From positions 1-60,315 of the forward strand of contig CACHLP010000003.1 of NCBI GenBank assembly GCA_902580665.1: a stretch of DNA of 60,315 nt. The letters run 5' to 3'. The translations under genes and the position numbers were made by a program. Shown piece by piece: positions 1-60,315 of this stretch. The notes below the pieces were generated by a model. It made no database searches, was not told the origin of the DNA, and was given only the letters and a program-made list of their open reading frames with translations. Each line of letters begins with the position of its first letter. The first letter of the stretch is position 1. The DNA comes from an uncultured Pelagibacteraceae bacterium. Its GTDB lineage: Bacteria > Pseudomonadota > Alphaproteobacteria > Pelagibacterales > AG-422-B15.

Positions 1-14
1 GGCTTTATCACAAA

Positions 15-1151
15 TTAAATAAATAGATTTATCACTGAGCTGTAAATATAGGAGAAGAATCTAGAAAATATATTGCTTCTATTTACATCGTTTACAGACA
101 CTACATCAAAATATTCAGGATTTTCATTTGGAATATCAACTTTTACTTTTCCAATAATATCTCCTGAGGTTATTGGAAATTTGATTTCTTCAAATAATTC
201 AATTTCATAGTGTAATTCTTTCTCTTTTGTTCTTGGAACTGTCAGAACTATATCGTTAACTGCACCAATCAAAGAGCTGCTTTCATTAGAGCCAGGAATA
301 TTTATGCTTGCAAATTTTGTGAAATCTTCAAAAAGTCTAATATTCTCGAACTCTCTAAACGACCATGTTATAAGTCTTGATGAACCCTGAGTTCTTTTTT
401 GCTTACTGCTAAATCCGTTTGTTACAGATATTACGCGTCTATCACCATCAATTGCAGATGCTGCAAGTCCATAACCCGAAACAGATAAGTGCCCTGTTTT
501 TAATCCATCAACACCCATATTTTTGTACAAAAGAGGATTCCTATTTTTTTGCTTAATATTTGACCATTCAAATTCAGTTTCAGCAAACATATGGTAATAT
601 TCAGGGTAATTATTAATTAAATATTGAGATAAAATTGCGAGGTCATACGCAGTCGAAAAATTATTTTTGTCATGCATACCTGTAGAATTGGTAAAATTTG
701 TATTAGTCATCCCAATATCTATAGCCTTTTCAGTCATCATTTTAGCAAAAGATTCTTCTGTTCCAGCAATATTTTCTGCTACAACTATGCATGCGTCATT
801 ACCAGACTGAACTATTATACCGCGCAATAGATCTTCTACTCTTATGTTTTTATCCACTTCAACAAACATTGATGAGCCTTCTCTTTCTTTCCATGCTTTT
901 TCGGATACTAAAAAAGTGTCATCAAGTGATAATGTACCGTTAGACAATTTTTCAAAAACTATTAATGTTGTCATAATTTTTGTCATTGATGCTGGATAGG
1001 TTTTTTTGTCTTTATCTTTTTCAAATAATACTTTTCCAGTAGTTGCATCAATGACTACTGCAGTTTCAGCATCAGTATCTATGTAAGAAGCAAATGCTAA
1101 TACTGAAGTTAGTAAGAAAATTGATAAGACTACTAAAATGAATCTATGCAT
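15..1151 (-). CDS. Serine-type D-Ala-D-Ala carboxypeptidase (low-MW PBP5/6 class)
   Basis: 378-aa ORF with an N-terminal signal peptide. It carries the three penicilloyl-serine transferase motifs in canonical order: SMTK, SGN, KTG. Confidence 0.9.
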   Translation of the reverse strand: MHRFILVVLSIFLLTSVLAFASYIDTDAETAVVIDATTGKVLFEKDKDKKTYPASMTKIMTTLIVFEKLSNGTLSLDDTFLVSEKAWKEREGSSMFVEVDKNIRVEDLLRGIIVQSGNDACIVVAENIAGTEESFAKMMTEKAIDIGMTNTNFTNSTGMHDKNNFSTAYDLAILSQYLINNYPEYYHMFAETEFEWSNIKQKNRNPLLYKNMGVDGLKTGHLSVSGYGLAASAIDGDRRVISVTNGFSSKQKRTQGSSRLITWSFREFENIRLFEDFTKFASINIPGSNESSSLIGAVNDIVLTVPRTKEKELHYEIELFEEIKFPITSGDIIGKVKVDIPNENPEYFDVVSVNDVNRSNIFSRFFSYIYSSVINLFI

Positions 1152-1160
1152 AGAATATTA

Positions 1161-2000
1161 TTATATTAAATATATTGATAAATCTTCATATTTTTTAAAT
1201 GTGTCATCATTAAGATCTATTAACAATGACTCTACATCGCTATAGGGTCCAATTAACACCTTGTATTCCATATTACCTGACAAGTTTTGGCTTTCAAAAA
1301 TCCTAACATCATAGTTTGATAGATCTCTTTTGATTTTTTGAGCACTTTCTTTGAATGCAAAGCTTGCTATATTAATGAAAATCTTATTATACAAATTTAT
1401 ATCTTTAATATTTGTATTATTAGCAGGCAATTTATTTGTATCTTTTTCAATAATAACAACACTTGACACTGGTGCTTCCACAACTTTTTTTTCTTCATCG
1501 TAAGTGTGTGCCTCAGAAAGAACAAAACTTTCATTTGAATCTATAAGAGATATTTTTACTAATTCACCATTTTGATTCATGCCTAGTTTTTTAAATACAG
1601 CTTCAGATAAATTGATAACTTTAATTGAAGAAAATGCTTCTCGATGATTTACTCTTACCAATGCAGATTTGCCATTATTGAGGTTCGTAACTTCAATAAT
1701 TGATGGTAATGGTAATGATCTGTGTGCTCCTGATAATGTATCATTATGGTAATATTCACCATTTTTAGTTTTACTGCCATTTTTTAAATTTGTTTCCAAT
1801 TGCGCTAAGCCAATTTCCTCAAATTTTTTATAATCATAAGGATAAAACCATTTACCATTAATCTGATATGGCTCTTCTATTAATTTCTCAATTATTTTAA
1901 TATTACTTCTATTACTACTGTCTTCAATTACGAGCGGTACAACATTCGCTATAGTGCAATTAGTAAGAATAAAAAAAATTACTAGTAAAAATATTCTCAT
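1161..2000 (-). CDS. rlpA: RlpA-family septal lytic transglycosylase lipoprotein with C-terminal SPOR-like domain
   Basis: Lipobox-like N-terminus (..ILTNC). DPBB core is TLSGAHRSLPLPSIIEVTNLNNGKSALVRVNHR. The C-terminal ~70 aa resembles a SPOR domain. Confidence 0.8.
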   Translation of the reverse strand: MRIFLLVIFFILTNCTIANVVPLVIEDSSNRSNIKIIEKLIEEPYQINGKWFYPYDYKKFEEIGLAQLETNLKNGSKTKNGEYYHNDTLSGAHRSLPLPSIIEVTNLNNGKSALVRVNHREAFSSIKVINLSEAVFKKLGMNQNGELVKISLIDSNESFVLSEAHTYDEEKKVVEAPVSSVVIIEKDTNKLPANNTNIKDINLYNKIFINIASFAFKESAQKIKRDLSNYDVRIFESQNLSGNMEYKVLIGPYSDVESLLIDLNDDTFKKYEDLSIYLI

Positions 2001-3001
2001 TAATAATATTCAATCATATCGGACAATATACCAACTGATAATCCGAAGAATAGAGATCTGTTCCATTTCATAATGACTTTAAAATTTTCGTAAACCAAAA
2101 ACTTTCGACCTTCATGATCCTCTGGATAAACTAAGTATGCCTGAATATCTCTAAGTGGTAACTTTTCCCCGTTTTTTTTCAATATACCTAAAGCAGTCCA
2201 TTCACTTAGAGATTTTGATATATTAATTTCTTTAGCAGACGTTGTAATAAAATCATCTGGAATGGATTTTGTGGTCATTACCTCTCTGCCCCATGTTAAA
2301 TCATCATTCCAGCCAGATTCACTTAAATAATTTGACGATGAAGCAAATACATCTGGCAAGGTAGTCCAGATATCTTTTTTACCATCTTTATCAAAATCTG
2401 TTGCGTAATTTAAAAAGCTAGATGGCATGAATTGATTTTGTCCCATGGCTCCTGCCCATGAACCCATCATTTCATCGCCAGTAATATGACCTTGGTCAAT
2501 GATCTTTAATGCATTTATCAGTTCATCTGTAAAAAACTCTCTTCTTCTAAGATCGTGTGATAACGTCGATAAAGAACGTATTACATTAAATGAGCCTGTA
2601 TAAGTGCCAAAACTTGTTTCTATACCCCACAAAGCTAATATAAAGCGAGGTTGCACACCATACTCACTATATATTCTCAACAGTAAATCCTTATGCTCAC
2701 TGTACAACTTTTTGCCTTTAAGCATTCTACTTTTCGGCGTCGTATTATTTAGATATTCGTCTAGTGTAAGTGTAAATTCTGGTTGAGATCTATCGAGCTC
2801 TAAGACTCGTTCATTGATTGCAATATCTCCTAATGATAAATCAACTGTTTCTTGCGATATCCCCTTTTTAGTGGCAATATTTTTAATGTTTTCAAGCCAT
2901 TCAACAAAGCTATAATCTTCATCTGCTTGCAAAGAAGACAGATTAATTATAGTAAATATTATTAAAATTGACGGTATTTTAAATTTTGAACTCATATTCA
3001 C
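2000..3001 (-). CDS. mltB: Lytic murein transglycosylase (MltB / SLT_2 family)
   Basis: Signal peptide, catalytic-Glu motif LWGIETSFG, and GAMGQNQFMPSSF typical of MltB-like enzymes. There is a 1-nt overlap with rlpA. Confidence 0.85.
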   Translation of the reverse strand: MNMSSKFKIPSILIIFTIINLSSLQADEDYSFVEWLENIKNIATKKGISQETVDLSLGDIAINERVLELDRSQPEFTLTLDEYLNNTTPKSRMLKGKKLYSEHKDLLLRIYSEYGVQPRFILALWGIETSFGTYTGSFNVIRSLSTLSHDLRRREFFTDELINALKIIDQGHITGDEMMGSWAGAMGQNQFMPSSFLNYATDFDKDGKKDIWTTLPDVFASSSNYLSESGWNDDLTWGREVMTTKSIPDDFITTSAKEINISKSLSEWTALGILKKNGEKLPLRDIQAYLVYPEDHEGRKFLVYENFKVIMKWNRSLFFGLSVGILSDMIEYY

Positions 3002-3020
3002 CTATTAATAGCATAATTTT

Positions 3021-3992
3021 ATGAAAGATATAAAATCACTTGTAGATTTAATTGGTAATACGCCAATAGTTCAAGCTAAAAATATAGATGCAGGTAAATG
3101 TAATCTCTTCTTAAAGATGGAAAATATGAATCCTGGCTCATCTATAAAAGACCGCGTTGCGCTCCAAATAATAAACGATGCTGAAAAGAACGGAGATTTG
3201 GTAAAAGGATCAACTGTTGTTGAGGCAACAGCTGGGAATACAGGCCTTGGATTAGCACTCATAGCTCTATTAAAAGGTTATAAAGCGAAAGTTATAATAT
3301 TAGATAAAATGAATCAAAATAAGATTTTTCATTTAAAATCACTTGGTGCTGAAGTAATGCTTGCAAAAAGTGATGTAGGTCCAGATAGTCCTGAACATTA
3401 TGTAAATATGGCTAAAAGAGTTGCTGCTGAAACTAACAACTCATTTATGGCCAATCAGTTTACTAACAGATCAAATCCTCTAGCCCATGAATTGACCACC
3501 GCACCAGAAATATATAACCAAATGGATGGAGATGTCGATGCAATTGTCTGTGGCGTTGGCACTGGCGGGACAATTTCCGGTATTGGTAAATTTTTTGAGA
3601 AGAATAACCCAAAAACTGAAATGGTACTTGCCGATCCTGAGGGCTCAATTGTAAAAGATGCTGTTGAAAAAAAACCTTTAAAAGACGCCGATTACAAGTG
3701 GTTGGTTGAAGGTATTGGAGAGGATTTTCTTCCCGATACACTAGATCTAAAATACATAAAAAAAGCTTATTCAGTGAGCAATGAAGAAGCTTTTCAAACA
3801 ATTCGCACACTTGCATTAAAAGAAGGTATATTAGGTGGGTCATCTAGCGGAACTCTCATTTGTGCCGCATTAAAGTATTGTCATGAACAAAAAGAAAAGA
3901 AAAATGTTGTAACATTTGTTTGTGATAATGGTGAAAAATATTTAAATACGGCGTATAATAGTGAATGGCTAAAAGAAAAAAATCTGATTTAA
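3021..3992 (+). CDS. PLP-dependent cysteine synthase / cystathionine beta-synthase family enzyme (no CBS-pair domains)
   Basis: PLP-lysine motif SSIKDR, plus GNTG and GTGGTISG loops. 323 aa. Confidence 0.85.
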   Translation: MKDIKSLVDLIGNTPIVQAKNIDAGKCNLFLKMENMNPGSSIKDRVALQIINDAEKNGDLVKGSTVVEATAGNTGLGLALIALLKGYKAKVIILDKMNQNKIFHLKSLGAEVMLAKSDVGPDSPEHYVNMAKRVAAETNNSFMANQFTNRSNPLAHELTTAPEIYNQMDGDVDAIVCGVGTGGTISGIGKFFEKNNPKTEMVLADPEGSIVKDAVEKKPLKDADYKWLVEGIGEDFLPDTLDLKYIKKAYSVSNEEAFQTIRTLALKEGILGGSSSGTLICAALKYCHEQKEKKNVVTFVCDNGEKYLNTAYNSEWLKEKNLI

Positions 3993-5131
3993 GAAAAATC
4001 AATCAGTTCGATACATTGTCTGTGCATGCGGGAATTAAAAGTGATCCGCTTACAGGTGCTGTAATGACTCCTATTTATGCTACATCAACATTTGCACAAG
4101 ATACACCGGGGAAAGATAAGGGATATGAATATTCAAGATCTCAAAATCCAACACGTGAAGTTTTAGAGGCTTCATTAGCTGAATTAGAAAATGGATATAA
4201 AGCTTTTGCTTTTGCGTCAGGGGTTGCCGCTCAAACAGCGGTGATTGATCTTTTGAAGCCTGGGGATCATGTTATTGCATTTGATGATTTATATGGTGGA
4301 ACATTCCGACTGTTTAATGAAATTAAAGCTAAATCATCACACATAGAATTCACTTTTGTTGATCTAAATACAAACTTTAGCAAACATATCAAAAAAAATA
4401 CAAAGATGATTTGGGTAGAAACACCTACAAACCCACTTTTAAAAATTGCCGATTTAAAGCGTATTGCACGCATAGCAAAGAAACATAAGCTAATAACTGT
4501 TTGCGATAATACTTTCGCAACACCAATCAATCAAAGACCATTAGATTTCGGTATTGATATAATAAATCATTCAACTACTAAGTATATAAATGGACACTCT
4601 GATGTTATTGGTGGTTCACTTGTCATAGGTAAAAATAAAACATTAGAAAAGAAACTTGCATTGATACAAAACTCTACAGGAGCAGTACCAAGCCCGTTTG
4701 ATTGTTTTTTAATTCTAAGAGGAATTAAGACTCTTTCGCTTAGAATAAAAAAACATAATGAAAATGGAATTAAAGTTGCAAGGTTTTTAAAAGGCCATAA
4801 AAAACTCTCAGATGTTACCTACCCTGGCTTAACAAATCATAAGCAAAGCGATATAGCCAAAAAACAAATGAATGGTTTTGGTGGAATGATTACGTTTATT
4901 CATAAAGGTACAATGTCAGATATCTCAAAGTTCATGAAGAAACTTAAGATATTCACTATTGCAGAAAGCCTAGGCGGAGTTGAGTCACTTATAGAATCTC
5001 CTGCATTAATGACACATGCCTATTTAGAAGATAAGTCATACAATCAAGTGCCCAAAAAACTAGTTAGGCTTTCTGTTGGAATAGAAGATTCAGAAGATTT
5101 AATTAATGATCTAATGCAAGCTTTAAAATAA
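3965..5131 (+). CDS. Cys/Met-metabolism PLP enzyme, cystathionine gamma-lyase/gamma-synthase family
   Basis: HSTTKYINGHSD PLP-lysine motif. 388 aa. Overlaps the upstream CBS-like gene by 28 nt, so the two look like an operon. Confidence 0.85.
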   Translation: MAKRKKSDLRKINQFDTLSVHAGIKSDPLTGAVMTPIYATSTFAQDTPGKDKGYEYSRSQNPTREVLEASLAELENGYKAFAFASGVAAQTAVIDLLKPGDHVIAFDDLYGGTFRLFNEIKAKSSHIEFTFVDLNTNFSKHIKKNTKMIWVETPTNPLLKIADLKRIARIAKKHKLITVCDNTFATPINQRPLDFGIDIINHSTTKYINGHSDVIGGSLVIGKNKTLEKKLALIQNSTGAVPSPFDCFLILRGIKTLSLRIKKHNENGIKVARFLKGHKKLSDVTYPGLTNHKQSDIAKKQMNGFGGMITFIHKGTMSDISKFMKKLKIFTIAESLGGVESLIESPALMTHAYLEDKSYNQVPKKLVRLSVGIEDSEDLINDLMQALK

Positions 5132-6025
5132 TTAAAGTGTACTCAAAACAGCATTTACAATTGAAGACTGTCGTGAATTTGCAGTATCGGACCTGCTAGT
5201 TATGACAACAGGAGATATACCTCCTGTAACAAACCCCCCTGCCGTACAGTTCATAAAATTAACCATAATCTTTACTAATGAATTGCCTGTTTCAACATTT
5301 GGAACGACAATTACATTTGCATTACCAGCAACACTATTATTAATTCCTTTAATTTTAGCCGCGTTAGATGATATTGCGTTATCAAATGCAAATGGGCCAT
5401 GAATATCTGTAGTTGGATGCTCTATTCTAGACCAATCAACTAGATCTTTTGCGTCAACTGAACTCTGCATTTGTGATAAAACTTCTTCAGTTGCAGATAG
5501 AATAGCTATTTTTGGAACGAAATTTGGAAGTTTTGAAGTAAATTCAATAACGTTATTTATAATATGTTTTTTCGTTTCTACATTAGGATTTATATTCAAT
5601 GCGCCATCTGTGATAATTAAAGGAGTTCTGACGTCATCTGGAAAAGTCATAAACCATATATGACTCAGTCGCCTTCCTTTCACTAGGAGTTTATATTCTG
5701 ATCTAATATACTCTGACATCAAAACATCTGTATGCAAATGACCCTTAACGATTAAATAAGGATCTTCTATGCGATCACTAGCTAATCTGCATGCGATCTT
5801 TGAAGACTCTTCTTCAGTAGAAGAATTAATAATTTCAGGCTGCAAATGCCAGTTTAAATCATCCAATAATGCGGCAATAATGTCTTTGTTTCCTATTAGG
5901 AGGGGTTCTATGATACCCATCTCAAATGACTCTTTAATTGGTTCGAGCGAAACTTTGTTAATAGGATTTACAATTAATGAGTCTTTTTTTATATTTTTAT
6001 CAATAAAATCAATGTTTTGTATCAT
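5132..6025 (-). CDS. Phosphate acetyl/butyryltransferase family protein (PTA_PTB)
   Basis: 297-aa ORF with overall similarity to stand-alone phosphotransacylases. Recognised from memory of the family, not from a single diagnostic motif. Confidence 0.65.
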   Translation of the reverse strand: MIQNIDFIDKNIKKDSLIVNPINKVSLEPIKESFEMGIIEPLLIGNKDIIAALLDDLNWHLQPEIINSSTEEESSKIACRLASDRIEDPYLIVKGHLHTDVLMSEYIRSEYKLLVKGRRLSHIWFMTFPDDVRTPLIITDGALNINPNVETKKHIINNVIEFTSKLPNFVPKIAILSATEEVLSQMQSSVDAKDLVDWSRIEHPTTDIHGPFAFDNAISSNAAKIKGINNSVAGNANVIVVPNVETGNSLVKIMVNFMNCTAGGFVTGGISPVVITSRSDTANSRQSSIVNAVLSTL

Positions 6026-6337
6026 TTTTTTAAAGTATATTTTTAAATTAAAGCAACACTTTAAAATAAGTGTCTTAAGTACTGATATTATTTCATATTT
6101 TTAAAATAATTTAATAAATAAGCTCCAATTATTATTATTAATAAGATTGCAGAAAATGAATAAAAAATCATTGATAGATCTTGGAATAATGAAACAAAAA
6201 AACTAATCATGATATCTAAAATATCAAAGTTAATGCCCAGTAAAGTAAATAAAAGAAAGAAACAGTAACCAGGCCGCCTATTATCCAGTCTAACATATTA
6301 CTATACTTAACACATAAAGGCTTATATTTATACATTT

Positions 6338-7543
6338 ATGCAAAAAGACTATGATTTAATCATATATGGCGCCACAGGATTTACTGGCCGTTTGGTGGTG
6401 GAGTATTTGGACAATAATTATTCTGAAATCAAATGGGCAATCGCTGGCAGGAATGAAGAAAAATTAAATAAAATATCAAGCAACACTGCCTATAAACCTA
6501 AATATTTCATTGCTGATAGTGAAGATATTGCCGGTTTAAATAAGATTGCTGCTCAAACAAATGTCATAGCTTCTTTGGCAGGTCCTTTCAATCGATACAG
6601 TGATAAATTGGTAGGATGTTGTGTGAACAATAATACCCATTATGTAGATATTACTGGTGAAAATATATGGGTTAGAGATTTAATAGATAAACATCATGAA
6701 GAAGCAGAAAAAAAAGGGATTAAGATCATTCCTTCATGTGGCTATGATTCAATTCCATCAGATATGGGATGTTTTTATTTACAAAGATCTCTTGGTGAAA
6801 ACTTATTGTCTGTTGATGGTTATCATCGTGGAGGCGGTGGTGTAAGCGGTGGAACAATTGAAAGTGCTTTTACAATGAAAAATTATAAAACAAAATACTC
6901 AATCGGACACCCTTTCCTATTAAATAGCAAAGATTTTATAGAAAAACAAAATAAAGAAGCTAGTAAAGACACATTTAAAATAAAGTACATTGACAGCATT
7001 AAATCATGGTCTGCACCTTTTGTTATGTCTATTGCTAACACAAGAGTTGTCAGAAGGAGTGTAGAATTACATGAGCTTAATCAGTCAGGTTATGGATCGG
7101 ACTTTGCTTATAAAGAGTTTATGAATGTTAAAAAATATTCTTCTGCCCTAATGGTATCAATTGGATTAGCAATATTAGGATTAATGATTGTAAGTCCAAT
7201 AAGTTCTTTGTTTAGAAAATTATTTACAAAGCCAGGAAATGGACCTGATAAAAAAACGCGTGATAACGGATGGTTTGAAAGTATATTTATTGGCAAAAAC
7301 ACTAATAATGAATTTTATAAGTTGAGAATTTATGGCGATGGAGACCCAGGGTATAAAACTACAGCTAAATTCATATGTGAGTCTGCATTATGCTTAGTTA
7401 AATCTGATGGGTATTTAGAAAATACAAACAAAGGAGGGGTCTTAACTACTGCAACTGGACTTGGAGAGCATCTCATAAGAAGACTTAAAAACGCAGATAT
7501 ACTCTTTGAGGGACCAGAAAAGATTGCAAAAACATACACTTAA
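6338..7543 (+). CDS. Saccharopine dehydrogenase-like NAD(P)-binding protein
   Basis: N-terminal Rossmann motif IIYGATGFTGR. Length (401 aa) and a C-terminal hydrophobic segment are typical of the Sacchrp_dh_NADP family. Confidence 0.7.
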   Translation: MQKDYDLIIYGATGFTGRLVVEYLDNNYSEIKWAIAGRNEEKLNKISSNTAYKPKYFIADSEDIAGLNKIAAQTNVIASLAGPFNRYSDKLVGCCVNNNTHYVDITGENIWVRDLIDKHHEEAEKKGIKIIPSCGYDSIPSDMGCFYLQRSLGENLLSVDGYHRGGGGVSGGTIESAFTMKNYKTKYSIGHPFLLNSKDFIEKQNKEASKDTFKIKYIDSIKSWSAPFVMSIANTRVVRRSVELHELNQSGYGSDFAYKEFMNVKKYSSALMVSIGLAILGLMIVSPISSLFRKLFTKPGNGPDKKTRDNGWFESIFIGKNTNNEFYKLRIYGDGDPGYKTTAKFICESALCLVKSDGYLENTNKGGVLTTATGLGEHLIRRLKNADILFEGPEKIAKTYT

Positions 7544-7615
7544 TTTGCAACCCAAAATGGGTGCTCAGGATCGTACAAAAGTATAATTATAGTGCATAAC
7601 AATTAGTTATATTTT

Positions 7616-7945
7616 ATGATTTTACAGAAAATAAACTCTGGAGTTTTTAACAATATGGTTCAAGATGAAACCGGTACCTTTGTTATGAATAAAAATCAAC
7701 CTTCTCATGTAAGCAGTGAAATTGACAATGACACTGTAAAGAAAATCAGAGAGCTGTCTAAATTAAGAAAAAGTATTGAACTTGATTTAAAAGCAATCGC
7801 AACAAAGACAAAAATCTCAACAAACCAATTAAAAAATATAGAATCATTCAAGTTTGAAAAATTACCTCCCAACCCGATGAGAACATCATTTATTGATCAA
7901 TATTGTTCAGTAATTGAAAAAGCAAATAAAATTAATTCTATTTAA
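7616..7945 (+). CDS. Small protein with RodZ/XRE-like helix-turn-helix
   Basis: 109 aa. The segment LKAIATKTKISTNQLKNIESFKFEKLP resembles the RodZ N-terminal HTH. Confidence 0.4.
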   Translation: MILQKINSGVFNNMVQDETGTFVMNKNQPSHVSSEIDNDTVKKIRELSKLRKSIELDLKAIATKTKISTNQLKNIESFKFEKLPPNPMRTSFIDQYCSVIEKANKINSI

Positions 7946-8397
7946 GGATAATTTCTTTTCAAAAGCTTATTATATAAATAAGCGAATAAAACTAACATCA
8001 ACGCACCAACAGCTACTGGAAACAAAACAAAAGATATTCCTTGTCCCGTTAAAATAACAATAATCGGATTAGCGCCTGCAGGCGGATGTATAGTATTTGT
8101 AATAGTCATTATAAAGATTGCTAATCCTACGGCTAATCCCAGTGCTAGAAAATGATCGCCAATTATATATAAAACAATAACACCAGATAAAGCGGATAAA
8201 GTATGTCCAAGTAAGATATTGCTTGGTTTAGCTAATGGACTATCATGCACAGCCATCACCAAAACCATTGAAGCACCGAATGGCGGAATCAGCCAAATTG
8301 TTCCCTCAAATGAATTTTCTAGATAAGCTAAAAAACTTATGAAAATTGATGCTCCAAGCGCACTCAATAATGCATTGATTATTTTGTTATTATTCAT
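7942..8397 (-). CDS. HPP family membrane protein
   Basis: 151 aa, 4-5 TM helices, HPPAGA signature. Confidence 0.75.
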   Translation of the reverse strand: MNNNKIINALLSALGASIFISFLAYLENSFEGTIWLIPPFGASMVLVMAVHDSPLAKPSNILLGHTLSALSGVIVLYIIGDHFLALGLAVGLAIFIMTITNTIHPPAGANPIIVILTGQGISFVLFPVAVGALMLVLFAYLYNKLLKRNYP

Positions 8398-8399
8398 TA

Positions 8400-8810
8400 A
8401 TGATAACTATGATGATTAAGCTCTACATTACAACATTTATATATTTTATTATTATTGATTTAATAGGTATCAGTTTATTTGTTAGAAAAGTTTATGAAAA
8501 AAACTTGCCGAAAGATGTAAAATTAGATTTTAACCTACCAGTTGCATTGATTTTTTATTTTATTTTTGTATTTGGTTTAGTTTATTTTGTCATAGCTCCA
8601 AATAAAGATAATGGCGTTTCATCAATTATAATACCTTCTGTTATTTATGGCCTTGTTACTTACGCTACTTATGCGCTAACTGTAAAAGCTGTATTTAATA
8701 CACTTAATACACAAATAATTGTGTTTGATATCATATGGGGAATGTTATTGTGCCTATCGATATCAGTCCTCACTATTTATACTGTTTCTAAATTTGAGTT
8801 TCTGAATTAA
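8400..8810 (+). CDS. Small polytopic membrane protein of unknown function (DUF2177-like)
   Basis: 136 aa with four hydrophobic helices. The family assignment is tentative. Confidence 0.45.
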   Translation: MITMMIKLYITTFIYFIIIDLIGISLFVRKVYEKNLPKDVKLDFNLPVALIFYFIFVFGLVYFVIAPNKDNGVSSIIIPSVIYGLVTYATYALTVKAVFNTLNTQIIVFDIIWGMLLCLSISVLTIYTVSKFEFLN

Positions 8811-8851
8811 AGATTGTCATATATTTTAATTCTAATAAATTAAAAATTCGT

Positions 8852-8941
8852 GGAGAGGTGGCTGAGTGGTCGAAAGCATCAGTCTTGAAAACTGACGAGG
8901 GAGCAATTCCTCCGTGGGTTCGAATCCCACCCTCTCCGCCA
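8852..8941 (+). tRNA. tRNA-Ser (anticodon UGA), CCA encoded
   Basis: Acceptor stem GGAGAGG/CCTCTCC. Anticodon arm is TCAGT-cTTGAaa-ACTGA. There is a long variable arm, a T arm GTGGG-TTCGAAT-CCCAC, and a terminal GCCA. Confidence 0.95.
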
Positions 8942-8976
8942 TAAACTTCAAATGAATTTGATTTAGTAATAATTAT

Positions 8977-10647
8977 TTATCGCTGGTCAGTCTGATAATT
9001 GGGGCTCTGCCAAGTTTGTAACTCTATGCGAGTTAGAGGTTTAGAGCCTAATATTTCGTCACTAATTTTTTCAGCGATCATTATTGTAGGCGCGTTTGTA
9101 TTGCCATTTGGAGCAAAAGGCATGATAGAGGCGTCAACAACTCGTAGACTATTGATGCCGTGAACTTTACCTGAATTATCTACTACTGCATATTTGTCTG
9201 TTTTTAAACCCATACGTGCTGTGCAAGCTAAATGCCATTGACTAGTCGTGTGCAAGTTTAGTTTGGCATCGAGGTCAGCATCTGACTTACAATTATCACC
9301 AGGAAAAATCTCTTCACCTTTTAAGTCAGAAAATGACGGTTGATCTAATAATTCGCGAACTAAATGAATTCCTTTACGCATTAATTCCCTATCACGTTTA
9401 TCTTTTAGATAATTAACTAGAATACGAGGTGGATCAGCAGGGTTATTTGAGCGCAATTCAATCTTGCCGCGACTATGCGTACGCATTAAACCGACGTGTA
9501 CCTGAAACGCATGTTCCTTTAAGGGTTGCCATGAATTATTTTCCATCGCAATTGGTGAAATACATAATTGCAGGTCTGGATATTCAACTCCTGGTCCAGA
9601 CCTAATACATGCAACTGAGTCAAAATGATTAGATGCACACATACCTTCTTTTGTTAAAAGCCATTGAATGCCAGCACCTATGCTATTTAGTCTTTTTGTC
9701 TTTGGCCATAATGTTACCGGCTTTAAACATTTATATTTTATCATAAAATCAGGATGATCCTGAAGGTTTTGTCCAACGCCAGGCATGTCAGCTTTAAGAT
9801 TAATACCCATTGATTTCAGATGATCCTTTGGACCAATTCCTGAAAGCATTAATATATGCGGAGATCCAACCGCACCGGCACAAAGGATGACTTCTTTATT
9901 TGATTTCACATTAAATATTTTATTCTTATTATCTTTAAAACAAACTCCTGTTGCCTTGTTATTTTCAAGAATTAATTTGCACACAAGTGCTTTTGTAATA
10001 ATGGTTAAATTTTTTCTATCACGCACTGGGTCAAGATATCCTCGTGTTGTACTCCATCTTTCTCCTTTAAATACAGTCCGATCAAAAATGCCAAAACCTT
10101 CCTGGCAATATCCACTAATGTCATCTGTTTCTTTGTATCCTGCTTCTTTTCCTGCATTAATAAAGGCAATGGAAAGTGGATCTTTGGGTATGCTTCTATG
10201 CACTCTTAAGGGTCCAGAATCGCCTCTAAAATCATCTCCACCGCCACTATACGACTCCATTTTTTTAAAATAAGGCAAAACATCAGCGTAACCCCAGCCG
10301 TCACAACCCATTTGTCTCCAGCCTTCATAGTCCAATGAATTTCCCCGAATAAATACCATGCCATTTATTGATGAAGATCCACCAAGAGTTTTGCCACGAT
10401 CATGTTGCAGCTGTCTCCCTGCAAGTTCAGGTTCTGGTTCGCCTTTAAATGCCCAATTATGCTTTGTACTTTTAAGGTTTAATAAGACGGCACCGGGCAT
10501 TTTCAACGTTATGGATTTATCTTCCCTGCCAGCCTCAAGAAGAAGAACACGGTTTTGTGGATTTTTTGATAATCTGTTTGCTAATACACACCCAGCTGAG
10601 CCAGCGCCAACTATGATATAATCATATTCAGTGTCTATATTTTTCAT
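8977..10647 (-). CDS. GMC-family FAD oxidoreductase, choline dehydrogenase-like
   Basis: N-terminal FAD fold DYIIVGAGSAGCVLANRLS. 556 aa. GMC C-terminal region with the active-site His region (..NGNTNAPTIMIAEK..). Confidence 0.8.
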   Translation of the reverse strand: MKNIDTEYDYIIVGAGSAGCVLANRLSKNPQNRVLLLEAGREDKSITLKMPGAVLLNLKSTKHNWAFKGEPEPELAGRQLQHDRGKTLGGSSSINGMVFIRGNSLDYEGWRQMGCDGWGYADVLPYFKKMESYSGGGDDFRGDSGPLRVHRSIPKDPLSIAFINAGKEAGYKETDDISGYCQEGFGIFDRTVFKGERWSTTRGYLDPVRDRKNLTIITKALVCKLILENNKATGVCFKDNKNKIFNVKSNKEVILCAGAVGSPHILMLSGIGPKDHLKSMGINLKADMPGVGQNLQDHPDFMIKYKCLKPVTLWPKTKRLNSIGAGIQWLLTKEGMCASNHFDSVACIRSGPGVEYPDLQLCISPIAMENNSWQPLKEHAFQVHVGLMRTHSRGKIELRSNNPADPPRILVNYLKDKRDRELMRKGIHLVRELLDQPSFSDLKGEEIFPGDNCKSDADLDAKLNLHTTSQWHLACTARMGLKTDKYAVVDNSGKVHGINSLRVVDASIMPFAPNGNTNAPTIMIAEKISDEILGSKPLTRIELQTWQSPNYQTDQR

Positions 10648-10727
10648 TGTAAATTGGTTTTTTTAGTGTTCATCAATGCTTTTTAACTAGTGCATAGTAA
10701 GCTATTATTCAAATAAAAATCTACTAA

Positions 10728-11672
10728 ATGAAAGAAAATAATTTTCTTGCAATAACCTATATCATGCTTGGCATGACAGCATTCGCATTGCAGGATACCG
10801 TCATAAGATTGCTTGCTGTTGATATTTCAATTCTACAGGTAATGTTTGCTCGTAGTGTTGTTGCGTTAATTCTCTTAGCTCTCTTTTTAAAAATTACTAA
10901 AAAAGACATTATTTTAAAAACCGAGTTTCCTAAATTATCAATCTTTAGAACAGTAATGTTTATTTTAGCTTTTGTTTTCTATTATATAGGTCTTCATTAT
11001 TTAACTTTTGCTGAAGCTACGGCACTATTTTTTACAGCGCCATTTTTCATTACGATATTTTCAGGAATATTTTTGAAAGAAAAGATAGGGTTAATAAGGT
11101 GGGCAATCATTGTTTATGGTTTTATTGGTGTATTGTTCATTGTCTCACCCGACATTAACTCATTCAATATATATATGATCTACCCTATTCTTTGCGCTGC
11201 TGGTTATTCTGCAAATATGATAATTATCAAATACACATCTGAAAAAGATAATGTTTATACTCAAACATTACATGTTTATATCGCTACGATAATTATTTGT
11301 CCTATAATTACATTTTCAGGAATATTTTTAGACTTTGGTAATTCGAATAGTGAAGTTTTAAATTTTCTTTTTAGAGATTGGTTTTTTAATGATCCGAAGT
11401 CCTTATTCATGATATTTGTCGTGGGAGTGTCTGTAATATTTGGATTTATTTTTCTCTTTAATGCATATAGACATGGAAGGCCTTACATTATAGCTCCGTT
11501 TGAATATATATTTTTGATATGGGCTGTTATATTGGGTTGGTTTATATGGAGTGAAACAGTAGACCTTAAAACTTGGGCTGGTATTGCAATAATTGTTTCT
11601 GCCGGAATATTTATTTTATATAGAGAAAAAGTAAAAGATCAAAATATTACTACTGATCAACCAATCAGATAA
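10728..11672 (+). CDS. EamA/DMT-family transporter
   Basis: 314 aa, ~10 TM helices in two-repeat EamA architecture. Confidence 0.75.
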   Translation: MKENNFLAITYIMLGMTAFALQDTVIRLLAVDISILQVMFARSVVALILLALFLKITKKDIILKTEFPKLSIFRTVMFILAFVFYYIGLHYLTFAEATALFFTAPFFITIFSGIFLKEKIGLIRWAIIVYGFIGVLFIVSPDINSFNIYMIYPILCAAGYSANMIIIKYTSEKDNVYTQTLHVYIATIIICPIITFSGIFLDFGNSNSEVLNFLFRDWFFNDPKSLFMIFVVGVSVIFGFIFLFNAYRHGRPYIIAPFEYIFLIWAVILGWFIWSETVDLKTWAGIAIIVSAGIFILYREKVKDQNITTDQPIR

Positions 11673-12158
11673 TTAGTCTCTAAAATTTACAAATTGTAAA
11701 GGTAGCTCTAGTTTCAATTCTTTAATCTTAGACATCACATCTTGTAAATTATCTTTTTTAGCACCGCTAATTCTCAACTCATTGCCTTGAATTTTTGCTT
11801 GGACCTTTAATTTTGTATCTTTAATCATTTTGGTAATCTTCTTTCCCATTTCTTGATCAATTCCTTCCAGTAAATCGTACTTCTGTCTAATGGTATTACC
11901 AGACGCGTTTTCCGAAGATTTAAATTTTACTGCTTTTGGGTCAATTTTTCTTTTTATTAAGTGCGATGTAAGTATTTCTATTACTTGTTTTGCCTTCATA
12001 TCATCTTCTGTTAAGAGAGTTACGACATTGTCTGAACGCTCTAATTTTGATATGGATCCTTTAAAATCATATCTTTGAGTTATTTCTTTCATTGCATTAG
12101 ATACTGCATTGTCAATTTCTTGCATTTCTAAGCGACTAACAATATCAAAACTTGGCAT
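11673..12158 (-). CDS. yajQ: YajQ-family nucleotide-binding protein (UPF0234)
   Basis: 161 aa. Characteristic N-terminus MPSFDIVS and overall YajQ pattern. Confidence 0.85.
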   Translation of the reverse strand: MPSFDIVSRLEMQEIDNAVSNAMKEITQRYDFKGSISKLERSDNVVTLLTEDDMKAKQVIEILTSHLIKRKIDPKAVKFKSSENASGNTIRQKYDLLEGIDQEMGKKITKMIKDTKLKVQAKIQGNELRISGAKKDNLQDVMSKIKELKLELPLQFVNFRD

Positions 12159-12160
12159 AG

Positions 12161-13291
12161 CTAAATAACCTCATTTTCATAAAACTTTTTAATTTCTTCG
12201 TCACTGTAACCAATTTCCTTCATAATATCATTATTATCTTGCCCAATTTCAGGTGCTTTTTTAATTTCAGCTTTATCATCAGAACTAAATCTAGGCGCAG
12301 GCGCTGGTTGAATAACTCCATCTACTTCAATAAAATTATTTCTGTCTATCATATGCGGATGATCTTTAGCATCATTTATCGATAATACAGGTGAATAACA
12401 CACATCAGTGCCTTCAAATAATTTATTCCATTCACTTATATTTTTAGATTTAAATATAGATTCTAATTTATCTTTTAATTTTGGCCATTCGTTCATGTCT
12501 AATTGGTTACTAAATTCATTCTGAAGATCTAGTTTTTCAATTAATAATTGATAAAACTGTGGCTCAAGTGAACCTAGAGATATAAATTTATGATCTTTTG
12601 TTTCATAGACTTGATAAAATGGGGCACCCCCATCAAGTAAATTCATTCCCCTCTTGTTAACATCCCATAGTCCTGATTGTGATAAGCTGTAAAAAATTGA
12701 CGTGAGAGTTGAAACGCCATCTATCATAGCTGCGTCAACTACCTGACCTTTACCTGTTTTTGAAGTTGACAATAAAGCAGCACAAACACCAAATGCTAGA
12801 AACATTGTACCTCCACCATAATCACCAATAAGATTTAATGGCACTGTTGGTTTTTCAATAACTCCTATTGAATGCAACGCGCCAGCTAGTGCTATGTAAT
12901 TTATGTCGTGTCCAGCAACTTTTGATAAGGGTCCTGTTTGTCCCCAGCCAGTTATTCTGCCATAAACCAATTTAGGATTTATTTTCATACAATCATCGGG
13001 GCCAACTCCCAGCTTTTCTGTAACTCCAGGTCTGAAGCCTTCTATTAAGGCATCTGCATTTTTTATGAGTTTATTAAATACATTAAGGGATTCTGCATTT
13101 TTAAGATTAAGACTTAAAGATTTCTTATTTCTTCCTGTGATATCATACTTTGGTTTTGAATTAGGTAATGTTGTTTTTTTTCGATCTATTCTGATCACTT
13201 CTGCGCCAAGGTCCGCAAATAACATGCCGCATAAGGGTCCAGGTCCTATTCCTGATAATTCGATTATTCTATACCCACTAAGTACACCCAT
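12161..13291 (-). CDS. Class III CoA-transferase (CaiB/BaiF; alpha-methylacyl-CoA racemase-like)
   Basis: N-terminus LSGYRIIELSGIGPGPLCGMLFADLGAEVIRIDR is typical of the family. 376 aa. Confidence 0.8.
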   Translation of the reverse strand: MGVLSGYRIIELSGIGPGPLCGMLFADLGAEVIRIDRKKTTLPNSKPKYDITGRNKKSLSLNLKNAESLNVFNKLIKNADALIEGFRPGVTEKLGVGPDDCMKINPKLVYGRITGWGQTGPLSKVAGHDINYIALAGALHSIGVIEKPTVPLNLIGDYGGGTMFLAFGVCAALLSTSKTGKGQVVDAAMIDGVSTLTSIFYSLSQSGLWDVNKRGMNLLDGGAPFYQVYETKDHKFISLGSLEPQFYQLLIEKLDLQNEFSNQLDMNEWPKLKDKLESIFKSKNISEWNKLFEGTDVCYSPVLSINDAKDHPHMIDRNNFIEVDGVIQPAPAPRFSSDDKAEIKKAPEIGQDNNDIMKEIGYSDEEIKKFYENEVI

Positions 13292-13299
13292 ACCATTAA

Positions 13300-15669
13300 T
13301 TATAGCGAGGCCAATTCTTTTGCAAAGCTAAAAGCTTTGTAAATTCTCTGTTTATCGTTGATTTTACTAAAGTTATAAACGAGTGTTTGGTCAGTTCTTA
13401 ATTTTATATCAAATTTATTAAGATTTATAAAATCAATTAATTTATCAGTTTTATCAAACTTATTATTTCTAAATTTAATTGTGAGACCTCTTTTCCCAAG
13501 ATCAAATTTCTCTACACTTAATTGTTTACAGAGAATTCTCAATTCAGTTATTTTAAATAAGTGATTAACTTCGTTTGGCATTAAACCAAATCTTTCTTCC
13601 ATTTCTTTTTTTACTTCAATCAATTCACTATTGGAATTTAAATATGCTAATTTCCTGTAAAAGAATAATCGTGTATTTAAGTTAGGTATATATTTTTCAG
13701 GGATTAAAACACTTAAACCTAAATTAAGTTGTGGAGACCAATCGTTATCTATAGAATCACTATCATTCTTCAGTTCTATTATTTTATCTTTTAATAGACG
13801 ATGATATAGCTCTAATCCGATTTCCTTTATATGACCTGATTGTGCATCACCAATTATATTGCCAGAGCCTCTCATATCAAGATCATGACTAGCTAAATTA
13901 AAGCTAGAACCCCTACTATTAAATTTTTTAAGCAAGGAAAGCCTTTTAAATGAATTTTCAGTAATGCCATTAATATCTTTAACGGTGTAATAACAAAAAG
14001 CCTCGATATTTGAGCGGCCTATCCTTCCCCTCAATTGATAAAGTTGCGATAACCCAAACTTATCGGCATTATGAATGATCATTGTATTCGTTTTTTGTAA
14101 ATCTAAACCTGATTCAACAATGGTTGTGCATAACAATAATTGGAATTCATTATTGTAGAAATCAATCATAGTATTCTTAAGATTTTTAGGTGACATTTGC
14201 CCATGAGCTATTTTATATTTTAGTTCAGGCATTGCCTTTTTTAAAAAATCCTCTACTTCTTGCAATTCTTTGATGCGCGGACATACATAATAAATTTGAC
14301 CATTTCTTTCTAATTCCTTTTCAATAGCATTTGTAAGGTCTTTTTCATTAAAATTTATGACTTCTGTCGCTATAGATTGCCTATTTAAGGGGGCGGTAGA
14401 AATAATAGATAAGTCTCTTAATCCCACCAAAGACATTTGAAGTGTTCGGGGAATTGGCGTCGCAGTAAGAGATAATACATGAATGTCTGACCGTAAGTTC
14501 TTTATTTTTTCTTTTTGGGAAACGCCAAAATGTTGCTCTTCATCTATAATGAGCATACCTAGATTTTTAAATTTTATTTTATTACCTAGTAGTGCATGTG
14601 TACCAACAACAATATCAAGTTCCCCATTATTTATTTTTTCTAGAATAGAACTCGTTTCTGAGGCTGAAACTAATCTTGATAATTGACCTATTTTGATTGG
14701 ATAATTTTTAAATCTTTTTATAAAGTTTTCATAATGTTGCTGACATAAAAGTGTCGTAGGAACTATAATTGCAACTTGTGCTCCATTCAGTGCAACATTA
14801 AATGCGCCTCTCAAGGCAACCTCAGTTTTGCCAAAACCAACATCACCACAAATCAATCGGTCCATAGGCACACCGTGACTTAAGTCTGATAAAATATCTG
14901 ATGTAGCGGTTACTTGATCCTCAGTGTCTTGAAACTCAAATTCATTAATGAAGTTAGAGTAGTAAGGTTCTTGAATTCTATATTTTTTCCCTTTTTTTAA
15001 GGATCTTTTTGCTGCAATGATAATTAATTCTTCAGCTATTTCTTTAATTTTATTTTTCGCACTAGCTTTTCTGAATTGCCAATGAGAATTACCTAATTTA
15101 TCAACTTGCACATACTCATTGTTACCACCATACTTGCTCAGTAACTCTATATTTTCAACAGGAACATAAAGTTTATCATCATTAAAATAATTTAATTCAA
15201 TACAATCATGACTATTTCCTAAGACTTCTAATTTCTTTAAGCCTCGAAATTTACCAATCCCATGATTAGCATGCACTATTAGATCATTTTCCTCAAAACT
15301 ACTTAGGTCAGATAAAAAAGTATCTGCTTTTATTGATCTCTTTCCTTGATTAAATGCAAATTCATTGAATGGTCGAATGATTGCTCTATTAATTTGTTGA
15401 ATGGTTTTTTGTGTTTTTAATTCAAATTCTTCAAATTTTTCTATTTTATCACCAAATAAATTTATTCTAATAGGTTTAGCAAATTCTGAAGGAAATATAT
15501 CAATAACGTCACCCTTTACAGAAAACTCCCCTGGTTCACGTATTGAACTTACCCTAACATACCCATTCGATGATAAGTAATTAAGAGTGTATTCGTAATC
15601 AAATTCATTTTCAAAATTAATATTTAAGTTTGAAAGCGTTGAGGCTGTAACTAGTGCTTCTGATGGCAT
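13300..15669 (-). CDS. mfd: Transcription-repair coupling factor Mfd, N-terminally short form (789 aa)
   Basis: CarD/RID motif LIVHANHGIGKF lies at ~aa 130. SF2 helicase motifs are present: GDVGFGKTEV, DEEQHFG, TATPIPRT, QLRGRIGRS. The usual ~350-aa UvrB-homology N-terminus is absent, and the start overlaps the sdhE stop by 1 nt. Confidence 0.85.
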   Translation of the reverse strand: MPSEALVTASTLSNLNINFENEFDYEYTLNYLSSNGYVRVSSIREPGEFSVKGDVIDIFPSEFAKPIRINLFGDKIEKFEEFELKTQKTIQQINRAIIRPFNEFAFNQGKRSIKADTFLSDLSSFEENDLIVHANHGIGKFRGLKKLEVLGNSHDCIELNYFNDDKLYVPVENIELLSKYGGNNEYVQVDKLGNSHWQFRKASAKNKIKEIAEELIIIAAKRSLKKGKKYRIQEPYYSNFINEFEFQDTEDQVTATSDILSDLSHGVPMDRLICGDVGFGKTEVALRGAFNVALNGAQVAIIVPTTLLCQQHYENFIKRFKNYPIKIGQLSRLVSASETSSILEKINNGELDIVVGTHALLGNKIKFKNLGMLIIDEEQHFGVSQKEKIKNLRSDIHVLSLTATPIPRTLQMSLVGLRDLSIISTAPLNRQSIATEVINFNEKDLTNAIEKELERNGQIYYVCPRIKELQEVEDFLKKAMPELKYKIAHGQMSPKNLKNTMIDFYNNEFQLLLCTTIVESGLDLQKTNTMIIHNADKFGLSQLYQLRGRIGRSNIEAFCYYTVKDINGITENSFKRLSLLKKFNSRGSSFNLASHDLDMRGSGNIIGDAQSGHIKEIGLELYHRLLKDKIIELKNDSDSIDNDWSPQLNLGLSVLIPEKYIPNLNTRLFFYRKLAYLNSNSELIEVKKEMEERFGLMPNEVNHLFKITELRILCKQLSVEKFDLGKRGLTIKFRNNKFDKTDKLIDFINLNKFDIKLRTDQTLVYNFSKINDKQRIYKAFSFAKELASL

Positions 15670-15926
15670 TACAATAAGGTGTAATCTTTAAGCAGTGTGA
15701 ATACTCTATTGCTTAAAGAATCTGGAATTTCTTGTTTATTTAATGCGTATTGGTAAATATCGTTATCATCCATTTCAAGTATTGCTTCAAGCATCTTCAA
15801 TTCATCTTCGTTAAATAAAGTTAGATACTTATTCGCAAATTTTCCCAAAATTAGATCCATTTCTTTAGACCCACGATGAGTTGACTTGTATAATAGTTTT
15901 TTTTGAAATGTTGATAAATCTTCCAT
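15669..15926 (-). CDS. sdhE: Succinate dehydrogenase flavinylation factor SdhE (DUF339)
   Basis: 85 aa with the RGSKEMD (RGxxE) signature. Confidence 0.8.
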   Translation of the reverse strand: MEDLSTFQKKLLYKSTHRGSKEMDLILGKFANKYLTLFNEDELKMLEAILEMDDNDIYQYALNKQEIPDSLSNRVFTLLKDYTLL

Positions 15927-15956
15927 ATTTTTTAATTAATTTGATACATTAGATAT

Positions 15957-18014
15957 ATGAGGCCTAAAATCTTATACAAGCTTTTTTCAAATATAATATC
16001 ACTTAAAGGTATTGGACCAAAAAATGCTAAGGTAATCGAACGGTTATGTGGCAAATATGTTATAGATCTCTTATTTCATAAGCCATCTACTTACATTGAT
16101 AGAAGAAACAGTCCAAAAATAATTGATCTTGAAGAAGGTAAAATTGCAACAATCATAGTCACGATAGATAGTCATTCACCTTCTTTCAATAAAAGGATGC
16201 CCTATCGCATTAATTGCACGGACGACACTGGAGGTATTTCAATAGTATATTTTAACTTGCGAGGCCCCTATCTAAAAAAAATATTTCCGGTAGGAAGGCA
16301 GAAGGTAATTAGTGGTAAATTTGAGAAATTTAATGAAAATTTTCAAATTACGCATCCCCAACATGTAGTAGACTTAGAAAATCTAGATAGCGTAAAAAAA
16401 ATAGAGTGTATTTATCCACTTACTGCTGGATTAACATCAAAAACTATTCAAAAATCTATAAATTCAGCATTAATTAATCTTGATCCTCTTCCAGAATGGA
16501 TACCTGACGATAAAATTAAAACAAATAATTGGCCGAATTGGAATGAAGCAATTAAAAAAATACACAACCCTGTCAATACATCAGACTCGGTTAATTCTCT
16601 TTTCCTTGAAAGATTAGTTTTTGATGAACTATTAGCTCAGCAACTAACGATACGGCTTATAAAAAACAAAATAAGCCATACTCAGGGCATAGCTATAAGA
16701 AGAAATAATAAATTTATAAAAAAATTGGAAGAAAATCTTGATTTCAGTCTCACCAGTGATCAATTGAAAACTATAGAAGAGATATCAAAGGATCAGTCAA
16801 AGCCAAACAAAATGCTTAGACTGTTACAGGGAGATGTTGGAAGCGGTAAAACAATTGTGGCTTTATTTGCTATGATGCAATGTTTAGAAAATAACAAAAG
16901 ATCTATACTCATGGCGCCAACTGAGATACTTGCTGAGCAACATTTCAATACAATAATAAAGATCGTTAACTCAATGGATCTAACATGTTCATTGATAACA
17001 TCTTCAACAAAAGATAACCATAATTTTGACGCAGATATTTTGATTGGTACTCATGCTCTATTTCAAGAGAAAGTATCTTTTGTTAATATTGGCTTAGTTG
17101 TGATTGATGAGCAGCACAAATTTGGTGTTCACCAAAGAATCTTACTTAATGAAAAAGCAGGAAACGAATGTGATGTATTGCTCATGACAGCAACTCCTAT
17201 TCCAAGAACTTTAGAGCTTGCTGCTTATGGAGACACTGATATTTCTAAAATTATGGAAAAACCAAAAAATAGGAGAGAAATTAATACTAAATCAATAAAT
17301 GTAAATAAAGTCGAAGATCTGAAGAACAGTCTTAATAAAATAATTAATAAAGGTGAAAAAATCTATTGGGTTTGCCCTTTAGTCGATGAATCTGAAAAAC
17401 TTCAATTACAATCTGTGAATGAAAGACTAAGAGATCTCAGAAATTATTATAGCGATTATTCTGTCGAAATTGTGCACGGACAAATGCAACAAGAGGATAA
17501 GAATTCAGTTATGAAAAAATTTAAATCTGGAAAAGTTAATATATTAGTAGCTACTTCAGTAATAGAAGTCGGCATAGACGACCCTGATGCTACAGTGATT
17601 ATAATTGAAAATGCAGAAAGATTTGGTCTTTCACAGCTTCATCAATTACGAGGGAGAGTCGGAAGAGGTGAAAAAACCTCAACCTGTATTTTATTGTTTA
17701 ATGGTCCTCTTACTGAAAATGCTAAAAGAAGAATAAAAATTATGAAAGAAACCAACGATGGATTCAAAATTGCTGAGGAAGACCTGGATATTAGAGGTGC
17801 AGGAGAAATTCTTGGATCCAAGCAAAGCGGCGTGCCAAATTTTAAACTGTCAAACCTTGATAAACATAAACACCTATTAGAAGAAGCGAGGGAAACAGCA
17901 ATCAAGACCATTAAGGATGATCCTGAATTAAAAACACCGCTTGGAAAAGCGCAAAGAGTGCTGCTTCATTTGTTTAGAAATGATGTCGCAATTGATTATC
18001 TTAAAACAGGGTAA
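15957..18014 (+). CDS. recG: ATP-dependent DNA helicase RecG
   Basis: 685 aa. Wedge domain plus helicase motifs GDVGSGKT, DEQHKFG, TATPIPRT, QLRGRVGRG. Confidence 0.9.
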   Translation: MRPKILYKLFSNIISLKGIGPKNAKVIERLCGKYVIDLLFHKPSTYIDRRNSPKIIDLEEGKIATIIVTIDSHSPSFNKRMPYRINCTDDTGGISIVYFNLRGPYLKKIFPVGRQKVISGKFEKFNENFQITHPQHVVDLENLDSVKKIECIYPLTAGLTSKTIQKSINSALINLDPLPEWIPDDKIKTNNWPNWNEAIKKIHNPVNTSDSVNSLFLERLVFDELLAQQLTIRLIKNKISHTQGIAIRRNNKFIKKLEENLDFSLTSDQLKTIEEISKDQSKPNKMLRLLQGDVGSGKTIVALFAMMQCLENNKRSILMAPTEILAEQHFNTIIKIVNSMDLTCSLITSSTKDNHNFDADILIGTHALFQEKVSFVNIGLVVIDEQHKFGVHQRILLNEKAGNECDVLLMTATPIPRTLELAAYGDTDISKIMEKPKNRREINTKSINVNKVEDLKNSLNKIINKGEKIYWVCPLVDESEKLQLQSVNERLRDLRNYYSDYSVEIVHGQMQQEDKNSVMKKFKSGKVNILVATSVIEVGIDDPDATVIIIENAERFGLSQLHQLRGRVGRGEKTSTCILLFNGPLTENAKRRIKIMKETNDGFKIAEEDLDIRGAGEILGSKQSGVPNFKLSNLDKHKHLLEEARETAIKTIKDDPELKTPLGKAQRVLLHLFRNDVAIDYLKTG

Positions 18015-18683
18015 TTATTTTGTTGGAGGGATAACCATTCCTGCAGAAACAACTAATTTTATCGCATCCTCAACAGACATATCAAGTTCTACTGCGTCTT
18101 CCTTGGGTATAAAGAGTAAAAAACCTGATGTTGGATTTGGTGTTGTCGGAACGAATACGTTGACCATATCGATCTTTTTACGATCTTTGATTTCACCCTT
18201 AGTTTCACCAGTCATGAAGCCTATCGCATAGATGTCTTTCCTTGGATACTCAATTAAAACAACTTTTTGATAAGCTGCGTCTGCATTAGAAAATGTTTCA
18301 GTGATTTGTTTTATCGCTTTATAAACATTGCCTGCAAATGGTATTCTGGTAATAAGGTTATCAAAGTAACCAAGTATTGCTTTTCCGAATAAGGTTGAAA
18401 AAATCAATCCAATTAAAATAAAAGATAAAAAAGCGATAATTAGTTCTAATCCAGGTATTTCGTATCCAATTATTTCTGGAAGCAGCCCATTGGGATTAAA
18501 CCTTTGCGGTACTAATCCAGCAATAAATTCAACTATAAATATAGTTATGTATATTGTAGCCCCGATTGGCGCTGAGATTAACAATCCAGTAAAGAAATAC
18601 CTTTTTATAAAATTTACGAAGCTATTTCCTTTTTTCTTATCTAATTCTGACATAAACTTATTCTTGGAGTAATAGAATATCAC
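18015..18683 (-). CDS. DUF502-family membrane protein
   Basis: 222 aa. Two N-terminal TM helices followed by a soluble domain. The N-terminal pattern KRYFFTGLLISAPIGATIY is typical of DUF502. Confidence 0.6.
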   Translation of the reverse strand: MIFYYSKNKFMSELDKKKGNSFVNFIKRYFFTGLLISAPIGATIYITIFIVEFIAGLVPQRFNPNGLLPEIIGYEIPGLELIIAFLSFILIGLIFSTLFGKAILGYFDNLITRIPFAGNVYKAIKQITETFSNADAAYQKVVLIEYPRKDIYAIGFMTGETKGEIKDRKKIDMVNVFVPTTPNPTSGFLLFIPKEDAVELDMSVEDAIKLVVSAGMVIPPTK

Positions 18684-18708
18684 AGTTTTTTAATTAGGGT
18701 AATTAATA

Positions 18709-20211
18709 ATGGCTATATTTGCAGAGTATACGAATTATGACGGTGTTGGACTAAGTGAGTTAATAAAGAAAAAAGAGATTTCTCCAATCGACCCCTTAGA
18801 CTCAGCAATTGACCTCATTGAAAGATTAAATCCAAAGCTCAATGCTGTTCACAGGTCTATGTATCACTATGCATTTGAGTCTATAAATAGGAATAGTGAT
18901 CTCAAAGGACAATTTGCAGGTGTTCCAATGCTATTAAAAGATATGGACAGTTCACTTGCTAATTACAACATGATGCAAGGAAGCAAATACCTGAAAAATA
19001 CCAAAATGAACTATGATAATGAATTAACCAGACAATTTCGAAACACTGGGGCATTAATATGCGGCAAATCAGCAACGCCAGAGTATGGATTAATGATCAC
19101 TACAGAGCCACTTGAATTTGGACCAACAAGAAACCCTTGGAACCCAAATTTAACTACTGGAGGTTCCTCTGGTGGAGCGGCTGCAGGTGTAGCTGCTAGA
19201 ATGGTTCCTTTTGCACACGCGAGTGACGGAGGAGGATCAATTAGAATTCCTGCAGCATCTTGTGGATTAATTGGATTAAAACCGAATAGAGCACGAACTT
19301 CATTTGGACCTTCACATGGCGACAAATGGGGAGGATTAACTCATTCAGGCATTGTATCAAGAACGGTACGTGATACTGCTCATATGTACGATGCAATTTT
19401 TGAAAACAGTGTGGGAGACCCCTACTCAGTTCATTATGAAAAGGGATCATTAATTAAATCTTTGGATGATAGGAAAAAATTAAAAATTGGATTCAATCTA
19501 AAAAGTCCAGTAGGCATAGATCCATCAAAAGATGCCGTAGAGGCCATAAAATATAATGCAAAACTTTGTGAAGATTTAGGACATGATGTTGAAGAAATGA
19601 ATTTTTCTTATGATGGCCGTTTAGCTTCAAGGGCATTTACAGTAATTATAACATCTCATGTAAGTCAAATGTTCAATGAATTAAAAGATGTTGTGGGCAG
19701 AAAATATAGATCGCATGAAGTTGAAACAGCTACAAGATTATTTGATTATTTAGGTAAAAGTTTTAGAGCAAGTGATTATACTTGGGCCCGATATACGATG
19801 CAATCGATTGCTCGTTCAGTAATGCAAGCGACTGAAAAATACGATGTTGTTTTAACCCCTATTATTTCACAGCATCCACCTGAAATTGGAAAAATTAGAC
19901 CTGACAAACAATCAAAAATAATTAGTGAAATTATAATGAAGTTAAAACTCGGTTTTGTGTTCAGAATTAAACCAATACGCGATGCTATTCTGAATGGTCT
20001 TGCGCCTCAAAGTCTTTGGTATGCACCGGATGCACTTCTTCAAAATATCACTGGTCAACCATCAATTTCTATTCCAACCTATTGGTCGAAAGATAATATT
20101 CCCTTAGGAGTTCAATTTGCTTCAAGATATGCTGATGAATATACCCTTATATCATTAGCAGCTCAACTTGAAGAAGCGTCGCCATGGATACAGAGAATAC
20201 CAAATCTATAA
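18709..20211 (+). CDS. Amidase-signature family amidase
   Basis: GGSSGGAAAGVA Gly/Ser-rich amidase signature and the Ser-cisSer-Lys context. 500 aa. Confidence 0.85.
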   Translation: MAIFAEYTNYDGVGLSELIKKKEISPIDPLDSAIDLIERLNPKLNAVHRSMYHYAFESINRNSDLKGQFAGVPMLLKDMDSSLANYNMMQGSKYLKNTKMNYDNELTRQFRNTGALICGKSATPEYGLMITTEPLEFGPTRNPWNPNLTTGGSSGGAAAGVAARMVPFAHASDGGGSIRIPAASCGLIGLKPNRARTSFGPSHGDKWGGLTHSGIVSRTVRDTAHMYDAIFENSVGDPYSVHYEKGSLIKSLDDRKKLKIGFNLKSPVGIDPSKDAVEAIKYNAKLCEDLGHDVEEMNFSYDGRLASRAFTVIITSHVSQMFNELKDVVGRKYRSHEVETATRLFDYLGKSFRASDYTWARYTMQSIARSVMQATEKYDVVLTPIISQHPPEIGKIRPDKQSKIISEIIMKLKLGFVFRIKPIRDAILNGLAPQSLWYAPDALLQNITGQPSISIPTYWSKDNIPLGVQFASRYADEYTLISLAAQLEEASPWIQRIPNL

Positions 20212-20883
20212 ATTTTTTCTTTTGATCTGATCATTAAAGCAAAATGTTAACGAAAAGATGCTAATAACATGTATGCTCGCAATAGCTTTTTGCATTAATA
20301 CATTTTGAACCAAAAGCTCTTCATTAAGTCGTGGACTGCCAGCATTTAATTGATAAATCACGTATATTGCTGTAGAAATAAGAAAAATAATATTAACTAT
20401 AGTATATTTATTATCTGCATCACTTAAGAAAAAGGCAATAACAAAGAAAGCTGATGCTGGGATGAGCCATCTAAATGCATTAATAGCAAAAAATGCGTGT
20501 GCTTCCCTGTATAGATCGTGTGGTGTAAGCGCTACGCCAGCGAAGAAAACCATTCCTATAAAAAATAGTACAGCCGCGATGTATGCACATACATATGACG
20601 TTTTATTTTCTCTAAACAAAGATGGAATAAAAAAACTTGATATACCTACCAACAAGAAGCAAAAAAGAGCTGTGTTAAAGAAAAAAGATGAAATGCTATT
20701 AATGTCTCCCGCAAATGTAATATACCCGCCTAATTCACTTAAAAAATTATGACTAAATGAGTACCCAACTTGATTAGGATTATGAATATTGCCACCAGGA
20801 AAAAAGAAAGAAGCAATTATTACTGATGTAACAAAAAAAATTGATACGAAGCGAATAACATAAACTGTCCAAAATTTTGTCAT
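20206..20883 (-). CDS. Polytopic membrane protein, paralog 3 of a tandem triplet (DUF998-like, function unknown)
   Basis: 225 aa, ~6 TM helices. Shares FPGGN, GYSFSHNFLSELG, FIPSLFRENK and GVALTPHDLY blocks with the two upstream ORFs. Confidence 0.6.
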   Translation of the reverse strand: MTKFWTVYVIRFVSIFFVTSVIIASFFFPGGNIHNPNQVGYSFSHNFLSELGGYITFAGDINSISSFFFNTALFCFLLVGISSFFIPSLFRENKTSYVCAYIAAVLFFIGMVFFAGVALTPHDLYREAHAFFAINAFRWLIPASAFFVIAFFLSDADNKYTIVNIIFLISTAIYVIYQLNAGSPRLNEELLVQNVLMQKAIASIHVISIFSLTFCFNDQIKRKNL

Positions 20884-21591
20884 TTATTGACCGTCCTTAA
20901 TGAGTTTGTTGAGTCCAAAAGTAAATATAATTATTGTTGTAATCATTAGAGTTATCATGACTTTCTGAAGTACTACATTAAATATTAAAAAATCCATGGT
21001 ATAAACTTCAAGAAATCGAACGCGATCATTTAATGCATCTATAGGTTGAAAATCACCAAGATAATAAGAATAAATGCCTACTGCAACAAACAGTAAAATC
21101 CCACCTGATGCATAAAAATTAGACAGTGGGCTAAATATGAAAGCAAAAATATAAAAAAAGATTGCTACGGTATAAAGATTAAATGCTGCAGTCGTTGTGA
21201 ATATATGTGCATCAAAATAAATATCTCCTGGAGTTAAGGCAACCCCAACAAAAAATATACATGCAGGGAACATAAATAATGTTCCTAAACAAGCAAAAAT
21301 AAATGAAGCTTTATTGTCTCTAAATAGCTTTGGAATAAATAAAAATGCTACACCCTGAAGTAAAAGCATATACATAGCTGTATTCCAAAAAAAAGATGAA
21401 AAGAAATTAAGATCTCCAGACATTGTTTTATGAAAACCAAGTTCGCTTAAGAAGTTTTTATGAAGAGAATAGCCAACTTGATCAAGCTCTATATGATTTC
21501 CTCCAGGGTAGAGCAGCATTGCAATAACAACAGCTATTACATAATAAACGGAAGCAATCCGAAGAACATCTACACACCAGAATTTAGTCAT
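20884..21591 (-). CDS. Polytopic membrane protein, paralog 2 of a tandem triplet (DUF998-like, function unknown)
   Basis: 235 aa. N-terminus MTKFW.V is nearly identical to paralog 3. The same conserved blocks are present: YPGGN, NFLSELG, FIPKLFRDNK, GVALTPGDIY. Confidence 0.6.
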   Translation of the reverse strand: MTKFWCVDVLRIASVYYVIAVVIAMLLYPGGNHIELDQVGYSLHKNFLSELGFHKTMSGDLNFFSSFFWNTAMYMLLLQGVAFLFIPKLFRDNKASFIFACLGTLFMFPACIFFVGVALTPGDIYFDAHIFTTTAAFNLYTVAIFFYIFAFIFSPLSNFYASGGILLFVAVGIYSYYLGDFQPIDALNDRVRFLEVYTMDFLIFNVVLQKVMITLMITTIIIFTFGLNKLIKDGQ

Positions 21592-22294
21592 TTATCAAAC
21601 GTCTATATCCAAATGTAAAAATTAATATGCTTACCATTGATATTAGAGTGATAATTTTTTGCCAAACCACAGAAATGATAAAACGATTGTAATCAATAAA
21701 GTCACCAACATTTTCTAACTCAAATGGATTAAAATCTGGTGGAGGTTCACTTGTTTCAAAGATTGTGTACAGAGCGACATTTATAAAATAGATAAAAGCA
21801 ACAATTGTATATTTATTGCTGATTTTGCTAAGTAAAAAAGCGATAGTCATGAATAGAACACCCATTGTTTGTGCATTAAATGCAAAAATAACAAACCAAA
21901 CATGCTCTTCGAAGTAAATGTCAGCAGGTGTCAATCCTACACCAATAAAAGATAGTCCCGCTATAACAAATAATGCTGCTGCAATGATTGAGAGAATATA
22001 ACTTTTTTTGTTATCCTTAAATAATTTTGGGACAAAAATGTGTGTTACTGCACATAGCCCTAATACCAATAGAGAACTGTTAAATAAAAAACTTGAAAGA
22101 TAGTTTTGCGTTCCATCTTTCGTAAAGGTGATTCCCAAGTCACTAAAAAAATTTTCAGAAAATGAGTATATTTCAAGTTGAGGGTTAAACAGAGTTCCCC
22201 CAGGAAACAATGCCATGGCTATCGCATTTGTAACAATAAAATAGAGAACCATGAATCTTAGGGCAAAGACTGGAATATAGCCAAAATTTAACAT
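21584..22294 (-). CDS. Polytopic membrane protein, paralog 1 of a tandem triplet (DUF998-like, function unknown)
   Basis: 236 aa. Conserved blocks are FPGG, NFFSDLG, FVPKLFKDNK, GVGLTPADIY. There is an 8-nt overlap with paralog 2. Confidence 0.6.
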   Translation of the reverse strand: MLNFGYIPVFALRFMVLYFIVTNAIAMALFPGGTLFNPQLEIYSFSENFFSDLGITFTKDGTQNYLSSFLFNSSLLVLGLCAVTHIFVPKLFKDNKKSYILSIIAAALFVIAGLSFIGVGLTPADIYFEEHVWFVIFAFNAQTMGVLFMTIAFLLSKISNKYTIVAFIYFINVALYTIFETSEPPPDFNPFELENVGDFIDYNRFIISVVWQKIITLISMVSILIFTFGYRRLIND

Positions 22295-22404
22295 TGAAAC
22301 TTAACTACTGAAACTTGATATGAATATAAAGGCCACAAAAGCAGCGACCATTATGTACATTATTTTATTGTCTAGATTCATGAACGAAATATAATGTTTA
22401 TTAC

Positions 22405-22746
22405 ATGGAAAATCCAGCCAGATATACAAATTATAAAGATTTTTTTCCTTACTATTTACGTGAGCATAGTAAGAAAAACACGCGCATTCTTCATTATATT
22501 GGAACAGGATTAGCGCAAATAATACTTTGGAGTGCAATTATTACTCAAAGTTGGTTGTATATTCCTCTCGCATTGGTGTGCGGGTATACATTTGCATGGA
22601 TAGGACATTTCTTTATTGAGCATAATAAACCTGCGACATTTAAATATCCATGGTGGTCTCAAATTGGTGACCATCATATGACATGGCTCATGTTAACAGG
22701 CAGATTGAAAAAGAGGCTTAATGAAGCAGGAGTCTCTGGAAGTTAA
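22405..22746 (+). CDS. DUF962 / Mpo1-like membrane protein
   Basis: 113 aa. FFPYYLREHSKKNTRILHYIGT and GYTFAWIGHFFIEHNKPATF match the DUF962 pattern. Confidence 0.7.
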   Translation: MENPARYTNYKDFFPYYLREHSKKNTRILHYIGTGLAQIILWSAIITQSWLYIPLALVCGYTFAWIGHFFIEHNKPATFKYPWWSQIGDHHMTWLMLTGRLKKRLNEAGVSGS

Positions 22747-23159
22747 ATACTAACAACCGTTCCTAAAAAGAAAATAAATAAAATTGTTTGAGAGAATAAC
22801 CACAAGCTCCCTCTAACTGACGTATCTATAAAATATATATGCCATATAGAATGGATAACTCTCAATAAAAAGTATAGCCATGCACAAATTATTAAAAAAG
22901 TGTTCGATAGATCAAGAATGAATATAAGACCAACTATAAAATAAAAAATAATGGTGAATTCAAACAAATTACTAATATTATTTTTTAACAATCTAAGTTT
23001 TAATGGAGCGTCCTCATAGGGCTCCCTAGGAATACCACTCTCTTCCCACTCTTTAGATTTCCTTGTTAAATCAACAGAGGCAATGGTATGCAATAAGCCT
23101 ACCGCAAATGTTAAAACAATTAATCCAAAAGCTGGGAAAAGAATGTTTTCAAACATCAC
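22743..23159 (-). CDS. MAPEG-family membrane protein
   Basis: 138 aa, 4 TM helices. Shares the NLFEF.I.FY and R.(A/I)H...H.(F/Y) pattern with its upstream paralog. There is a 4-nt overlap. Confidence 0.55.
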   Translation of the reverse strand: MMFENILFPAFGLIVLTFAVGLLHTIASVDLTRKSKEWEESGIPREPYEDAPLKLRLLKNNISNLFEFTIIFYFIVGLIFILDLSNTFLIICAWLYFLLRVIHSIWHIYFIDTSVRGSLWLFSQTILFIFFLGTVVSI

Positions 23160-23593
23160 ATCATGACAGAGCAGGCTCTATACGCCATCCAACCAAGAAT
23201 GATAGTTGATGGCAGCCAAAATAGAGTCCGCACAGGAATCGCAATCCCTGGGATCACTTTATTGTAAAAAATGTGCGTAACCGTATGCGCAACTCGTAAC
23301 CAAAAGAACCAGGTAGCCAACAGCACAAAATAACCATCAACATTACCAGTTACATAGATCATGATGCACACGACATAGAAAAAGATCGGAAATTCAAATA
23401 AATTAGTCAGATTTCTCTGACTGTTTTGAATAGTTTCACCACCATTATCAAATGTGGGAATTTTAAAGTCTTCTTCTTTACTTTTTTTATCGATAATAAT
23501 GGATTTAAGCCTCAGAGTAGTCCCAAAGGCAAATACCGCTAAAGAGAGCCATAACATATTGATGACCGGCTCAAAAATTAATTCAGGCGACAT
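23156..23593 (-). CDS. MAPEG-family membrane protein
   Basis: 145 aa, 4 TM helices. QRNLTNLFEFPIFFY and LRVAHTVTHIFYN resemble MAPEG motifs. Confidence 0.55.
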   Translation of the reverse strand: MSPELIFEPVINMLWLSLAVFAFGTTLRLKSIIIDKKSKEEDFKIPTFDNGGETIQNSQRNLTNLFEFPIFFYVVCIMIYVTGNVDGYFVLLATWFFWLRVAHTVTHIFYNKVIPGIAIPVRTLFWLPSTIILGWMAYRACSVMM

Positions 23594-23678
23594 AACAAAC
23601 TCCTTGATTGAAATAAGAATCCAGTAAATTATATATACATCTATATTTTAAACCATATTTAATGAAAGGAGGTGGTCT

Positions 23679-23777
23679 ATGTCTATCAGTAGTATAGAGG
23701 AGCTTTGCTCGAGTAGTGAAATTCCATGTGATTGTAGATGTGGAAACCTCCACTTTTTGAGTGGAGCTCCGTTTTAA
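23679..23777 (+). CDS. Candidate unannotated 32-codon Cys-rich small ORF (MSISSIEELCSSSEIPCDCRCGNLHFLSGAPF); alternatively a small RNA
   Basis: AGGAGG (23667-23672) lies 6 nt upstream of the ATG. The segment is locally G+C-enriched and is followed by an intrinsic terminator at 23785-23815. It sits between two minus-strand genes. Confidence 0.3.
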   Translation: MSISSIEELCSSSEIPCDCRCGNLHFLSGAPF

Positions 23778-23784
23778 CTACAGT

Positions 23785-23815
23785 AAGCCCCCATTAATTT
23801 GGGGGCTTATTTTTA
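23785..23815 (+). terminator. Rho-independent terminator (plus-strand orientation)
   Basis: AAGCCCCC-attaattt-GGGGGCTT hairpin followed by ATTTTTAT. A T-tract is present only on the + strand. Confidence 0.6.
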
Positions 23816-24181
23816 TATCTTTAGATTAGGTTTAAACTTTCTTGTCTTATTTTTATCATTGATTGCAATGTATGAAAATTCCCCCACTGCTACATCAACT
23901 TCCTTTTGATTCATTTCAGATCTTTTTGCGGTAATTTTAAAAATCATTTTGGATTGCTTTACACCTACAACAGATCCATAAACATTAATAAATTTACCAA
24001 CGTGCATTGGATTTTTGTATTTAACTTTTGACTCAACAAGTACTGCATTACCCTTTGATACCAATTGGGTCATGTAAATTCCTGCATGAGCCATCTGTTT
24101 AACTACCCAAGCTCCATGTGCTGTGCCATAAGGGTTACTATCGGGTGGTTGGCAAATATTTCTTATGATGAGTTTATCCAT
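23813..24181 (-). CDS. Hotdog-fold acyl-CoA thioesterase (YciA-like)
   Basis: 122 aa. N-terminal ..PPDSNPYGTAHGAWVVKQM..AG pattern and a central hotdog-helix arrangement. Confidence 0.6.
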   Translation of the reverse strand: MDKLIIRNICQPPDSNPYGTAHGAWVVKQMAHAGIYMTQLVSKGNAVLVESKVKYKNPMHVGKFINVYGSVVGVKQSKMIFKITAKRSEMNQKEVDVAVGEFSYIAINDKNKTRKFKPNLKI

Positions 24182-24536
24182 AATTTTTTCTATAATAGTT
24201 TATTAAATATATGGCTGACAAACAACCAACTATATTTGCAACTCCTTCCATCATCACAAAATCGCGAAAAGGAATAAAAAAATGTATAAACTCAATAAAA
24301 ACACTTGTGACCAGAGCCAGGCTAATGCCAAATACAAAATCATTGTTTTTATTGTTAGCCAATTGTGCTAAAGCGCCAAGTATGAAAAATGAGATAAAGT
24401 GTATTCCATAATCACTAATTAAATTTGCCACTTCTCTTACTGTAGAGTCAACAGGTACAGGTCGCACATATGAGTAATAAAGATAAAATAAATAAAAAAA
24501 GAAGATTAGTCGCAGAGGATTTGCTAAAATGCTCAT
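24174..24536 (-). CDS. VanZ-like membrane protein
   Basis: 120 aa, 4 TM helices. The FIEFIHFFIPFRDF segment resembles the VanZ E..Q/H...P.R motif. Confidence 0.45.
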   Translation of the reverse strand: MSILANPLRLIFFFYLFYLYYSYVRPVPVDSTVREVANLISDYGIHFISFFILGALAQLANNKNNDFVFGISLALVTSVFIEFIHFFIPFRDFVMMEGVANIVGCLSAIYLINYYRKNYG

Positions 24537-24562
24537 GAACGTACTATAAGTTTATATATAAA

Positions 24563-25240
24563 ATGAGCAATATATTAATCATAGGAGCTAATCGAGGCCT
24601 AGGGCTTGAGTTTGCAAAGCAATACAGCAATACAAACCATAATATAATTGTAACTACTCGAAATAAAAATAACTCAACAGAGTTGAATGAAATTAATAAT
24701 ATCGATATCGCTGAACTTGACTTAACTTCTGATGAAAGCGTGAATAATTTTGTAACAAGTATCGAGTCTCAAAAAATTGACATACTCATTCACAACGCAG
24801 GAATTTTTAGTGAAGAGCAATTAAAAGAAGATCTTGATACAGATGCCTGGATGAATGAAATGAGAATTAATGCTGTGATACCCATAATTCTTGCACGAAA
24901 ATTAAAGAACAACTTAAAAATGGGATCCGATAAAAAAGTAGTTTTTATATCCAGTCAAATGGGAAGCATTGATGACAATTACTCTGGTAGATTTTATTTT
25001 TATCGCTCATCAAAATCAGCTCTTAATTCTGCAGCAAAAAGTTTATCAATAGATTGGAAAGAAGATGGTATATCAGTCCTTATTTTGCACCCAGGATGGG
25101 TAAAAACAGATATGGGTGGCACAAGTGCCAAATTAGACACACCAGAGAGCATTACTCAAATGATCACTGTTATAAATGAACTAAATCTCGATAACTCTGG
25201 CTCATTTTTAAATTATGAAGGAAAAAAGCTCGAATGGTAA
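24563..25240 (+). CDS. Short-chain dehydrogenase/reductase (C-factor-like SDR)
   Basis: Cofactor motif IIGANRGLG, NAG, and catalytic YRSSK (YxxxK). 225 aa. Confidence 0.8.
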   Translation: MSNILIIGANRGLGLEFAKQYSNTNHNIIVTTRNKNNSTELNEINNIDIAELDLTSDESVNNFVTSIESQKIDILIHNAGIFSEEQLKEDLDTDAWMNEMRINAVIPIILARKLKNNLKMGSDKKVVFISSQMGSIDDNYSGRFYFYRSSKSALNSAAKSLSIDWKEDGISVLILHPGWVKTDMGGTSAKLDTPESITQMITVINELNLDNSGSFLNYEGKKLEW

Positions 25241-25860
25241 AAGATCATACACACGATAAACCTGATTTCTATAATGATCTTGATAAGACTTATGAAAATA
25301 TTTGGGATCAACTCATAATTGGTAAATCAAAGTCAAAATCTGAATTGCATCAAGGTTATATTTCAACATTCAATGACTCATTTCCATCGGTTAGAACAGT
25401 AGTACTCAGACATGTTGATAAGAAAAATAATACCATAAGTTTTCATACGGATATCCGATCCAGTAAAATTGATGAAATCAAAAAAAACAATTCTGTAACT
25501 ATGCTGTTTTACGATCATGGCAAAAAGATACAAATTAAAGTTTCAGGAAAAGCTGAAATCAATCATAAAAATGATAAAGCAAAATTAGCCTGGGATAATT
25601 CAAGATCATTTAGTAAGAAATGTTATGTTGTTGAAAAGGCACCTGGAACTCCATCGGATGAACCAACTTCAGGTTATTTACCAGAGCATGAAAACGAACT
25701 GCCGGACGATGATCTTTTACAAAACGGTTACAACAACTTTACTTTAGTGGAAATTCAAATTCACTCAATTGAGTGGCTTTATTTGCATCGTCAAGGTCAT
25801 CGCCGAGCATTGTTTACAACCACAAATGGCAGTTTAAACAAAGAATGGCTAACGCCATAA
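25234..25860 (+). CDS. Pyridoxamine-5'-phosphate-oxidase-like FMN-binding split-barrel protein
   Basis: 208 aa. PNPOx-like pattern (..PSVRTVVLRH.., ..IEWLYLHRQGHRRALF). Overlaps the SDR stop by 7 nt. Confidence 0.6.
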   Translation: MVKDHTHDKPDFYNDLDKTYENIWDQLIIGKSKSKSELHQGYISTFNDSFPSVRTVVLRHVDKKNNTISFHTDIRSSKIDEIKKNNSVTMLFYDHGKKIQIKVSGKAEINHKNDKAKLAWDNSRSFSKKCYVVEKAPGTPSDEPTSGYLPEHENELPDDDLLQNGYNNFTLVEIQIHSIEWLYLHRQGHRRALFTTTNGSLNKEWLTP

Positions 25861-25896
25861 TAGTGTCTAAATAAAGCAAGAAAAGGTTAAATAGTT

Positions 25897-26733
25897 TTGA
25901 AATATTTGTCAGAAAATAGATATAAAGGAGAGATAAAAGGTTTGGTATTAGACTGGAGTGGAACTACTGCTGACGCATACGTGATTGCTCCAACTATAGT
26001 GTTTGTTGAGGTTTTTAAGAAACAAAAGGTTGTAATCTCCATGGAAGAGGCAAGAGAACCCATGGGTTTACGAAAAGATTTACATATAAAAGCACTCACA
26101 GAGAACGCTGAAATAAGAAAGCGCTGGAACATAGTACATGGTAAAGACCCACAAATGTCTGATGTTGAAAATATGTACGCAGATTTTGTTCCACTGCAGC
26201 TTAAATGCTTAAAACAATACTCAAAATTATTACCCGGAACAGCAGAAGTAATTAAACGGGTTCAAAATAGCGGTATAAAAGTTGGTTGCACAACTGGTTT
26301 TGTGCGGTCAATGGTTAATATTTTAGAGGAAGAATCAGCAAAACAGGGATATGTCCCTGATGCGTCAGTTGCAGGTGATGATGTTAAAAATGGCGTTCGG
26401 CCCCTTCCCCACATGTTATATAAAAATTTAGATATAATGAATATAGAATCCATTCAATCAGTTATAAAAGTTGATGATACTGTTTCAGGAATTGGAGAAG
26501 CAATTAATGCTGGTTGTTGGGGTGTTGGTGTAACGCGATATTCGAATTATATGAATATAAATTCCTTAGAAGAAGCTGATGAACTGAGTAAAGAAGAAAT
26601 TGATATGAAACAAGGATATGCAAAAGATCTGCTTTATAAAGCAGGTGCGCATTACGTAATAGAAACTATTGCAGATATCGAGGCCGTTATTGATGATATT
26701 AACAAAAGGCTTTCACGTGGTGAAGGGCCTTAA
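25897..26733 (+). CDS. phnX: Phosphonoacetaldehyde hydrolase (phosphonatase), HAD superfamily
   Basis: HAD motif I LDWSGTT. EEAREPMGLRKDLHIKALTE contains the Schiff-base Lys context of PhnX. Also GCTTGF and VDDTVSGIGEAINAG. Apparent TTG start. Confidence 0.8.
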   Translation: MKYLSENRYKGEIKGLVLDWSGTTADAYVIAPTIVFVEVFKKQKVVISMEEAREPMGLRKDLHIKALTENAEIRKRWNIVHGKDPQMSDVENMYADFVPLQLKCLKQYSKLLPGTAEVIKRVQNSGIKVGCTTGFVRSMVNILEEESAKQGYVPDASVAGDDVKNGVRPLPHMLYKNLDIMNIESIQSVIKVDDTVSGIGEAINAGCWGVGVTRYSNYMNINSLEEADELSKEEIDMKQGYAKDLLYKAGAHYVIETIADIEAVIDDINKRLSRGEGP

Positions 26734-27245
26734 AAGTTGATTACAAATTTTTCTTGTTCCTCTGTTTCAATTGTACCTGGCCGGCAATTCCTTACATGAT
26801 TTATGCATTGCTTTGAATCTAGTCCTAGTGCCTTTAAAATAAGTGAAGCAAACATTCCAGATCTACCTAATCCAGCATAACAATGCAGGTAAACATTTTT
26901 ATTGAGTTCTAACTGAGTAACACAATCTCTGATAATTTGACTATATTCATTTTTTTTAATCTGAGCTGGAATACCATAGTTTTTTATGGGCATGCTGTAG
27001 GCCCTAACATTCTTCTCCTCTAGATCTTTATGGAACTGATTAATTTCAAAATTTCTAATTTCATTAAGTTCTATCAATGAAACAACGAGTGATATATTTA
27101 AGTCGATGATAATGGTTAAATCTTTTTTATAAGTAAATTTATCAAATCTAGAATTACTGATACCTGGACAACTGGATATAACCAAATTACCAAGATTTTT
27201 TTTTGCTTTAACAATTTTCGAAAGCTTTATTTTAGTAAAGTTCAA
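26730..27245 (-). CDS. Cys-based dual-specificity/tyrosine-phosphatase-fold protein
   Basis: P-loop HCYAGLGRSG (HCX5R[ST]). 171 aa, no signal peptide. The TTG start overlaps the stop of the upstream HD-domain gene (TTGA). Confidence 0.7.
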   Translation of the reverse strand: MNFTKIKLSKIVKAKKNLGNLVISSCPGISNSRFDKFTYKKDLTIIIDLNISLVVSLIELNEIRNFEINQFHKDLEEKNVRAYSMPIKNYGIPAQIKKNEYSQIIRDCVTQLELNKNVYLHCYAGLGRSGMFASLILKALGLDSKQCINHVRNCRPGTIETEEQEKFVINF

Positions 27246-27841
27246 ATATAGGACTTTGTAATAAAAGGATGAAAGAATGAAATAGCTTCAGTTTTCTTTC
27301 CCCTAATTTTTGCATTGTCATCATACTTTCGAAGTCTTACTGCATCTTCAAAATATTTATGACTTTCCAGTTTTCGAATAGCATCTTTGTTTAAATATCC
27401 GCCTTGAAGTTTAAAACTTCTTTTGGAGCCATCTGAAAGACCGTCATAATAATCTGATTGAACGGAACATAGATATCTCTTTGCAATAACGTGCATTTTA
27501 ATTGGGTAAGTAACTTCTTCAGGGAAATACTTGGATAAAAAAGATGCAGCAACGTTTTCATGATACTTGTCATTGTTTAAAAAATCATGGCTATTTACAT
27601 CTTCGCCAGTCAACATATGCCCTAAATCGTGAAATAATGAAGCAGTAATAAATTTATCACTTTCATTATTTTCTTTAGCTAAGGTTGCGCACTGAAGAGC
27701 ATGTTGTAATTGAGTAATCTCTTCGTCATAAAAACTGCACGAACCTCTTTGATCAATAATTTCACATAAAACATTGGTACGCTCAATAATTGAAGCTGAA
27801 TTTAATTTATTTTCTAGAGATTGGATTTTATCTAATTGCAT
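27242..27841 (-). CDS. HD-domain protein of the PhnZ/TmpB-like diiron oxygenase type
   Basis: 199 aa. Ordered ligand-like motifs are QLQHALQCA, LFHDLGH, YHEN, MHVIAKRYL, LQGG, KYDDNAK. These mirror the PhnZ pattern as I recall it. Confidence 0.6.
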   Translation of the reverse strand: MQLDKIQSLENKLNSASIIERTNVLCEIIDQRGSCSFYDEEITQLQHALQCATLAKENNESDKFITASLFHDLGHMLTGEDVNSHDFLNNDKYHENVAASFLSKYFPEEVTYPIKMHVIAKRYLCSVQSDYYDGLSDGSKRSFKLQGGYLNKDAIRKLESHKYFEDAVRLRKYDDNAKIRGKKTEAISFFHPFITKSYI

Positions 27842-27886
27842 GATTTAAATGATTAATTATATTTTTTTTAATGTCAATAATTTGAG

Positions 27887-27936
27887 CAGTAACATTAGTG
27901 TAATAAATTGCAAAATATCTGTAATAAAAATGCAAC
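27887..27936 (+). promoter_or_regulatory. Pho-box-like direct repeats in the divergent phnZ-like / phnC spacer
   Basis: CAGTAAC-atta-GTGTAAT (27887-27904) and CTGTAAT-aaaa-ATGCAAC (27919-27936). This is the 7-4-7 architecture of PhoB sites (E. coli consensus CTGTCAT-N4-CTGTCAT). Confidence 0.5.
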
Positions 27937-27975
27937 TTTGATTTAATTTTTTTGTATTAGTTTTCATTAATACTA

Positions 27976-28779
27976 ATGATCAAAGTAGAGAAATTAAATA
28001 AGTATTTTGGTGACAACCGTGCAGTAAACGATGTCACATTTGAAATTAATAAACCTGAAATGATTGGTATCATTGGCAGATCTGGTGCTGGAAAGTCAAC
28101 ATTACTGAGAATAATGAATCGTCTAACCGACGCAACTAGTGGATCTATTTTTATTGAAGGCAGAAATATACTTTCATTAACAAAGAAAGACAAACGAGCA
28201 TGGCAAAAAGATTGTGCCATGATATTTCAGCAATTCAATCTTGTGCCCCGTTTAGATGTTTTAACAAATGTAATTCTTGGAAGATCAAATATTCAAGGTA
28301 CTTTACGATCAAGCTTAAAACTTTTCACTAAAGATGAACGCGTTGATGCATTGATGGCTCTGGATAAATTGGGAATGGCTGAAACCGCGCTGCAAAGAGC
28401 AGAGACTTTATCTGGTGGACAGCAACAAAGGGTTGCAATTTGTAGAGCTATGATGCAGCAACCAAAAATGATTTTAGCCGACGAGCCTATTGCATCGCTA
28501 GACCCTCTTAATGCCCGACTTGTAATGGAATCACTTAGAAATATTCATAGAGAAAAGCAGATTACTGTTCTTGCAAATCTTCATACTCTTGATACCGCTA
28601 AAAATTATTGTGACAGAATCATTGGCATGAGACTTGGGGAAATTGTTTTTGATGATGTACCTTCAAGTTTAAAAGATGATGTTGCTAGAGAAATTTATGG
28701 CGCTGAAGCTGAAGAAGCATTTGAACCAACAGTTACTTCAACTTCACTTGGTGACAAACAGTTTGCAGAGGCAGGATAA
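27976..28779 (+). CDS. phnC: Phosphonate ABC transporter ATP-binding protein
   Basis: Walker [10 protein letters not shown], signature LSGGQQQR, Walker B ILADEP. Context with phnD/phnE. Confidence 0.9.
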
Positions 28780-28831
28780 TGTTAGCCTTTTCAAAAAAAA
28801 ACTTAACAACTAACAAGGAGATATACTAAAA

Positions 28832-29791
28832 ATGATTAAAAATTTAGTAAGGTCTATTATTGCTTGTTCATTCCTTTTCGTGTCTGCAAATGCATACGCA
28901 TGGGATGTATCTGGCTATAAAGGGCCAACAATGGACTTGAGTAAATATCAACCTGAAATGAGACTTGGATTTTTAGGCGATGAATCAGCTCAAGACATTA
29001 TTAAGAATAATGCATGTCTAAAGGAATATGCGGAAGTTGCATATGGAGTACCAGCTAAAATTTATACTTTTAAAGATTATGCAGGAACAATGGAGTCAAT
29101 GCTTGGTGGCAGCTTAGATTATGCTTGGTTTGGCTCATCAGGATATGCGGGTATATATCTAGAAGATCCTACCGCTACTGTACCAATTTTAACCAGAATG
29201 CAGCCAACAGGAGATATGGGCTATTATTCAGTCATGGTTACAAGATCAGACTCGGGTATCAATTCACTTGATGATTTAAAAGGTAAATCTTTTGGATGGG
29301 CTGATCCTAATTCAACATCTGGTTATCTAATACCATCAATCGAATTAAAAGCTGCAGGAATGGATCCAGACTCATACTTTGGCTCTACACAATTTTCAGG
29401 TGGTCATGAAAATAACGTTTTGGCAGTTCTTAATGGTGATATCGATGCAGGTGTGACATGGGTATCTGGAGTTGGTGAATGGAGCGAAGGTTACTCTTCT
29501 GGAAATCTGAGAAAAATGGTTGATAAAGGACTATTAAATATGGATGACATCAAACAGATTTGGTCATCTGCTTTGATACCAAATGGACCGATTGTAATGC
29601 CAACTAATATGCCTGTGAGAGCGCATCAGGTCATGGTAGGCATGAAGCAGTGGATCCATGAAAATGACCCACAATGCAGCGAGAATGTTGCAAATGGAGT
29701 TGTTAAAGCTTGGGTGCCAGTCGACCATAGTTTCTATGAAACTATTGTAGCTGCTCGTAAAGCTAAAATTGAAGCTAAAAAAGCCGAATAA
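28832..29791 (+). CDS. phnD: Phosphonate/phosphite ABC transporter substrate-binding protein
   Basis: Signal peptide. PhnD-like blocks (..DPNSTSGYLIP.., ..GGHENNVLAVLNGDIDAG..). Position between phnC and phnE. Confidence 0.85.
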   Translation: MIKNLVRSIIACSFLFVSANAYAWDVSGYKGPTMDLSKYQPEMRLGFLGDESAQDIIKNNACLKEYAEVAYGVPAKIYTFKDYAGTMESMLGGSLDYAWFGSSGYAGIYLEDPTATVPILTRMQPTGDMGYYSVMVTRSDSGINSLDDLKGKSFGWADPNSTSGYLIPSIELKAAGMDPDSYFGSTQFSGGHENNVLAVLNGDIDAGVTWVSGVGEWSEGYSSGNLRKMVDKGLLNMDDIKQIWSSALIPNGPIVMPTNMPVRAHQVMVGMKQWIHENDPQCSENVANGVVKAWVPVDHSFYETIVAARKAKIEAKKAE

Positions 29792-29808
29792 ATTTCGGTA
29801 GTTGTTTG

Positions 29809-29847
29809 CTAACTTAAGAGGATGGCATGCCCCATCCTCTTAGTTAG
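29809..29847 (+). other. Long intercistronic hairpin between phnD and phnE
   Basis: CTAACTTAAGAGGATGG-catgcc-CCATCCTCTT(A)GTTAG gives a ~16-bp stem with one bulge. No strong T-tract follows. Confidence 0.6.
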
Positions 29848-29855
29848 TTGTTTAT

Positions 29856-30722
29856 TTGGAGGAAACAGTGCAATCATCATTGCCAGAAAATTTAATTAAA
29901 ATTGAAAATAATTTAAAATCTCTTACAAGAACAAGATCAATTTATTCTTTTCTCTCAATTGCGGCATTGATAGCAGTTATTTATTCGGGTTTAATTGTAG
30001 CAGAAACAGGAAATGCGACTAGCATCTGGGTTGGATTACCTAAATTTTTCGATTACCCAGTTGATCTATTTGTTGGGTCATGGGAATACGGCTATAGATG
30101 GAATTTATTGTTACTTGAATACCTTCCAGATTTAATAAGCACTATTAATATGGCTCTATTTTCAACAGCAATGGGTACGTTGCTAGCCTTTTTTTTAAGT
30201 ATTTTTTCAAGTCGTAATCTAATCAAAAGTAAAACTACTGTATTAATATTTCGACGCATCATGGATATATGCAGATCGTTTCCAGAATTAGTTATTGCGC
30301 TTGTTTTGTTGTATCTACTGGGAAAGTCAGCACTGCCTGCTGTAATTGCCATCATAATTCATACCGCAGGAGCTCTTGGCAAATTGTTTTCAGAAGCTAT
30401 TGAGAATGTCGACAAAAATCCAATTGAAGGTCTTGAGTCCTGTGGAGCTTCATGGTTTACCAGAATAAGATTTGGTGTGGTAACTCAGGCACTCCCTCTA
30501 TTTCTAACTTACACAATTTTAAGATTTGAGATTAATATAAGGGCTTCAACTATTTTGGGATTTGTTGGCGCTGGAGGTATCGGTGAGCAACTTTACACTA
30601 ATATACAGTGGAAATATGAAGCTGACACTATTGCAATAATGTTTTTACTTGTGTCTACGATCATTGCATTGGATTACTTATCAAGTTATTGGCGAAAATC
30701 ATTAATAGGATTGAAATCATGA
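29856..30722 (+). CDS. phnE: Phosphonate ABC transporter permease
   Basis: 288 aa, 6 TM helices. PhnE-like EAIENVD...G..S.GAS loop. TTG start per the ORF track. Confidence 0.85.
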   Translation: MEETVQSSLPENLIKIENNLKSLTRTRSIYSFLSIAALIAVIYSGLIVAETGNATSIWVGLPKFFDYPVDLFVGSWEYGYRWNLLLLEYLPDLISTINMALFSTAMGTLLAFFLSIFSSRNLIKSKTTVLIFRRIMDICRSFPELVIALVLLYLLGKSALPAVIAIIIHTAGALGKLFSEAIENVDKNPIEGLESCGASWFTRIRFGVVTQALPLFLTYTILRFEINIRASTILGFVGAGGIGEQLYTNIQWKYEADTIAIMFLLVSTIIALDYLSSYWRKSLIGLKS

Positions 30723-32128
30723 ACAGGTCTGAAATTATTAAAAATTATTCAGATATAGTAGTTACTAAATTTTCATCTAAAATGTGGTCAACTTTTTTAG
30801 TGCTCGGGATTATAGTGTATTTAATCATAGCAATTTTAAGCCTCGACATATTGCAGATTCATAAAAAATGGAGTCCTGAAAGAGCTTCTTTGTTTGCCCT
30901 CGACACATATGCACATAAAGACCATGTCACAATGAAATGGAGTGAACCAGATGATATAATTATATCCTTTGAAGGAAGCAGGTGGTCTCAGTATGTTGGC
31001 CCCTATCAAAAAAGTGACGGTCTTCCAGAAAGGTATCCTGAATGGACTTCCATAGGTCCAGAGGGTGAAACAAAAATAAGTTTTAAAAATGGAGGGTTTG
31101 CAAATCTATACGATGATAAAGTTACAATAGAAAACTGGCCAGACACCAAAGAAACACTTGTTTTTCGTCTTGATGCACAAGGTAAGCCTTACGTTGAAAA
31201 TGTAGATAATCTCCCAAAATGGATAAGGGTAACGGAAAATAAAATAGAGGTTAGACCATCTCTTTACGAAAGAGTTCAAGTTTATTCAAAAAAAGTTGAA
31301 GTACATAGGTACAATCTTGGTTGGAACTATTTCTGGTTTGACTTTGACAGTCCTTTAGAACCATATGGAATTTGGAATGCTATTTCACTTTCATTCTCAG
31401 GCGATAGAGTTGACCCCAATATTTCAAATTTTTCGCTTCTAATTCAAGAATTTCTAAATAATGATATGTGGCATCATGGACAAATATTGTGGGCTTTATT
31501 AGAGACAATTTTTATGGCTCTATTGGGCACCCTACTAGCAGCTCTTCTGGGTTTTCCTCTGGCATTTTTTGCAGCTTACAATGTAACGCCTTTTAAATTT
31601 GTTCGAACGATATTAAGACGGTTATTTGATACATTAAGAGGCATCGATTTTTTGATTTGGAGCTTAATTTTTTTAAGAGCCTTCGGACCAGGACCATTTA
31701 CTGGAATATTTGCTATTGCAATTACAGATACAGGAACTCTTGGAAAATTAATGTCTGAAGCAATAGAAAACACTGAAGAAAAGCAACAAGAAGGTGTAGA
31801 GTCTACGGGAGCGAATAAAACTCTTCAACACAGATTTGGAATTATACCTCAAATACTTCCTATTTTTATTTCCCAAACTCTTTACTACTTAGAGTCAAAC
31901 ACGAGAGGAGCTGTTATTATAGGTGCCATGGGCGCAGGCGGCATAGGTTTACAATTACTTGGAGCAATAAATACGGGTACCAGTTGGGAAAATGTTATGT
32001 ATATGTCATTATTGATTTTAGGAGTTGTTATTTTCATGGATACAATGTCCGCAAAAGTAAGAAGAGCTTTGATTGGTGATGAAACGCTAGGAGCAGAATT
32101 ACAATTGGCAAAAATGGCAAAAAAATAA
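30719..32128 (+). CDS. phnE: Phosphonate ABC transporter permease, second copy with ~200-aa extracytoplasmic insertion after TM1
   Basis: An ATGA overlap with the upstream phnE stop favours ATG 30719. The C-terminal ~250 aa is PhnE-like (EAIENTEEKQQEGVESTGAN). The N-terminal part is one TM helix plus a ~200-aa hydrophilic domain. Confidence 0.8.
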   Translation: MNRSEIIKNYSDIVVTKFSSKMWSTFLVLGIIVYLIIAILSLDILQIHKKWSPERASLFALDTYAHKDHVTMKWSEPDDIIISFEGSRWSQYVGPYQKSDGLPERYPEWTSIGPEGETKISFKNGGFANLYDDKVTIENWPDTKETLVFRLDAQGKPYVENVDNLPKWIRVTENKIEVRPSLYERVQVYSKKVEVHRYNLGWNYFWFDFDSPLEPYGIWNAISLSFSGDRVDPNISNFSLLIQEFLNNDMWHHGQILWALLETIFMALLGTLLAALLGFPLAFFAAYNVTPFKFVRTILRRLFDTLRGIDFLIWSLIFLRAFGPGPFTGIFAIAITDTGTLGKLMSEAIENTEEKQQEGVESTGANKTLQHRFGIIPQILPIFISQTLYYLESNTRGAVIIGAMGAGGIGLQLLGAINTGTSWENVMYMSLLILGVVIFMDTMSAKVRRALIGDETLGAELQLAKMAKK

Positions 32129-32181
32129 TTTTTTTTTTGAGATCTTAATATTTTTTTAACAATCTATTTGTACAATTAATT

Positions 32182-32619
32182 ATGACCAAATTTATTCAAT
32201 TCTTTTTAATAACGTCGTACATGTTATCATCTCTTGCTCTTGCAGACAGTCATGAAGACAATACAATTGGGCAAGCTGGAAGTGACTATTCTACCAATAC
32301 TGAAAGTACATACGAGAGCAATATAGGAAACTGTGAAGATTTAAGTATATTAATGCTCCGTGGATCAATTAAAAACGATATACAGCGAGCTGACCCAGAT
32401 TCAGCAACGAAAGCACATAATTTAATGCTTGAAGGAATGGAATTGTGTAATAAAAATCAAAACGTCCTTGCAAAAATGAAATTGAAAGAGGCTCAAACTA
32501 TAGCGAGAGAAGGCAATGTTGCCGGACAAGATATGAGAATTGGAATTGTTAATGAGTCAGACGAACTGCAAGAAGAGACAGAAAATGAAAAAGAAAAGTC
32601 ATGGTGGCAGATTTTTTAA
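32182..32619 (+). CDS. Secreted hypothetical protein (acidic C-terminus)
   Basis: 145 aa with a signal peptide (..SSLALA/DS). No recognisable family. Confidence 0.5.
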   Translation: MTKFIQFFLITSYMLSSLALADSHEDNTIGQAGSDYSTNTESTYESNIGNCEDLSILMLRGSIKNDIQRADPDSATKAHNLMLEGMELCNKNQNVLAKMKLKEAQTIAREGNVAGQDMRIGIVNESDELQEETENEKEKSWWQIF

Positions 32620-32964
32620 CTACACCTCTTCTAATAACGTACAAAAGCCAGGATCACTACCATTAAAAAAAGTTTCTATATTAGAAGAACAGTGATTAAT
32701 CACACATTGGTCTGACTCATAAAAATAATCATTAATATTTTTAGCTGATTTAATATTCTGCAACATACAAAGACTATACTCATTGAAGTTACTGCTAGGA
32801 TGAGTATTAAAATATATTTCACAATTAATTATTGTCTCATCGTACCCTATTTCTAGAGATGAAGTGTTTTGAAAGTAAGCTATACAACTCTTAAAGTCGT
32901 CAGCATAGATGTTTGTGCTCAGCAGAATTTTAAAAATGAACATTAAAAGTACGAATCGTTTCAT
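32620..32964 (-). CDS. Secreted Cys-rich hypothetical protein
   Basis: 114 aa, signal peptide (..TNIYA/DD), 7 Cys. No recognisable family. Confidence 0.5.
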   Translation of the reverse strand: MKRFVLLMFIFKILLSTNIYADDFKSCIAYFQNTSSLEIGYDETIINCEIYFNTHPSSNFNEYSLCMLQNIKSAKNINDYFYESDQCVINHCSSNIETFFNGSDPGFCTLLEEV

Positions 32965-32980
32965 GTAATATTATTGTAAT
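32963..32980 (+). promoter_or_regulatory. Pho-box-like 7-4-7 repeat upstream of the MFS gene
   Basis: ATGTAAT-atta-TTGTAAT. A further TTGTAAT lies 21 nt downstream (32995-33001). Confidence 0.3.
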
Positions 32981-33095
32981 ATTTCTTAACATTTTTGTAA
33001 TATTTAAAAATTGGTAAACAATCTATTTTTTAACTATTGTAAAAATAACAAATTTATTCAATGACTTATAAAACAAATACTAAACAGGCATCAAG

Positions 33096-34307
33096 TTGAA
33101 AGAAAATAATAGTTTATTTCCTGTTCATACTATTGGAATTGTAACAATCATTGGTTACGGATTTTTATTCTATACTATTGCCCCATTAAAAGAGTATATC
33201 TCACTGCACACCAATTTAAGTGAGGAATTAATTCTCACAATGTTTAGTTTAGCACTGTTATTTCAAGCCCTATTAGCGCCTCGGATTGGAAAATGGTCAG
33301 ACCATCATGGAAGCCTAATCGTAATTAAATACGGCCTGTTATTAGGTATGATAGGCTCAATTTTTATTGGAATAACAGAGATTGATTTATTTATTTTCAA
33401 AAATGTATTGTGGGTGTTTATTTCTATGTTTCTAATTACCTTGGGGCTTGGTATGTCAACCTATGAGGTAGCGTTTAATGCGGCAGTCCAAATGGATGAA
33501 ATCAATTCTAGAAAAAATATTTCAATAATTACTTTTTATGGAGCGGTAGCGAGCACTATTACCTGGCTTTCAATTTATCCACTTATATACAATGTAGGTT
33601 TATTCTATACGTGTTTATTTACTTCAATTATTTTATTAATTGGCTATGTACTTGTGTCCTCAAAGGAAATGAAATACAAATCAAATATAGAATACTTAAA
33701 TGAAAGTAAGTTATTATTTAATTGGAATGAGCTAAAGAAGACACAAAAGAAATCATTTTTTTATATTACAATATCCTCTTCTTTACAAAATTTCTTTTTT
33801 GTAGCATTTACCCTTGCATTAGTAAATTTTTTTACAGAAACATTTAATGACATTAGTATCGCGGTTGTACTTGCGAGTATATATGGCCCGTTTCAACTTG
33901 TAGGAAGATACTTGGAAATGAAAATTGGAAAGCATTACGACGCAAGATATACAGGCTTAATAGCCTTTTTGTTTGTAATTTTTTCAATTTTTACAGCTCA
34001 ATTTACAAATAATATTTTTGTTGCCGCAATTAGTATGGCTTTTTTCGGAATGGGTCACGGTGTTTTAACAATAACATATGGTTATGTCACCAATATGTAT
34101 TTTGAGTCACAAATTTATGGCCAAGCTAAAGGGTGGATGGCCCTTTCAAGGAGCATTAGCTTTGCCGTAGGTCCAGCATTAGGTGCACTTCTTTTTGCGT
34201 ATAATTTAAACTTATTTACGATTACGATTGTAACAACTGCAATCCTATCAGCGTTTTCTTTCTCACTAATAATTTTCGAGAAACCTACAAATCAAATGCA
34301 CAAATAA
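33096..34307 (+). CDS. MFS transporter
   Basis: 403 aa, ~12 TM helices in 6+6 architecture. TTG start per the ORF track. Confidence 0.75.
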   Translation: MKENNSLFPVHTIGIVTIIGYGFLFYTIAPLKEYISLHTNLSEELILTMFSLALLFQALLAPRIGKWSDHHGSLIVIKYGLLLGMIGSIFIGITEIDLFIFKNVLWVFISMFLITLGLGMSTYEVAFNAAVQMDEINSRKNISIITFYGAVASTITWLSIYPLIYNVGLFYTCLFTSIILLIGYVLVSSKEMKYKSNIEYLNESKLLFNWNELKKTQKKSFFYITISSSLQNFFFVAFTLALVNFFTETFNDISIAVVLASIYGPFQLVGRYLEMKIGKHYDARYTGLIAFLFVIFSIFTAQFTNNIFVAAISMAFFGMGHGVLTITYGYVTNMYFESQIYGQAKGWMALSRSISFAVGPALGALLFAYNLNLFTITIVTTAILSAFSFSLIIFEKPTNQMHK

Positions 34308-35009
34308 TTATAATTTGCTTACTTCTAATTGAATTTTACTTCCAACGAAATAACTATCACTTATCTCAATTGGTTTGTTATTAATATCTGTATTTATTGC
34401 TTTTGTATGTATTAACGGGTCTCCGATATTTATTTTTAAATATTTGGATTGTACATTATTCGCACTCTCTGCTGATACTGTTGTTTTTTTTCTATATATT
34501 TTTTTTAATCCATATTTATTAAAGGACAATGTCATAGAGCCAGTTTTACGAAAAAATAAATCAAAATTTTTAAATCTTTTTTCTGGGACTAATCTTTCTG
34601 TTAAAATAAGTGGAATACCATTAGCTTTAGAGATTGTATAAATATAGAAAACTGAATCATTTTTTTTTAAATTAAATTCTCTTATTTCATTGCTGTACCC
34701 TTTTCTCTTATCTATAGAAATAATATCTACAGCAATATCAGTAGTCTCTTGATTTAAATTCTGTGATGCCCTTACTGTTTTTCCGATTTTATAATTTATT
34801 TTCTTAGAGTTGAGAAAATATCCTAAACCTCTTCTCGAATAAATGATATTTTCTTTTTTAAGGGCCTCGATTCCACGTCTAACTGTATGCCTATTCACCT
34901 TAAAAAGCTTAGCATAATAGTTTTCAGAATAGATTTTTTCCCCTAATCGAAGCTTACGATCAATAATATCTTTTTTTATTGAGTCCCTTATTTCTTCCCA
35001 GGCAAACAT
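34308..35009 (-). CDS. phnF: GntR/HutC-family transcriptional regulator of phosphonate utilisation
   Basis: N-terminal winged HTH (..FKVNRHTVRRGIEALKKENIIYSRRGLGYF) plus a UTRA-like C-terminal domain. Divergent from phnG. Confidence 0.8.
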   Translation of the reverse strand: MFAWEEIRDSIKKDIIDRKLRLGEKIYSENYYAKLFKVNRHTVRRGIEALKKENIIYSRRGLGYFLNSKKINYKIGKTVRASQNLNQETTDIAVDIISIDKRKGYSNEIREFNLKKNDSVFYIYTISKANGIPLILTERLVPEKRFKNFDLFFRKTGSMTLSFNKYGLKKIYRKKTTVSAESANNVQSKYLKINIGDPLIHTKAINTDINNKPIEISDSYFVGSKIQLEVSKL

Positions 35010-35062
35010 TTAGCTATTGTAACATATTTTTAATAATTAAATTGAAACGAATTGTCATAATT

Positions 35063-35090
35063 AGTATAGTATACTTGTATAGTTGTATAG
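35063..35090. promoter_or_regulatory. Candidate PhnF (HutC-type) operator
   Basis: Perfect 13-bp palindrome AGTATAgTATACT (35063-35075) with a GT..AC core. Two further GTATAG copies lie at 35077-35082 and 35085-35090, 6 nt before the phnG ATG. Confidence 0.4.
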
Positions 35091-35096
35091 ATTAAT

Positions 35097-35528
35097 ATGG
35101 AAAGAAAATTTTGGCTTAGTACATTGGCTACATGCAATGATGCCCACCTAACTTCTCTTTGGGAAAAATTTGGTATTGAGGTAAATTTCACATGGCTTAG
35201 AAAACCGGAAATAGGCAGTATAATGTGTCAAGGAAAAATTGGAGTAACAGGAAATAATTTCAATTTTGGTGAAGTTACTATTACCCGTTGTCAATTGAAA
35301 ACCTCACAAGGAAAAATTGGTCACGGATACGTGCAAGGAAGAAATAAATATAAGGCTGAAATTGTTGCTATATGCGATGCTTTACTGCAAACAAATAAAA
35401 GAGATTTTTTAATCAAAAATATAATACGCCCTCTAGTTGTAAGCGATAAAAATTTAAAAAAAGATGTAATGTCAAAATCAGAGTCAACAGCTGTCGATTT
35501 CTTTACATTGGTGCGAGGTGAAACTTGA
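35097..35528 (+). CDS. phnG: C-P lyase core complex subunit PhnG
   Basis: LRKPEIGSIMCQGKIGVTGNNFNFGEVTITRC matches the PhnG signature. Operon context. Confidence 0.85.
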   Translation: MERKFWLSTLATCNDAHLTSLWEKFGIEVNFTWLRKPEIGSIMCQGKIGVTGNNFNFGEVTITRCQLKTSQGKIGHGYVQGRNKYKAEIVAICDALLQTNKRDFLIKNIIRPLVVSDKNLKKDVMSKSESTAVDFFTLVRGET

Positions 35529-36084
35529 AATGATTAATACAAATGAAAACGAGTCTATTATAAAAGCCGATGCATTCAGAGCTATATTGTTTGCAACTTC
35601 TTATCCTGGATCAATTGAAAAGTTTTTAGAGATAAATAAACCTAAACAAATTTCTACATCTTCAGCTTCTATTTTGTCCACTATGTGCGATCACACCAGC
35701 ACCATTTATATTGGAAAATCATTAGACACTAAATCCTTAAGAGATTGGGTAGCCTTTCATACAAACTCTAAAATAGTAGATAAAAAATTTGCAAATTTTG
35801 CAATTGGTACTTTCCATGACATGTTGCCCCTTACAGAGTTCTCTAGAGGATCAGACGAGTTTCCGGATAGATCATGTACATTAATAATTGAGACACCCTT
35901 TAAATCAGACAATGTAAGTATTTCGGGGCCCGGTATCAAAGGTAGCAAAGATATCTACTTACCACATGCGAATAAAATAAGTGATGTAAATAACTCCTTC
36001 CCCCTTGGTATAGATTTCTATTTTACCAATAAAAGCAATTTTTTTTGCATTCCAAGATCAATAAAAATTAAAAAGAAAGGATAG
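35518..36084 (+). CDS. phnH: C-P lyase core complex subunit PhnH
   Basis: FRAILFATSYPGSI motif. The GTG at 35518 overlaps phnG. An alternative ATG at 35530 lies just past the phnG stop. Confidence 0.8.
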   Translation: MKLEMINTNENESIIKADAFRAILFATSYPGSIEKFLEINKPKQISTSSASILSTMCDHTSTIYIGKSLDTKSLRDWVAFHTNSKIVDKKFANFAIGTFHDMLPLTEFSRGSDEFPDRSCTLIIETPFKSDNVSISGPGIKGSKDIYLPHANKISDVNNSFPLGIDFYFTNKSNFFCIPRSIKIKKKG

Positions 36085-36089
36085 TTTCT

Positions 36090-37160
36090 ATGTATGTAGC
36101 TGTTAAAGGTGGTGAAAAAGCAATTGAAAATGCTCATAATTGGCTTTCAGAAATAAGGAGAGGTGATGTTAATGTTCCCAACCTCGAAATTGATCAAATT
36201 AAAGAACAGTTGACATTGTCTGTTGAAAGGGTCATGTCAGAAGGATCATTATATGATACTGATCTAGCAGCTCTCGCCATAAAACAATCAAGAGGTGACC
36301 TTATTGAAGCCATCTTCTTAATCAGGGCCTATCGTACAACTCTACCAAGATTTGGAACATCCCCCCCTATTAAAACAGAAGATATGGTATGCATGAGAAG
36401 AATCTCAGCAACTTATAAAGATATTCCTGGAAAACAAAAATTGGGGCCTACATTTGATTATACACACAGACTTTTAGACTTTAGTTTACTGGCTGAAGGC
36501 AATATACCTAAGGCAGAAAAACGAAAAGTATTAAAGGAAAAAATACCTCACGTACTGAGATTTTTAAATAAAGAAGGCCTTATTCAAAAAGAAAAAAATA
36601 ATAATTATCAGCCAAAAGACATCACAAGAAATCCACTTGAGTTTCCAGCTAATAGAAGTGAGAGGTTACAATCACTTTCTAGAGCCGATGAAGGATTTCT
36701 TCTTGCTTTAGCTTATTCAACTCAAAGAGGCTACGCTAGAAATCATGCTTTTGTAGGTGAATTAAGAATTGGTTATGTAAAAGTTAAGTACAACATTCCA
36801 GAATTAGACATTGAGATCGATATTGCAGAAATAATTGTTACTGAGTGCGAGAGTGTAAATCAATTTCAAGGAAGCAAAAAAACACCCGCACAATTTACAC
36901 GAGGATATGGATTGACATTTGGTCAATTAGAAAGAAAGGCAGTATCAATGGCCCTAGTCGATAGGGCATTAAGGTGGAAAGAAATTGGTGAAGAGTTTGT
37001 CGGAGCTCCTGCTCAGGATGAAGAGTTTGTATTGTCACATTGTGATAATATACAGGCAACTGGGTTTTTGGAACATTTAAAGTTACCCCATTATGTTGAT
37101 TTTCAATCAGAGCTGGAATTGGTTAGAAGAATTCGCAAAGAGTATGAGAAAAACAAATAA
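36090..37160 (+). CDS. phnI: C-P lyase core complex subunit PhnI (nucleosidase/ribosyl transfer component)
   Basis: MYVAVKGGEKAIENAH N-terminus and length (356 aa) are typical of PhnI. Confidence 0.9.
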   Translation: MYVAVKGGEKAIENAHNWLSEIRRGDVNVPNLEIDQIKEQLTLSVERVMSEGSLYDTDLAALAIKQSRGDLIEAIFLIRAYRTTLPRFGTSPPIKTEDMVCMRRISATYKDIPGKQKLGPTFDYTHRLLDFSLLAEGNIPKAEKRKVLKEKIPHVLRFLNKEGLIQKEKNNNYQPKDITRNPLEFPANRSERLQSLSRADEGFLLALAYSTQRGYARNHAFVGELRIGYVKVKYNIPELDIEIDIAEIIVTECESVNQFQGSKKTPAQFTRGYGLTFGQLERKAVSMALVDRALRWKEIGEEFVGAPAQDEEFVLSHCDNIQATGFLEHLKLPHYVDFQSELELVRRIRKEYEKNK

Positions 37161-38034
37161 CGTAATTAAGATTAAAGATTTCAAAGTAGACAAAGGTCTA
37201 CCTTTTGATCAAGAATATAATTTTGCGTATTTAGATGAGAATACAAAAAAAATGATAAGACGTGCAATAATAAAAGCTTTATGTATTCCAGGCTATCAGG
37301 TTCCTTTTGCCTCTAGAGAAATGCCTATGCCATATGGATGGGGAACAGGTGGCGTCCAAGTTACTGCGAGCTGCTTAACAAAAAGAGACACTTTAAAAAT
37401 AATAGATCAGGGAGCTGACGATACTACCAACGCTGTATCAATAAGAAATTTTTTCAAAAAAACTTCAAATATTAAAACTACTGAAATTACTGAAAAAGCA
37501 ACACTGATACAAACTAGACATAGAATTCCTGAAACACCATTAAAAAAGAAACAAATATTTGTTTATCAGGTACCCATCCCTGAACCCTTGGCCTTTCTAG
37601 AACCTAAAGTATCTGAAACAATAAAAATGCACTCTCTTTCCGAATATGGCGCAATGCACGTAAAGCTCTATGAAGATATATCAAAAAATGGGCATATAGA
37701 AACCGCTTACGCTTATCCAGTAAAAACTAATGATCGTTATATAATGGATCCATCCCCAATACCAAAATTTGATAATCCTAAAATGAATAACTCACCAGCG
37801 ATACAGCTATTTGGTGCTGGAAGAGAACAAAGAATTTATGCTATTCCACCATATACAAAAGTTAAAAGTCTCGATTTTGAAGACTACCCATTTGACCCAT
37901 TTAAAGCTGAACACGCGTGTGATATTTGTGGATCAAAGAATACATATTTAGATGAAATTATTGTTGATGATGCGGGAAATAAATCTTTTATTTGCTCAGA
38001 TACAGATTTTTGTAATAAAAGAAAAAATAAATGA
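37144..38034 (+). CDS. phnJ: C-P lyase radical-SAM subunit PhnJ
   Basis: YNFAYLDENTKKMIRRAIIKALCIPGYQVPFASREMPMPYGWGTGG, plus the C-terminal Cys cluster CDICGS..(21)..C..(5)..C. ATG 37144 is preferred over the longer track ORF (37093). Confidence 0.9.
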   Translation: MRKTNNVIKIKDFKVDKGLPFDQEYNFAYLDENTKKMIRRAIIKALCIPGYQVPFASREMPMPYGWGTGGVQVTASCLTKRDTLKIIDQGADDTTNAVSIRNFFKKTSNIKTTEITEKATLIQTRHRIPETPLKKKQIFVYQVPIPEPLAFLEPKVSETIKMHSLSEYGAMHVKLYEDISKNGHIETAYAYPVKTNDRYIMDPSPIPKFDNPKMNNSPAIQLFGAGREQRIYAIPPYTKVKSLDFEDYPFDPFKAEHACDICGSKNTYLDEIIVDDAGNKSFICSDTDFCNKRKNK

Positions 38035-38801
38035 TAATCCCTCTTTTAAAAGTTACAAATTTAAGCAAATCTTATGATAATATTGTTGGATGTAAAAATA
38101 TTTCAATGTCACTATATCCAGGTGAAGTATTGGGCATTGTCGGTGAGTCTGGTTCCGGTAAAACAACCTTAATTAACTGCTTATCCGGCAATCTTGAGCC
38201 TGATAGAGGAAAAATAATTTTCAATATTAACAACAAAGAAACCGACTTTTTAAATATATCAGAGTCAGAGAAAAGAAAATTTATTAGAACAGATTTAGCT
38301 TTTGTTCATCAAAACCCACGTGACGGATTAAGATTAAATGTATCAGCAGGTGGTAATATAGGCGAAAAATTAATGTCTGTTGGCTATAGACATTATGGAA
38401 ATATAAGAAGCTTAGCAACAAAATGGATTAATAAAGTTGAAATAGACAAAAGTAGAATTGATGATCTACCCATTACTTTCTCAGGTGGAATGCTTCAAAG
38501 ACTTCAAATAGCAAAAAATCTAATAACAAGCCCAAATGTTATTTTTATGGATGAACCAACTGGTGGGCTAGATGTTTCAGTTCAAGCTCGTGTTCTTGAT
38601 TTGATAAGATCACTTGTTAATGAGTTGAACCTTACAGTAATTATTGTATCACATGATTTAGCCGTTATCAGATTACTTGCAGATAAAATGATTGTCATGA
38701 AAAACGGTACTGTAATCGAGTCTGGTTTAAGCGATCAGGTACTTGAAGATCCTCAGCAAGAATATACACAGCTATTAGTAAGTTCGGTGTTACACGTTTA
38801 A
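38031..38801 (+). CDS. phnK: C-P lyase system ATP-binding protein PhnK
   Basis: ABC ATPase motifs GESGSGKTT, FSGGMLQR, IFMDEP. Position after phnJ. Confidence 0.9.
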   Translation: MIIPLLKVTNLSKSYDNIVGCKNISMSLYPGEVLGIVGESGSGKTTLINCLSGNLEPDRGKIIFNINNKETDFLNISESEKRKFIRTDLAFVHQNPRDGLRLNVSAGGNIGEKLMSVGYRHYGNIRSLATKWINKVEIDKSRIDDLPITFSGGMLQRLQIAKNLITSPNVIFMDEPTGGLDVSVQARVLDLIRSLVNELNLTVIIVSHDLAVIRLLADKMIVMKNGTVIESGLSDQVLEDPQQEYTQLLVSSVLHV

Positions 38802-38802
38802 T

Positions 38803-39477
38803 ATGATTGAGGTAAAAAAAGTTAATAAATCGTTTACTTTATTTAACCAAAATAACGCGAAGATAACAGTTTTTAAAAATTTAAATTTTGAGGTTAATCC
38901 AGGTGAAATTGTAGCCCTTAAAGGACCATCAGGCATAGGTAAATCAAGTATTTTAAAGATGATTTATGGAAGTTATATAATTGATAAGGGTGCTATAATT
39001 ATAAATAATAAAAATATTGCCACTCTATCGGCTCAGGAAATACTTAAACTTAGAAAAACTTCAATTGGGTATGTGAGCCAATTTTTAAAAGTGATACCCC
39101 GTATTTCTGCTTTAGATGTAATAATGGAACCATTATTAAATTCAGGTGATAATAAAAATAATGCTTATAAAAAATCGATAAAACTTTTAAAGGACTTAAA
39201 TATTGAGAAGAATTTGTGGCACTTATCTCCGCTAACTTTTTCTGGGGGCGAGCAACAGAGAATTAATATCGCACGAGGTTTTATAAAAGACCTTCCTTAC
39301 TTGTTACTCGATGAGCCAACTGCAAGTCTTGACAGTAGAAATCGTGACATAATTATCAATTTAATTAAAGCGAAATCTAATAGAGGCGTATCAATTATTG
39401 GAATCTTTCATGACGAATATTCTCGAAAAAAGTTGAATGTAAGAGAGATTGATCTAAACATTGAAACAAAGCATTAA
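38803..39477 (+). CDS. phnL: C-P lyase system ATP-binding protein PhnL
   Basis: ABC ATPase motifs GPSGIGKSS, FSGGEQQR, LLLDEP. Position after phnK. Confidence 0.85.
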   Translation: MIEVKKVNKSFTLFNQNNAKITVFKNLNFEVNPGEIVALKGPSGIGKSSILKMIYGSYIIDKGAIIINNKNIATLSAQEILKLRKTSIGYVSQFLKVIPRISALDVIMEPLLNSGDNKNNAYKKSIKLLKDLNIEKNLWHLSPLTFSGGEQQRINIARGFIKDLPYLLLDEPTASLDSRNRDIIINLIKAKSNRGVSIIGIFHDEYSRKKLNVREIDLNIETKH

Positions 39478-40012
39478 AAGAAACGGCAAGGCTTTTATCG
39501 TCTTAGGTCCATCAGGATCTGGTAAAAATACCCTTATAAATGGAGCCTGTAAAAATATCGATAATCTAAAGGCGATCAAAAGATACATTACAAGAACTAA
39601 AATAGATATTAATGAAGACTATAACCCTATTGATGAAAAAATATTTACACAAATGAAGAGTGAAAATTTATTTTGTACAACATGGAATGCAAATAATTGC
39701 AATTATGGTATTCACAAAGATGCAATTGACGATCTTAAAGATGGGAAAAACATAATATTTGCTGGATCTAGAGAATATATAAATAATATATTATATGATA
39801 TATCCTCTTCTATCGTTATACACATAAATGCTACTAGCAATTTATTGAGTCAACGAATTTTTGATAGAAAAAGAGAGAACGAATTCGAAATCAACTCTCG
39901 AATAAAAAGAGAAAATTATAATTTACCAACAAGTACAAAATTTGTAGAAAATAATAGCAGTATTAATCAAGGTATTATGAATTTAACTGCATTAATTAAA
40001 AGTTTAATTTAA
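39461..40012 (+). CDS. phnN: Ribose 1,5-bisphosphate phosphokinase PhnN
   Basis: Guanylate-kinase-like P-loop GPSGSGKNTL. 183 aa. Position after phnL. TTG start per the track. Confidence 0.75.
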   Translation: MKQSIKRNGKAFIVLGPSGSGKNTLINGACKNIDNLKAIKRYITRTKIDINEDYNPIDEKIFTQMKSENLFCTTWNANNCNYGIHKDAIDDLKDGKNIIFAGSREYINNILYDISSSIVIHINATSNLLSQRIFDRKRENEFEINSRIKRENYNLPTSTKFVENNSSINQGIMNLTALIKSLI

Positions 40013-40712
40013 ACCTTTTTATTTCCTCAAAATGGCCATTTTTATTTTCACCAAGTAAACTAATTTCATTAAATTCAATTACATTATTTGATATTTTGTA
40101 AATTAATTTTTCTAGTTCTAATTTTTGTTTGTTAGATAATTTATTGTTATTTTGGTTCATTAGCGTCATATGAAATTTAAACTGATCAAAGACGAATGGA
40201 TATCCCCACTCTTTTAAATATTTGTTTTGCTTAATAGTTAAAGAATCAGGGATCCTTTTTTTTATTTCTGTTTTATTTAGCTCTGCCCTAAAAGTATCTA
40301 GATGTTTAACAAGATCATTCTCAAGGTTTATTAATAATTTGTTTGGTTTTCTGCTAGTTATGAAAGTAAATTTTTTACTATAAACAATTTTTAAACCTTG
40401 TATCTTAAATCTACTATGTTGTGCTGCTATATGGCTAATAACATCATAAAAATTTTTTGTTTTAACATTTCTTTTAAGTCTAAATGGTGCCTTTAATGTT
40501 GCGTGAAACCCATACTTTGCAGGCTGTTCACAATAGTCTTTAAGTTCATCAAAGAATGTAAAACCTCTACTAATAAAATATTTTTGACGTCTTGTTAGTG
40601 ATATTTTTTTCTTTTTATTGATATCTCTACCTAAAAGGTTTTTTCCGAAGTTTTCTAAACTCGAGTTTTTTTTAGGCAAAAAGTAAATTGCCACTCTTTT
40701 GTAATTAGTCAT
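39996..40712 (-). CDS. DUF1045 / 2H-phosphoesterase family protein (PhnPP-type cyclic phosphodiesterase candidate)
   Basis: Two H-x-T motifs (FHATLKAPF and FHMTLMNQ) about 110 aa apart. Embedded between phnN and phnM. Confidence 0.7.
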   Translation of the reverse strand: MTNYKRVAIYFLPKKNSSLENFGKNLLGRDINKKKKISLTRRQKYFISRGFTFFDELKDYCEQPAKYGFHATLKAPFRLKRNVKTKNFYDVISHIAAQHSRFKIQGLKIVYSKKFTFITSRKPNKLLINLENDLVKHLDTFRAELNKTEIKKRIPDSLTIKQNKYLKEWGYPFVFDQFKFHMTLMNQNNNKLSNKQKLELEKLIYKISNNVIEFNEISLLGENKNGHFEEIKRFKLNF

Positions 40713-40761
40713 AATACTTTAACAATAATCTAATAAATTAGTAATTTCTTGTTAAATAAAT

Positions 40762-41904
40762 ATGAATGAATTTGTAATAAAAAATGCCCATATTGTTTGT
40801 CCGGACGAATCTTTTATGGGCCATGTTTACATTGCAAACGGTATAATAAAGGATTTAAGTAAAGGAAATTATACAGGAAATTCTGCTTTCGATTTAAACA
40901 AGGATTTCTTAATTCCTGGTTTAATCGAACTTCATACAGATAATATCGAAAGACATTTAACACCCAGGCCAAAAGTAGAATGGCCAATTATAAACGCATT
41001 GCTAGCTCATGATAGAGAATTGTCTTCCGTCGGTATAACCACGGTATTTGATGCACTTAGAGTTGGATCGATACCAAAAGGGAACCTTCAAGGTGAATAT
41101 AAAAAATATGCTAAAGCAACAGCTGACCAAATTTCAACTTTAAAAAAAAATAAACTTTTTAAAATTGACCATTATATTCACTTGCGTGCAGAAACCGCAT
41201 CTGAAACGTTAGCAAGTGAACTTGATGAGTTTGATGAATCAAGCAACGTTAAAATGATAAGCATTATGGACCATACACCGGGACAAAGACAATTTAGAAA
41301 TACAGATAAATATAAGGAATATTTAGCGGGTAAATATCAACTATCTGATGAAGAAATGGAAAATCACTTCTCTAAATTAAAAGCACTGCAGTCAAAAAAT
41401 AGTGAAATACATATAAAGAAAATATCTGAAGCACAAATGAGATTTCAATGTGTTCTTGCGAGTCATGATGACACTACTATAGAAGATGTATTAAGTTCAA
41501 AAAATCTAGGAGTTTCAATAGCAGAATTTCCAACCACAATCGAAGCAGCAAAAGAGTCGCAAAAAGAAGACATGAAAATTATCATGGGTTCGCCAAATTT
41601 AATGAGAGGTGGGTCACATTCTGGAAATATTTCAGCTCAAGAACTCATAGACGAAAATTGCCTTGATATTTTTAGCTCTGACTATATCCCGTCATCCCTA
41701 CTTTCTTCAGCTGTCAAATGGGGTTTAGAGTCCGGTAATATGCCAAAAGCAATTGCCTCTATTTCAAGAAACCCAGCAATAGCTACACAGCTTCTAGACC
41801 GAGGTAGTATACAGTGCGGCATGAAGGCGGACCTAGTTAGTTTCAGTATTTATAACAATTTACCAATAGTAAAAAAAGTATGGGTATCTGGACAAGCGAT
41901 ATAA
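40762..41904 (+). CDS. phnM: Alpha-D-ribose 1-methylphosphonate 5-triphosphate diphosphatase PhnM (amidohydrolase fold)
   Basis: GLIELHTDNIERH metal-binding motif, ..ASHDD.. and ..SDY.P.S. blocks. 380 aa. Confidence 0.85.
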   Translation: MNEFVIKNAHIVCPDESFMGHVYIANGIIKDLSKGNYTGNSAFDLNKDFLIPGLIELHTDNIERHLTPRPKVEWPIINALLAHDRELSSVGITTVFDALRVGSIPKGNLQGEYKKYAKATADQISTLKKNKLFKIDHYIHLRAETASETLASELDEFDESSNVKMISIMDHTPGQRQFRNTDKYKEYLAGKYQLSDEEMENHFSKLKALQSKNSEIHIKKISEAQMRFQCVLASHDDTTIEDVLSSKNLGVSIAEFPTTIEAAKESQKEDMKIIMGSPNLMRGGSHSGNISAQELIDENCLDIFSSDYIPSSLLSSAVKWGLESGNMPKAIASISRNPAIATQLLDRGSIQCGMKADLVSFSIYNNLPIVKKVWVSGQAI

Positions 41905-42543
41905 TTAATCGTAAAATCGAAGAATAAAATATGCAATTAAGAGTCCAATTAATTGCATAAAAATAAACATCAACACGTGCTGTGGATCTATACCGGTAAA
42001 TGTGTTGGTGAATGATCTACTGATCGTGACAGCTGGATTGGCAAATGACGTTGAAGATGTGAACCAATAAGCCCCAGTTATATATAAAGCCACCGCTATT
42101 GCTGGATCTCTTTTTGCCTTTAGTGTGAGCACAATTGTAATTAATAAGCCTATTGTTGCAACCACTTCAGAGACATGAATATTAATTCCTGTTCTTTCTT
42201 TAGTTGAAAATTCAATAAATAAATCATCAAAAATATAATTTGCTAAAATGACTCCAGAAGTGCCACCCACTAGTTGAAAAATGATAAATAATATCATCGT
42301 TACGTTATTAATATCTGATTTAAATCTAAAATAAAGTGTAACAACTGGATTAAAATGAGCTCCAGATATAGGACCAAATATTGATATTATCACGTAAAGC
42401 ATTGCTCCTGTTGCTATTGCATTAGCAAGCAATACAACACCTTCATTTGTAGGAGATAGATTTTCGGCCATTATCCCCGATCCTACTACCGAGAAAACAA
42501 GTAAGAGTGTACCCAGATATTCAGAAAGTATTTTTTTAGGCAT
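41905..42543 (-). CDS. MIP-family channel (aquaglyceroporin, AqpS-like arsenite channel candidate)
   Basis: 212 aa, 6 TM helices. Two NPx boxes, NPVVT and NPAVT. Starts immediately after the arsC stop. Confidence 0.8.
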   Translation of the reverse strand: MPKKILSEYLGTLLLVFSVVGSGIMAENLSPTNEGVVLLANAIATGAMLYVIISIFGPISGAHFNPVVTLYFRFKSDINNVTMILFIIFQLVGGTSGVILANYIFDDLFIEFSTKERTGINIHVSEVVATIGLLITIVLTLKAKRDPAIAVALYITGAYWFTSSTSFANPAVTISRSFTNTFTGIDPQHVLMFIFMQLIGLLIAYFILRFYD

Positions 42544-42972
42544 TTATTTAAGCAAATTTTCTTTTATTAATTGATCAATATAATCAAATGTAGATCTAAA
42601 AAACTTTTTGTGATCGACTTCGTTTAAGTTCTGTTTAACGGGGTCTTCAATATTGAAATGAAATGTTTTTGGAGCACCCGGCCAGATCGGACATGTTTCT
42701 TTAGCGGCATTTCCACACACAGTAACGACATAATCCATAGAGGGAGAGTTGGGCTCACCAAATACGTCCCAACTTTTACTATAGAGTTTCTCAGTCGGTA
42801 TTTTCATATCATCTAATAAATCGAGTGTTTTAGGATTTATTATTCCTGAAGGTGTGCTACCAGCGCTATAGCCTTTCAGACTTTCACTATATTTATAATT
42901 GGTAATTGCCTCAGCTATAATGCTTCTGGCTGAATTTTGCGTACATAAATATAAAACATTTTTAATGCTCAT
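42544..42972 (-). CDS. arsC: Arsenate reductase, LMW-PTP (thioredoxin-coupled) type
   Basis: CX5R P-loop LCTQNSARS, plus a downstream Cys pair in VTVCGNAAKETCP. ATGA overlap with the phoB stop. Confidence 0.85.
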   Translation of the reverse strand: MSIKNVLYLCTQNSARSIIAEAITNYKYSESLKGYSAGSTPSGIINPKTLDLLDDMKIPTEKLYSKSWDVFGEPNSPSMDYVVTVCGNAAKETCPIWPGAPKTFHFNIEDPVKQNLNEVDHKKFFRSTFDYIDQLIKENLLK

Positions 42973-43655
42973 ATACCAAGAGAATATCCAGCAGATCTAA
43001 TTGTTCTAATTGGGTCGTATTCAAATCCTTCGTTTAATGCTTTTCTTAATCTTCTGATATGAACATCAACTGTTCTAGGCTCGACATATGGACTTGTAGT
43101 CCATACATAATCTAATAATTGTTGTCTTGAAAATACTTTACCTTGATTTTCCATTAAAAAACGCAATAAATTAAATTCCGTAGGTCCAAGACTTATTTCT
43201 GTTTTATCCCTGGTGACACGATGCGTTGAAACATCTAATTGAATTCCCTTATAAGTAAGAACTTCATTATAAAAAATAGGTCTTAAGCGTTTAAGTACTG
43301 CTTTAATTCTTGCTACTAACTCATTGACTGAAAATGGTTTTGTTATGTAGTCATCAATTTCAGTTTCAAATGCTCTTAATTTATCTTCTTCTTCTCCTTT
43401 AGCTGTGAGCATAATTAAAGGAATGTTCTTTGTAGTTTTATCTTTACGTACTCGTCTACACAATTCTAACCCAGAAATATTTGGGAGCATCCAGTCAACG
43501 ATTATGAGATCGTATTTAATATCACCAAATATACTATCCAATGCGCTATCGCCATCAAAGCATACGTCTACATCAAATCCACTAGCTGTGAGATTGTATT
43601 TTAATAATTCAACTATTGAGACTTCATCCTCAATTACTAGGATTTTAGGTTTCAT
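42969..43655 (-). CDS. phoB: Phosphate regulon response regulator PhoB
   Basis: Receiver domain (KILVIEDE.. D..MLP) plus an OmpR winged helix. ATG 43655 (MKPKILVIEDE) overlaps the phoU stop by 1 nt. Confidence 0.9.
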   Translation of the reverse strand: MKPKILVIEDEVSIVELLKYNLTASGFDVDVCFDGDSALDSIFGDIKYDLIIVDWMLPNISGLELCRRVRKDKTTKNIPLIMLTAKGEEEDKLRAFETEIDDYITKPFSVNELVARIKAVLKRLRPIFYNEVLTYKGIQLDVSTHRVTRDKTEISLGPTEFNLLRFLMENQGKVFSRQQLLDYVWTTSPYVEPRTVDVHIRRLRKALNEGFEYDPIRTIRSAGYSLGI

Positions 43656-44347
43656 TACACCTTTTCCCACTTAATTCTTTTTTCCGACTTACGTTCTAAG
43701 GCTTGACCAGTTGTAATGAAGTGAATGTCTTCAGCAATATTTTGAACATAATCTCCTATTCTCTCTATGTTTTTAGCAATCGACAATAAGTGTGAACAGC
43801 CTGTAATTGTATCTGGGTCTTCTGCCATCGTCTTAAGAAGATCCCTGTAAATTGATAAATACAATTCATCAATATCGCCGTCTAAATCCCAAGCATTAAT
43901 TGCTAGCGTATCTGATTTTTGAACGAAGGCATCTAAAACATTTTTTATCATTCTTTGAACGTTCTCACCCATATTGACAATTTCTGAAACCGGCGTGTCG
44001 GGCATATTTATTTTTACATTTGCAACTCTTTTAGCAATATTGGTAGCGTGATCACCCATTCTCTCGAGATCGTTTGCAATGCTTAGTGCCGAAAGTACGG
44101 TTCTTAAATCATTAGCAAGCGGTTGCCTCATTGCAATTACTTTGTATGTTAAAGCATCAATTTCCTTTTCTAAGGCATCTATTTTATTATCATCTCTTAA
44201 AATTTCTTCTGCAAAAGCAGTATCTTTATCACCCAAAGCAACAAGAGAATTGTGAAGCTGTGTTTCAACCAATCCTCCCATTTTAATTAATGTACTATTT
44301 ATTAAATCTAATTGCTCATCATAAGATGAAACTATGTGTTCACTCAT
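43655..44347 (-). CDS. phoU: Phosphate signalling complex protein PhoU
   Basis: Two PhoU repeats with E(R/L)(M/I)GDH/Y motifs (DLERMGDHATNIA, NIERIGDYVQNIA). Confidence 0.9.
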   Translation of the reverse strand: MSEHIVSSYDEQLDLINSTLIKMGGLVETQLHNSLVALGDKDTAFAEEILRDDNKIDALEKEIDALTYKVIAMRQPLANDLRTVLSALSIANDLERMGDHATNIAKRVANVKINMPDTPVSEIVNMGENVQRMIKNVLDAFVQKSDTLAINAWDLDGDIDELYLSIYRDLLKTMAEDPDTITGCSHLLSIAKNIERIGDYVQNIAEDIHFITTGQALERKSEKRIKWEKV

Positions 44348-45123
44348 TAACCAAACCTCCCTGTTATATAATCTTGCGTTCTCTGATCTGATGGATTTGA
44401 AAAGATTGTTTCAGTCTTATCAACTTCAACTAATTTACCTAAATGAAAAAAACCTGTCCTTGATGAAACTCTAGCGGCTTGCTGCATCGAGTGCGTGACA
44501 ATAATTATTGTATATTCTGTTTTAAGTTCTCCCATTAATTCTTCAATTCTAGCCGTAGCTATTGGGTCTAAGGCTGAGCAAGGTTCATCCATTAGAATAA
44601 TATCTGGATTTACGGATATAGCTCTTGCAATACACAATCTTTGTTGCTGTCCCCCCGAGAGGCCTGTTCCCGCATCGTTTAATCTATCTTTAACCTCATC
44701 AAAGAGAGCTGCTTTTTTTAGACTGTTAACAACAATTTCTTCTAAATCAGATTTATGTTCTGCAATTCCATGTATTCTTGGGCCATAAGCAACATTTTCA
44801 AAAATAGATTTTGGAAAGGGGTTCGGCTTTTGAAAAACCATACCCACGCGTTCTCTTAGTTGTTCAACTTGCATGTCTGGTGCATAAATATCGTTGCCAT
44901 CGATTTCTATTTTTCCTTGTACTTTGCATATATCAATAACATCGTTCATTCTATTTAAGCATCTAATAAAGGTTGATTTGCCGCATCCTGATGGACCTAT
45001 CAAAGCGGTGACTTGTTTTTCTTCCATGTACATGGACACGTCGAAGAGTGCTTGTTTCTCTCCATAATGAACATTTAAGTTGTGCGCTTTTATTTTTATA
45101 CTTTTCATGTTCTCTTTTACCAT
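44347..45123 (-). CDS. pstB: Phosphate ABC transporter ATP-binding protein PstB
   Basis: [45 protein letters not shown]. Confidence 0.95.
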
Positions 45124-46400
45124 TTTGTTTCAAATTTTCTTCTAATTAATACTGCAGCTAGATTCATTAAAATTAAAAATCCAAGTAACATCATAATTGT
45201 AGCTGAAGTTTTTTCAACATAACCTCTTTCTGCGCTTTCTGACCATAAATAAACCTGAACTGGCAAAGAGGCAGAAGCGTCCAGCGGTGTTTGTGGAACA
45301 TCTACAACAAATGCCACCATACCAATTAATAATAATGGCGCAGTTTCTCCAAGTGCTTGAGCAAGGCCTATAATCGTACCTGTTAATGCACCAGGCATTG
45401 CTACAGGAACTACATGATGCATTACTGCTTGCATTTTGGTTGCTCCGACTGCTAATGCACCTTCTCTTATTGATGGCGGCACTGCCCTTAATGAGGCTCT
45501 AGTTGCAATAATTATTGTTGGTAGGGTCATTAAAGATAAGACTATGCCTCCAACCAGAGGTGTTGACCTTGGCAATCCAAATGTATTTAAAATAATACCA
45601 AGCCCCAATAAGCCAAATACAATAGAAGGTACCGCTGCTAAATTATTAATATTAATTTCAATAAAATCGGTAACTTTATTTTTTGGTGCAAATTCCTCAA
45701 GATAAATAGCTGCAAAAATTCCAATAGGAAAAGACAAAATCAAAACTACCAAAATTGTGAATAAAGAACCTACTATTGAACCTCCTACTCCTGCCAGTTC
45801 AGGTTCTCGGCTGTCACCCCTCATTAAAAATGGTAGATTGAATTCATAGCTGACAAGTCCCCTATCTACAAGGTCATCAAAAAATAAAAGTTGAATATCT
45901 TTAATTCTTCTTTTGTCTTCATCTAAGTCCCTTGGGTAGTTTCCTTTATTAACCTGATCTACATCGTCGGAGGCAGTTAAATATATTGTTTCTGTTTCAT
46001 TTATATTTGACTTATTCGATTTTAAAAATTCTCTTATTTCTTGCTCAAATTCAATACTGAATAATCGTATCAACATTTTCTTATCTTTTTTCTCTTCAAT
46101 ATCTGGAAAAAGTCTATAAATAGCCTTTTTGGAAAAAGAATACATTGACAGGTTGTTAATATCCTCTGAACTCATCTCAGAAAATTGTGTCGTGTCTTCA
46201 ATAAGATTTAAAAAAGGTACATCTACCTGGATAACAGTTCTATAAAATGCTGAATAGCCAGATGAAAATATGTTTAGAAATAAAATAAGCACCCATGCAA
46301 GCGCAAAGCTCATTGCACCAATACAATAAATCCTAAATCTTTTCTCTGAATTGAGCCTTTTATTTAAACTATTTATTCTTTGTTCTATTCTATCAGTCAT
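45117..46400 (-). CDS. pstA: Phosphate ABC transporter permease PstA (long form)
   Basis: 427 aa. C-terminal permease core with the [13 protein letters not shown]-loop. Confidence 0.9.
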
Positions 46401-47784
46401 ATCTCTCCGTATATTTTTTTACGACCTGTAAAGCTATAAAATTTAGAGCCAAAGTAACAACGAACAAAGTTAAACCCAGAGCAAAAGCTGACTGTGTTTT
46501 TGGGCTATCAAATTCTTGATCACCGATTAAAATAACAACAATCTGAGTAGTAATTGTAGTTGCCGCATCAAGTGGATTAGCTGTTAATTTTGCATTTAAT
46601 CCTGCAGCCATAACAACAATCATTGTCTCCCCAATTGCTCTTGAGACAGCTAATAGAAATGAACCGACAATGCCTGGCAAAGCAGCTGGCAATAATACTT
46701 TTACAATTGTTTCCCTTTTGGTTGCTCCCATGGCATAAGAGCCTTCCCTTAAACTCTGAGGTACAGATTTTATTACATCATCAGAAAGTGATGAAATAAA
46801 TGGTATTATCATTATTCCCATAACAAATCCCGCAGCTAGAGCGCTTTCAGAAGAGACAGTTAGTCCAGCACCCTGACCGATATCTCTCACTAAAGGCGCG
46901 ACAGTTAACGCTGCAAAAAATCCGTATACAACCGTTGGAATGCCAGCAAGAATTTCAATAATTGGCTTAGCCCAATCTCTGACTTTTGGAGAAGCGTATT
47001 CAGACATATAAATGGCTGTGAGTAAGCCAACTGGGACTGAAACACACATTGCAATTAATGCAATAAGAAATGTTCCAGCAAATAATGGAACAGCGCCAAA
47101 TGCATTGGCCAAGTCTCTTGTATCAAGATCTCCAGCTTCTCTAACAAAAACTCTTTGAGGACTCCAATTTAATCCAAATAAAAAATCGGTTATTGGAACT
47201 TGAGAAAAAAAACGCAACGTTTCATATAATAAGGAAAAAATTATTCCAACAGTAGTCATAATAGCGACAAGTGAGCATGTAAAATACAAGACTATTAAAA
47301 ATTTCTCGACAATTTTTCTAGAATTAAGTTTGTGATTAATATTGAATATTGAGTAAAGTACAAGTAAGCCTGAAAACCCAAGAACTGTAACATAAGTTAA
47401 GTTTTCACTCGTCTTATTAATATAATTTAATTTATTTACGGCGCCATCTATAAGAATAGTATTTTCATCAAAAAGTTTTATGCCCATTGCAGTGTTTTCG
47501 ATTTGGGTAAATAATAAACTTAGTTCTGTTTCTGTATAACTGCCAAGTGCTATGAAATCACTTAATACATATTGCTCAATAAAAAATGATTTAAACGAGG
47601 TAATCATCAACAGTATCAACAGCGCCGGCACAACAGCCCATAGAGCTACGTAGTACCCATAATAATGACTAAGTGATTTAAGATTTTTTTGATTTGAAGT
47701 CCTAAGATTTTTTGCTCTTAAATTTCCTAGAAAATAGCTGGTGATACCAATTAGAATAATTAAAGCAATTAATATAAATCCCAT
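46393..47784 (-). CDS. pstC: Phosphate ABC transporter permease PstC (long form)
   Basis: 463 aa. EAA-loop REGSYAMGATKRE. Position between pstS and pstA. Confidence 0.9.
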   Translation of the reverse strand: MGFILIALIILIGITSYFLGNLRAKNLRTSNQKNLKSLSHYYGYYVALWAVVPALLILLMITSFKSFFIEQYVLSDFIALGSYTETELSLLFTQIENTAMGIKLFDENTILIDGAVNKLNYINKTSENLTYVTVLGFSGLLVLYSIFNINHKLNSRKIVEKFLIVLYFTCSLVAIMTTVGIIFSLLYETLRFFSQVPITDFLFGLNWSPQRVFVREAGDLDTRDLANAFGAVPLFAGTFLIALIAMCVSVPVGLLTAIYMSEYASPKVRDWAKPIIEILAGIPTVVYGFFAALTVAPLVRDIGQGAGLTVSSESALAAGFVMGIMIIPFISSLSDDVIKSVPQSLREGSYAMGATKRETIVKVLLPAALPGIVGSFLLAVSRAIGETMIVVMAAGLNAKLTANPLDAATTITTQIVVILIGDQEFDSPKTQSAFALGLTLFVVTLALNFIALQVVKKYTERYD

Positions 47785-47804
47785 ACTTCACCATAATGCT
47801 TATT

Positions 47805-47841
47805 CAACAACTGAGACAAGCATAACTTGCCTCAGTTGTGG
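47805..47841 (-). other. Intercistronic hairpin between pstS and pstC
   Basis: ACAACTGAG-A-CAAG-cataa-CTTG-C-CTCAGTTGT (written on the + strand). 13 paired positions. Confidence 0.55.
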
Positions 47842-47855
47842 ATTAATCAAGTCTT

Positions 47856-48929
47856 TTAGTCTAGATCGAGTGTTTCTAAGTTAGCAACTCTTGATCTTAT
47901 ATCAGATGCATCACCATCAGATAATGCAACTAAACCGATATCAGTTAGATATCCATCTTCGCCCATTGCATCAGGGCTTGTGAAAGCTTCAAGAAACTCT
48001 TCAATTCCTGGCACAACACCTACGTGAGCTTTTTTCACGTAAAACTGTAATGGTCGTGCAATTGGGTAAGAATAATCCTGGATACCGGCAAGCGTTGGCT
48101 GAATTCCAGTTATCGAAGCAGATTTAATTTTATCTTCGTTAGCTAAAAGATAGCTGTAACCAAAGTAACCAAATCTTTCTGGATCCTCTGATAATTTTTG
48201 AACTATTAAAGTGTCATTTTCACCAGCTTCAATAACTCTTCCATCTTCTCGCACTACTGCACATTTTTTCTTTGCCTTTTCACCGGCATTTTCCCAAAGT
48301 GTGTATGCGCCTGCTGCTTTGCAACCTTTTTTCATAATAAGTGAATTCCAAGCATCTCTTGTACCAGATGTCGGCGGTGCAACTAGAATTTCAATTTTAT
48401 GATCAGGTAATGAAGCATCAATGTCAGACCATTTTTCATATGGGTTATCAATTAAATTTCCAGCAATGACATTACCCTCGCCATCTTTTGCAACATTAGC
48501 GGGTACTTTTTCTGCAATTGCTAAAAATAAATGCTCTTGCGTAAAGTCTGCATCGGCAGCATCTAAGCTATGAGCAAGCGTCAAGCCGTCATTACCAATT
48601 GTAATTTCAATTATATCAGTAACGCCATTTTTAGCGCATAATGCCTTTTCTTTACTTTTAATTTTACGAGACGCATTGGTAATATCGGGGTGATCGGTAC
48701 CAACTCCAGCACAGAATAATTTCATTCCACCGCCCGTACCAGTACTCTCAATCACTGGTGTATTAAATTCAGTCTTACCAAATCTCTCAGCAACTACGGT
48801 TGCATAAGGGTATACAGTCGACGAACCAACGATTTTTATAGTATCTCTAGCTTGAGAACTGAATGTAAAAATTGATGAAGCGAAAACTGCAATAATCATT
48901 ATTTTGATTAATCTCATTATTTTCTCCAT
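47856..48929 (-). CDS. pstS: Phosphate ABC transporter substrate-binding protein PstS
   Basis: Signal peptide. IKIVGSSTVYPY and SGTRD blocks. A more likely start is ATG 48917 (MRLIKIM), preceded by GGAG. Confidence 0.85.
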   Translation of the reverse strand: MEKIMRLIKIMIIAVFASSIFTFSSQARDTIKIVGSSTVYPYATVVAERFGKTEFNTPVIESTGTGGGMKLFCAGVGTDHPDITNASRKIKSKEKALCAKNGVTDIIEITIGNDGLTLAHSLDAADADFTQEHLFLAIAEKVPANVAKDGEGNVIAGNLIDNPYEKWSDIDASLPDHKIEILVAPPTSGTRDAWNSLIMKKGCKAAGAYTLWENAGEKAKKKCAVVREDGRVIEAGENDTLIVQKLSEDPERFGYFGYSYLLANEDKIKSASITGIQPTLAGIQDYSYPIARPLQFYVKKAHVGVVPGIEEFLEAFTSPDAMGEDGYLTDIGLVALSDGDASDIRSRVANLETLDLD

Positions 48930-48965
48930 TAAGGTTTAGAATCGTCAATAAATTATTTTGACTTG

Positions 48966-48994
48966 GTTACATGTTTATAACAGTTTTATTACAG
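48966..48994 (-). promoter_or_regulatory. Pho box upstream of pstS
   Basis: Minus strand reads CTGTAAT-aaaa-CTGTTAT-aaac-ATGTAAC, three 7-bp repeats at 11-bp phasing. These are followed by 10 nt and the -10-like TAATTT. Confidence 0.6.
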
Positions 48995-49010
48995 TTTTAT
49001 GAATGTCAGT

Positions 49011-49733
49011 TTATTGTTGATAGTTTAAATAACTGTTTTTATTAAGATATTTAAAGGGAAGATAAATTAATGTGAATATAATAACTGTTAACACAGCCAA
49101 ATAAGGAATGTGCATTGGAGGAGATGGAAATATATCTAAAAGTGTGTTCGCGGCAGGCGTTATCATTAAATACCAATAATTTACACCTTTAAAGAATTGA
49201 GAAATATAAATATTTAGTCCATAAATTATAGGTAATAAACAAACGGCAAACAAAAGAACTCGTAAAACTGACCACCAGGTTAATTGAACCTTCGTACATA
49301 CACAGGCATATATTACACCAAGCAGTAATAAACCATGACCGAAATAATAAGTAATATACTCTGCATCAGGAAATGAGAAATCCAAATCTGGTGTAATGAT
49401 TGCAAGGAAATTTCCACTTAATCCAAAAAAATAACCCACTTCGAAAAAAAATTTAATCTTTGTATACACATATAATCCAATTGATATTGCAGCTATATGG
49501 CAAATGTGCAATGGCAATACTTCGTAAATAGAATGATCATAAAATATCACTCGATAAAATGGCTTTATTATCTCATGAGAAATTAATATAAAACCAATTA
49601 ACAAAAAAATTGATCTAGTTACATTTTTATTATTTATAAATCGAACAAAGAAAGGAAATAAAATTGAAATAATCACAATTGTGAAAATTGTTGCCAAATG
49701 ATGATAACCAAACAAAACAAATTGAGTCGCCAT
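49011..49733 (-). CDS. YwaF/TIGR02206 (TMEM164-like) integral membrane protein
   Basis: 240 aa, ~7 TM helices. The blocks LPLHICHIA and YFFGLSGNFLAIITPDLDFSFPD..YYFGHG resemble the YwaF family. Confidence 0.6.
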   Translation of the reverse strand: MATQFVLFGYHHLATIFTIVIISILFPFFVRFINNKNVTRSIFLLIGFILISHEIIKPFYRVIFYDHSIYEVLPLHICHIAAISIGLYVYTKIKFFFEVGYFFGLSGNFLAIITPDLDFSFPDAEYITYYFGHGLLLLGVIYACVCTKVQLTWWSVLRVLLFAVCLLPIIYGLNIYISQFFKGVNYWYLMITPAANTLLDIFPSPPMHIPYLAVLTVIIFTLIYLPFKYLNKNSYLNYQQ

Positions 49734-49773
49734 ATCTTATTTTAACCAAGATTTGTTAAACTATTATTGCACC

Positions 49774-50868
49774 TTATGAAATGGGTGCAATAGGCAATTC
49801 TACTGAAAATGTACTGCCTTGATTTATTTCACTTTTTATATCTAAATGTCCTCTGTGCTTATTTAAAATATGTTTAACTATGGTTAACCCTAAACCCGTT
49901 CCACCGATTTCTTTTGATCTTGCTGCATCTACACGGTAAAAACGTTCAGTTAATCTTGCAAGATGTTTAGGATGAATGCCTTCGCTTTCATCTTTAACGC
50001 TGATTTTTGATACAAGTTGTGGAAACAGTTTTTTATTATCACTATAATCAGTTTGCTTTTTGATTTTTTCTGCCAATATATCTATTGAGCTGTTTAGTTT
50101 TCCATATTTAATCGAATTATCTATAATATTTGTAAAGACCTGCACCAACTCATCTTCATTTCCCAATACAAATAAACCCTCACTAAGTTGATGGTTGACT
50201 CTTATTTTAATATTCTTTGTCAATGCGTATTCTTTAAGACTTTCAGCCACATTATCTATTGTTTTCAATAAATTAACTTTTTTGGTTGGATGAATATGCT
50301 CATCAGACTCTATTTTAGATACGACAATTAAATCATCTATCAGTCTTTTCATGCGAATTGTTTCTTTATCCATAATACCAAGAAACTTAGACATAGATTT
50401 TTGATCATCTTTTGCTGGACCTCTTATAGTCTCCAAAAAACCCATGATTGTAGCAAGAGGTGTTTTTAGCTCATGACTTACGTTTGCAATGAAAGAAGAG
50501 CGTACTCTTTCAATATTTTTTAAAGGAGTTATATTTTTCATGAGAATAACATAATTGTCTCTTGTGTTAGTTAATTGGAGATGATTTTTCTCATAACTAA
50601 TCTCCACATTGTAAAAATTTGTTGATCTAGGTGATAAACTTCCGTAATCACTATTATATTCAATTATTTCTGTTTCTTTATTTTTATATACATTTTCTAA
50701 TGCCTCTAAAACTATTGGGCTTCTAATTAAGTTTGTTATATTTTGACCAGTATAATTATTTTCAAATAAATCTATTGAATGGGAATTTTGAAAAACAATT
50801 TTTTGATCGGAATCAAGAACGATTATTGCATCTTCTAGCTTATTAAGAATAAAACTGATATTTTCCAT
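49774..50868 (-). CDS. phoR: Phosphate regulon sensor histidine kinase PhoR, without transmembrane region
   Basis: PAS-like N-terminus starts at residue 1. H-box SHELKTPLATI. N/G boxes (DNSIKY, GTGLGLTIVKH). 364 aa. Confidence 0.85.
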   Translation of the reverse strand: MENISFILNKLEDAIIVLDSDQKIVFQNSHSIDLFENNYTGQNITNLIRSPIVLEALENVYKNKETEIIEYNSDYGSLSPRSTNFYNVEISYEKNHLQLTNTRDNYVILMKNITPLKNIERVRSSFIANVSHELKTPLATIMGFLETIRGPAKDDQKSMSKFLGIMDKETIRMKRLIDDLIVVSKIESDEHIHPTKKVNLLKTIDNVAESLKEYALTKNIKIRVNHQLSEGLFVLGNEDELVQVFTNIIDNSIKYGKLNSSIDILAEKIKKQTDYSDNKKLFPQLVSKISVKDESEGIHPKHLARLTERFYRVDAARSKEIGGTGLGLTIVKHILNKHRGHLDIKSEINQGSTFSVELPIAPIS

Positions 50869-50871
50869 TGA

Positions 50872-52365
50872 TTAAACAAATATAATCTTTTGTGATAATT
50901 TTTTGTGCTTTGAAAGCATTAAAATAAATTTATTAAATCTACTGTTTAAAAGTTCTGAATAGTTTTTTGGGATAGAAAATATCAAATTTGAATCTTTTAC
51001 ATAAATACTGATATTGCTGTAATTAAAATTAGATAATTTTCCAATTTCATATACAATTCTTAAGAATAATCCAAGCTCAATACTGCTTAATAATTTATTT
51101 TTATTTATAACTTCTCTATAATCTTTTATCTCATTTAGATCTATTCCATTGTGAAAAACATAAATAACAGTAGCGAGTGTAACTCTGTCAGAATGGCTAA
51201 ACTTTAATATTTCTGATTTTAATATTTGTTTAAATACAAACAATCCCCTCTCGTCACGAGCTATACTGTCTCCCGTTGATAAATAACTTATAGAGGACAC
51301 TCTTATTCTTTTATTTAAATAGGATTTTCTTTTAAAAAAATTATTTGTGAATAATTTAATATTCTCATAATTTACGGCACTAGGATTTAATTCGTTAGAA
51401 ATTGCAGCAACTTTTAATGATTGATATTCAAGCGGATCGCTATTTGAGCTTAAGCTTAATTTATTAGAAATATAACCTTCTCTGATAGCTGTGTATGAAA
51501 TAACTACTTGCTTAGCAGAGGCCTTATTTATTATTTCCATCGCGACCTTGGCTGCGTATCGTATAAATGGTGTTTTATCTTTTGTAATTAATGAATATTG
51601 TTGCAAATCCTTTTTTTTAAAATTTGAAACTTCTTCAAGCATTGATACAAAGTTGTCAAAATCAGGTTTGAAATGATGAATGACTTTGAGAGGATAGCTG
51701 TACTTATCAAAATATAATTTAACTAAAGCTCTCCACGTGCCGCCTGTAAGGATTACCCTTTTAAACTTATTTTCATTAAGCCATTCAGTATTTTGTAGAG
51801 AGTTTTTGAATTTTTCTATTATTTTTTTATTTTTAGTTTTTGCTCTGTGAACACCTAGAGGCAAAGACAATGTATTCATTATTTCTTTCTTTTTAACTTC
51901 TGCGAGTTCTAAGCTGCCACCGCCGAGATCGGCAACGAGACCACTTGATTTTTTTAGGCCAACAATACACCCCATGGCAGAAAATTTTGCTTCTTCATCG
52001 CCAGTTAATACATGTATTTTCTTTTTAAAAATATTTTCTACATCAGCAACAAATGATTCTCTATTTCTAGCAACACGGACAGCTTCTGTTGCAAAAATTT
52101 CAAAATTTTTAATATTTGATGAGTCTATCAATTCCTTTATATAATAGAACGCATTCATTGCTCTTTTTATAGAGTCTTTATTAAGCTTATTGTTTTTAAT
52201 TAGATCTTTACCTAACCCACATGAAATTTTTTTATTAAAAATAGCTATCTGATTATACCTAAAGTTTTCAAAAATTTGAAAACGAACTGTATCAGAGCCA
52301 ATATCAATTATTGCAATGCGTTCGTCTTTAAAAAATAATTTTTTTTTGGGAATTAAATTATTCAT
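50872..52365 (-). CDS. ppx: Exopolyphosphatase (Ppx/GppA family)
   Basis: ASKHA-fold N-terminus IAIIDIGSDTVRF and DLGGGSLE. 497 aa. 8-nt overlap with ppk. Confidence 0.85.
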   Translation of the reverse strand: MNNLIPKKKLFFKDERIAIIDIGSDTVRFQIFENFRYNQIAIFNKKISCGLGKDLIKNNKLNKDSIKRAMNAFYYIKELIDSSNIKNFEIFATEAVRVARNRESFVADVENIFKKKIHVLTGDEEAKFSAMGCIVGLKKSSGLVADLGGGSLELAEVKKKEIMNTLSLPLGVHRAKTKNKKIIEKFKNSLQNTEWLNENKFKRVILTGGTWRALVKLYFDKYSYPLKVIHHFKPDFDNFVSMLEEVSNFKKKDLQQYSLITKDKTPFIRYAAKVAMEIINKASAKQVVISYTAIREGYISNKLSLSSNSDPLEYQSLKVAAISNELNPSAVNYENIKLFTNNFFKRKSYLNKRIRVSSISYLSTGDSIARDERGLFVFKQILKSEILKFSHSDRVTLATVIYVFHNGIDLNEIKDYREVINKNKLLSSIELGLFLRIVYEIGKLSNFNYSNISIYVKDSNLIFSIPKNYSELLNSRFNKFILMLSKHKKLSQKIIFV

Positions 52366-54487
52366 AACGCATCAGAGAGAGTAGTTTCTTCGGCTTTCTA
52401 TTTCCTTTTAATTTTCCTCTACCTGACAAACTTGGATTTGACATGAAGTATTTATGTGCATTAAACGTCTTACCTTTTTGTTTAACTCTTTTGTATGTGC
52501 CATCATCGTTCATTATCCACGTTTGCTCATTATCTAGGAAATTGGCAACCATTATTTGATTCAATATTTGCTCATGGACAGTGGAGTTCTTTATGGGGGT
52601 TAATATTTCAACTCTTCTATCCAGATTTCTAGGCATAAGATCAGCTGATCCAATTAAAACGGTGTTGTTTTTTGATGGTATATTAGATTCGTTTGCAAAA
52701 CAGAAGATTCTAGCATGCTCTAAATACCGGCCAATGATACTTTTAACAACAATATTTTCAGAAAGTTTTTTAACTCCTGGTCTTAAGCAGCAAATTCCTC
52801 TAATGAACAATTCAATTTTTACTCCCGCTGCAGAAGCCTCATAAAGCTTGGAGATCATTTGAGGGTCAACCAAAGAGTTCATTTTAAGCCAGATACCAGA
52901 TGGTTTACTTTTCTTTGCATTTTTAATTTCATTATCAATCATTGCATTAATTTGATTTCGCATTGCGGGTGGAGAGAGCACTATATCATTTAATTTCATT
53001 GGAGAAGCATACCCAGTCATGTAATTAAAGATTCTTTCAATATCTTTGCAGATTTTTTCATCTGCTGTAAATAATGACAGGTCTTCATAAGTTTTAGCGT
53101 TTTTTGGATGATAGTTTCCTGTGCCAACATGTACATAGCTTTTTAATTTGCCTGCTTCTCTTCTGATAATTAGGCTTGCCTTTGCGTGCGTCTTCAATTG
53201 AGCAAAACCGTATACAATTTGAACTCCTGATTTCTCCATTTGATTGGCAAGAGCTAAATTAGATTCCTCATCAAATCTTGCTTTTATCTCAACAACAGCT
53301 GTAACACTCTTACCGTTATCTGCTGCTTTTGTAAGGGCTTTTATAATTGGACTATCAGCAGTGGTTCTGTAAATCGTTTGTTTAATTGCTACTACTTTTG
53401 GATCTATAGCGGCCTGATTTAAATAATCAACAACGACATCAAAAGTTTCATATGGATGATGGACAACAAAATCTTTTGATCTGATGGCAGCAAAACAATT
53501 ATTATCAAATTGCTTTAACCTTTCAACAGGTCTTGAAATAAATTTTTTAAATTTTAATTTTGGTCTATTTAAATTATTTATCTGCGATAAATCTTGTAAA
53601 CCAACATGCTTTGATAGAGCAATGACTTGCGCATCTTTAAGATTCAAATTTTTTTTTAAAAAGTTTTTCTTTTTAGATGATATATTTTTTAAAATTTCTA
53701 GCCTTACTATTTCCCCTCTTTTTCTTTTTGTTAATGCTTTTTCAAAGTATTTAATAACATCTTCATCGTCTTCATATTCGTAATCGATATCACTGTCTCT
53801 TATAACTCTGAATATTGCACTATCCAACAATTTAGAATTTGGGAATAGATCTTTAAAAAAATATCTAATAATATCTTCAACAAATAAATAGTATTCTTTT
53901 TTACCCTCTTGAATAAACACAAGTCTGTTTAATGCTCGCGGAACAATGATTACCGAATTAAACGGTTTATTTGAACCTCCTGCCACTAAACTCAATGAAA
54001 TACACAGTCCTTCATTTGGAATAAATGGAAATGGATGCACTGGGTCAATTGAAATTGGCGTTAATATAGGCAGTATTTCTTCATTAAAAAGTTTCTTTAG
54101 ATTTTTTCTCAATCTTATATTTAATTTATTAGGCGTAATATGAATTATTTTTTCTGCATTTAATTCTCTAACAAGCTTTCTAAAAGAAACATCCTGACTC
54201 TTAAATATTTTAGCAGATGCATTTTGTGCTGCTTTTAATTGCTGATGTCCAGTCATGCCGTCATGGCTTATTTTGTTTGGATTATTTTCTATTTCATCCA
54301 AAAGACTTGGTATTCTTACCATATAAAATTCGTCCAGATTACTTGCAGAAATTGAGAGAAAATTAACTCTTTCGATTAACGGCACTTTAGCATCATTAGC
54401 CTCATCTAAAACTCTTTGGTTAAAAAGAAGCCATGATAATTCTCTGTTTAAGAACTTATTGTCTGAATTTGTATTTTTTCTTATCAT
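52358..54487 (-). CDS. ppk: Polyphosphate kinase 1
   Basis: NRELSWLLFNQRVLDEA N-terminal signature and two PLD-like HKD-type C-domains. Start set at ATG 54487 (MIRKNTNSD) rather than the longer track ORF. Confidence 0.9.
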   Translation of the reverse strand: MIRKNTNSDNKFLNRELSWLLFNQRVLDEANDAKVPLIERVNFLSISASNLDEFYMVRIPSLLDEIENNPNKISHDGMTGHQQLKAAQNASAKIFKSQDVSFRKLVRELNAEKIIHITPNKLNIRLRKNLKKLFNEEILPILTPISIDPVHPFPFIPNEGLCISLSLVAGGSNKPFNSVIIVPRALNRLVFIQEGKKEYYLFVEDIIRYFFKDLFPNSKLLDSAIFRVIRDSDIDYEYEDDEDVIKYFEKALTKRKRGEIVRLEILKNISSKKKNFLKKNLNLKDAQVIALSKHVGLQDLSQINNLNRPKLKFKKFISRPVERLKQFDNNCFAAIRSKDFVVHHPYETFDVVVDYLNQAAIDPKVVAIKQTIYRTTADSPIIKALTKAADNGKSVTAVVEIKARFDEESNLALANQMEKSGVQIVYGFAQLKTHAKASLIIRREAGKLKSYVHVGTGNYHPKNAKTYEDLSLFTADEKICKDIERIFNYMTGYASPMKLNDIVLSPPAMRNQINAMIDNEIKNAKKSKPSGIWLKMNSLVDPQMISKLYEASAAGVKIELFIRGICCLRPGVKKLSENIVVKSIIGRYLEHARIFCFANESNIPSKNNTVLIGSADLMPRNLDRRVEILTPIKNSTVHEQILNQIMVANFLDNEQTWIMNDDGTYKRVKQKGKTFNAHKYFMSNPSLSGRGKLKGNRKPKKLLSLMRYE

Positions 54488-54497
54488 TATTAGAGTG

Positions 54498-55013
54498 ATG
54501 AAGCATTTATATCTATTGAGACACGCTAAATCAAGTTGGGATGATCCTAGTTTAACTGATTTTGGGAGACCTCTTTCAAAAAGAGGAAAAAACAATTGTA
54601 ATAAAATTGAAACATTTCTTTCACAAAAAAAAATAATACCTGATATTTCCTATGTTTCATCTGCAAGAAGAACTGTTGATACATTTAATTTAGTTCTTGG
54701 AAAAATACTAAAGGCAACTTCGAAGGTTGTTTTTAGCAATAAATTGTATTTATGTGACGAAATCTACCTTTTTGACTTAATCAAAAACACTGAAAATAAT
54801 TATTCAAATATTTTAATCGTTAATCATGAGCCCACAATTCGAAATTTAACAATGGATTTAAGTGTACCCACCAAAGATGAAAAATACTTAAATATTAAAA
54901 ATAAATTTCCAACTGGTAGTCTTGCAATATTAAAATCTGATTTAAAAGATTGGAGTGATTTAAAATATAATTCATTTAAAGTTACAGATTTTGTTCGACC
55001 TAGATTCTTATAG
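54498..55013 (+). CDS. Histidine-phosphatase superfamily protein (SixA-like)
   Basis: LYLLRHAKS (RH catalytic motif) directly after ATG 54498. ..NHEP.. block. ~171 aa. Confidence 0.65.
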   Translation: MKHLYLLRHAKSSWDDPSLTDFGRPLSKRGKNNCNKIETFLSQKKIIPDISYVSSARRTVDTFNLVLGKILKATSKVVFSNKLYLCDEIYLFDLIKNTENNYSNILIVNHEPTIRNLTMDLSVPTKDEKYLNIKNKFPTGSLAILKSDLKDWSDLKYNSFKVTDFVRPRFL

Positions 55014-55160
55014 ATTATATTGATGCAGCGTAATCAATTATGCTATTTTGAATTTTTATTAATACATCGTTATCGGAGGTTGATTTTATCCAATTATTAT
55101 TTTTTATTTAAAATTTATTAAGATGAATACTGTATAAAAAAATTTTTTTTCGAAGTGTTG

Positions 55161-56168
55161 TTATTTTGCAACGCGTGATACAGTTTGATGTGACAAAAAC
55201 AGCTTAGAAACCTCCTGCCAATCAAACTTTTTACTATAATTTATACAATCTGTACGACTCACTTTTCTCGCCTTATCAATTGAATTAATTAAATTATGAT
55301 CAAGACAATTATGTTTAAAATTATCAAAAACATCAATTGGACCTGGAACAGGATATGCGGCCACAGGAAGTCCACTGGCGAGAGCCTCGATCATGACCAT
55401 TCCAAACGTATCTGTTTTACTTGGAAATACAAAGATATCTGAAGATGCATAGCACTGGGCCAGTTCATTTCCTTTCTTCGCTCCTACAAAAACTGCATCT
55501 GTATATTTTTTTTCTAATTTTTTCTTAGAGGGTCCATCACCTACAAGTAGTTTTGTGCCTTTTAAATTTAATTTAAGAAAATCTTCTAATGATTTTTCCT
55601 TAGATATTCTTCCTACATATAAATAAATTGGTTTTTCTAAATTGAGATCAATCTTGTTCTTCGGATTAAAAGCTTTTATATCAACGCCCCTGGACCATTT
55701 AACTGTCCTTTTAATTCCATGTGAATTAAGTTCATCTATAATTGAATTAGAGGATACCATTACTGCGCTAGAATTTTTGTGAAACCATTTCAAAATTTTA
55801 TATGTAAAAGATACAGGTATCTTAGCCATCGTGTTTATATATTCAGGAAATTTTGTACAATACGAGGTTGTAAACGCATAATTATTCTTTGAACAATAAT
55901 TCCTAACCGCTAAGCCAATAGGTCCCTCTGTAGCAACGTGTATAAAGTCAGGCTTAAACTTCTCAATGATCACGCCAATTTTGAACCAATGATTAATCGC
56001 AAGTTTTATTTCAGGATAAATAATCAGTGGAATTGTAATAAATTTATCTGGAGTTATGTACCTAACCTCATGTCCTTGACTTGTAAGTTCATCACCAAGT
56101 GTTTGATAAGTTCTAACAACACCATTTATTTGAGGGAGCCATGCGTCTGATGCGATGAGTATTTTCAA
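55161..56168 (-). CDS. agt: GT4-family glycosyltransferase (glycolipid synthase of the Agt type, partner of PlcP)
   Basis: GT-B fold with the C-terminal E..ASGLPVAAYPVPG motif. Starts immediately after the plcP stop. Confidence 0.75.
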   Translation of the reverse strand: MKILIASDAWLPQINGVVRTYQTLGDELTSQGHEVRYITPDKFITIPLIIYPEIKLAINHWFKIGVIIEKFKPDFIHVATEGPIGLAVRNYCSKNNYAFTTSYCTKFPEYINTMAKIPVSFTYKILKWFHKNSSAVMVSSNSIIDELNSHGIKRTVKWSRGVDIKAFNPKNKIDLNLEKPIYLYVGRISKEKSLEDFLKLNLKGTKLLVGDGPSKKKLEKKYTDAVFVGAKKGNELAQCYASSDIFVFPSKTDTFGMVMIEALASGLPVAAYPVPGPIDVFDNFKHNCLDHNLINSIDKARKVSRTDCINYSKKFDWQEVSKLFLSHQTVSRVAK

Positions 56169-56987
56169 TTAACTTAATACCTTTACGGAGTCCTTATGTT
56201 TGTTGATAATTTCATACTTTTCAGCGATATCTTTCCAGAAAAGAATTTCCATTGATCCATCAAAATTTTCTATCATAAAGGAGCAACTTTCTACCCAGTC
56301 CCCATCATTATAGTAATGAACTCCATTTATTATTCGATGTGAAGCATGGTGAATATGTCCGCAAATAACTCCTTTTAGATTTTTCTTTTTTGCATAACCT
56401 GCAACTATTTCTTCGTACTTATTAATGTAAGAAACAGCATTTTTTACTTTTAATTTTAGATACTTTGAAAGCGACCAATATTTCAAACCCAATAATAATC
56501 TTAATTGATTAAATCTTCTATTTAGCCATAAAGCTAAATCGTATGCGCTAGCGCCAAGATGGGCTAACCAGGGTGCGATATTGATAATTGAGTCAAATTT
56601 GTCTCCATGCAGTATAAGATATTCAGATCCATCTACTGTCTTATGTTTGATTTCATTAACTACTCTAATTTCGCCTAGTGTTATTGGCACAAATTTTCTA
56701 ACAAGCTCATCATGATTTCCTGATACATAAAACACTTTAGTTCCATGTCGTGCTTTTCTTAGAATTTTTTGTATTACATCACTGTGACTTTGTGGCCAGT
56801 ACCATCTATTTTTAAGTCGCCACCCATCTATAATATCTCCAACTAAGTATAGGTAATCTGATCTGGTATTTTTTAAAAAATCAAGCAACTGTTCAGCTTG
56901 ACAGCCTTTTGACCCTAAATGAATATCTGAAATAAATATGGAACGATATTTTAAGAGAGGAATAACATTATTTTTTTCGTTGACCAT
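56169..56987 (-). CDS. plcP: LpxH-like metallophosphoesterase, phospholipase C PlcP type
   Basis: Calcineurin-like motifs ISDIHLG, GDIIDG, GNHD, HGD, GHIH. Gene pair with the GT4 gene as in described P-stress lipid-remodelling loci. Confidence 0.75.
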   Translation of the reverse strand: MVNEKNNVIPLLKYRSIFISDIHLGSKGCQAEQLLDFLKNTRSDYLYLVGDIIDGWRLKNRWYWPQSHSDVIQKILRKARHGTKVFYVSGNHDELVRKFVPITLGEIRVVNEIKHKTVDGSEYLILHGDKFDSIINIAPWLAHLGASAYDLALWLNRRFNQLRLLLGLKYWSLSKYLKLKVKNAVSYINKYEEIVAGYAKKKNLKGVICGHIHHASHRIINGVHYYNDGDWVESCSFMIENFDGSMEILFWKDIAEKYEIINKHKDSVKVLS

Positions 56988-57067
56988 AAATTTGGTAAAA
57001 AAGAATCAATCTACATTACATTACCAATAATTTATGAAAGATTTGTTAAGCCATACTTTCTAGAAAT

Positions 57068-57107
57068 CTGTCATAAAATTTTAATATTCTTGTAATTTTT
57101 ATGACAA
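57068..57107. promoter_or_regulatory. Quasi-palindromic array of four 11-bp-phased Pho-box-like units upstream of plcP
   Basis: CTGTCAT-aaaa-TTTTAAT-attc-TTGTAAT-tttt-ATGACAA. The outer units are inverted copies (TGTCATAAAA / TTTTATGACA). Confidence 0.5.
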
Positions 57108-57129
57108 AATTAAAAATTATAATTTAATC

Positions 57130-57214
57130 ATTGAGTAACTAGACAGAAGACTGAACTTCCTCATTTAATCCTCCACCCTTCCAAATATAAATGGGGAAGT
57201 TCTTCTCTTATTTC
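57130..57214 (+). ncRNA. Candidate small RNA divergent from plcP (hypothetical)
   Basis: A perfect TATAAT (57118-57123) lies 10 nt after the last Pho unit. A 15-bp stem pairs 57153-57167 with 57188-57202 and includes one G.U pair that is valid only on the + strand. The 20-nt loop contains CCUCCACCC, and a T-rich tail TTCTCTTATTTC follows. Confidence 0.3.
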
Positions 57215-57275
57215 AATTAGGGTATTTGTATATTGGGATCATTATAAGAAAAAAGAGGAAAAATCAGGATTTTAT

Positions 57276-57313
57276 AAAAAAAAAGACCCGTCCAAGTATA
57301 AATTGAACAGGTC
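57276..57313 (-). terminator. Rho-independent terminator after the 62-codon ORF
   Basis: Minus strand shows an imperfect GACCTGTTCAA / TTGGACGGGTC hairpin followed by a 9-nt T-run. Confidence 0.5.
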
Positions 57314-57326
57314 CTTAATTTATAGA

Positions 57327-57515
57327 TTAAGTATGTTTAAAATGTTCTACCAATTCATGGATAATTAATACAGCTCCTAAGATGATTAAGATTATTTCAG
57401 TAATTGATTTATTGTTAATCAGTCTCACCAATGCAGGAAATAGAAATGAAATTGCAAAGATTGATGTAATTGAAATTAGATGATGAAAACCAAATAATGT
57501 AAATTCTGACGTCAT
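57327..57515 (-). CDS. 62-aa two-TM protein homologous to the N-terminus of the YwaF-like gene at 49011-49733 (truncated paralog or gene remnant)
   Basis: MTSEFTLFGFHHLISITSIFAISFLFPALVRLINNKSIT aligns with MATQFVLFGYHHLATIFTIVIISILFPFFVRFINNKNVT. It has its own terminator. Confidence 0.45.
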   Translation of the reverse strand: MTSEFTLFGFHHLISITSIFAISFLFPALVRLINNKSITEIILIILGAVLIIHELVEHFKHT

Positions 57516-57636
57516 ATCTTTAATAGATTCAGGACTTTAAATTATTTTAAATAATAAATCGAAATCAATAAATAAGTATAAGAATTTAAATAATTCACAT
57601 TTTTGAAACATTTAAATGTGTTATTTAATGTATTGT

Positions 57637-58281
57637 TTAGTAGCTATGATCTATTTTTTTTAAAAATGAAGAATGGTCTAACCTAAGTAATATTGATGGC
57701 CCATTTAACGCTTCATCGGGCGTACGGTGCAAAATGCCTTCACGAAAGCCTCTGAACACTGCAACATCCCATTGACGTATGTGTCTTAAGGCTGATGTAT
57801 CTTTTACAATATGCTCATTAGGCTCACCGCTTTCAAAAGCAGTTCTATCTGCGGCTATATCAGGTATCCACTCAGTCCCTCTCCCAGCATAAGTTACAAG
57901 CAAACGTTTTGGAACATTGTCTACATGGTATCGACTGCATCCACGCTCAGTACCAAGCCAAAATGCAACATCTTTAATGTTCTCAAGCTCACTAAATGAC
58001 TTGCATACGTCTTCCATGTCACTAAGCCATTGTTTGAAAAATTCATTGGCTCTCAAGTCTGGAGAAAGAGTATTTTCAAGCAGTTTTGCTATATCTGATT
58101 TTGCAAAGAGTTTACGGACAGCTCCTGATACTTGAAAAGGTTTCTTCATTAATTCATTGAAAAACTCATCCCCACCAGTAAGGGCATTTCTCTCTACAAT
58201 CCCAAGCTTGAATTGAGACTTATTGAAGTTTTTTAGAGACTCGAGATTGTCAGTTAAAAAAATTCCCTCTGGATTTCTCAT
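57637..58281 (-). CDS. DUF1826-like protein (unknown function, zinc-locus associated)
   Basis: 214 aa, soluble. The family call comes from memory of the ..ILHRTP.. C-terminal block and a typical location next to znuA. Tentative. Confidence 0.45.
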   Translation of the reverse strand: MRNPEGIFLTDNLESLKNFNKSQFKLGIVERNALTGGDEFFNELMKKPFQVSGAVRKLFAKSDIAKLLENTLSPDLRANEFFKQWLSDMEDVCKSFSELENIKDVAFWLGTERGCSRYHVDNVPKRLLVTYAGRGTEWIPDIAADRTAFESGEPNEHIVKDTSALRHIRQWDVAVFRGFREGILHRTPDEALNGPSILLRLDHSSFLKKIDHSY

Positions 58282-58305
58282 TGACTGCCTTATCTTGATA
58301 AGCTC

Positions 58306-59412
58306 CTAACAACTTTCAAATGATGATGCCATATCGCTTATAAGATCAAAATACAGATCTTTTCCAGGCTCTAGTTCAGCTCCTAACGGATCAAGAACTG
58401 CAGCCTTCACGCCTGTGTCACTTGCAATTGTCTCCGCAATCGTTGGATTAAACTGAGGCTCAGAGAATAGGCAGTTAACGCCCTCGTGTTCAATGACCTC
58501 TCTAATTTCAGCAAGCTGCTTTGCACCTGGCAATACTTCAGGATTTACTGTGAGTGCGCCGATTACTTCGATTCCAAAACGTTGCTCAAAATATTGATAA
58601 GCATCATGGAATACAACATAAGTGGCATCCTTATTTATCTTGCCTCTTGTATCATTTATAAGTTGATTAAGTTCATTCAGAGCTTTAGCTGCATTTGCTT
58701 CATATTTTGATGCATTTGCAGGATCAATTGCTGACATTTCTTTTGCTGCTATTTGAACAATAGTCTTTGCAATTTCAGGATCTAGCCAAAAGTGAATATC
58801 AAATTCACCATGGTTATGACCATCATGATGTGCGTGCTCGTCATGTTCATCACCGTGCTCGTCATGTTCGTCACCATGTTCTTCGTGTTCGTCATGCTCG
58901 TCACCATGTTCTTCGTGTTCGTCATGCTCGTCACCATGTTCTTCGTGCTCGTCATGTTCGTCACCATGTTCTTCGTGTTCGTCATGTTCATCACCGTGCT
59001 CGTCATGGTCATCATGTTCATCGCCATGATCGTCATGATCATCAAATACATTTTTTTCCCTAAATTTGAGCATTTCAATATCTTCGGATTCCATTAATGT
59101 GACTTGCTTTGCGTCCTTTGCAATGGACTCAAGAGGTGTCTCTAGAAATGACTCCAAGTCCTCGCCAATCCAAAAAACTATATCTGCATCTTGAAGCATT
59201 GTCGCATGAGAAGGCTTTAATTGAAATGTATGGGGAGATGCATTCCCGTCAACTAATAAACCTGGTGTTCCTACTCCATCCATTACATAACTAATCAATG
59301 AATGTATTGGCTTAATTGACGCTACAACTTTTGTTTCAGCTTTAGCGTAAGAAATAAACGTTAATAGAGTAATACTAGATAAGATTAATCCAAATTTAAG
59401 TTGTAATTTCAT
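58306..59412 (-). CDS. znuA: Zinc ABC transporter substrate-binding protein ZnuA with very long His/Asp/Glu loop
   Basis: Signal peptide, cluster-9 SBP fold blocks (VVASIKPIHSL, HFWLDP, FHDAYQYF), and an ~80-residue D/E/H/G loop. Confidence 0.9.
   Translation of the reverse strand: MKLQLKFGLILSSITLLTFISYAKAETKVVASIKPIHSLISYVMDGVGTPGLLVDGNASPHTFQLKPSHATMLQDADIVFWIGEDLESFLETPLESIAKDAKQVTLMESEDIEMLKFREKNVFDDHDDHGDEHDDHDEHGDEHDEHEEHGDEHDEHEEHGDEHDEHEEHGDEHDEHEEHGDEHDEHGDEHDEHAHHDGHNHGEFDIHFWLDPEIAKTIVQIAAKEMSAIDPANASKYEANAAKALNELNQLINDTRGKINKDATYVVFHDAYQYFEQRFGIEVIGALTVNPEVLPGAKQLAEIREVIEHEGVNCLFSEPQFNPTIAETIASDTGVKAAVLDPLGAELEPGKDLYFDLISDMASSFESC
58861..58980. repeat. Four near-identical 30-bp tandem repeats inside znuA (coding for EEHGDEHDEH units)
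   Basis: GTCATG(C/T)TCGTCACCATGTTCTTCGTG(T/C)TC occurs four times head-to-tail. Degenerate copies extend to ~58831 and ~59042. Confidence 0.9.
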
Positions 59413-59446
59413 AGATATATTGCTTTCATTATGGTTTGAGTATAGC

Positions 59447-59459
59447 GTTATATTATAAC
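59447..59459. promoter_or_regulatory. Candidate Zur box in the divergent znuA / znuC spacer
   Basis: Perfect palindrome GTTATAtTATAAC, matching the TGTTATA-N-TATAACA core of proteobacterial Zur operators. Confidence 0.6.
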
Positions 59460-59484
59460 ATAAAAATTTATCAAGTATTTTCTC

Positions 59485-60234
59485 ATGAGTAATAACGAAG
59501 TTTTAGTAAAGGTATCAAACGCTGGTCTCTATAAAAATGGTAAATGGCTTGTTAAAAATGTCAGCTTAAATATTAACAGAGGTAAAATTGTCACCTTGAT
59601 AGGACCCAACGGATCAGGAAAGACGACTACGGCAAAGATAGCGCTTGGATTATATAAAAATATTGAAGGCTCAGTTGAAAGATTAACAAATAAAATTTCT
59701 TATGTGCCTCAAAAAGTTTCAATTGATTGGACCTTGCCAGTTAGAGTACTGGATTTTATGATTCTTACTCAAGATCTTGAAGAAAAAGAAATAACCGATG
59801 CGTTAATTTTGACAGGCGTTGAAAAACTTAAACATAGCAATCTCCGAGACCTATCTGGTGGTGAATTTCAACGAGTACTACTTGCCAGAGCTATTGCAAA
59901 AAAACCAGAATTATTAGTACTTGATGAACCTGTTCAAGGAGTAGACTTCACTGGTGAAGTTGCCTTGTATGGCTTAATTAAAAAAATTTCTGAAACATTA
60001 AAATGTGGGATACTACTTATATCACACGATCTTCATGTTGTTATGTCTGCCACCGATCATGTGGTTTGTCTCAATGGACACGTATGTTGCTCTGGATCTC
60101 CTGTAGATGTTGCTCAAAATAAAGAATATAAAGAGCTCTTTGGTGAAAAGTCTTCTCAACTTCTATCCATATATGAACATGAACATGATCATGTTCATTC
60201 ATCAGATGGAAAAATAGTTAAGGATATAAATTAA
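59485..60234 (+). CDS. znuC: Zinc ABC transporter ATP-binding protein ZnuC
   Basis: GPNGSGKTT, LSGGEFQRVLLARA, LVLDEP. His-rich C-terminal tail YEHEHDHVHSSDG. Confidence 0.9.
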   Translation: MSNNEVLVKVSNAGLYKNGKWLVKNVSLNINRGKIVTLIGPNGSGKTTTAKIALGLYKNIEGSVERLTNKISYVPQKVSIDWTLPVRVLDFMILTQDLEEKEITDALILTGVEKLKHSNLRDLSGGEFQRVLLARAIAKKPELLVLDEPVQGVDFTGEVALYGLIKKISETLKCGILLISHDLHVVMSATDHVVCLNGHVCCSGSPVDVAQNKEYKELFGEKSSQLLSIYEHEHDHVHSSDGKIVKDIN

Positions 60235-60236
60235 AA

Positions 60237-60315
60237 TGTTCGATGATTTTTTCATTCGAGCGATAGTGGCTGGTGTTGGAATTGCTTTAGTAACAGGGCC
60301 ACTAGGGTGTTTTGT
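60237..60315 (+). CDS. znuB: Zinc ABC transporter permease ZnuB, 5' partial (runs off window)
   Basis: MFDDFFIRAIVAGVGIALVTGPLGCF resembles the ZnuB N-terminus (..GPLG.F). Starts 2 nt after the znuC stop. Confidence 0.7.

Follow-up and report, generated by a model that had tools for sequence, protein, structure and literature searches.

A PhnZ-type oxygenase with no neighboring hydroxylase and a probable uptake-associated Cys phosphatase in a SAR11 phosphate-starvation island

What does a PhnZ-type oxygenase act on when no hydroxylase is encoded beside it, and why should its gene be followed by that of a Cys phosphatase? The question is raised by a stretch of 60,315 nucleotides (the 60-kb window) that is a phosphate-starvation island of SAR11 (Pelagibacteraceae, HTCC7211-type). 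On its minus strand lies a gene for a 199-aa HD-domain oxygenase of the mixed-valent diiron PhnZ family (27242-27841), assigned by profile search, structure match and ligand alignment. It is followed by a gene for a small KAP/CDKN3-like Cys phosphatase of 171 aa (26730-27245, minus strand), assigned by Pfam and AF2 fold, whose N-terminus has no hydrophobic stretch. Both open reading frames stand where a first-pass annotation had placed them, and the overlap that it reported is present, the TTGA at 27242-27245 (minus strand), read directly from the sequence, containing the TTG start of the phosphatase and the TGA stop of the HD gene. The 134-bp spacer (27842-27975) that parts the pair from the divergent phnC was likewise confirmed. 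The plus-strand genes phnC, phnD, phnE and phnE (27976-32128) encode a phosphonate ABC importer (phnC 322 bits, phnD 262.7 bits), which is the likely route of substrate entry for the HD oxygenase. On the other side phnX (phosphonoacetaldehyde hydrolase, 25897-26733, plus strand; TIGR01422 282 bits, above the cut-off of 220) is convergent with the phosphatase gene, the two ends overlapping by 4 nt, and no phnW was found in the 60-kb window. The island also carries an LMW-PTP-type arsC and an aquaporin-like gene and, behind a Pho-box-like array, an MFS gene that is ArsK-like. The pairing had been put forward as new. For the HD gene this does not hold, the phnZ of SAR11 having been named in HTCC7211 as part of "phnZX" (Grote 2012, PMC3448164) and annotated again more recently (Lockwood 2022, PMC9381506); for the phosphatase, no mention of a link to phnZ or to an importer was found in the searchable literature.

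The HD protein contains all five sequence blocks on which its identification had rested (QLQHALQCA, LFHDLGH, YHEN, MHVIAKRYL and KYDDNAK). Aligned with PhnZ and TmpB, its residues H47, H71, D72, H94, H117 and D174 occupy the metal-ligand columns, and all six are invariant across the family alignment (n = 25 sequences). The same 25 members retain K121, R122, Y123 and L124 of the block 117-HVIAKRYL-124, as well as H75, the extra His of HDxGH (His62 in PhnZ). Models of PhnZ type in NCBIfam match the protein with E-values of 1e-44 to 1e-55, and of the solved structures TmpB from Leisingera caerulea (PDB 6NPA) matches its sequence best, at 2e-30, so that the agreement of the ligand blocks with PhnZ and TmpB, as judged from these scores, lies far beyond chance; PhnZ follows at 5e-24. 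PhnZ and TmpB structures take all of the top 10 places among the PDB fold matches of the AF2 model (pLDDT 91.3), with E about 1e-11 to 1e-10 and TM 0.82/0.90 for PhnZ and 0.80/0.84 for TmpB; no other fold in the PDB is significant. Profile scores, the six ligands and the PDB folds thus bear out the assignment to the PhnZ/TmpB type rather than to the ordinary HD phosphohydrolases. None of the curated cut-offs is reached (NF052439 187.8 bits vs. 300; TIGR03276 177.6 vs. 214.6; the TmpB model NF049941 151.2 vs. 300). By these profiles the protein is a divergent member inside no named equivalog and, since it scores below every equivalog cut-off, its specificity may differ from that of PhnZ1.

The best family model is nonetheless that of the GmPhnZ1 hydroxymethylphosphonate dioxygenase (NF052439), though only 10 bits ahead of the general TIGR03276. 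The protein is closest, at 43-50% identity, to PhnZ1 enzymes of Gimesia type, which themselves score 232-279 bits on NF052439. A 'SFYDE' register before the first His ligand is common only to this clade and the SAR11 protein, and a neighbor-joining (NJ) tree places the SAR11 protein as sister to the clade, on a long branch. The comparisons suggest a divergent offshoot of the Gimesia-type PhnZ1 clade. GmPhnZ1 of Gimesia maris shares with it the ligands, the length, the register and the NJ grouping, whereas the SAR11 protein falls short of the 300-bit cut-off and its full-length identity to the clade is only 41-46%. GmPhnZ1 also has a partner, the methylphosphonate hydroxylase GmPhnY* (NF052437), whereas the SAR11 gene has no upstream PhyH gene, faces phnC and is followed by the phosphatase. 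GmPhnZ cleaves hydroxymethylphosphonate (HMP) as well as (R)-HAEP (review PMC10574752). The PhnZ of HF130_AEPn_1 (PDB 4MLM/4MLN/4N6W/4N71) is the best fold match, with all ligand columns and the HDxGH His kept, but it is only about 29-30% identical to the SAR11 protein; the Tyr 10 residues before its first His ligand is replaced by Phe37, with Tyr38 one position later. PhnZ has a PhnY* partner and TmpB a TauD-family partner, TmpA, whereas the SAR11 protein has neither. Similar in context are the TIGR03276 'phosphonate degradation HD-domain oxygenase' genes adjoining phnS2T2U2 (proposed HpnWXZ context, bioRxiv 10.1101/2020.11.04.368217), which are also of the PhnZ family and likewise occur, inside phosphonate uptake clusters, with no PhnY*-type gene adjacent; the SAR11 gene differs in its linkage to phnCDE and a true phnX (TIGR01422) instead of phnS2T2U2 and a PhnX-like gene. 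One such TIGR03276-type HD gene, in the metagenome locus L076, stands beside phnS2T2U2 and has a phosphatase relative too, although the protein is 41% identical to that of SAR11 and sits on a different branch of the tree.

That the HD gene has no hydroxylase partner, as first proposed, is upheld within the DNA searched, which comprised the 60-kb window and, from each of the related genomes, at most 16.6 kb. A profile scan of the 60-kb window (open reading frames of at least 100 aa outside the two genes and not mostly inside a longer one) returned no PhyH/TauD-type gene, and tblastn with a PhnY*-like PhyH protein against the window and 20 related SAR11 loci gave zero matches. The closest relatives outside SAR11 all have such a gene: in four loci from three of them a PhyH gene lies directly upstream and ends inside the HD start, with an overlap of 8-11 nt, and the one PhyH neighbor that was scored reached 353 bits on the methylphosphonate hydroxylase model. 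Because its nearest relatives are each directly preceded by a methylphosphonate-hydroxylase-like PhyH gene, the SAR11 phnZ appears, within the window and the related SAR11 loci, to be a genuine orphan. The substrate might still be supplied from methylphosphonate or 2-AEP by a PhnY*/TmpA-like 2-oxoglutarate hydroxylase whose gene lies at another place in the SAR11 genome, as the stretches searched are of limited length and pathway genes can be scattered in the compact genomes of SAR11. We consider this unlikely: this genome's other phosphonate and phosphate machinery is concentrated in the island and a hydroxylase is not among it, adjacency is the rule in the four loci just described, and each of the four pathway versions characterized so far has its hydroxylase either next to the oxygenase or fused to it (PMC10574752).

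Since no PhnY*/TmpA-type hydroxylase is encoded nearby, the HD oxygenase would most likely act on phosphonates that are already 1-hydroxylated, for example hydroxymethylphosphonate or (R)-1-hydroxy-2-aminoethylphosphonate. Such compounds, presumably made by other organisms, would be taken up by PhnCDE, the importer encoded divergently, and the oxygenase would then use O2 to cleave them to phosphate and formate or glycine.

The second protein belongs to the Cys phosphatases by its HCX5R loop, its Pfam scores and its fold, as the first-pass annotation had it. The P-loop HCYAGLGRSG occupies residues 121-130 (H121-C122-X5-R128, S129), and H121, C122, G125, G127, R128 and G130 are invariant in the alignment of the phosphatase with its relatives. 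Three Pfam models score above their cut-offs (PTP-SAK 47.8 vs. 27; Y_phosphatase 35.4 vs. 20.9; CDKN3 24.2 vs. 20.7). The AF2 model (pLDDT 95.4) has human KAP as its best fold match (1FPZ/1FQ1, TM 0.80-0.82 over 173 columns, with 1FQ1 at 0.82), followed by PRL, SsoPTP and VHZ. The N-terminal residues 1-20 are conserved in relatives and modeled as a confident strand, and the protein is predicted to be cytoplasmic and KAP/CDKN3-like. Set against the sequence of KAP (CDKN3), the human CDK-associated dual-specificity phosphatase, the layout is common to both: an N-terminal CPG strand, a PIxD loop, an HCxxGxGRS loop and a C-terminal loop containing Gln. In SAR11 the latter is IETEEQ, with an invariant Q164 that presumably, as in PTPs generally, positions the hydrolytic water. 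Identity to KAP is about 20%, and the SAR11 protein differs from it in being bacterial and stand-alone, in its context of phosphorus import rather than the cell cycle, and at the general acid. Where the family consensus HxPIxDxxxP and the 'PIPDF' loop of Tk-PTP and ShufPTP have their Asp, the alignment puts Asn89 (PIKNYGIP) of the SAR11 protein. The position is Asn in 17/17 SAR11 copies checked and in six relatives (L027, L028, L030, P0126, P0128, P0133), and Asp in four others (L029, L036, L076, L111). Small archaeal and atypical PTPs (Tk-PTP 5Z5A, SsoPTP 2I6I, human VHZ/DUSP23) match its sequence best among PDB entries (E 1e-9 to 3e-8) and share the P-loop and an ETxEQ loop, the PRLs ranking high in the fold search, but they keep the Asp of the PIPD loop, which the SAR11 phosphatase does not. 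To our knowledge none of these enzymes or the PRLs has been linked to phosphonate or phosphate uptake. The gene is intact in all 17 copies that an exact start motif located among the 18 SAR11 loci carrying it, with a dN/dS of 0.19-0.34.

The neighborhoods of phosphatase relatives point away from the oxygenase. Among 80 metagenome loci, which were the best tblastn matches to one P-loop pattern, many of them on short contigs, and are not an unbiased sample, 14 have the phosphatase gene adjoining a phosphorus importer. By the same test such importer genes were found in 0/29 control loci of distant relatives, which are viral contigs. The arrangements vary. Six loci have phnT2, phnU2 and the phosphatase, in that order, on the same strand (L040, L059, L066, L069, L076, L096), in two the phosphatase is convergent with phnU2 (L033, L053), and in others it is followed by phnCDEE (L029, L106-108), lies inside a C-P lyase cluster (L036), is next to phoR-pstSCAB (L028) or near phoBR (L037), or stands beside PHO4-like (PiT) genes (L027, L066). 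A PhnZ-like HD gene accompanies it in only two further lineages (L111, L076). Across marine bacteria, the conserved genomic partner of this phosphatase clade is a phosphorus importer (phnS2T2U2, phnCDE, pst/phoR or PiT) and not PhnZ. It is conceivable, though we hold it only tentatively, that KAP-like Cys phosphatases, kept at the 3' end of phnS2T2U2 operons and next to phnCDE, pst and PiT genes, are a dedicated and unrecognized part of phosphonate and phosphate import, which would hydrolyze a phosphorylated or anhydride form of the cargo or gate the importer through a long-lived phosphocysteine; the phnZ-phosphatase operon of SAR11 would then be a streamlined, hydroxylase-free pathway by which the ocean's most abundant heterotroph reaches hydroxylated phosphonates.

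We read the phosphatase as an accessory to the uptake of phosphorus, recruited to its place after phnZ in the SAR11 island, where it probably frees phosphate from phosphorylated compounds entering or accumulating alongside phosphonates. The residue at the general-acid position, as read from the alignment, would argue against efficient hydrolysis of ordinary alkyl phosphate esters, which weakens the simplest role, that of ester scavenging. Asn in place of Asp predicts substrates with good leaving groups, such as anhydrides and acyl phosphates, or a slow, sensor-like turnover. The latter leads to a regulatory alternative, in which a slow or pseudo-phosphatase would sense phosphate or phosphoryl status through its Cys and P-loop and modulate an importer or PhoR/PhoB, by analogy with PRL phosphatases acting on CNNM transporters. 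PRLs are among the best fold matches, and exchange of the general-acid Asp for Asn, as seen in the SAR11 clade, cripples turnover in classical PTPs. The genomic partners, moreover, are importers of different chemistry (phosphonate ABC, Pst and PiT) together with phoR and phoBR, so that a single common substrate is hard to name. Against this, the protein has lost neither Cys nor Arg nor the Gln loop, and many uptake-linked relatives retain the Asp (L029, L036, L076, L111), so that the clade looks catalytic, and evidence for any protein partner is nil. A regulatory function therefore seems improbable, and we prefer the uptake accessory.

Whether the two genes form a unit of their own is a further question, on which transcription and control bear first. 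Metatranscriptome contigs 27200-27713 and 27153-27728 span the HD/phosphatase junction; the two genes are co-transcribed, and translation may be coupled at the TTGA overlap. Contigs from four runs show that the HD gene, the phosphatase gene, phnX and phnD are transcribed in seawater; in three of these runs coverage is deepest over phnD, exceeding that of the other three genes. The spacer does carry the Pho-box-like repeats that had been noticed in it, found by motif scan as five hexamers at 27888-27936 on the plus strand (AGTAAC, TGTAAT, TGCAAA, TGTAAT and TGCAAC), TG(T/C)AA(Y)-like and in 10-11 bp phase. A Pho-box pattern derived independently from the upstream region of pstS, TGTWAYN5TGYWAY, matches at five places in the window where 0.56 would be expected, and four of the five precede phnC, pstS and the MFS gene; in sense orientation it stands before pstS (48966-48993) and, at 32964, before the MFS gene. 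For the pair itself Pho control is unproven, because the repeats are oriented for phnC and the HD gene has a candidate -35 of its own. This candidate sigma-70-like promoter of the HD-phosphatase operon (27849-27877, minus strand), a consensus match only, lies between the array and the HD start and reads TTGACA, 17 nt, AATCAT (10/12 consensus matches), such sites being no more numerous in the region than in shuffled sequence.

The claim of a distinct two-gene module survives in part. In its strong form it would be an obligatory two-step pathway, with the phosphatase unmasking a phosphorylated or esterified precursor that the oxygenase then cleaves. For this speak the 4-nt overlap, the contigs across the junction and the presence of the phosphatase directly downstream in 18/19 SAR11 genomes that have the HD gene, although the SAR11 copies are at least 93% identical and their co-occurrence therefore carries little weight. 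The order of the two genes recurs in L111 (HD 41%, phosphatase 33% identical) and both lie, more loosely, in one cluster in L076, so that the two genes may have some functional link. Identity in L026 is 94% for the phosphatase but only 69% for the adjacent phnX, which fits movement of HD and phosphatase genes as a unit. Co-conservation across SAR11 is nevertheless broken: one common deletion in L001 and L018 has removed both the phosphatase and phnX, leaving about 55 nt of the phosphatase 5' end beside an intact HD gene under purifying selection (dN/dS about 0.3). In L143 and L144 an HD protein 59% identical to that of L111 likewise occurs without a phosphatase. Most phosphatase relatives adjoin importers and have flanks that, as far as recovered, contain no HD gene, the closest HD relatives are paired with PhyH and not with a phosphatase, and we know of no natural phosphorylated 1-hydroxyphosphonate. 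What stands is a co-transcribed pair; an obligate, self-contained one does not, and the two-step pathway is somewhat less probable still than a regulatory phosphatase.

Arsenic offers another reading, in which the HCX5R protein would be an arsenate reductase detoxifying arsenate, or an arsenical analog, taken up by the phosphorus importers. All of the importer types found as partners can let in arsenate or arsonate analogs, arsenate reduction needs no general acid, and the island holds the arsC, aquaporin-like and ArsK-like MFS genes described above. Glycine-rich P-loops such as HCYAGLGRSG are, on the other hand, typical of phosphatases, the fold is that of a KAP-type DSP, whereas known arsenate reductases have LMW-PTP or rhodanese folds, and the island already has its LMW-PTP-type ArsC. 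Although phnD and methylarsonate are discussed in PMC6426599, the survey of arsenic genes in SAR11 given there yielded only arsC and aquaporin, and the reading has little to recommend it. Last, a plain HD phosphohydrolase with coincidental ligand-like blocks, suggested by a weak generic Pfam HD match (26.3 bits), a sub-threshold MIOX match and database entries that label some relatives 'HD family phosphohydrolase', was rejected as scarcely credible, being contradicted by the profiles, by the specific homology to PhnZ and TmpB, by the complete set of six ligands together with the extra His, and by a fold search with zero significant matches to phosphohydrolase HD proteins (YfbR and RelH-type proteins E > 0.7) or to MIOX (E 0.27).

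By its family and its neighborhood, then, the SAR11 locus probably, if not securely, combines an oxygenase that would scavenge α-hydroxyphosphonates with an undescribed phosphatase associated with uptake. Of the phnZ sequences in the sea about 45% come from Pelagibacterales, and the gene has been taken to mark the dominant oceanic route of 2-AEP catabolism (Lockwood 2022, PMC9381506). If the reading of an orphan enzyme of hydroxymethylphosphonate type is true, phnZ counts from SAR11 report something other than 2-AEP degradation, namely the scavenging of phosphonates hydroxylated by other organisms, and hence a cross-feeding step within the redox cycle of marine phosphorus. Phosphate and formate or glycine, as products, would suit SAR11, which can oxidize formate according to work cited in PMC6581173. 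The small Cys phosphatase, found time and again next to importers of phosphonate and phosphate in many marine lineages, offers in turn a concrete and testable lead to a function still missing from the clusters for phosphorus uptake.

The HD-domain protein gene (27242-27841, minus strand, 199 aa) and the phosphatase gene (26730-27245, minus strand, 171 aa) overlap at a TTGA, in which the TTG start of the phosphatase gene meets the TGA stop of the HD gene, and the HD gene diverges from phnC across a spacer of 134 bp (27842-27975). The first-pass annotation is confirmed as an observation in both open reading frames, their coordinates, the overlap and the divergence from phnC. An internal TTG at codon 21, taken as the phosphatase start by some gene callers (P0122, 151 aa), was rejected: residues 1-20 are conserved in relatives and well modelled (pLDDT at least 90, with block means of 94 and 90), which supports the overlapping start. 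The same HD gene is carried by 19 species-representative genomes, all from uncultured Pelagibacteraceae. Profile searches of the open reading frames in the window (G+C content ~32%) identify the flanking 35 kb as the phosphate-acquisition island known from strain HTCC7211. The island runs from phnX (25897-26733) through the phosphatase and HD genes to phnCDEE and an ArsK-like MFS gene, continues with phnF and phnGHIJKLN, a TIGR03223 gene, phnM, and an aquaporin-like gene with arsC, and ends with phoB, phoU, pstBACS and phoR, followed by ppx and ppk and by genes for a glycosyltransferase and a PlcP-like metallophosphoesterase. The 2-AEP transaminase gene phnW is absent beside phnX and across the whole 60 kb.

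NCBIfam models, ligand residues and structure matches agree with the original reading of the HD protein as PhnZ-type, not clustering with ordinary HD phosphohydrolases. The protein scores 187.8 bits on the model of the Gimesia PhnZ1 hydroxymethylphosphonate (HMP) dioxygenase, 177.6 on the general Phn-HD model TIGR03276 and 151.2 on TmpB, below the curated cut-off of all three. The only solved structures matched by its sequence are TmpB (E 2e-30) and PhnZ (E ~5e-24). Residues H47, H71/D72, H94, H117 and D174, which lie in the five ligand-like blocks originally singled out, fall in the ligand columns of PhnZ and TmpB; like H75 of the HDLGH block, they are invariant in a 25-member alignment. The AlphaFold model (pLDDT 91.3) has significant PDB matches to PhnZ and TmpB alone (TM 0.80-0.82 on the query), the values for MIOX (E 0.27) and for phosphohydrolase HD proteins such as YfbR and RelH (E > 0.7) not being significant. 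By sequence and predicted fold, the HD protein belongs to the known PhnZ-type oxygenase family as a divergent member, here an orphan, and its annotation in SAR11 predates this analysis.

The hydroxylase is adjacent or fused in all four characterised versions of the pathway (review PMC10574752). Its absence from the window, as initially proposed, is borne out by profile scans, which found no member of the PhyH or TauD families among the window's open reading frames of 100 aa or more (a few that fall largely within longer ones being left out), and by tblastn with a PhnY*-like PhyH protein, which matched neither the window nor any of 20 related SAR11 loci. Close HD relatives are at least 85% identical where aligned and include a 91% copy on the marine metagenome contig L001, with the synteny of the SAR11 island; beyond this set identity falls to 41-50%, and nine of these more distant relatives score 232-279 bits on the PhnZ1 model. 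In all four loci examined from among the relatives (L021-L024), a PhyH-family gene of 260-262 aa lies directly upstream, its end overlapping the HD start by 8-11 nt; against the methylphosphonate hydroxylase model, one PhyH protein of this set gives 353 bits. The register 'SFYDE' before the first His ligand is common to the SAR11 protein and the PhyH-paired clade, the Tyr lying one position earlier in PhnZ and TmpB as well as in two further orphan HD proteins, and a neighbour-joining tree places the SAR11 protein as the long-branched sister of that clade. A distant hydroxylase partner elsewhere in the SAR11 genome is possible, the search having covered the window and 20 SAR11 loci. Genes for a PNPOx-like FMN protein and an SDR (24563-25860) were rejected as substitutes: as different alleles, they also flank the locus in a lineage that lacks the phosphatase and phnX, and in L026, and so are backbone rather than island genes. 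A second kind of PhnZ-family gene without PhnY* occurs in L111, L142, L143 and L144, where it follows genes for an AP_endonuc_2 (xylose-isomerase-like TIM barrel) protein and for an ABC importer of Opp/Dpp type, together with a LysR regulator; relatives of this HD protein are labelled TmpB in some database entries.

The proposal that the HD and phosphatase genes form a two-gene module holds in part. HD gene, phosphatase gene and phnX share one arrangement in 18 of the 19 SAR11 genomes where the HD gene is present, although this co-occurrence is weak evidence, the copies being 93-100% identical. The HD genes of the SAR11 genome L018 and of L001 (94% and 91% identical to that of the window) stand without phosphatase and phnX; the junction is identical in both, with ~55 nt of the phosphatase 5' end retained, and a single deletion has removed phosphatase and phnX and left the HD gene intact. 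The dN/dS of the HD gene is ~0.3 against the window and 0.30 between the two deletion carriers, and the oxygenase has therefore been maintained without the phosphatase. An obligatory pathway in which the phosphatase acts before the oxygenase is an unlikely rival: the shared arrangement speaks for it and this persistence against it. Two further lineages combine a PhnZ-like HD gene with the phosphatase: L111 has the HD gene first and the phosphatase gene 173 bp after it (products 41% and 33% identical to those of the window), and L076 has both in one phnS2T2U2 cluster. L143 and L144 lack the phosphatase despite an HD protein 59% identical to that of L111. The link to PhnZ is thus recurrent but secondary.

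The second protein is above the Pfam cut-offs for PTP-SAK, Y_phosphatase and CDKN3, and in the PDB its sequence matches DUSP23 and small PTPs of archaea. Its AlphaFold model (pLDDT 95.4) has human KAP/CDKN3 as top fold match (TM 0.80-0.82), followed by the PRL phosphatases. A word-index homology search returned only matches of at least 97% identity, and exhaustive HMMER was needed for wider relatives; it gave 3,169, the best outside SAR11 at 38% identity. The catalytic residues Cys122, Arg128 and Gln164 show no variation across the family alignment, while Asn89 occupies the position of the family general-acid Asp (consensus HxPIxDxxxP). All 17 SAR11 copies that were checked have this Asn, as do the closest relatives (proteins P0126, P0128 and P0133 and the copies of L027, L028 and L030), the Asp being kept in other relatives. 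Taken together, these features predict a KAP-like Cys phosphatase whose active site is unusual. In the PTP mechanism, Asn at the general-acid position would disfavour efficient hydrolysis of ordinary alkyl esters, which points to good leaving groups or slow turnover. A regulatory pseudo-phosphatase is a less likely rival, which the substituted acid favours and the invariant catalytic residues count against. The remaining rival, that the HCX5R protein is an arsenate reductase, is unlikely: the arsenic-related genes of the island speak for it, the KAP-like fold match against it.

Gene context was surveyed in 80 metagenome loci of phosphatase relatives, plus a few by exact look-up, using the island proteins together with phnS2/T2/U2, phnW and TauE as queries. 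The phosphatase-like gene lies directly 3' of phnT2-phnU2, part of a putative 2-AEP ABC importer, on the same strand in L040, L059, L066, L069, L076 and L096, and is convergent with phnU2 in L033 and L053; it lies directly 5' of phnCDEE in L029 and L106-108, within a C-P lyase cluster in L036, divergent from phoR-pstSCAB in L028, 2.5 kb from phoBR in L037, beside PHO4-like genes in L027 and L066, and convergent with phnX-phnW in L026. Phosphorus-gene links were found in 14 of the 80 loci, which are not an unbiased sample, 25 being shorter than 3 kb; the 913-bp contig of P0128 is too short to show gene context. Identity across the linked loci ranges from 47 to 100% for PhnU2 and from 33 to 100% for the phosphatase, so the linkage spans broad divergence. 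Viral contigs, several of them from giant viruses (GVMAG), yielded only distant relatives, at most 33% identical over >100 residues; used as a rough negative control, 29 such loci gave no link in the same test. Phosphorus import is thus the conserved partner of the phosphatase clade. The new element, on a modest and biased sample, is a KAP-like Cys phosphatase clade that travels with phosphonate and phosphate importers.

Several other features were seen around these genes. Downstream of phnS2T2U2 and the phosphatase, L066 carries PiT (PHO4) and PhoU_div genes (6381-8104) and L096 a HAD hydrolase and a Na/Pi-cotransporter-PhoU fusion (6548-9656), both of which resemble compact phosphorus islands, here outside SAR11. 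In four low-GC marine contexts that differ from one another (L027 1900-2658, L030 461-1264, L106 5346-6125, L109 1149-1898), a neighbour of the phosphatase-like gene encodes a membrane protein of the TauE/SafE family; split TauD-family fragments lie nearby in L109. A protein of 136-154 aa, with a signal-peptide-like N-terminus, a common '...L(I/V/L)xxCDN(V/M)...' block and 23-30% identity between lineages, has no Pfam or NCBIfam match (window 32182-32619, plus strand; L029 5996-6460; L036 4967-5389; L111 2184-2594; L112 935-1345); in several lineages its gene adjoins phnE, the phosphatase-like gene or both.

Pho control of the HD/phosphatase pair, also proposed initially, is plausible: the 134-bp spacer carries phased Pho-box-like repeats, but these are oriented towards phnC, and the HD gene has a candidate promoter of its own between the array and its start, which includes a perfect TTGACA. 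The repeats comprise five hexamers (AGTAAC, TGTAAT, TGCAAA, TGTAAT and TGCAAC; 27888-27936) in 10-11 bp phase. The pattern TGTWAYN5TGYWAY, taken from the pstS upstream region in place of a circular one built from the spacer site itself, has five sites in the window where 0.56 would be expected; phnC, pstS and the MFS gene between them have four of these sites in their upstream regions, always in sense with the gene concerned, and this enrichment and placement make a Pho-box-like reading reasonable. It also occurs upstream of pstS in L028; immediately 5' of the phosphatase relatives in other loci it has no match. In seawater metatranscriptomes, phnX, the phosphatase gene and the HD gene are all represented by contigs, two of which cross the HD/phosphatase junction; contig depth, a poor measure of expression in which DNA carry-over is possible, is far higher at phnD than at the HD gene in three of four runs and declines from HD through phosphatase to phnX in the two deepest. 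Phased TGTAAT repeats (32964-33000), of the Pho-box-like kind also seen before pstS and phnC, precede the ArsK-like MFS gene (33096-34307, plus strand), suggesting that arsenical efflux may be wired to phosphate starvation.

At the island edge lies a lipid-renovation pair, the PlcP-like metallophosphoesterase and the glycosyltransferase, of type GT4 (55161-56987), with a phased repeat (CTGTCAT-AAAA-TTTTAAT-ATTC-TTGTAAT) upstream at ~57068-57100. A 184-aa open reading frame (54459-55013, plus strand), with a weak His_Phos_1 (histidine-phosphatase) match in its N-terminal part, shares ~135 nt with the 5' end of ppk (52358-54595, minus strand), so that the start is probably miscalled in one of the two. 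Compared with positions 24563-29791 of the window, PhnX, HD, PhnC and PhnD are 96-100% identical in 18 of 19 GTDB species representatives (L002-L020), the HD protein of L018, at 94%, being the exception; the flanking SDR is 92-95% identical and only ~57% in L017 and L018. With dS of 0.01-0.15 inside it, the island looks to have recently spread or recombined among SAR11 species. In L026 (403-2371), phnW-phnX is convergent with a 94%-identical phosphatase and PhnX is just 69% identical to that of the window, as though recombination had swapped the phnX module and the phosphatase had stayed.

Of the pairing, believed undescribed, one half was already on record, 'phnZX' being listed among the phosphonate genes of HTCC7211 (Grote et al., 2012; PMC3448164). 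Pelagibacterales account for 45% of marine phnZ sequences, and phnZ is taken as a marker of 2-AEP catabolism (Lockwood et al., 2022; PMC9381506). The literature searched comments neither on the missing SAR11 hydroxylase nor on the gene that separates phnZ from phnX, and gives no link between HTCC7211 or phosphonate clusters and tyrosine or dual-specificity phosphatases. Of the original interpretation, the PhnZ-type oxygenase without local hydroxylase stands, but the main conserved partner of the phosphatase is phosphorus import and not the HD protein. The substrates of the Gimesia enzyme GmPhnZ include HMP and (R)-1-hydroxy-2-aminoethylphosphonate (review PMC10574752). PhnCDE would import phosphonates already 1-hydroxylated on arrival, the oxygenase would cleave these to phosphate and formate or glycine, and the phosphatase may serve as an accessory of phosphorus uptake.
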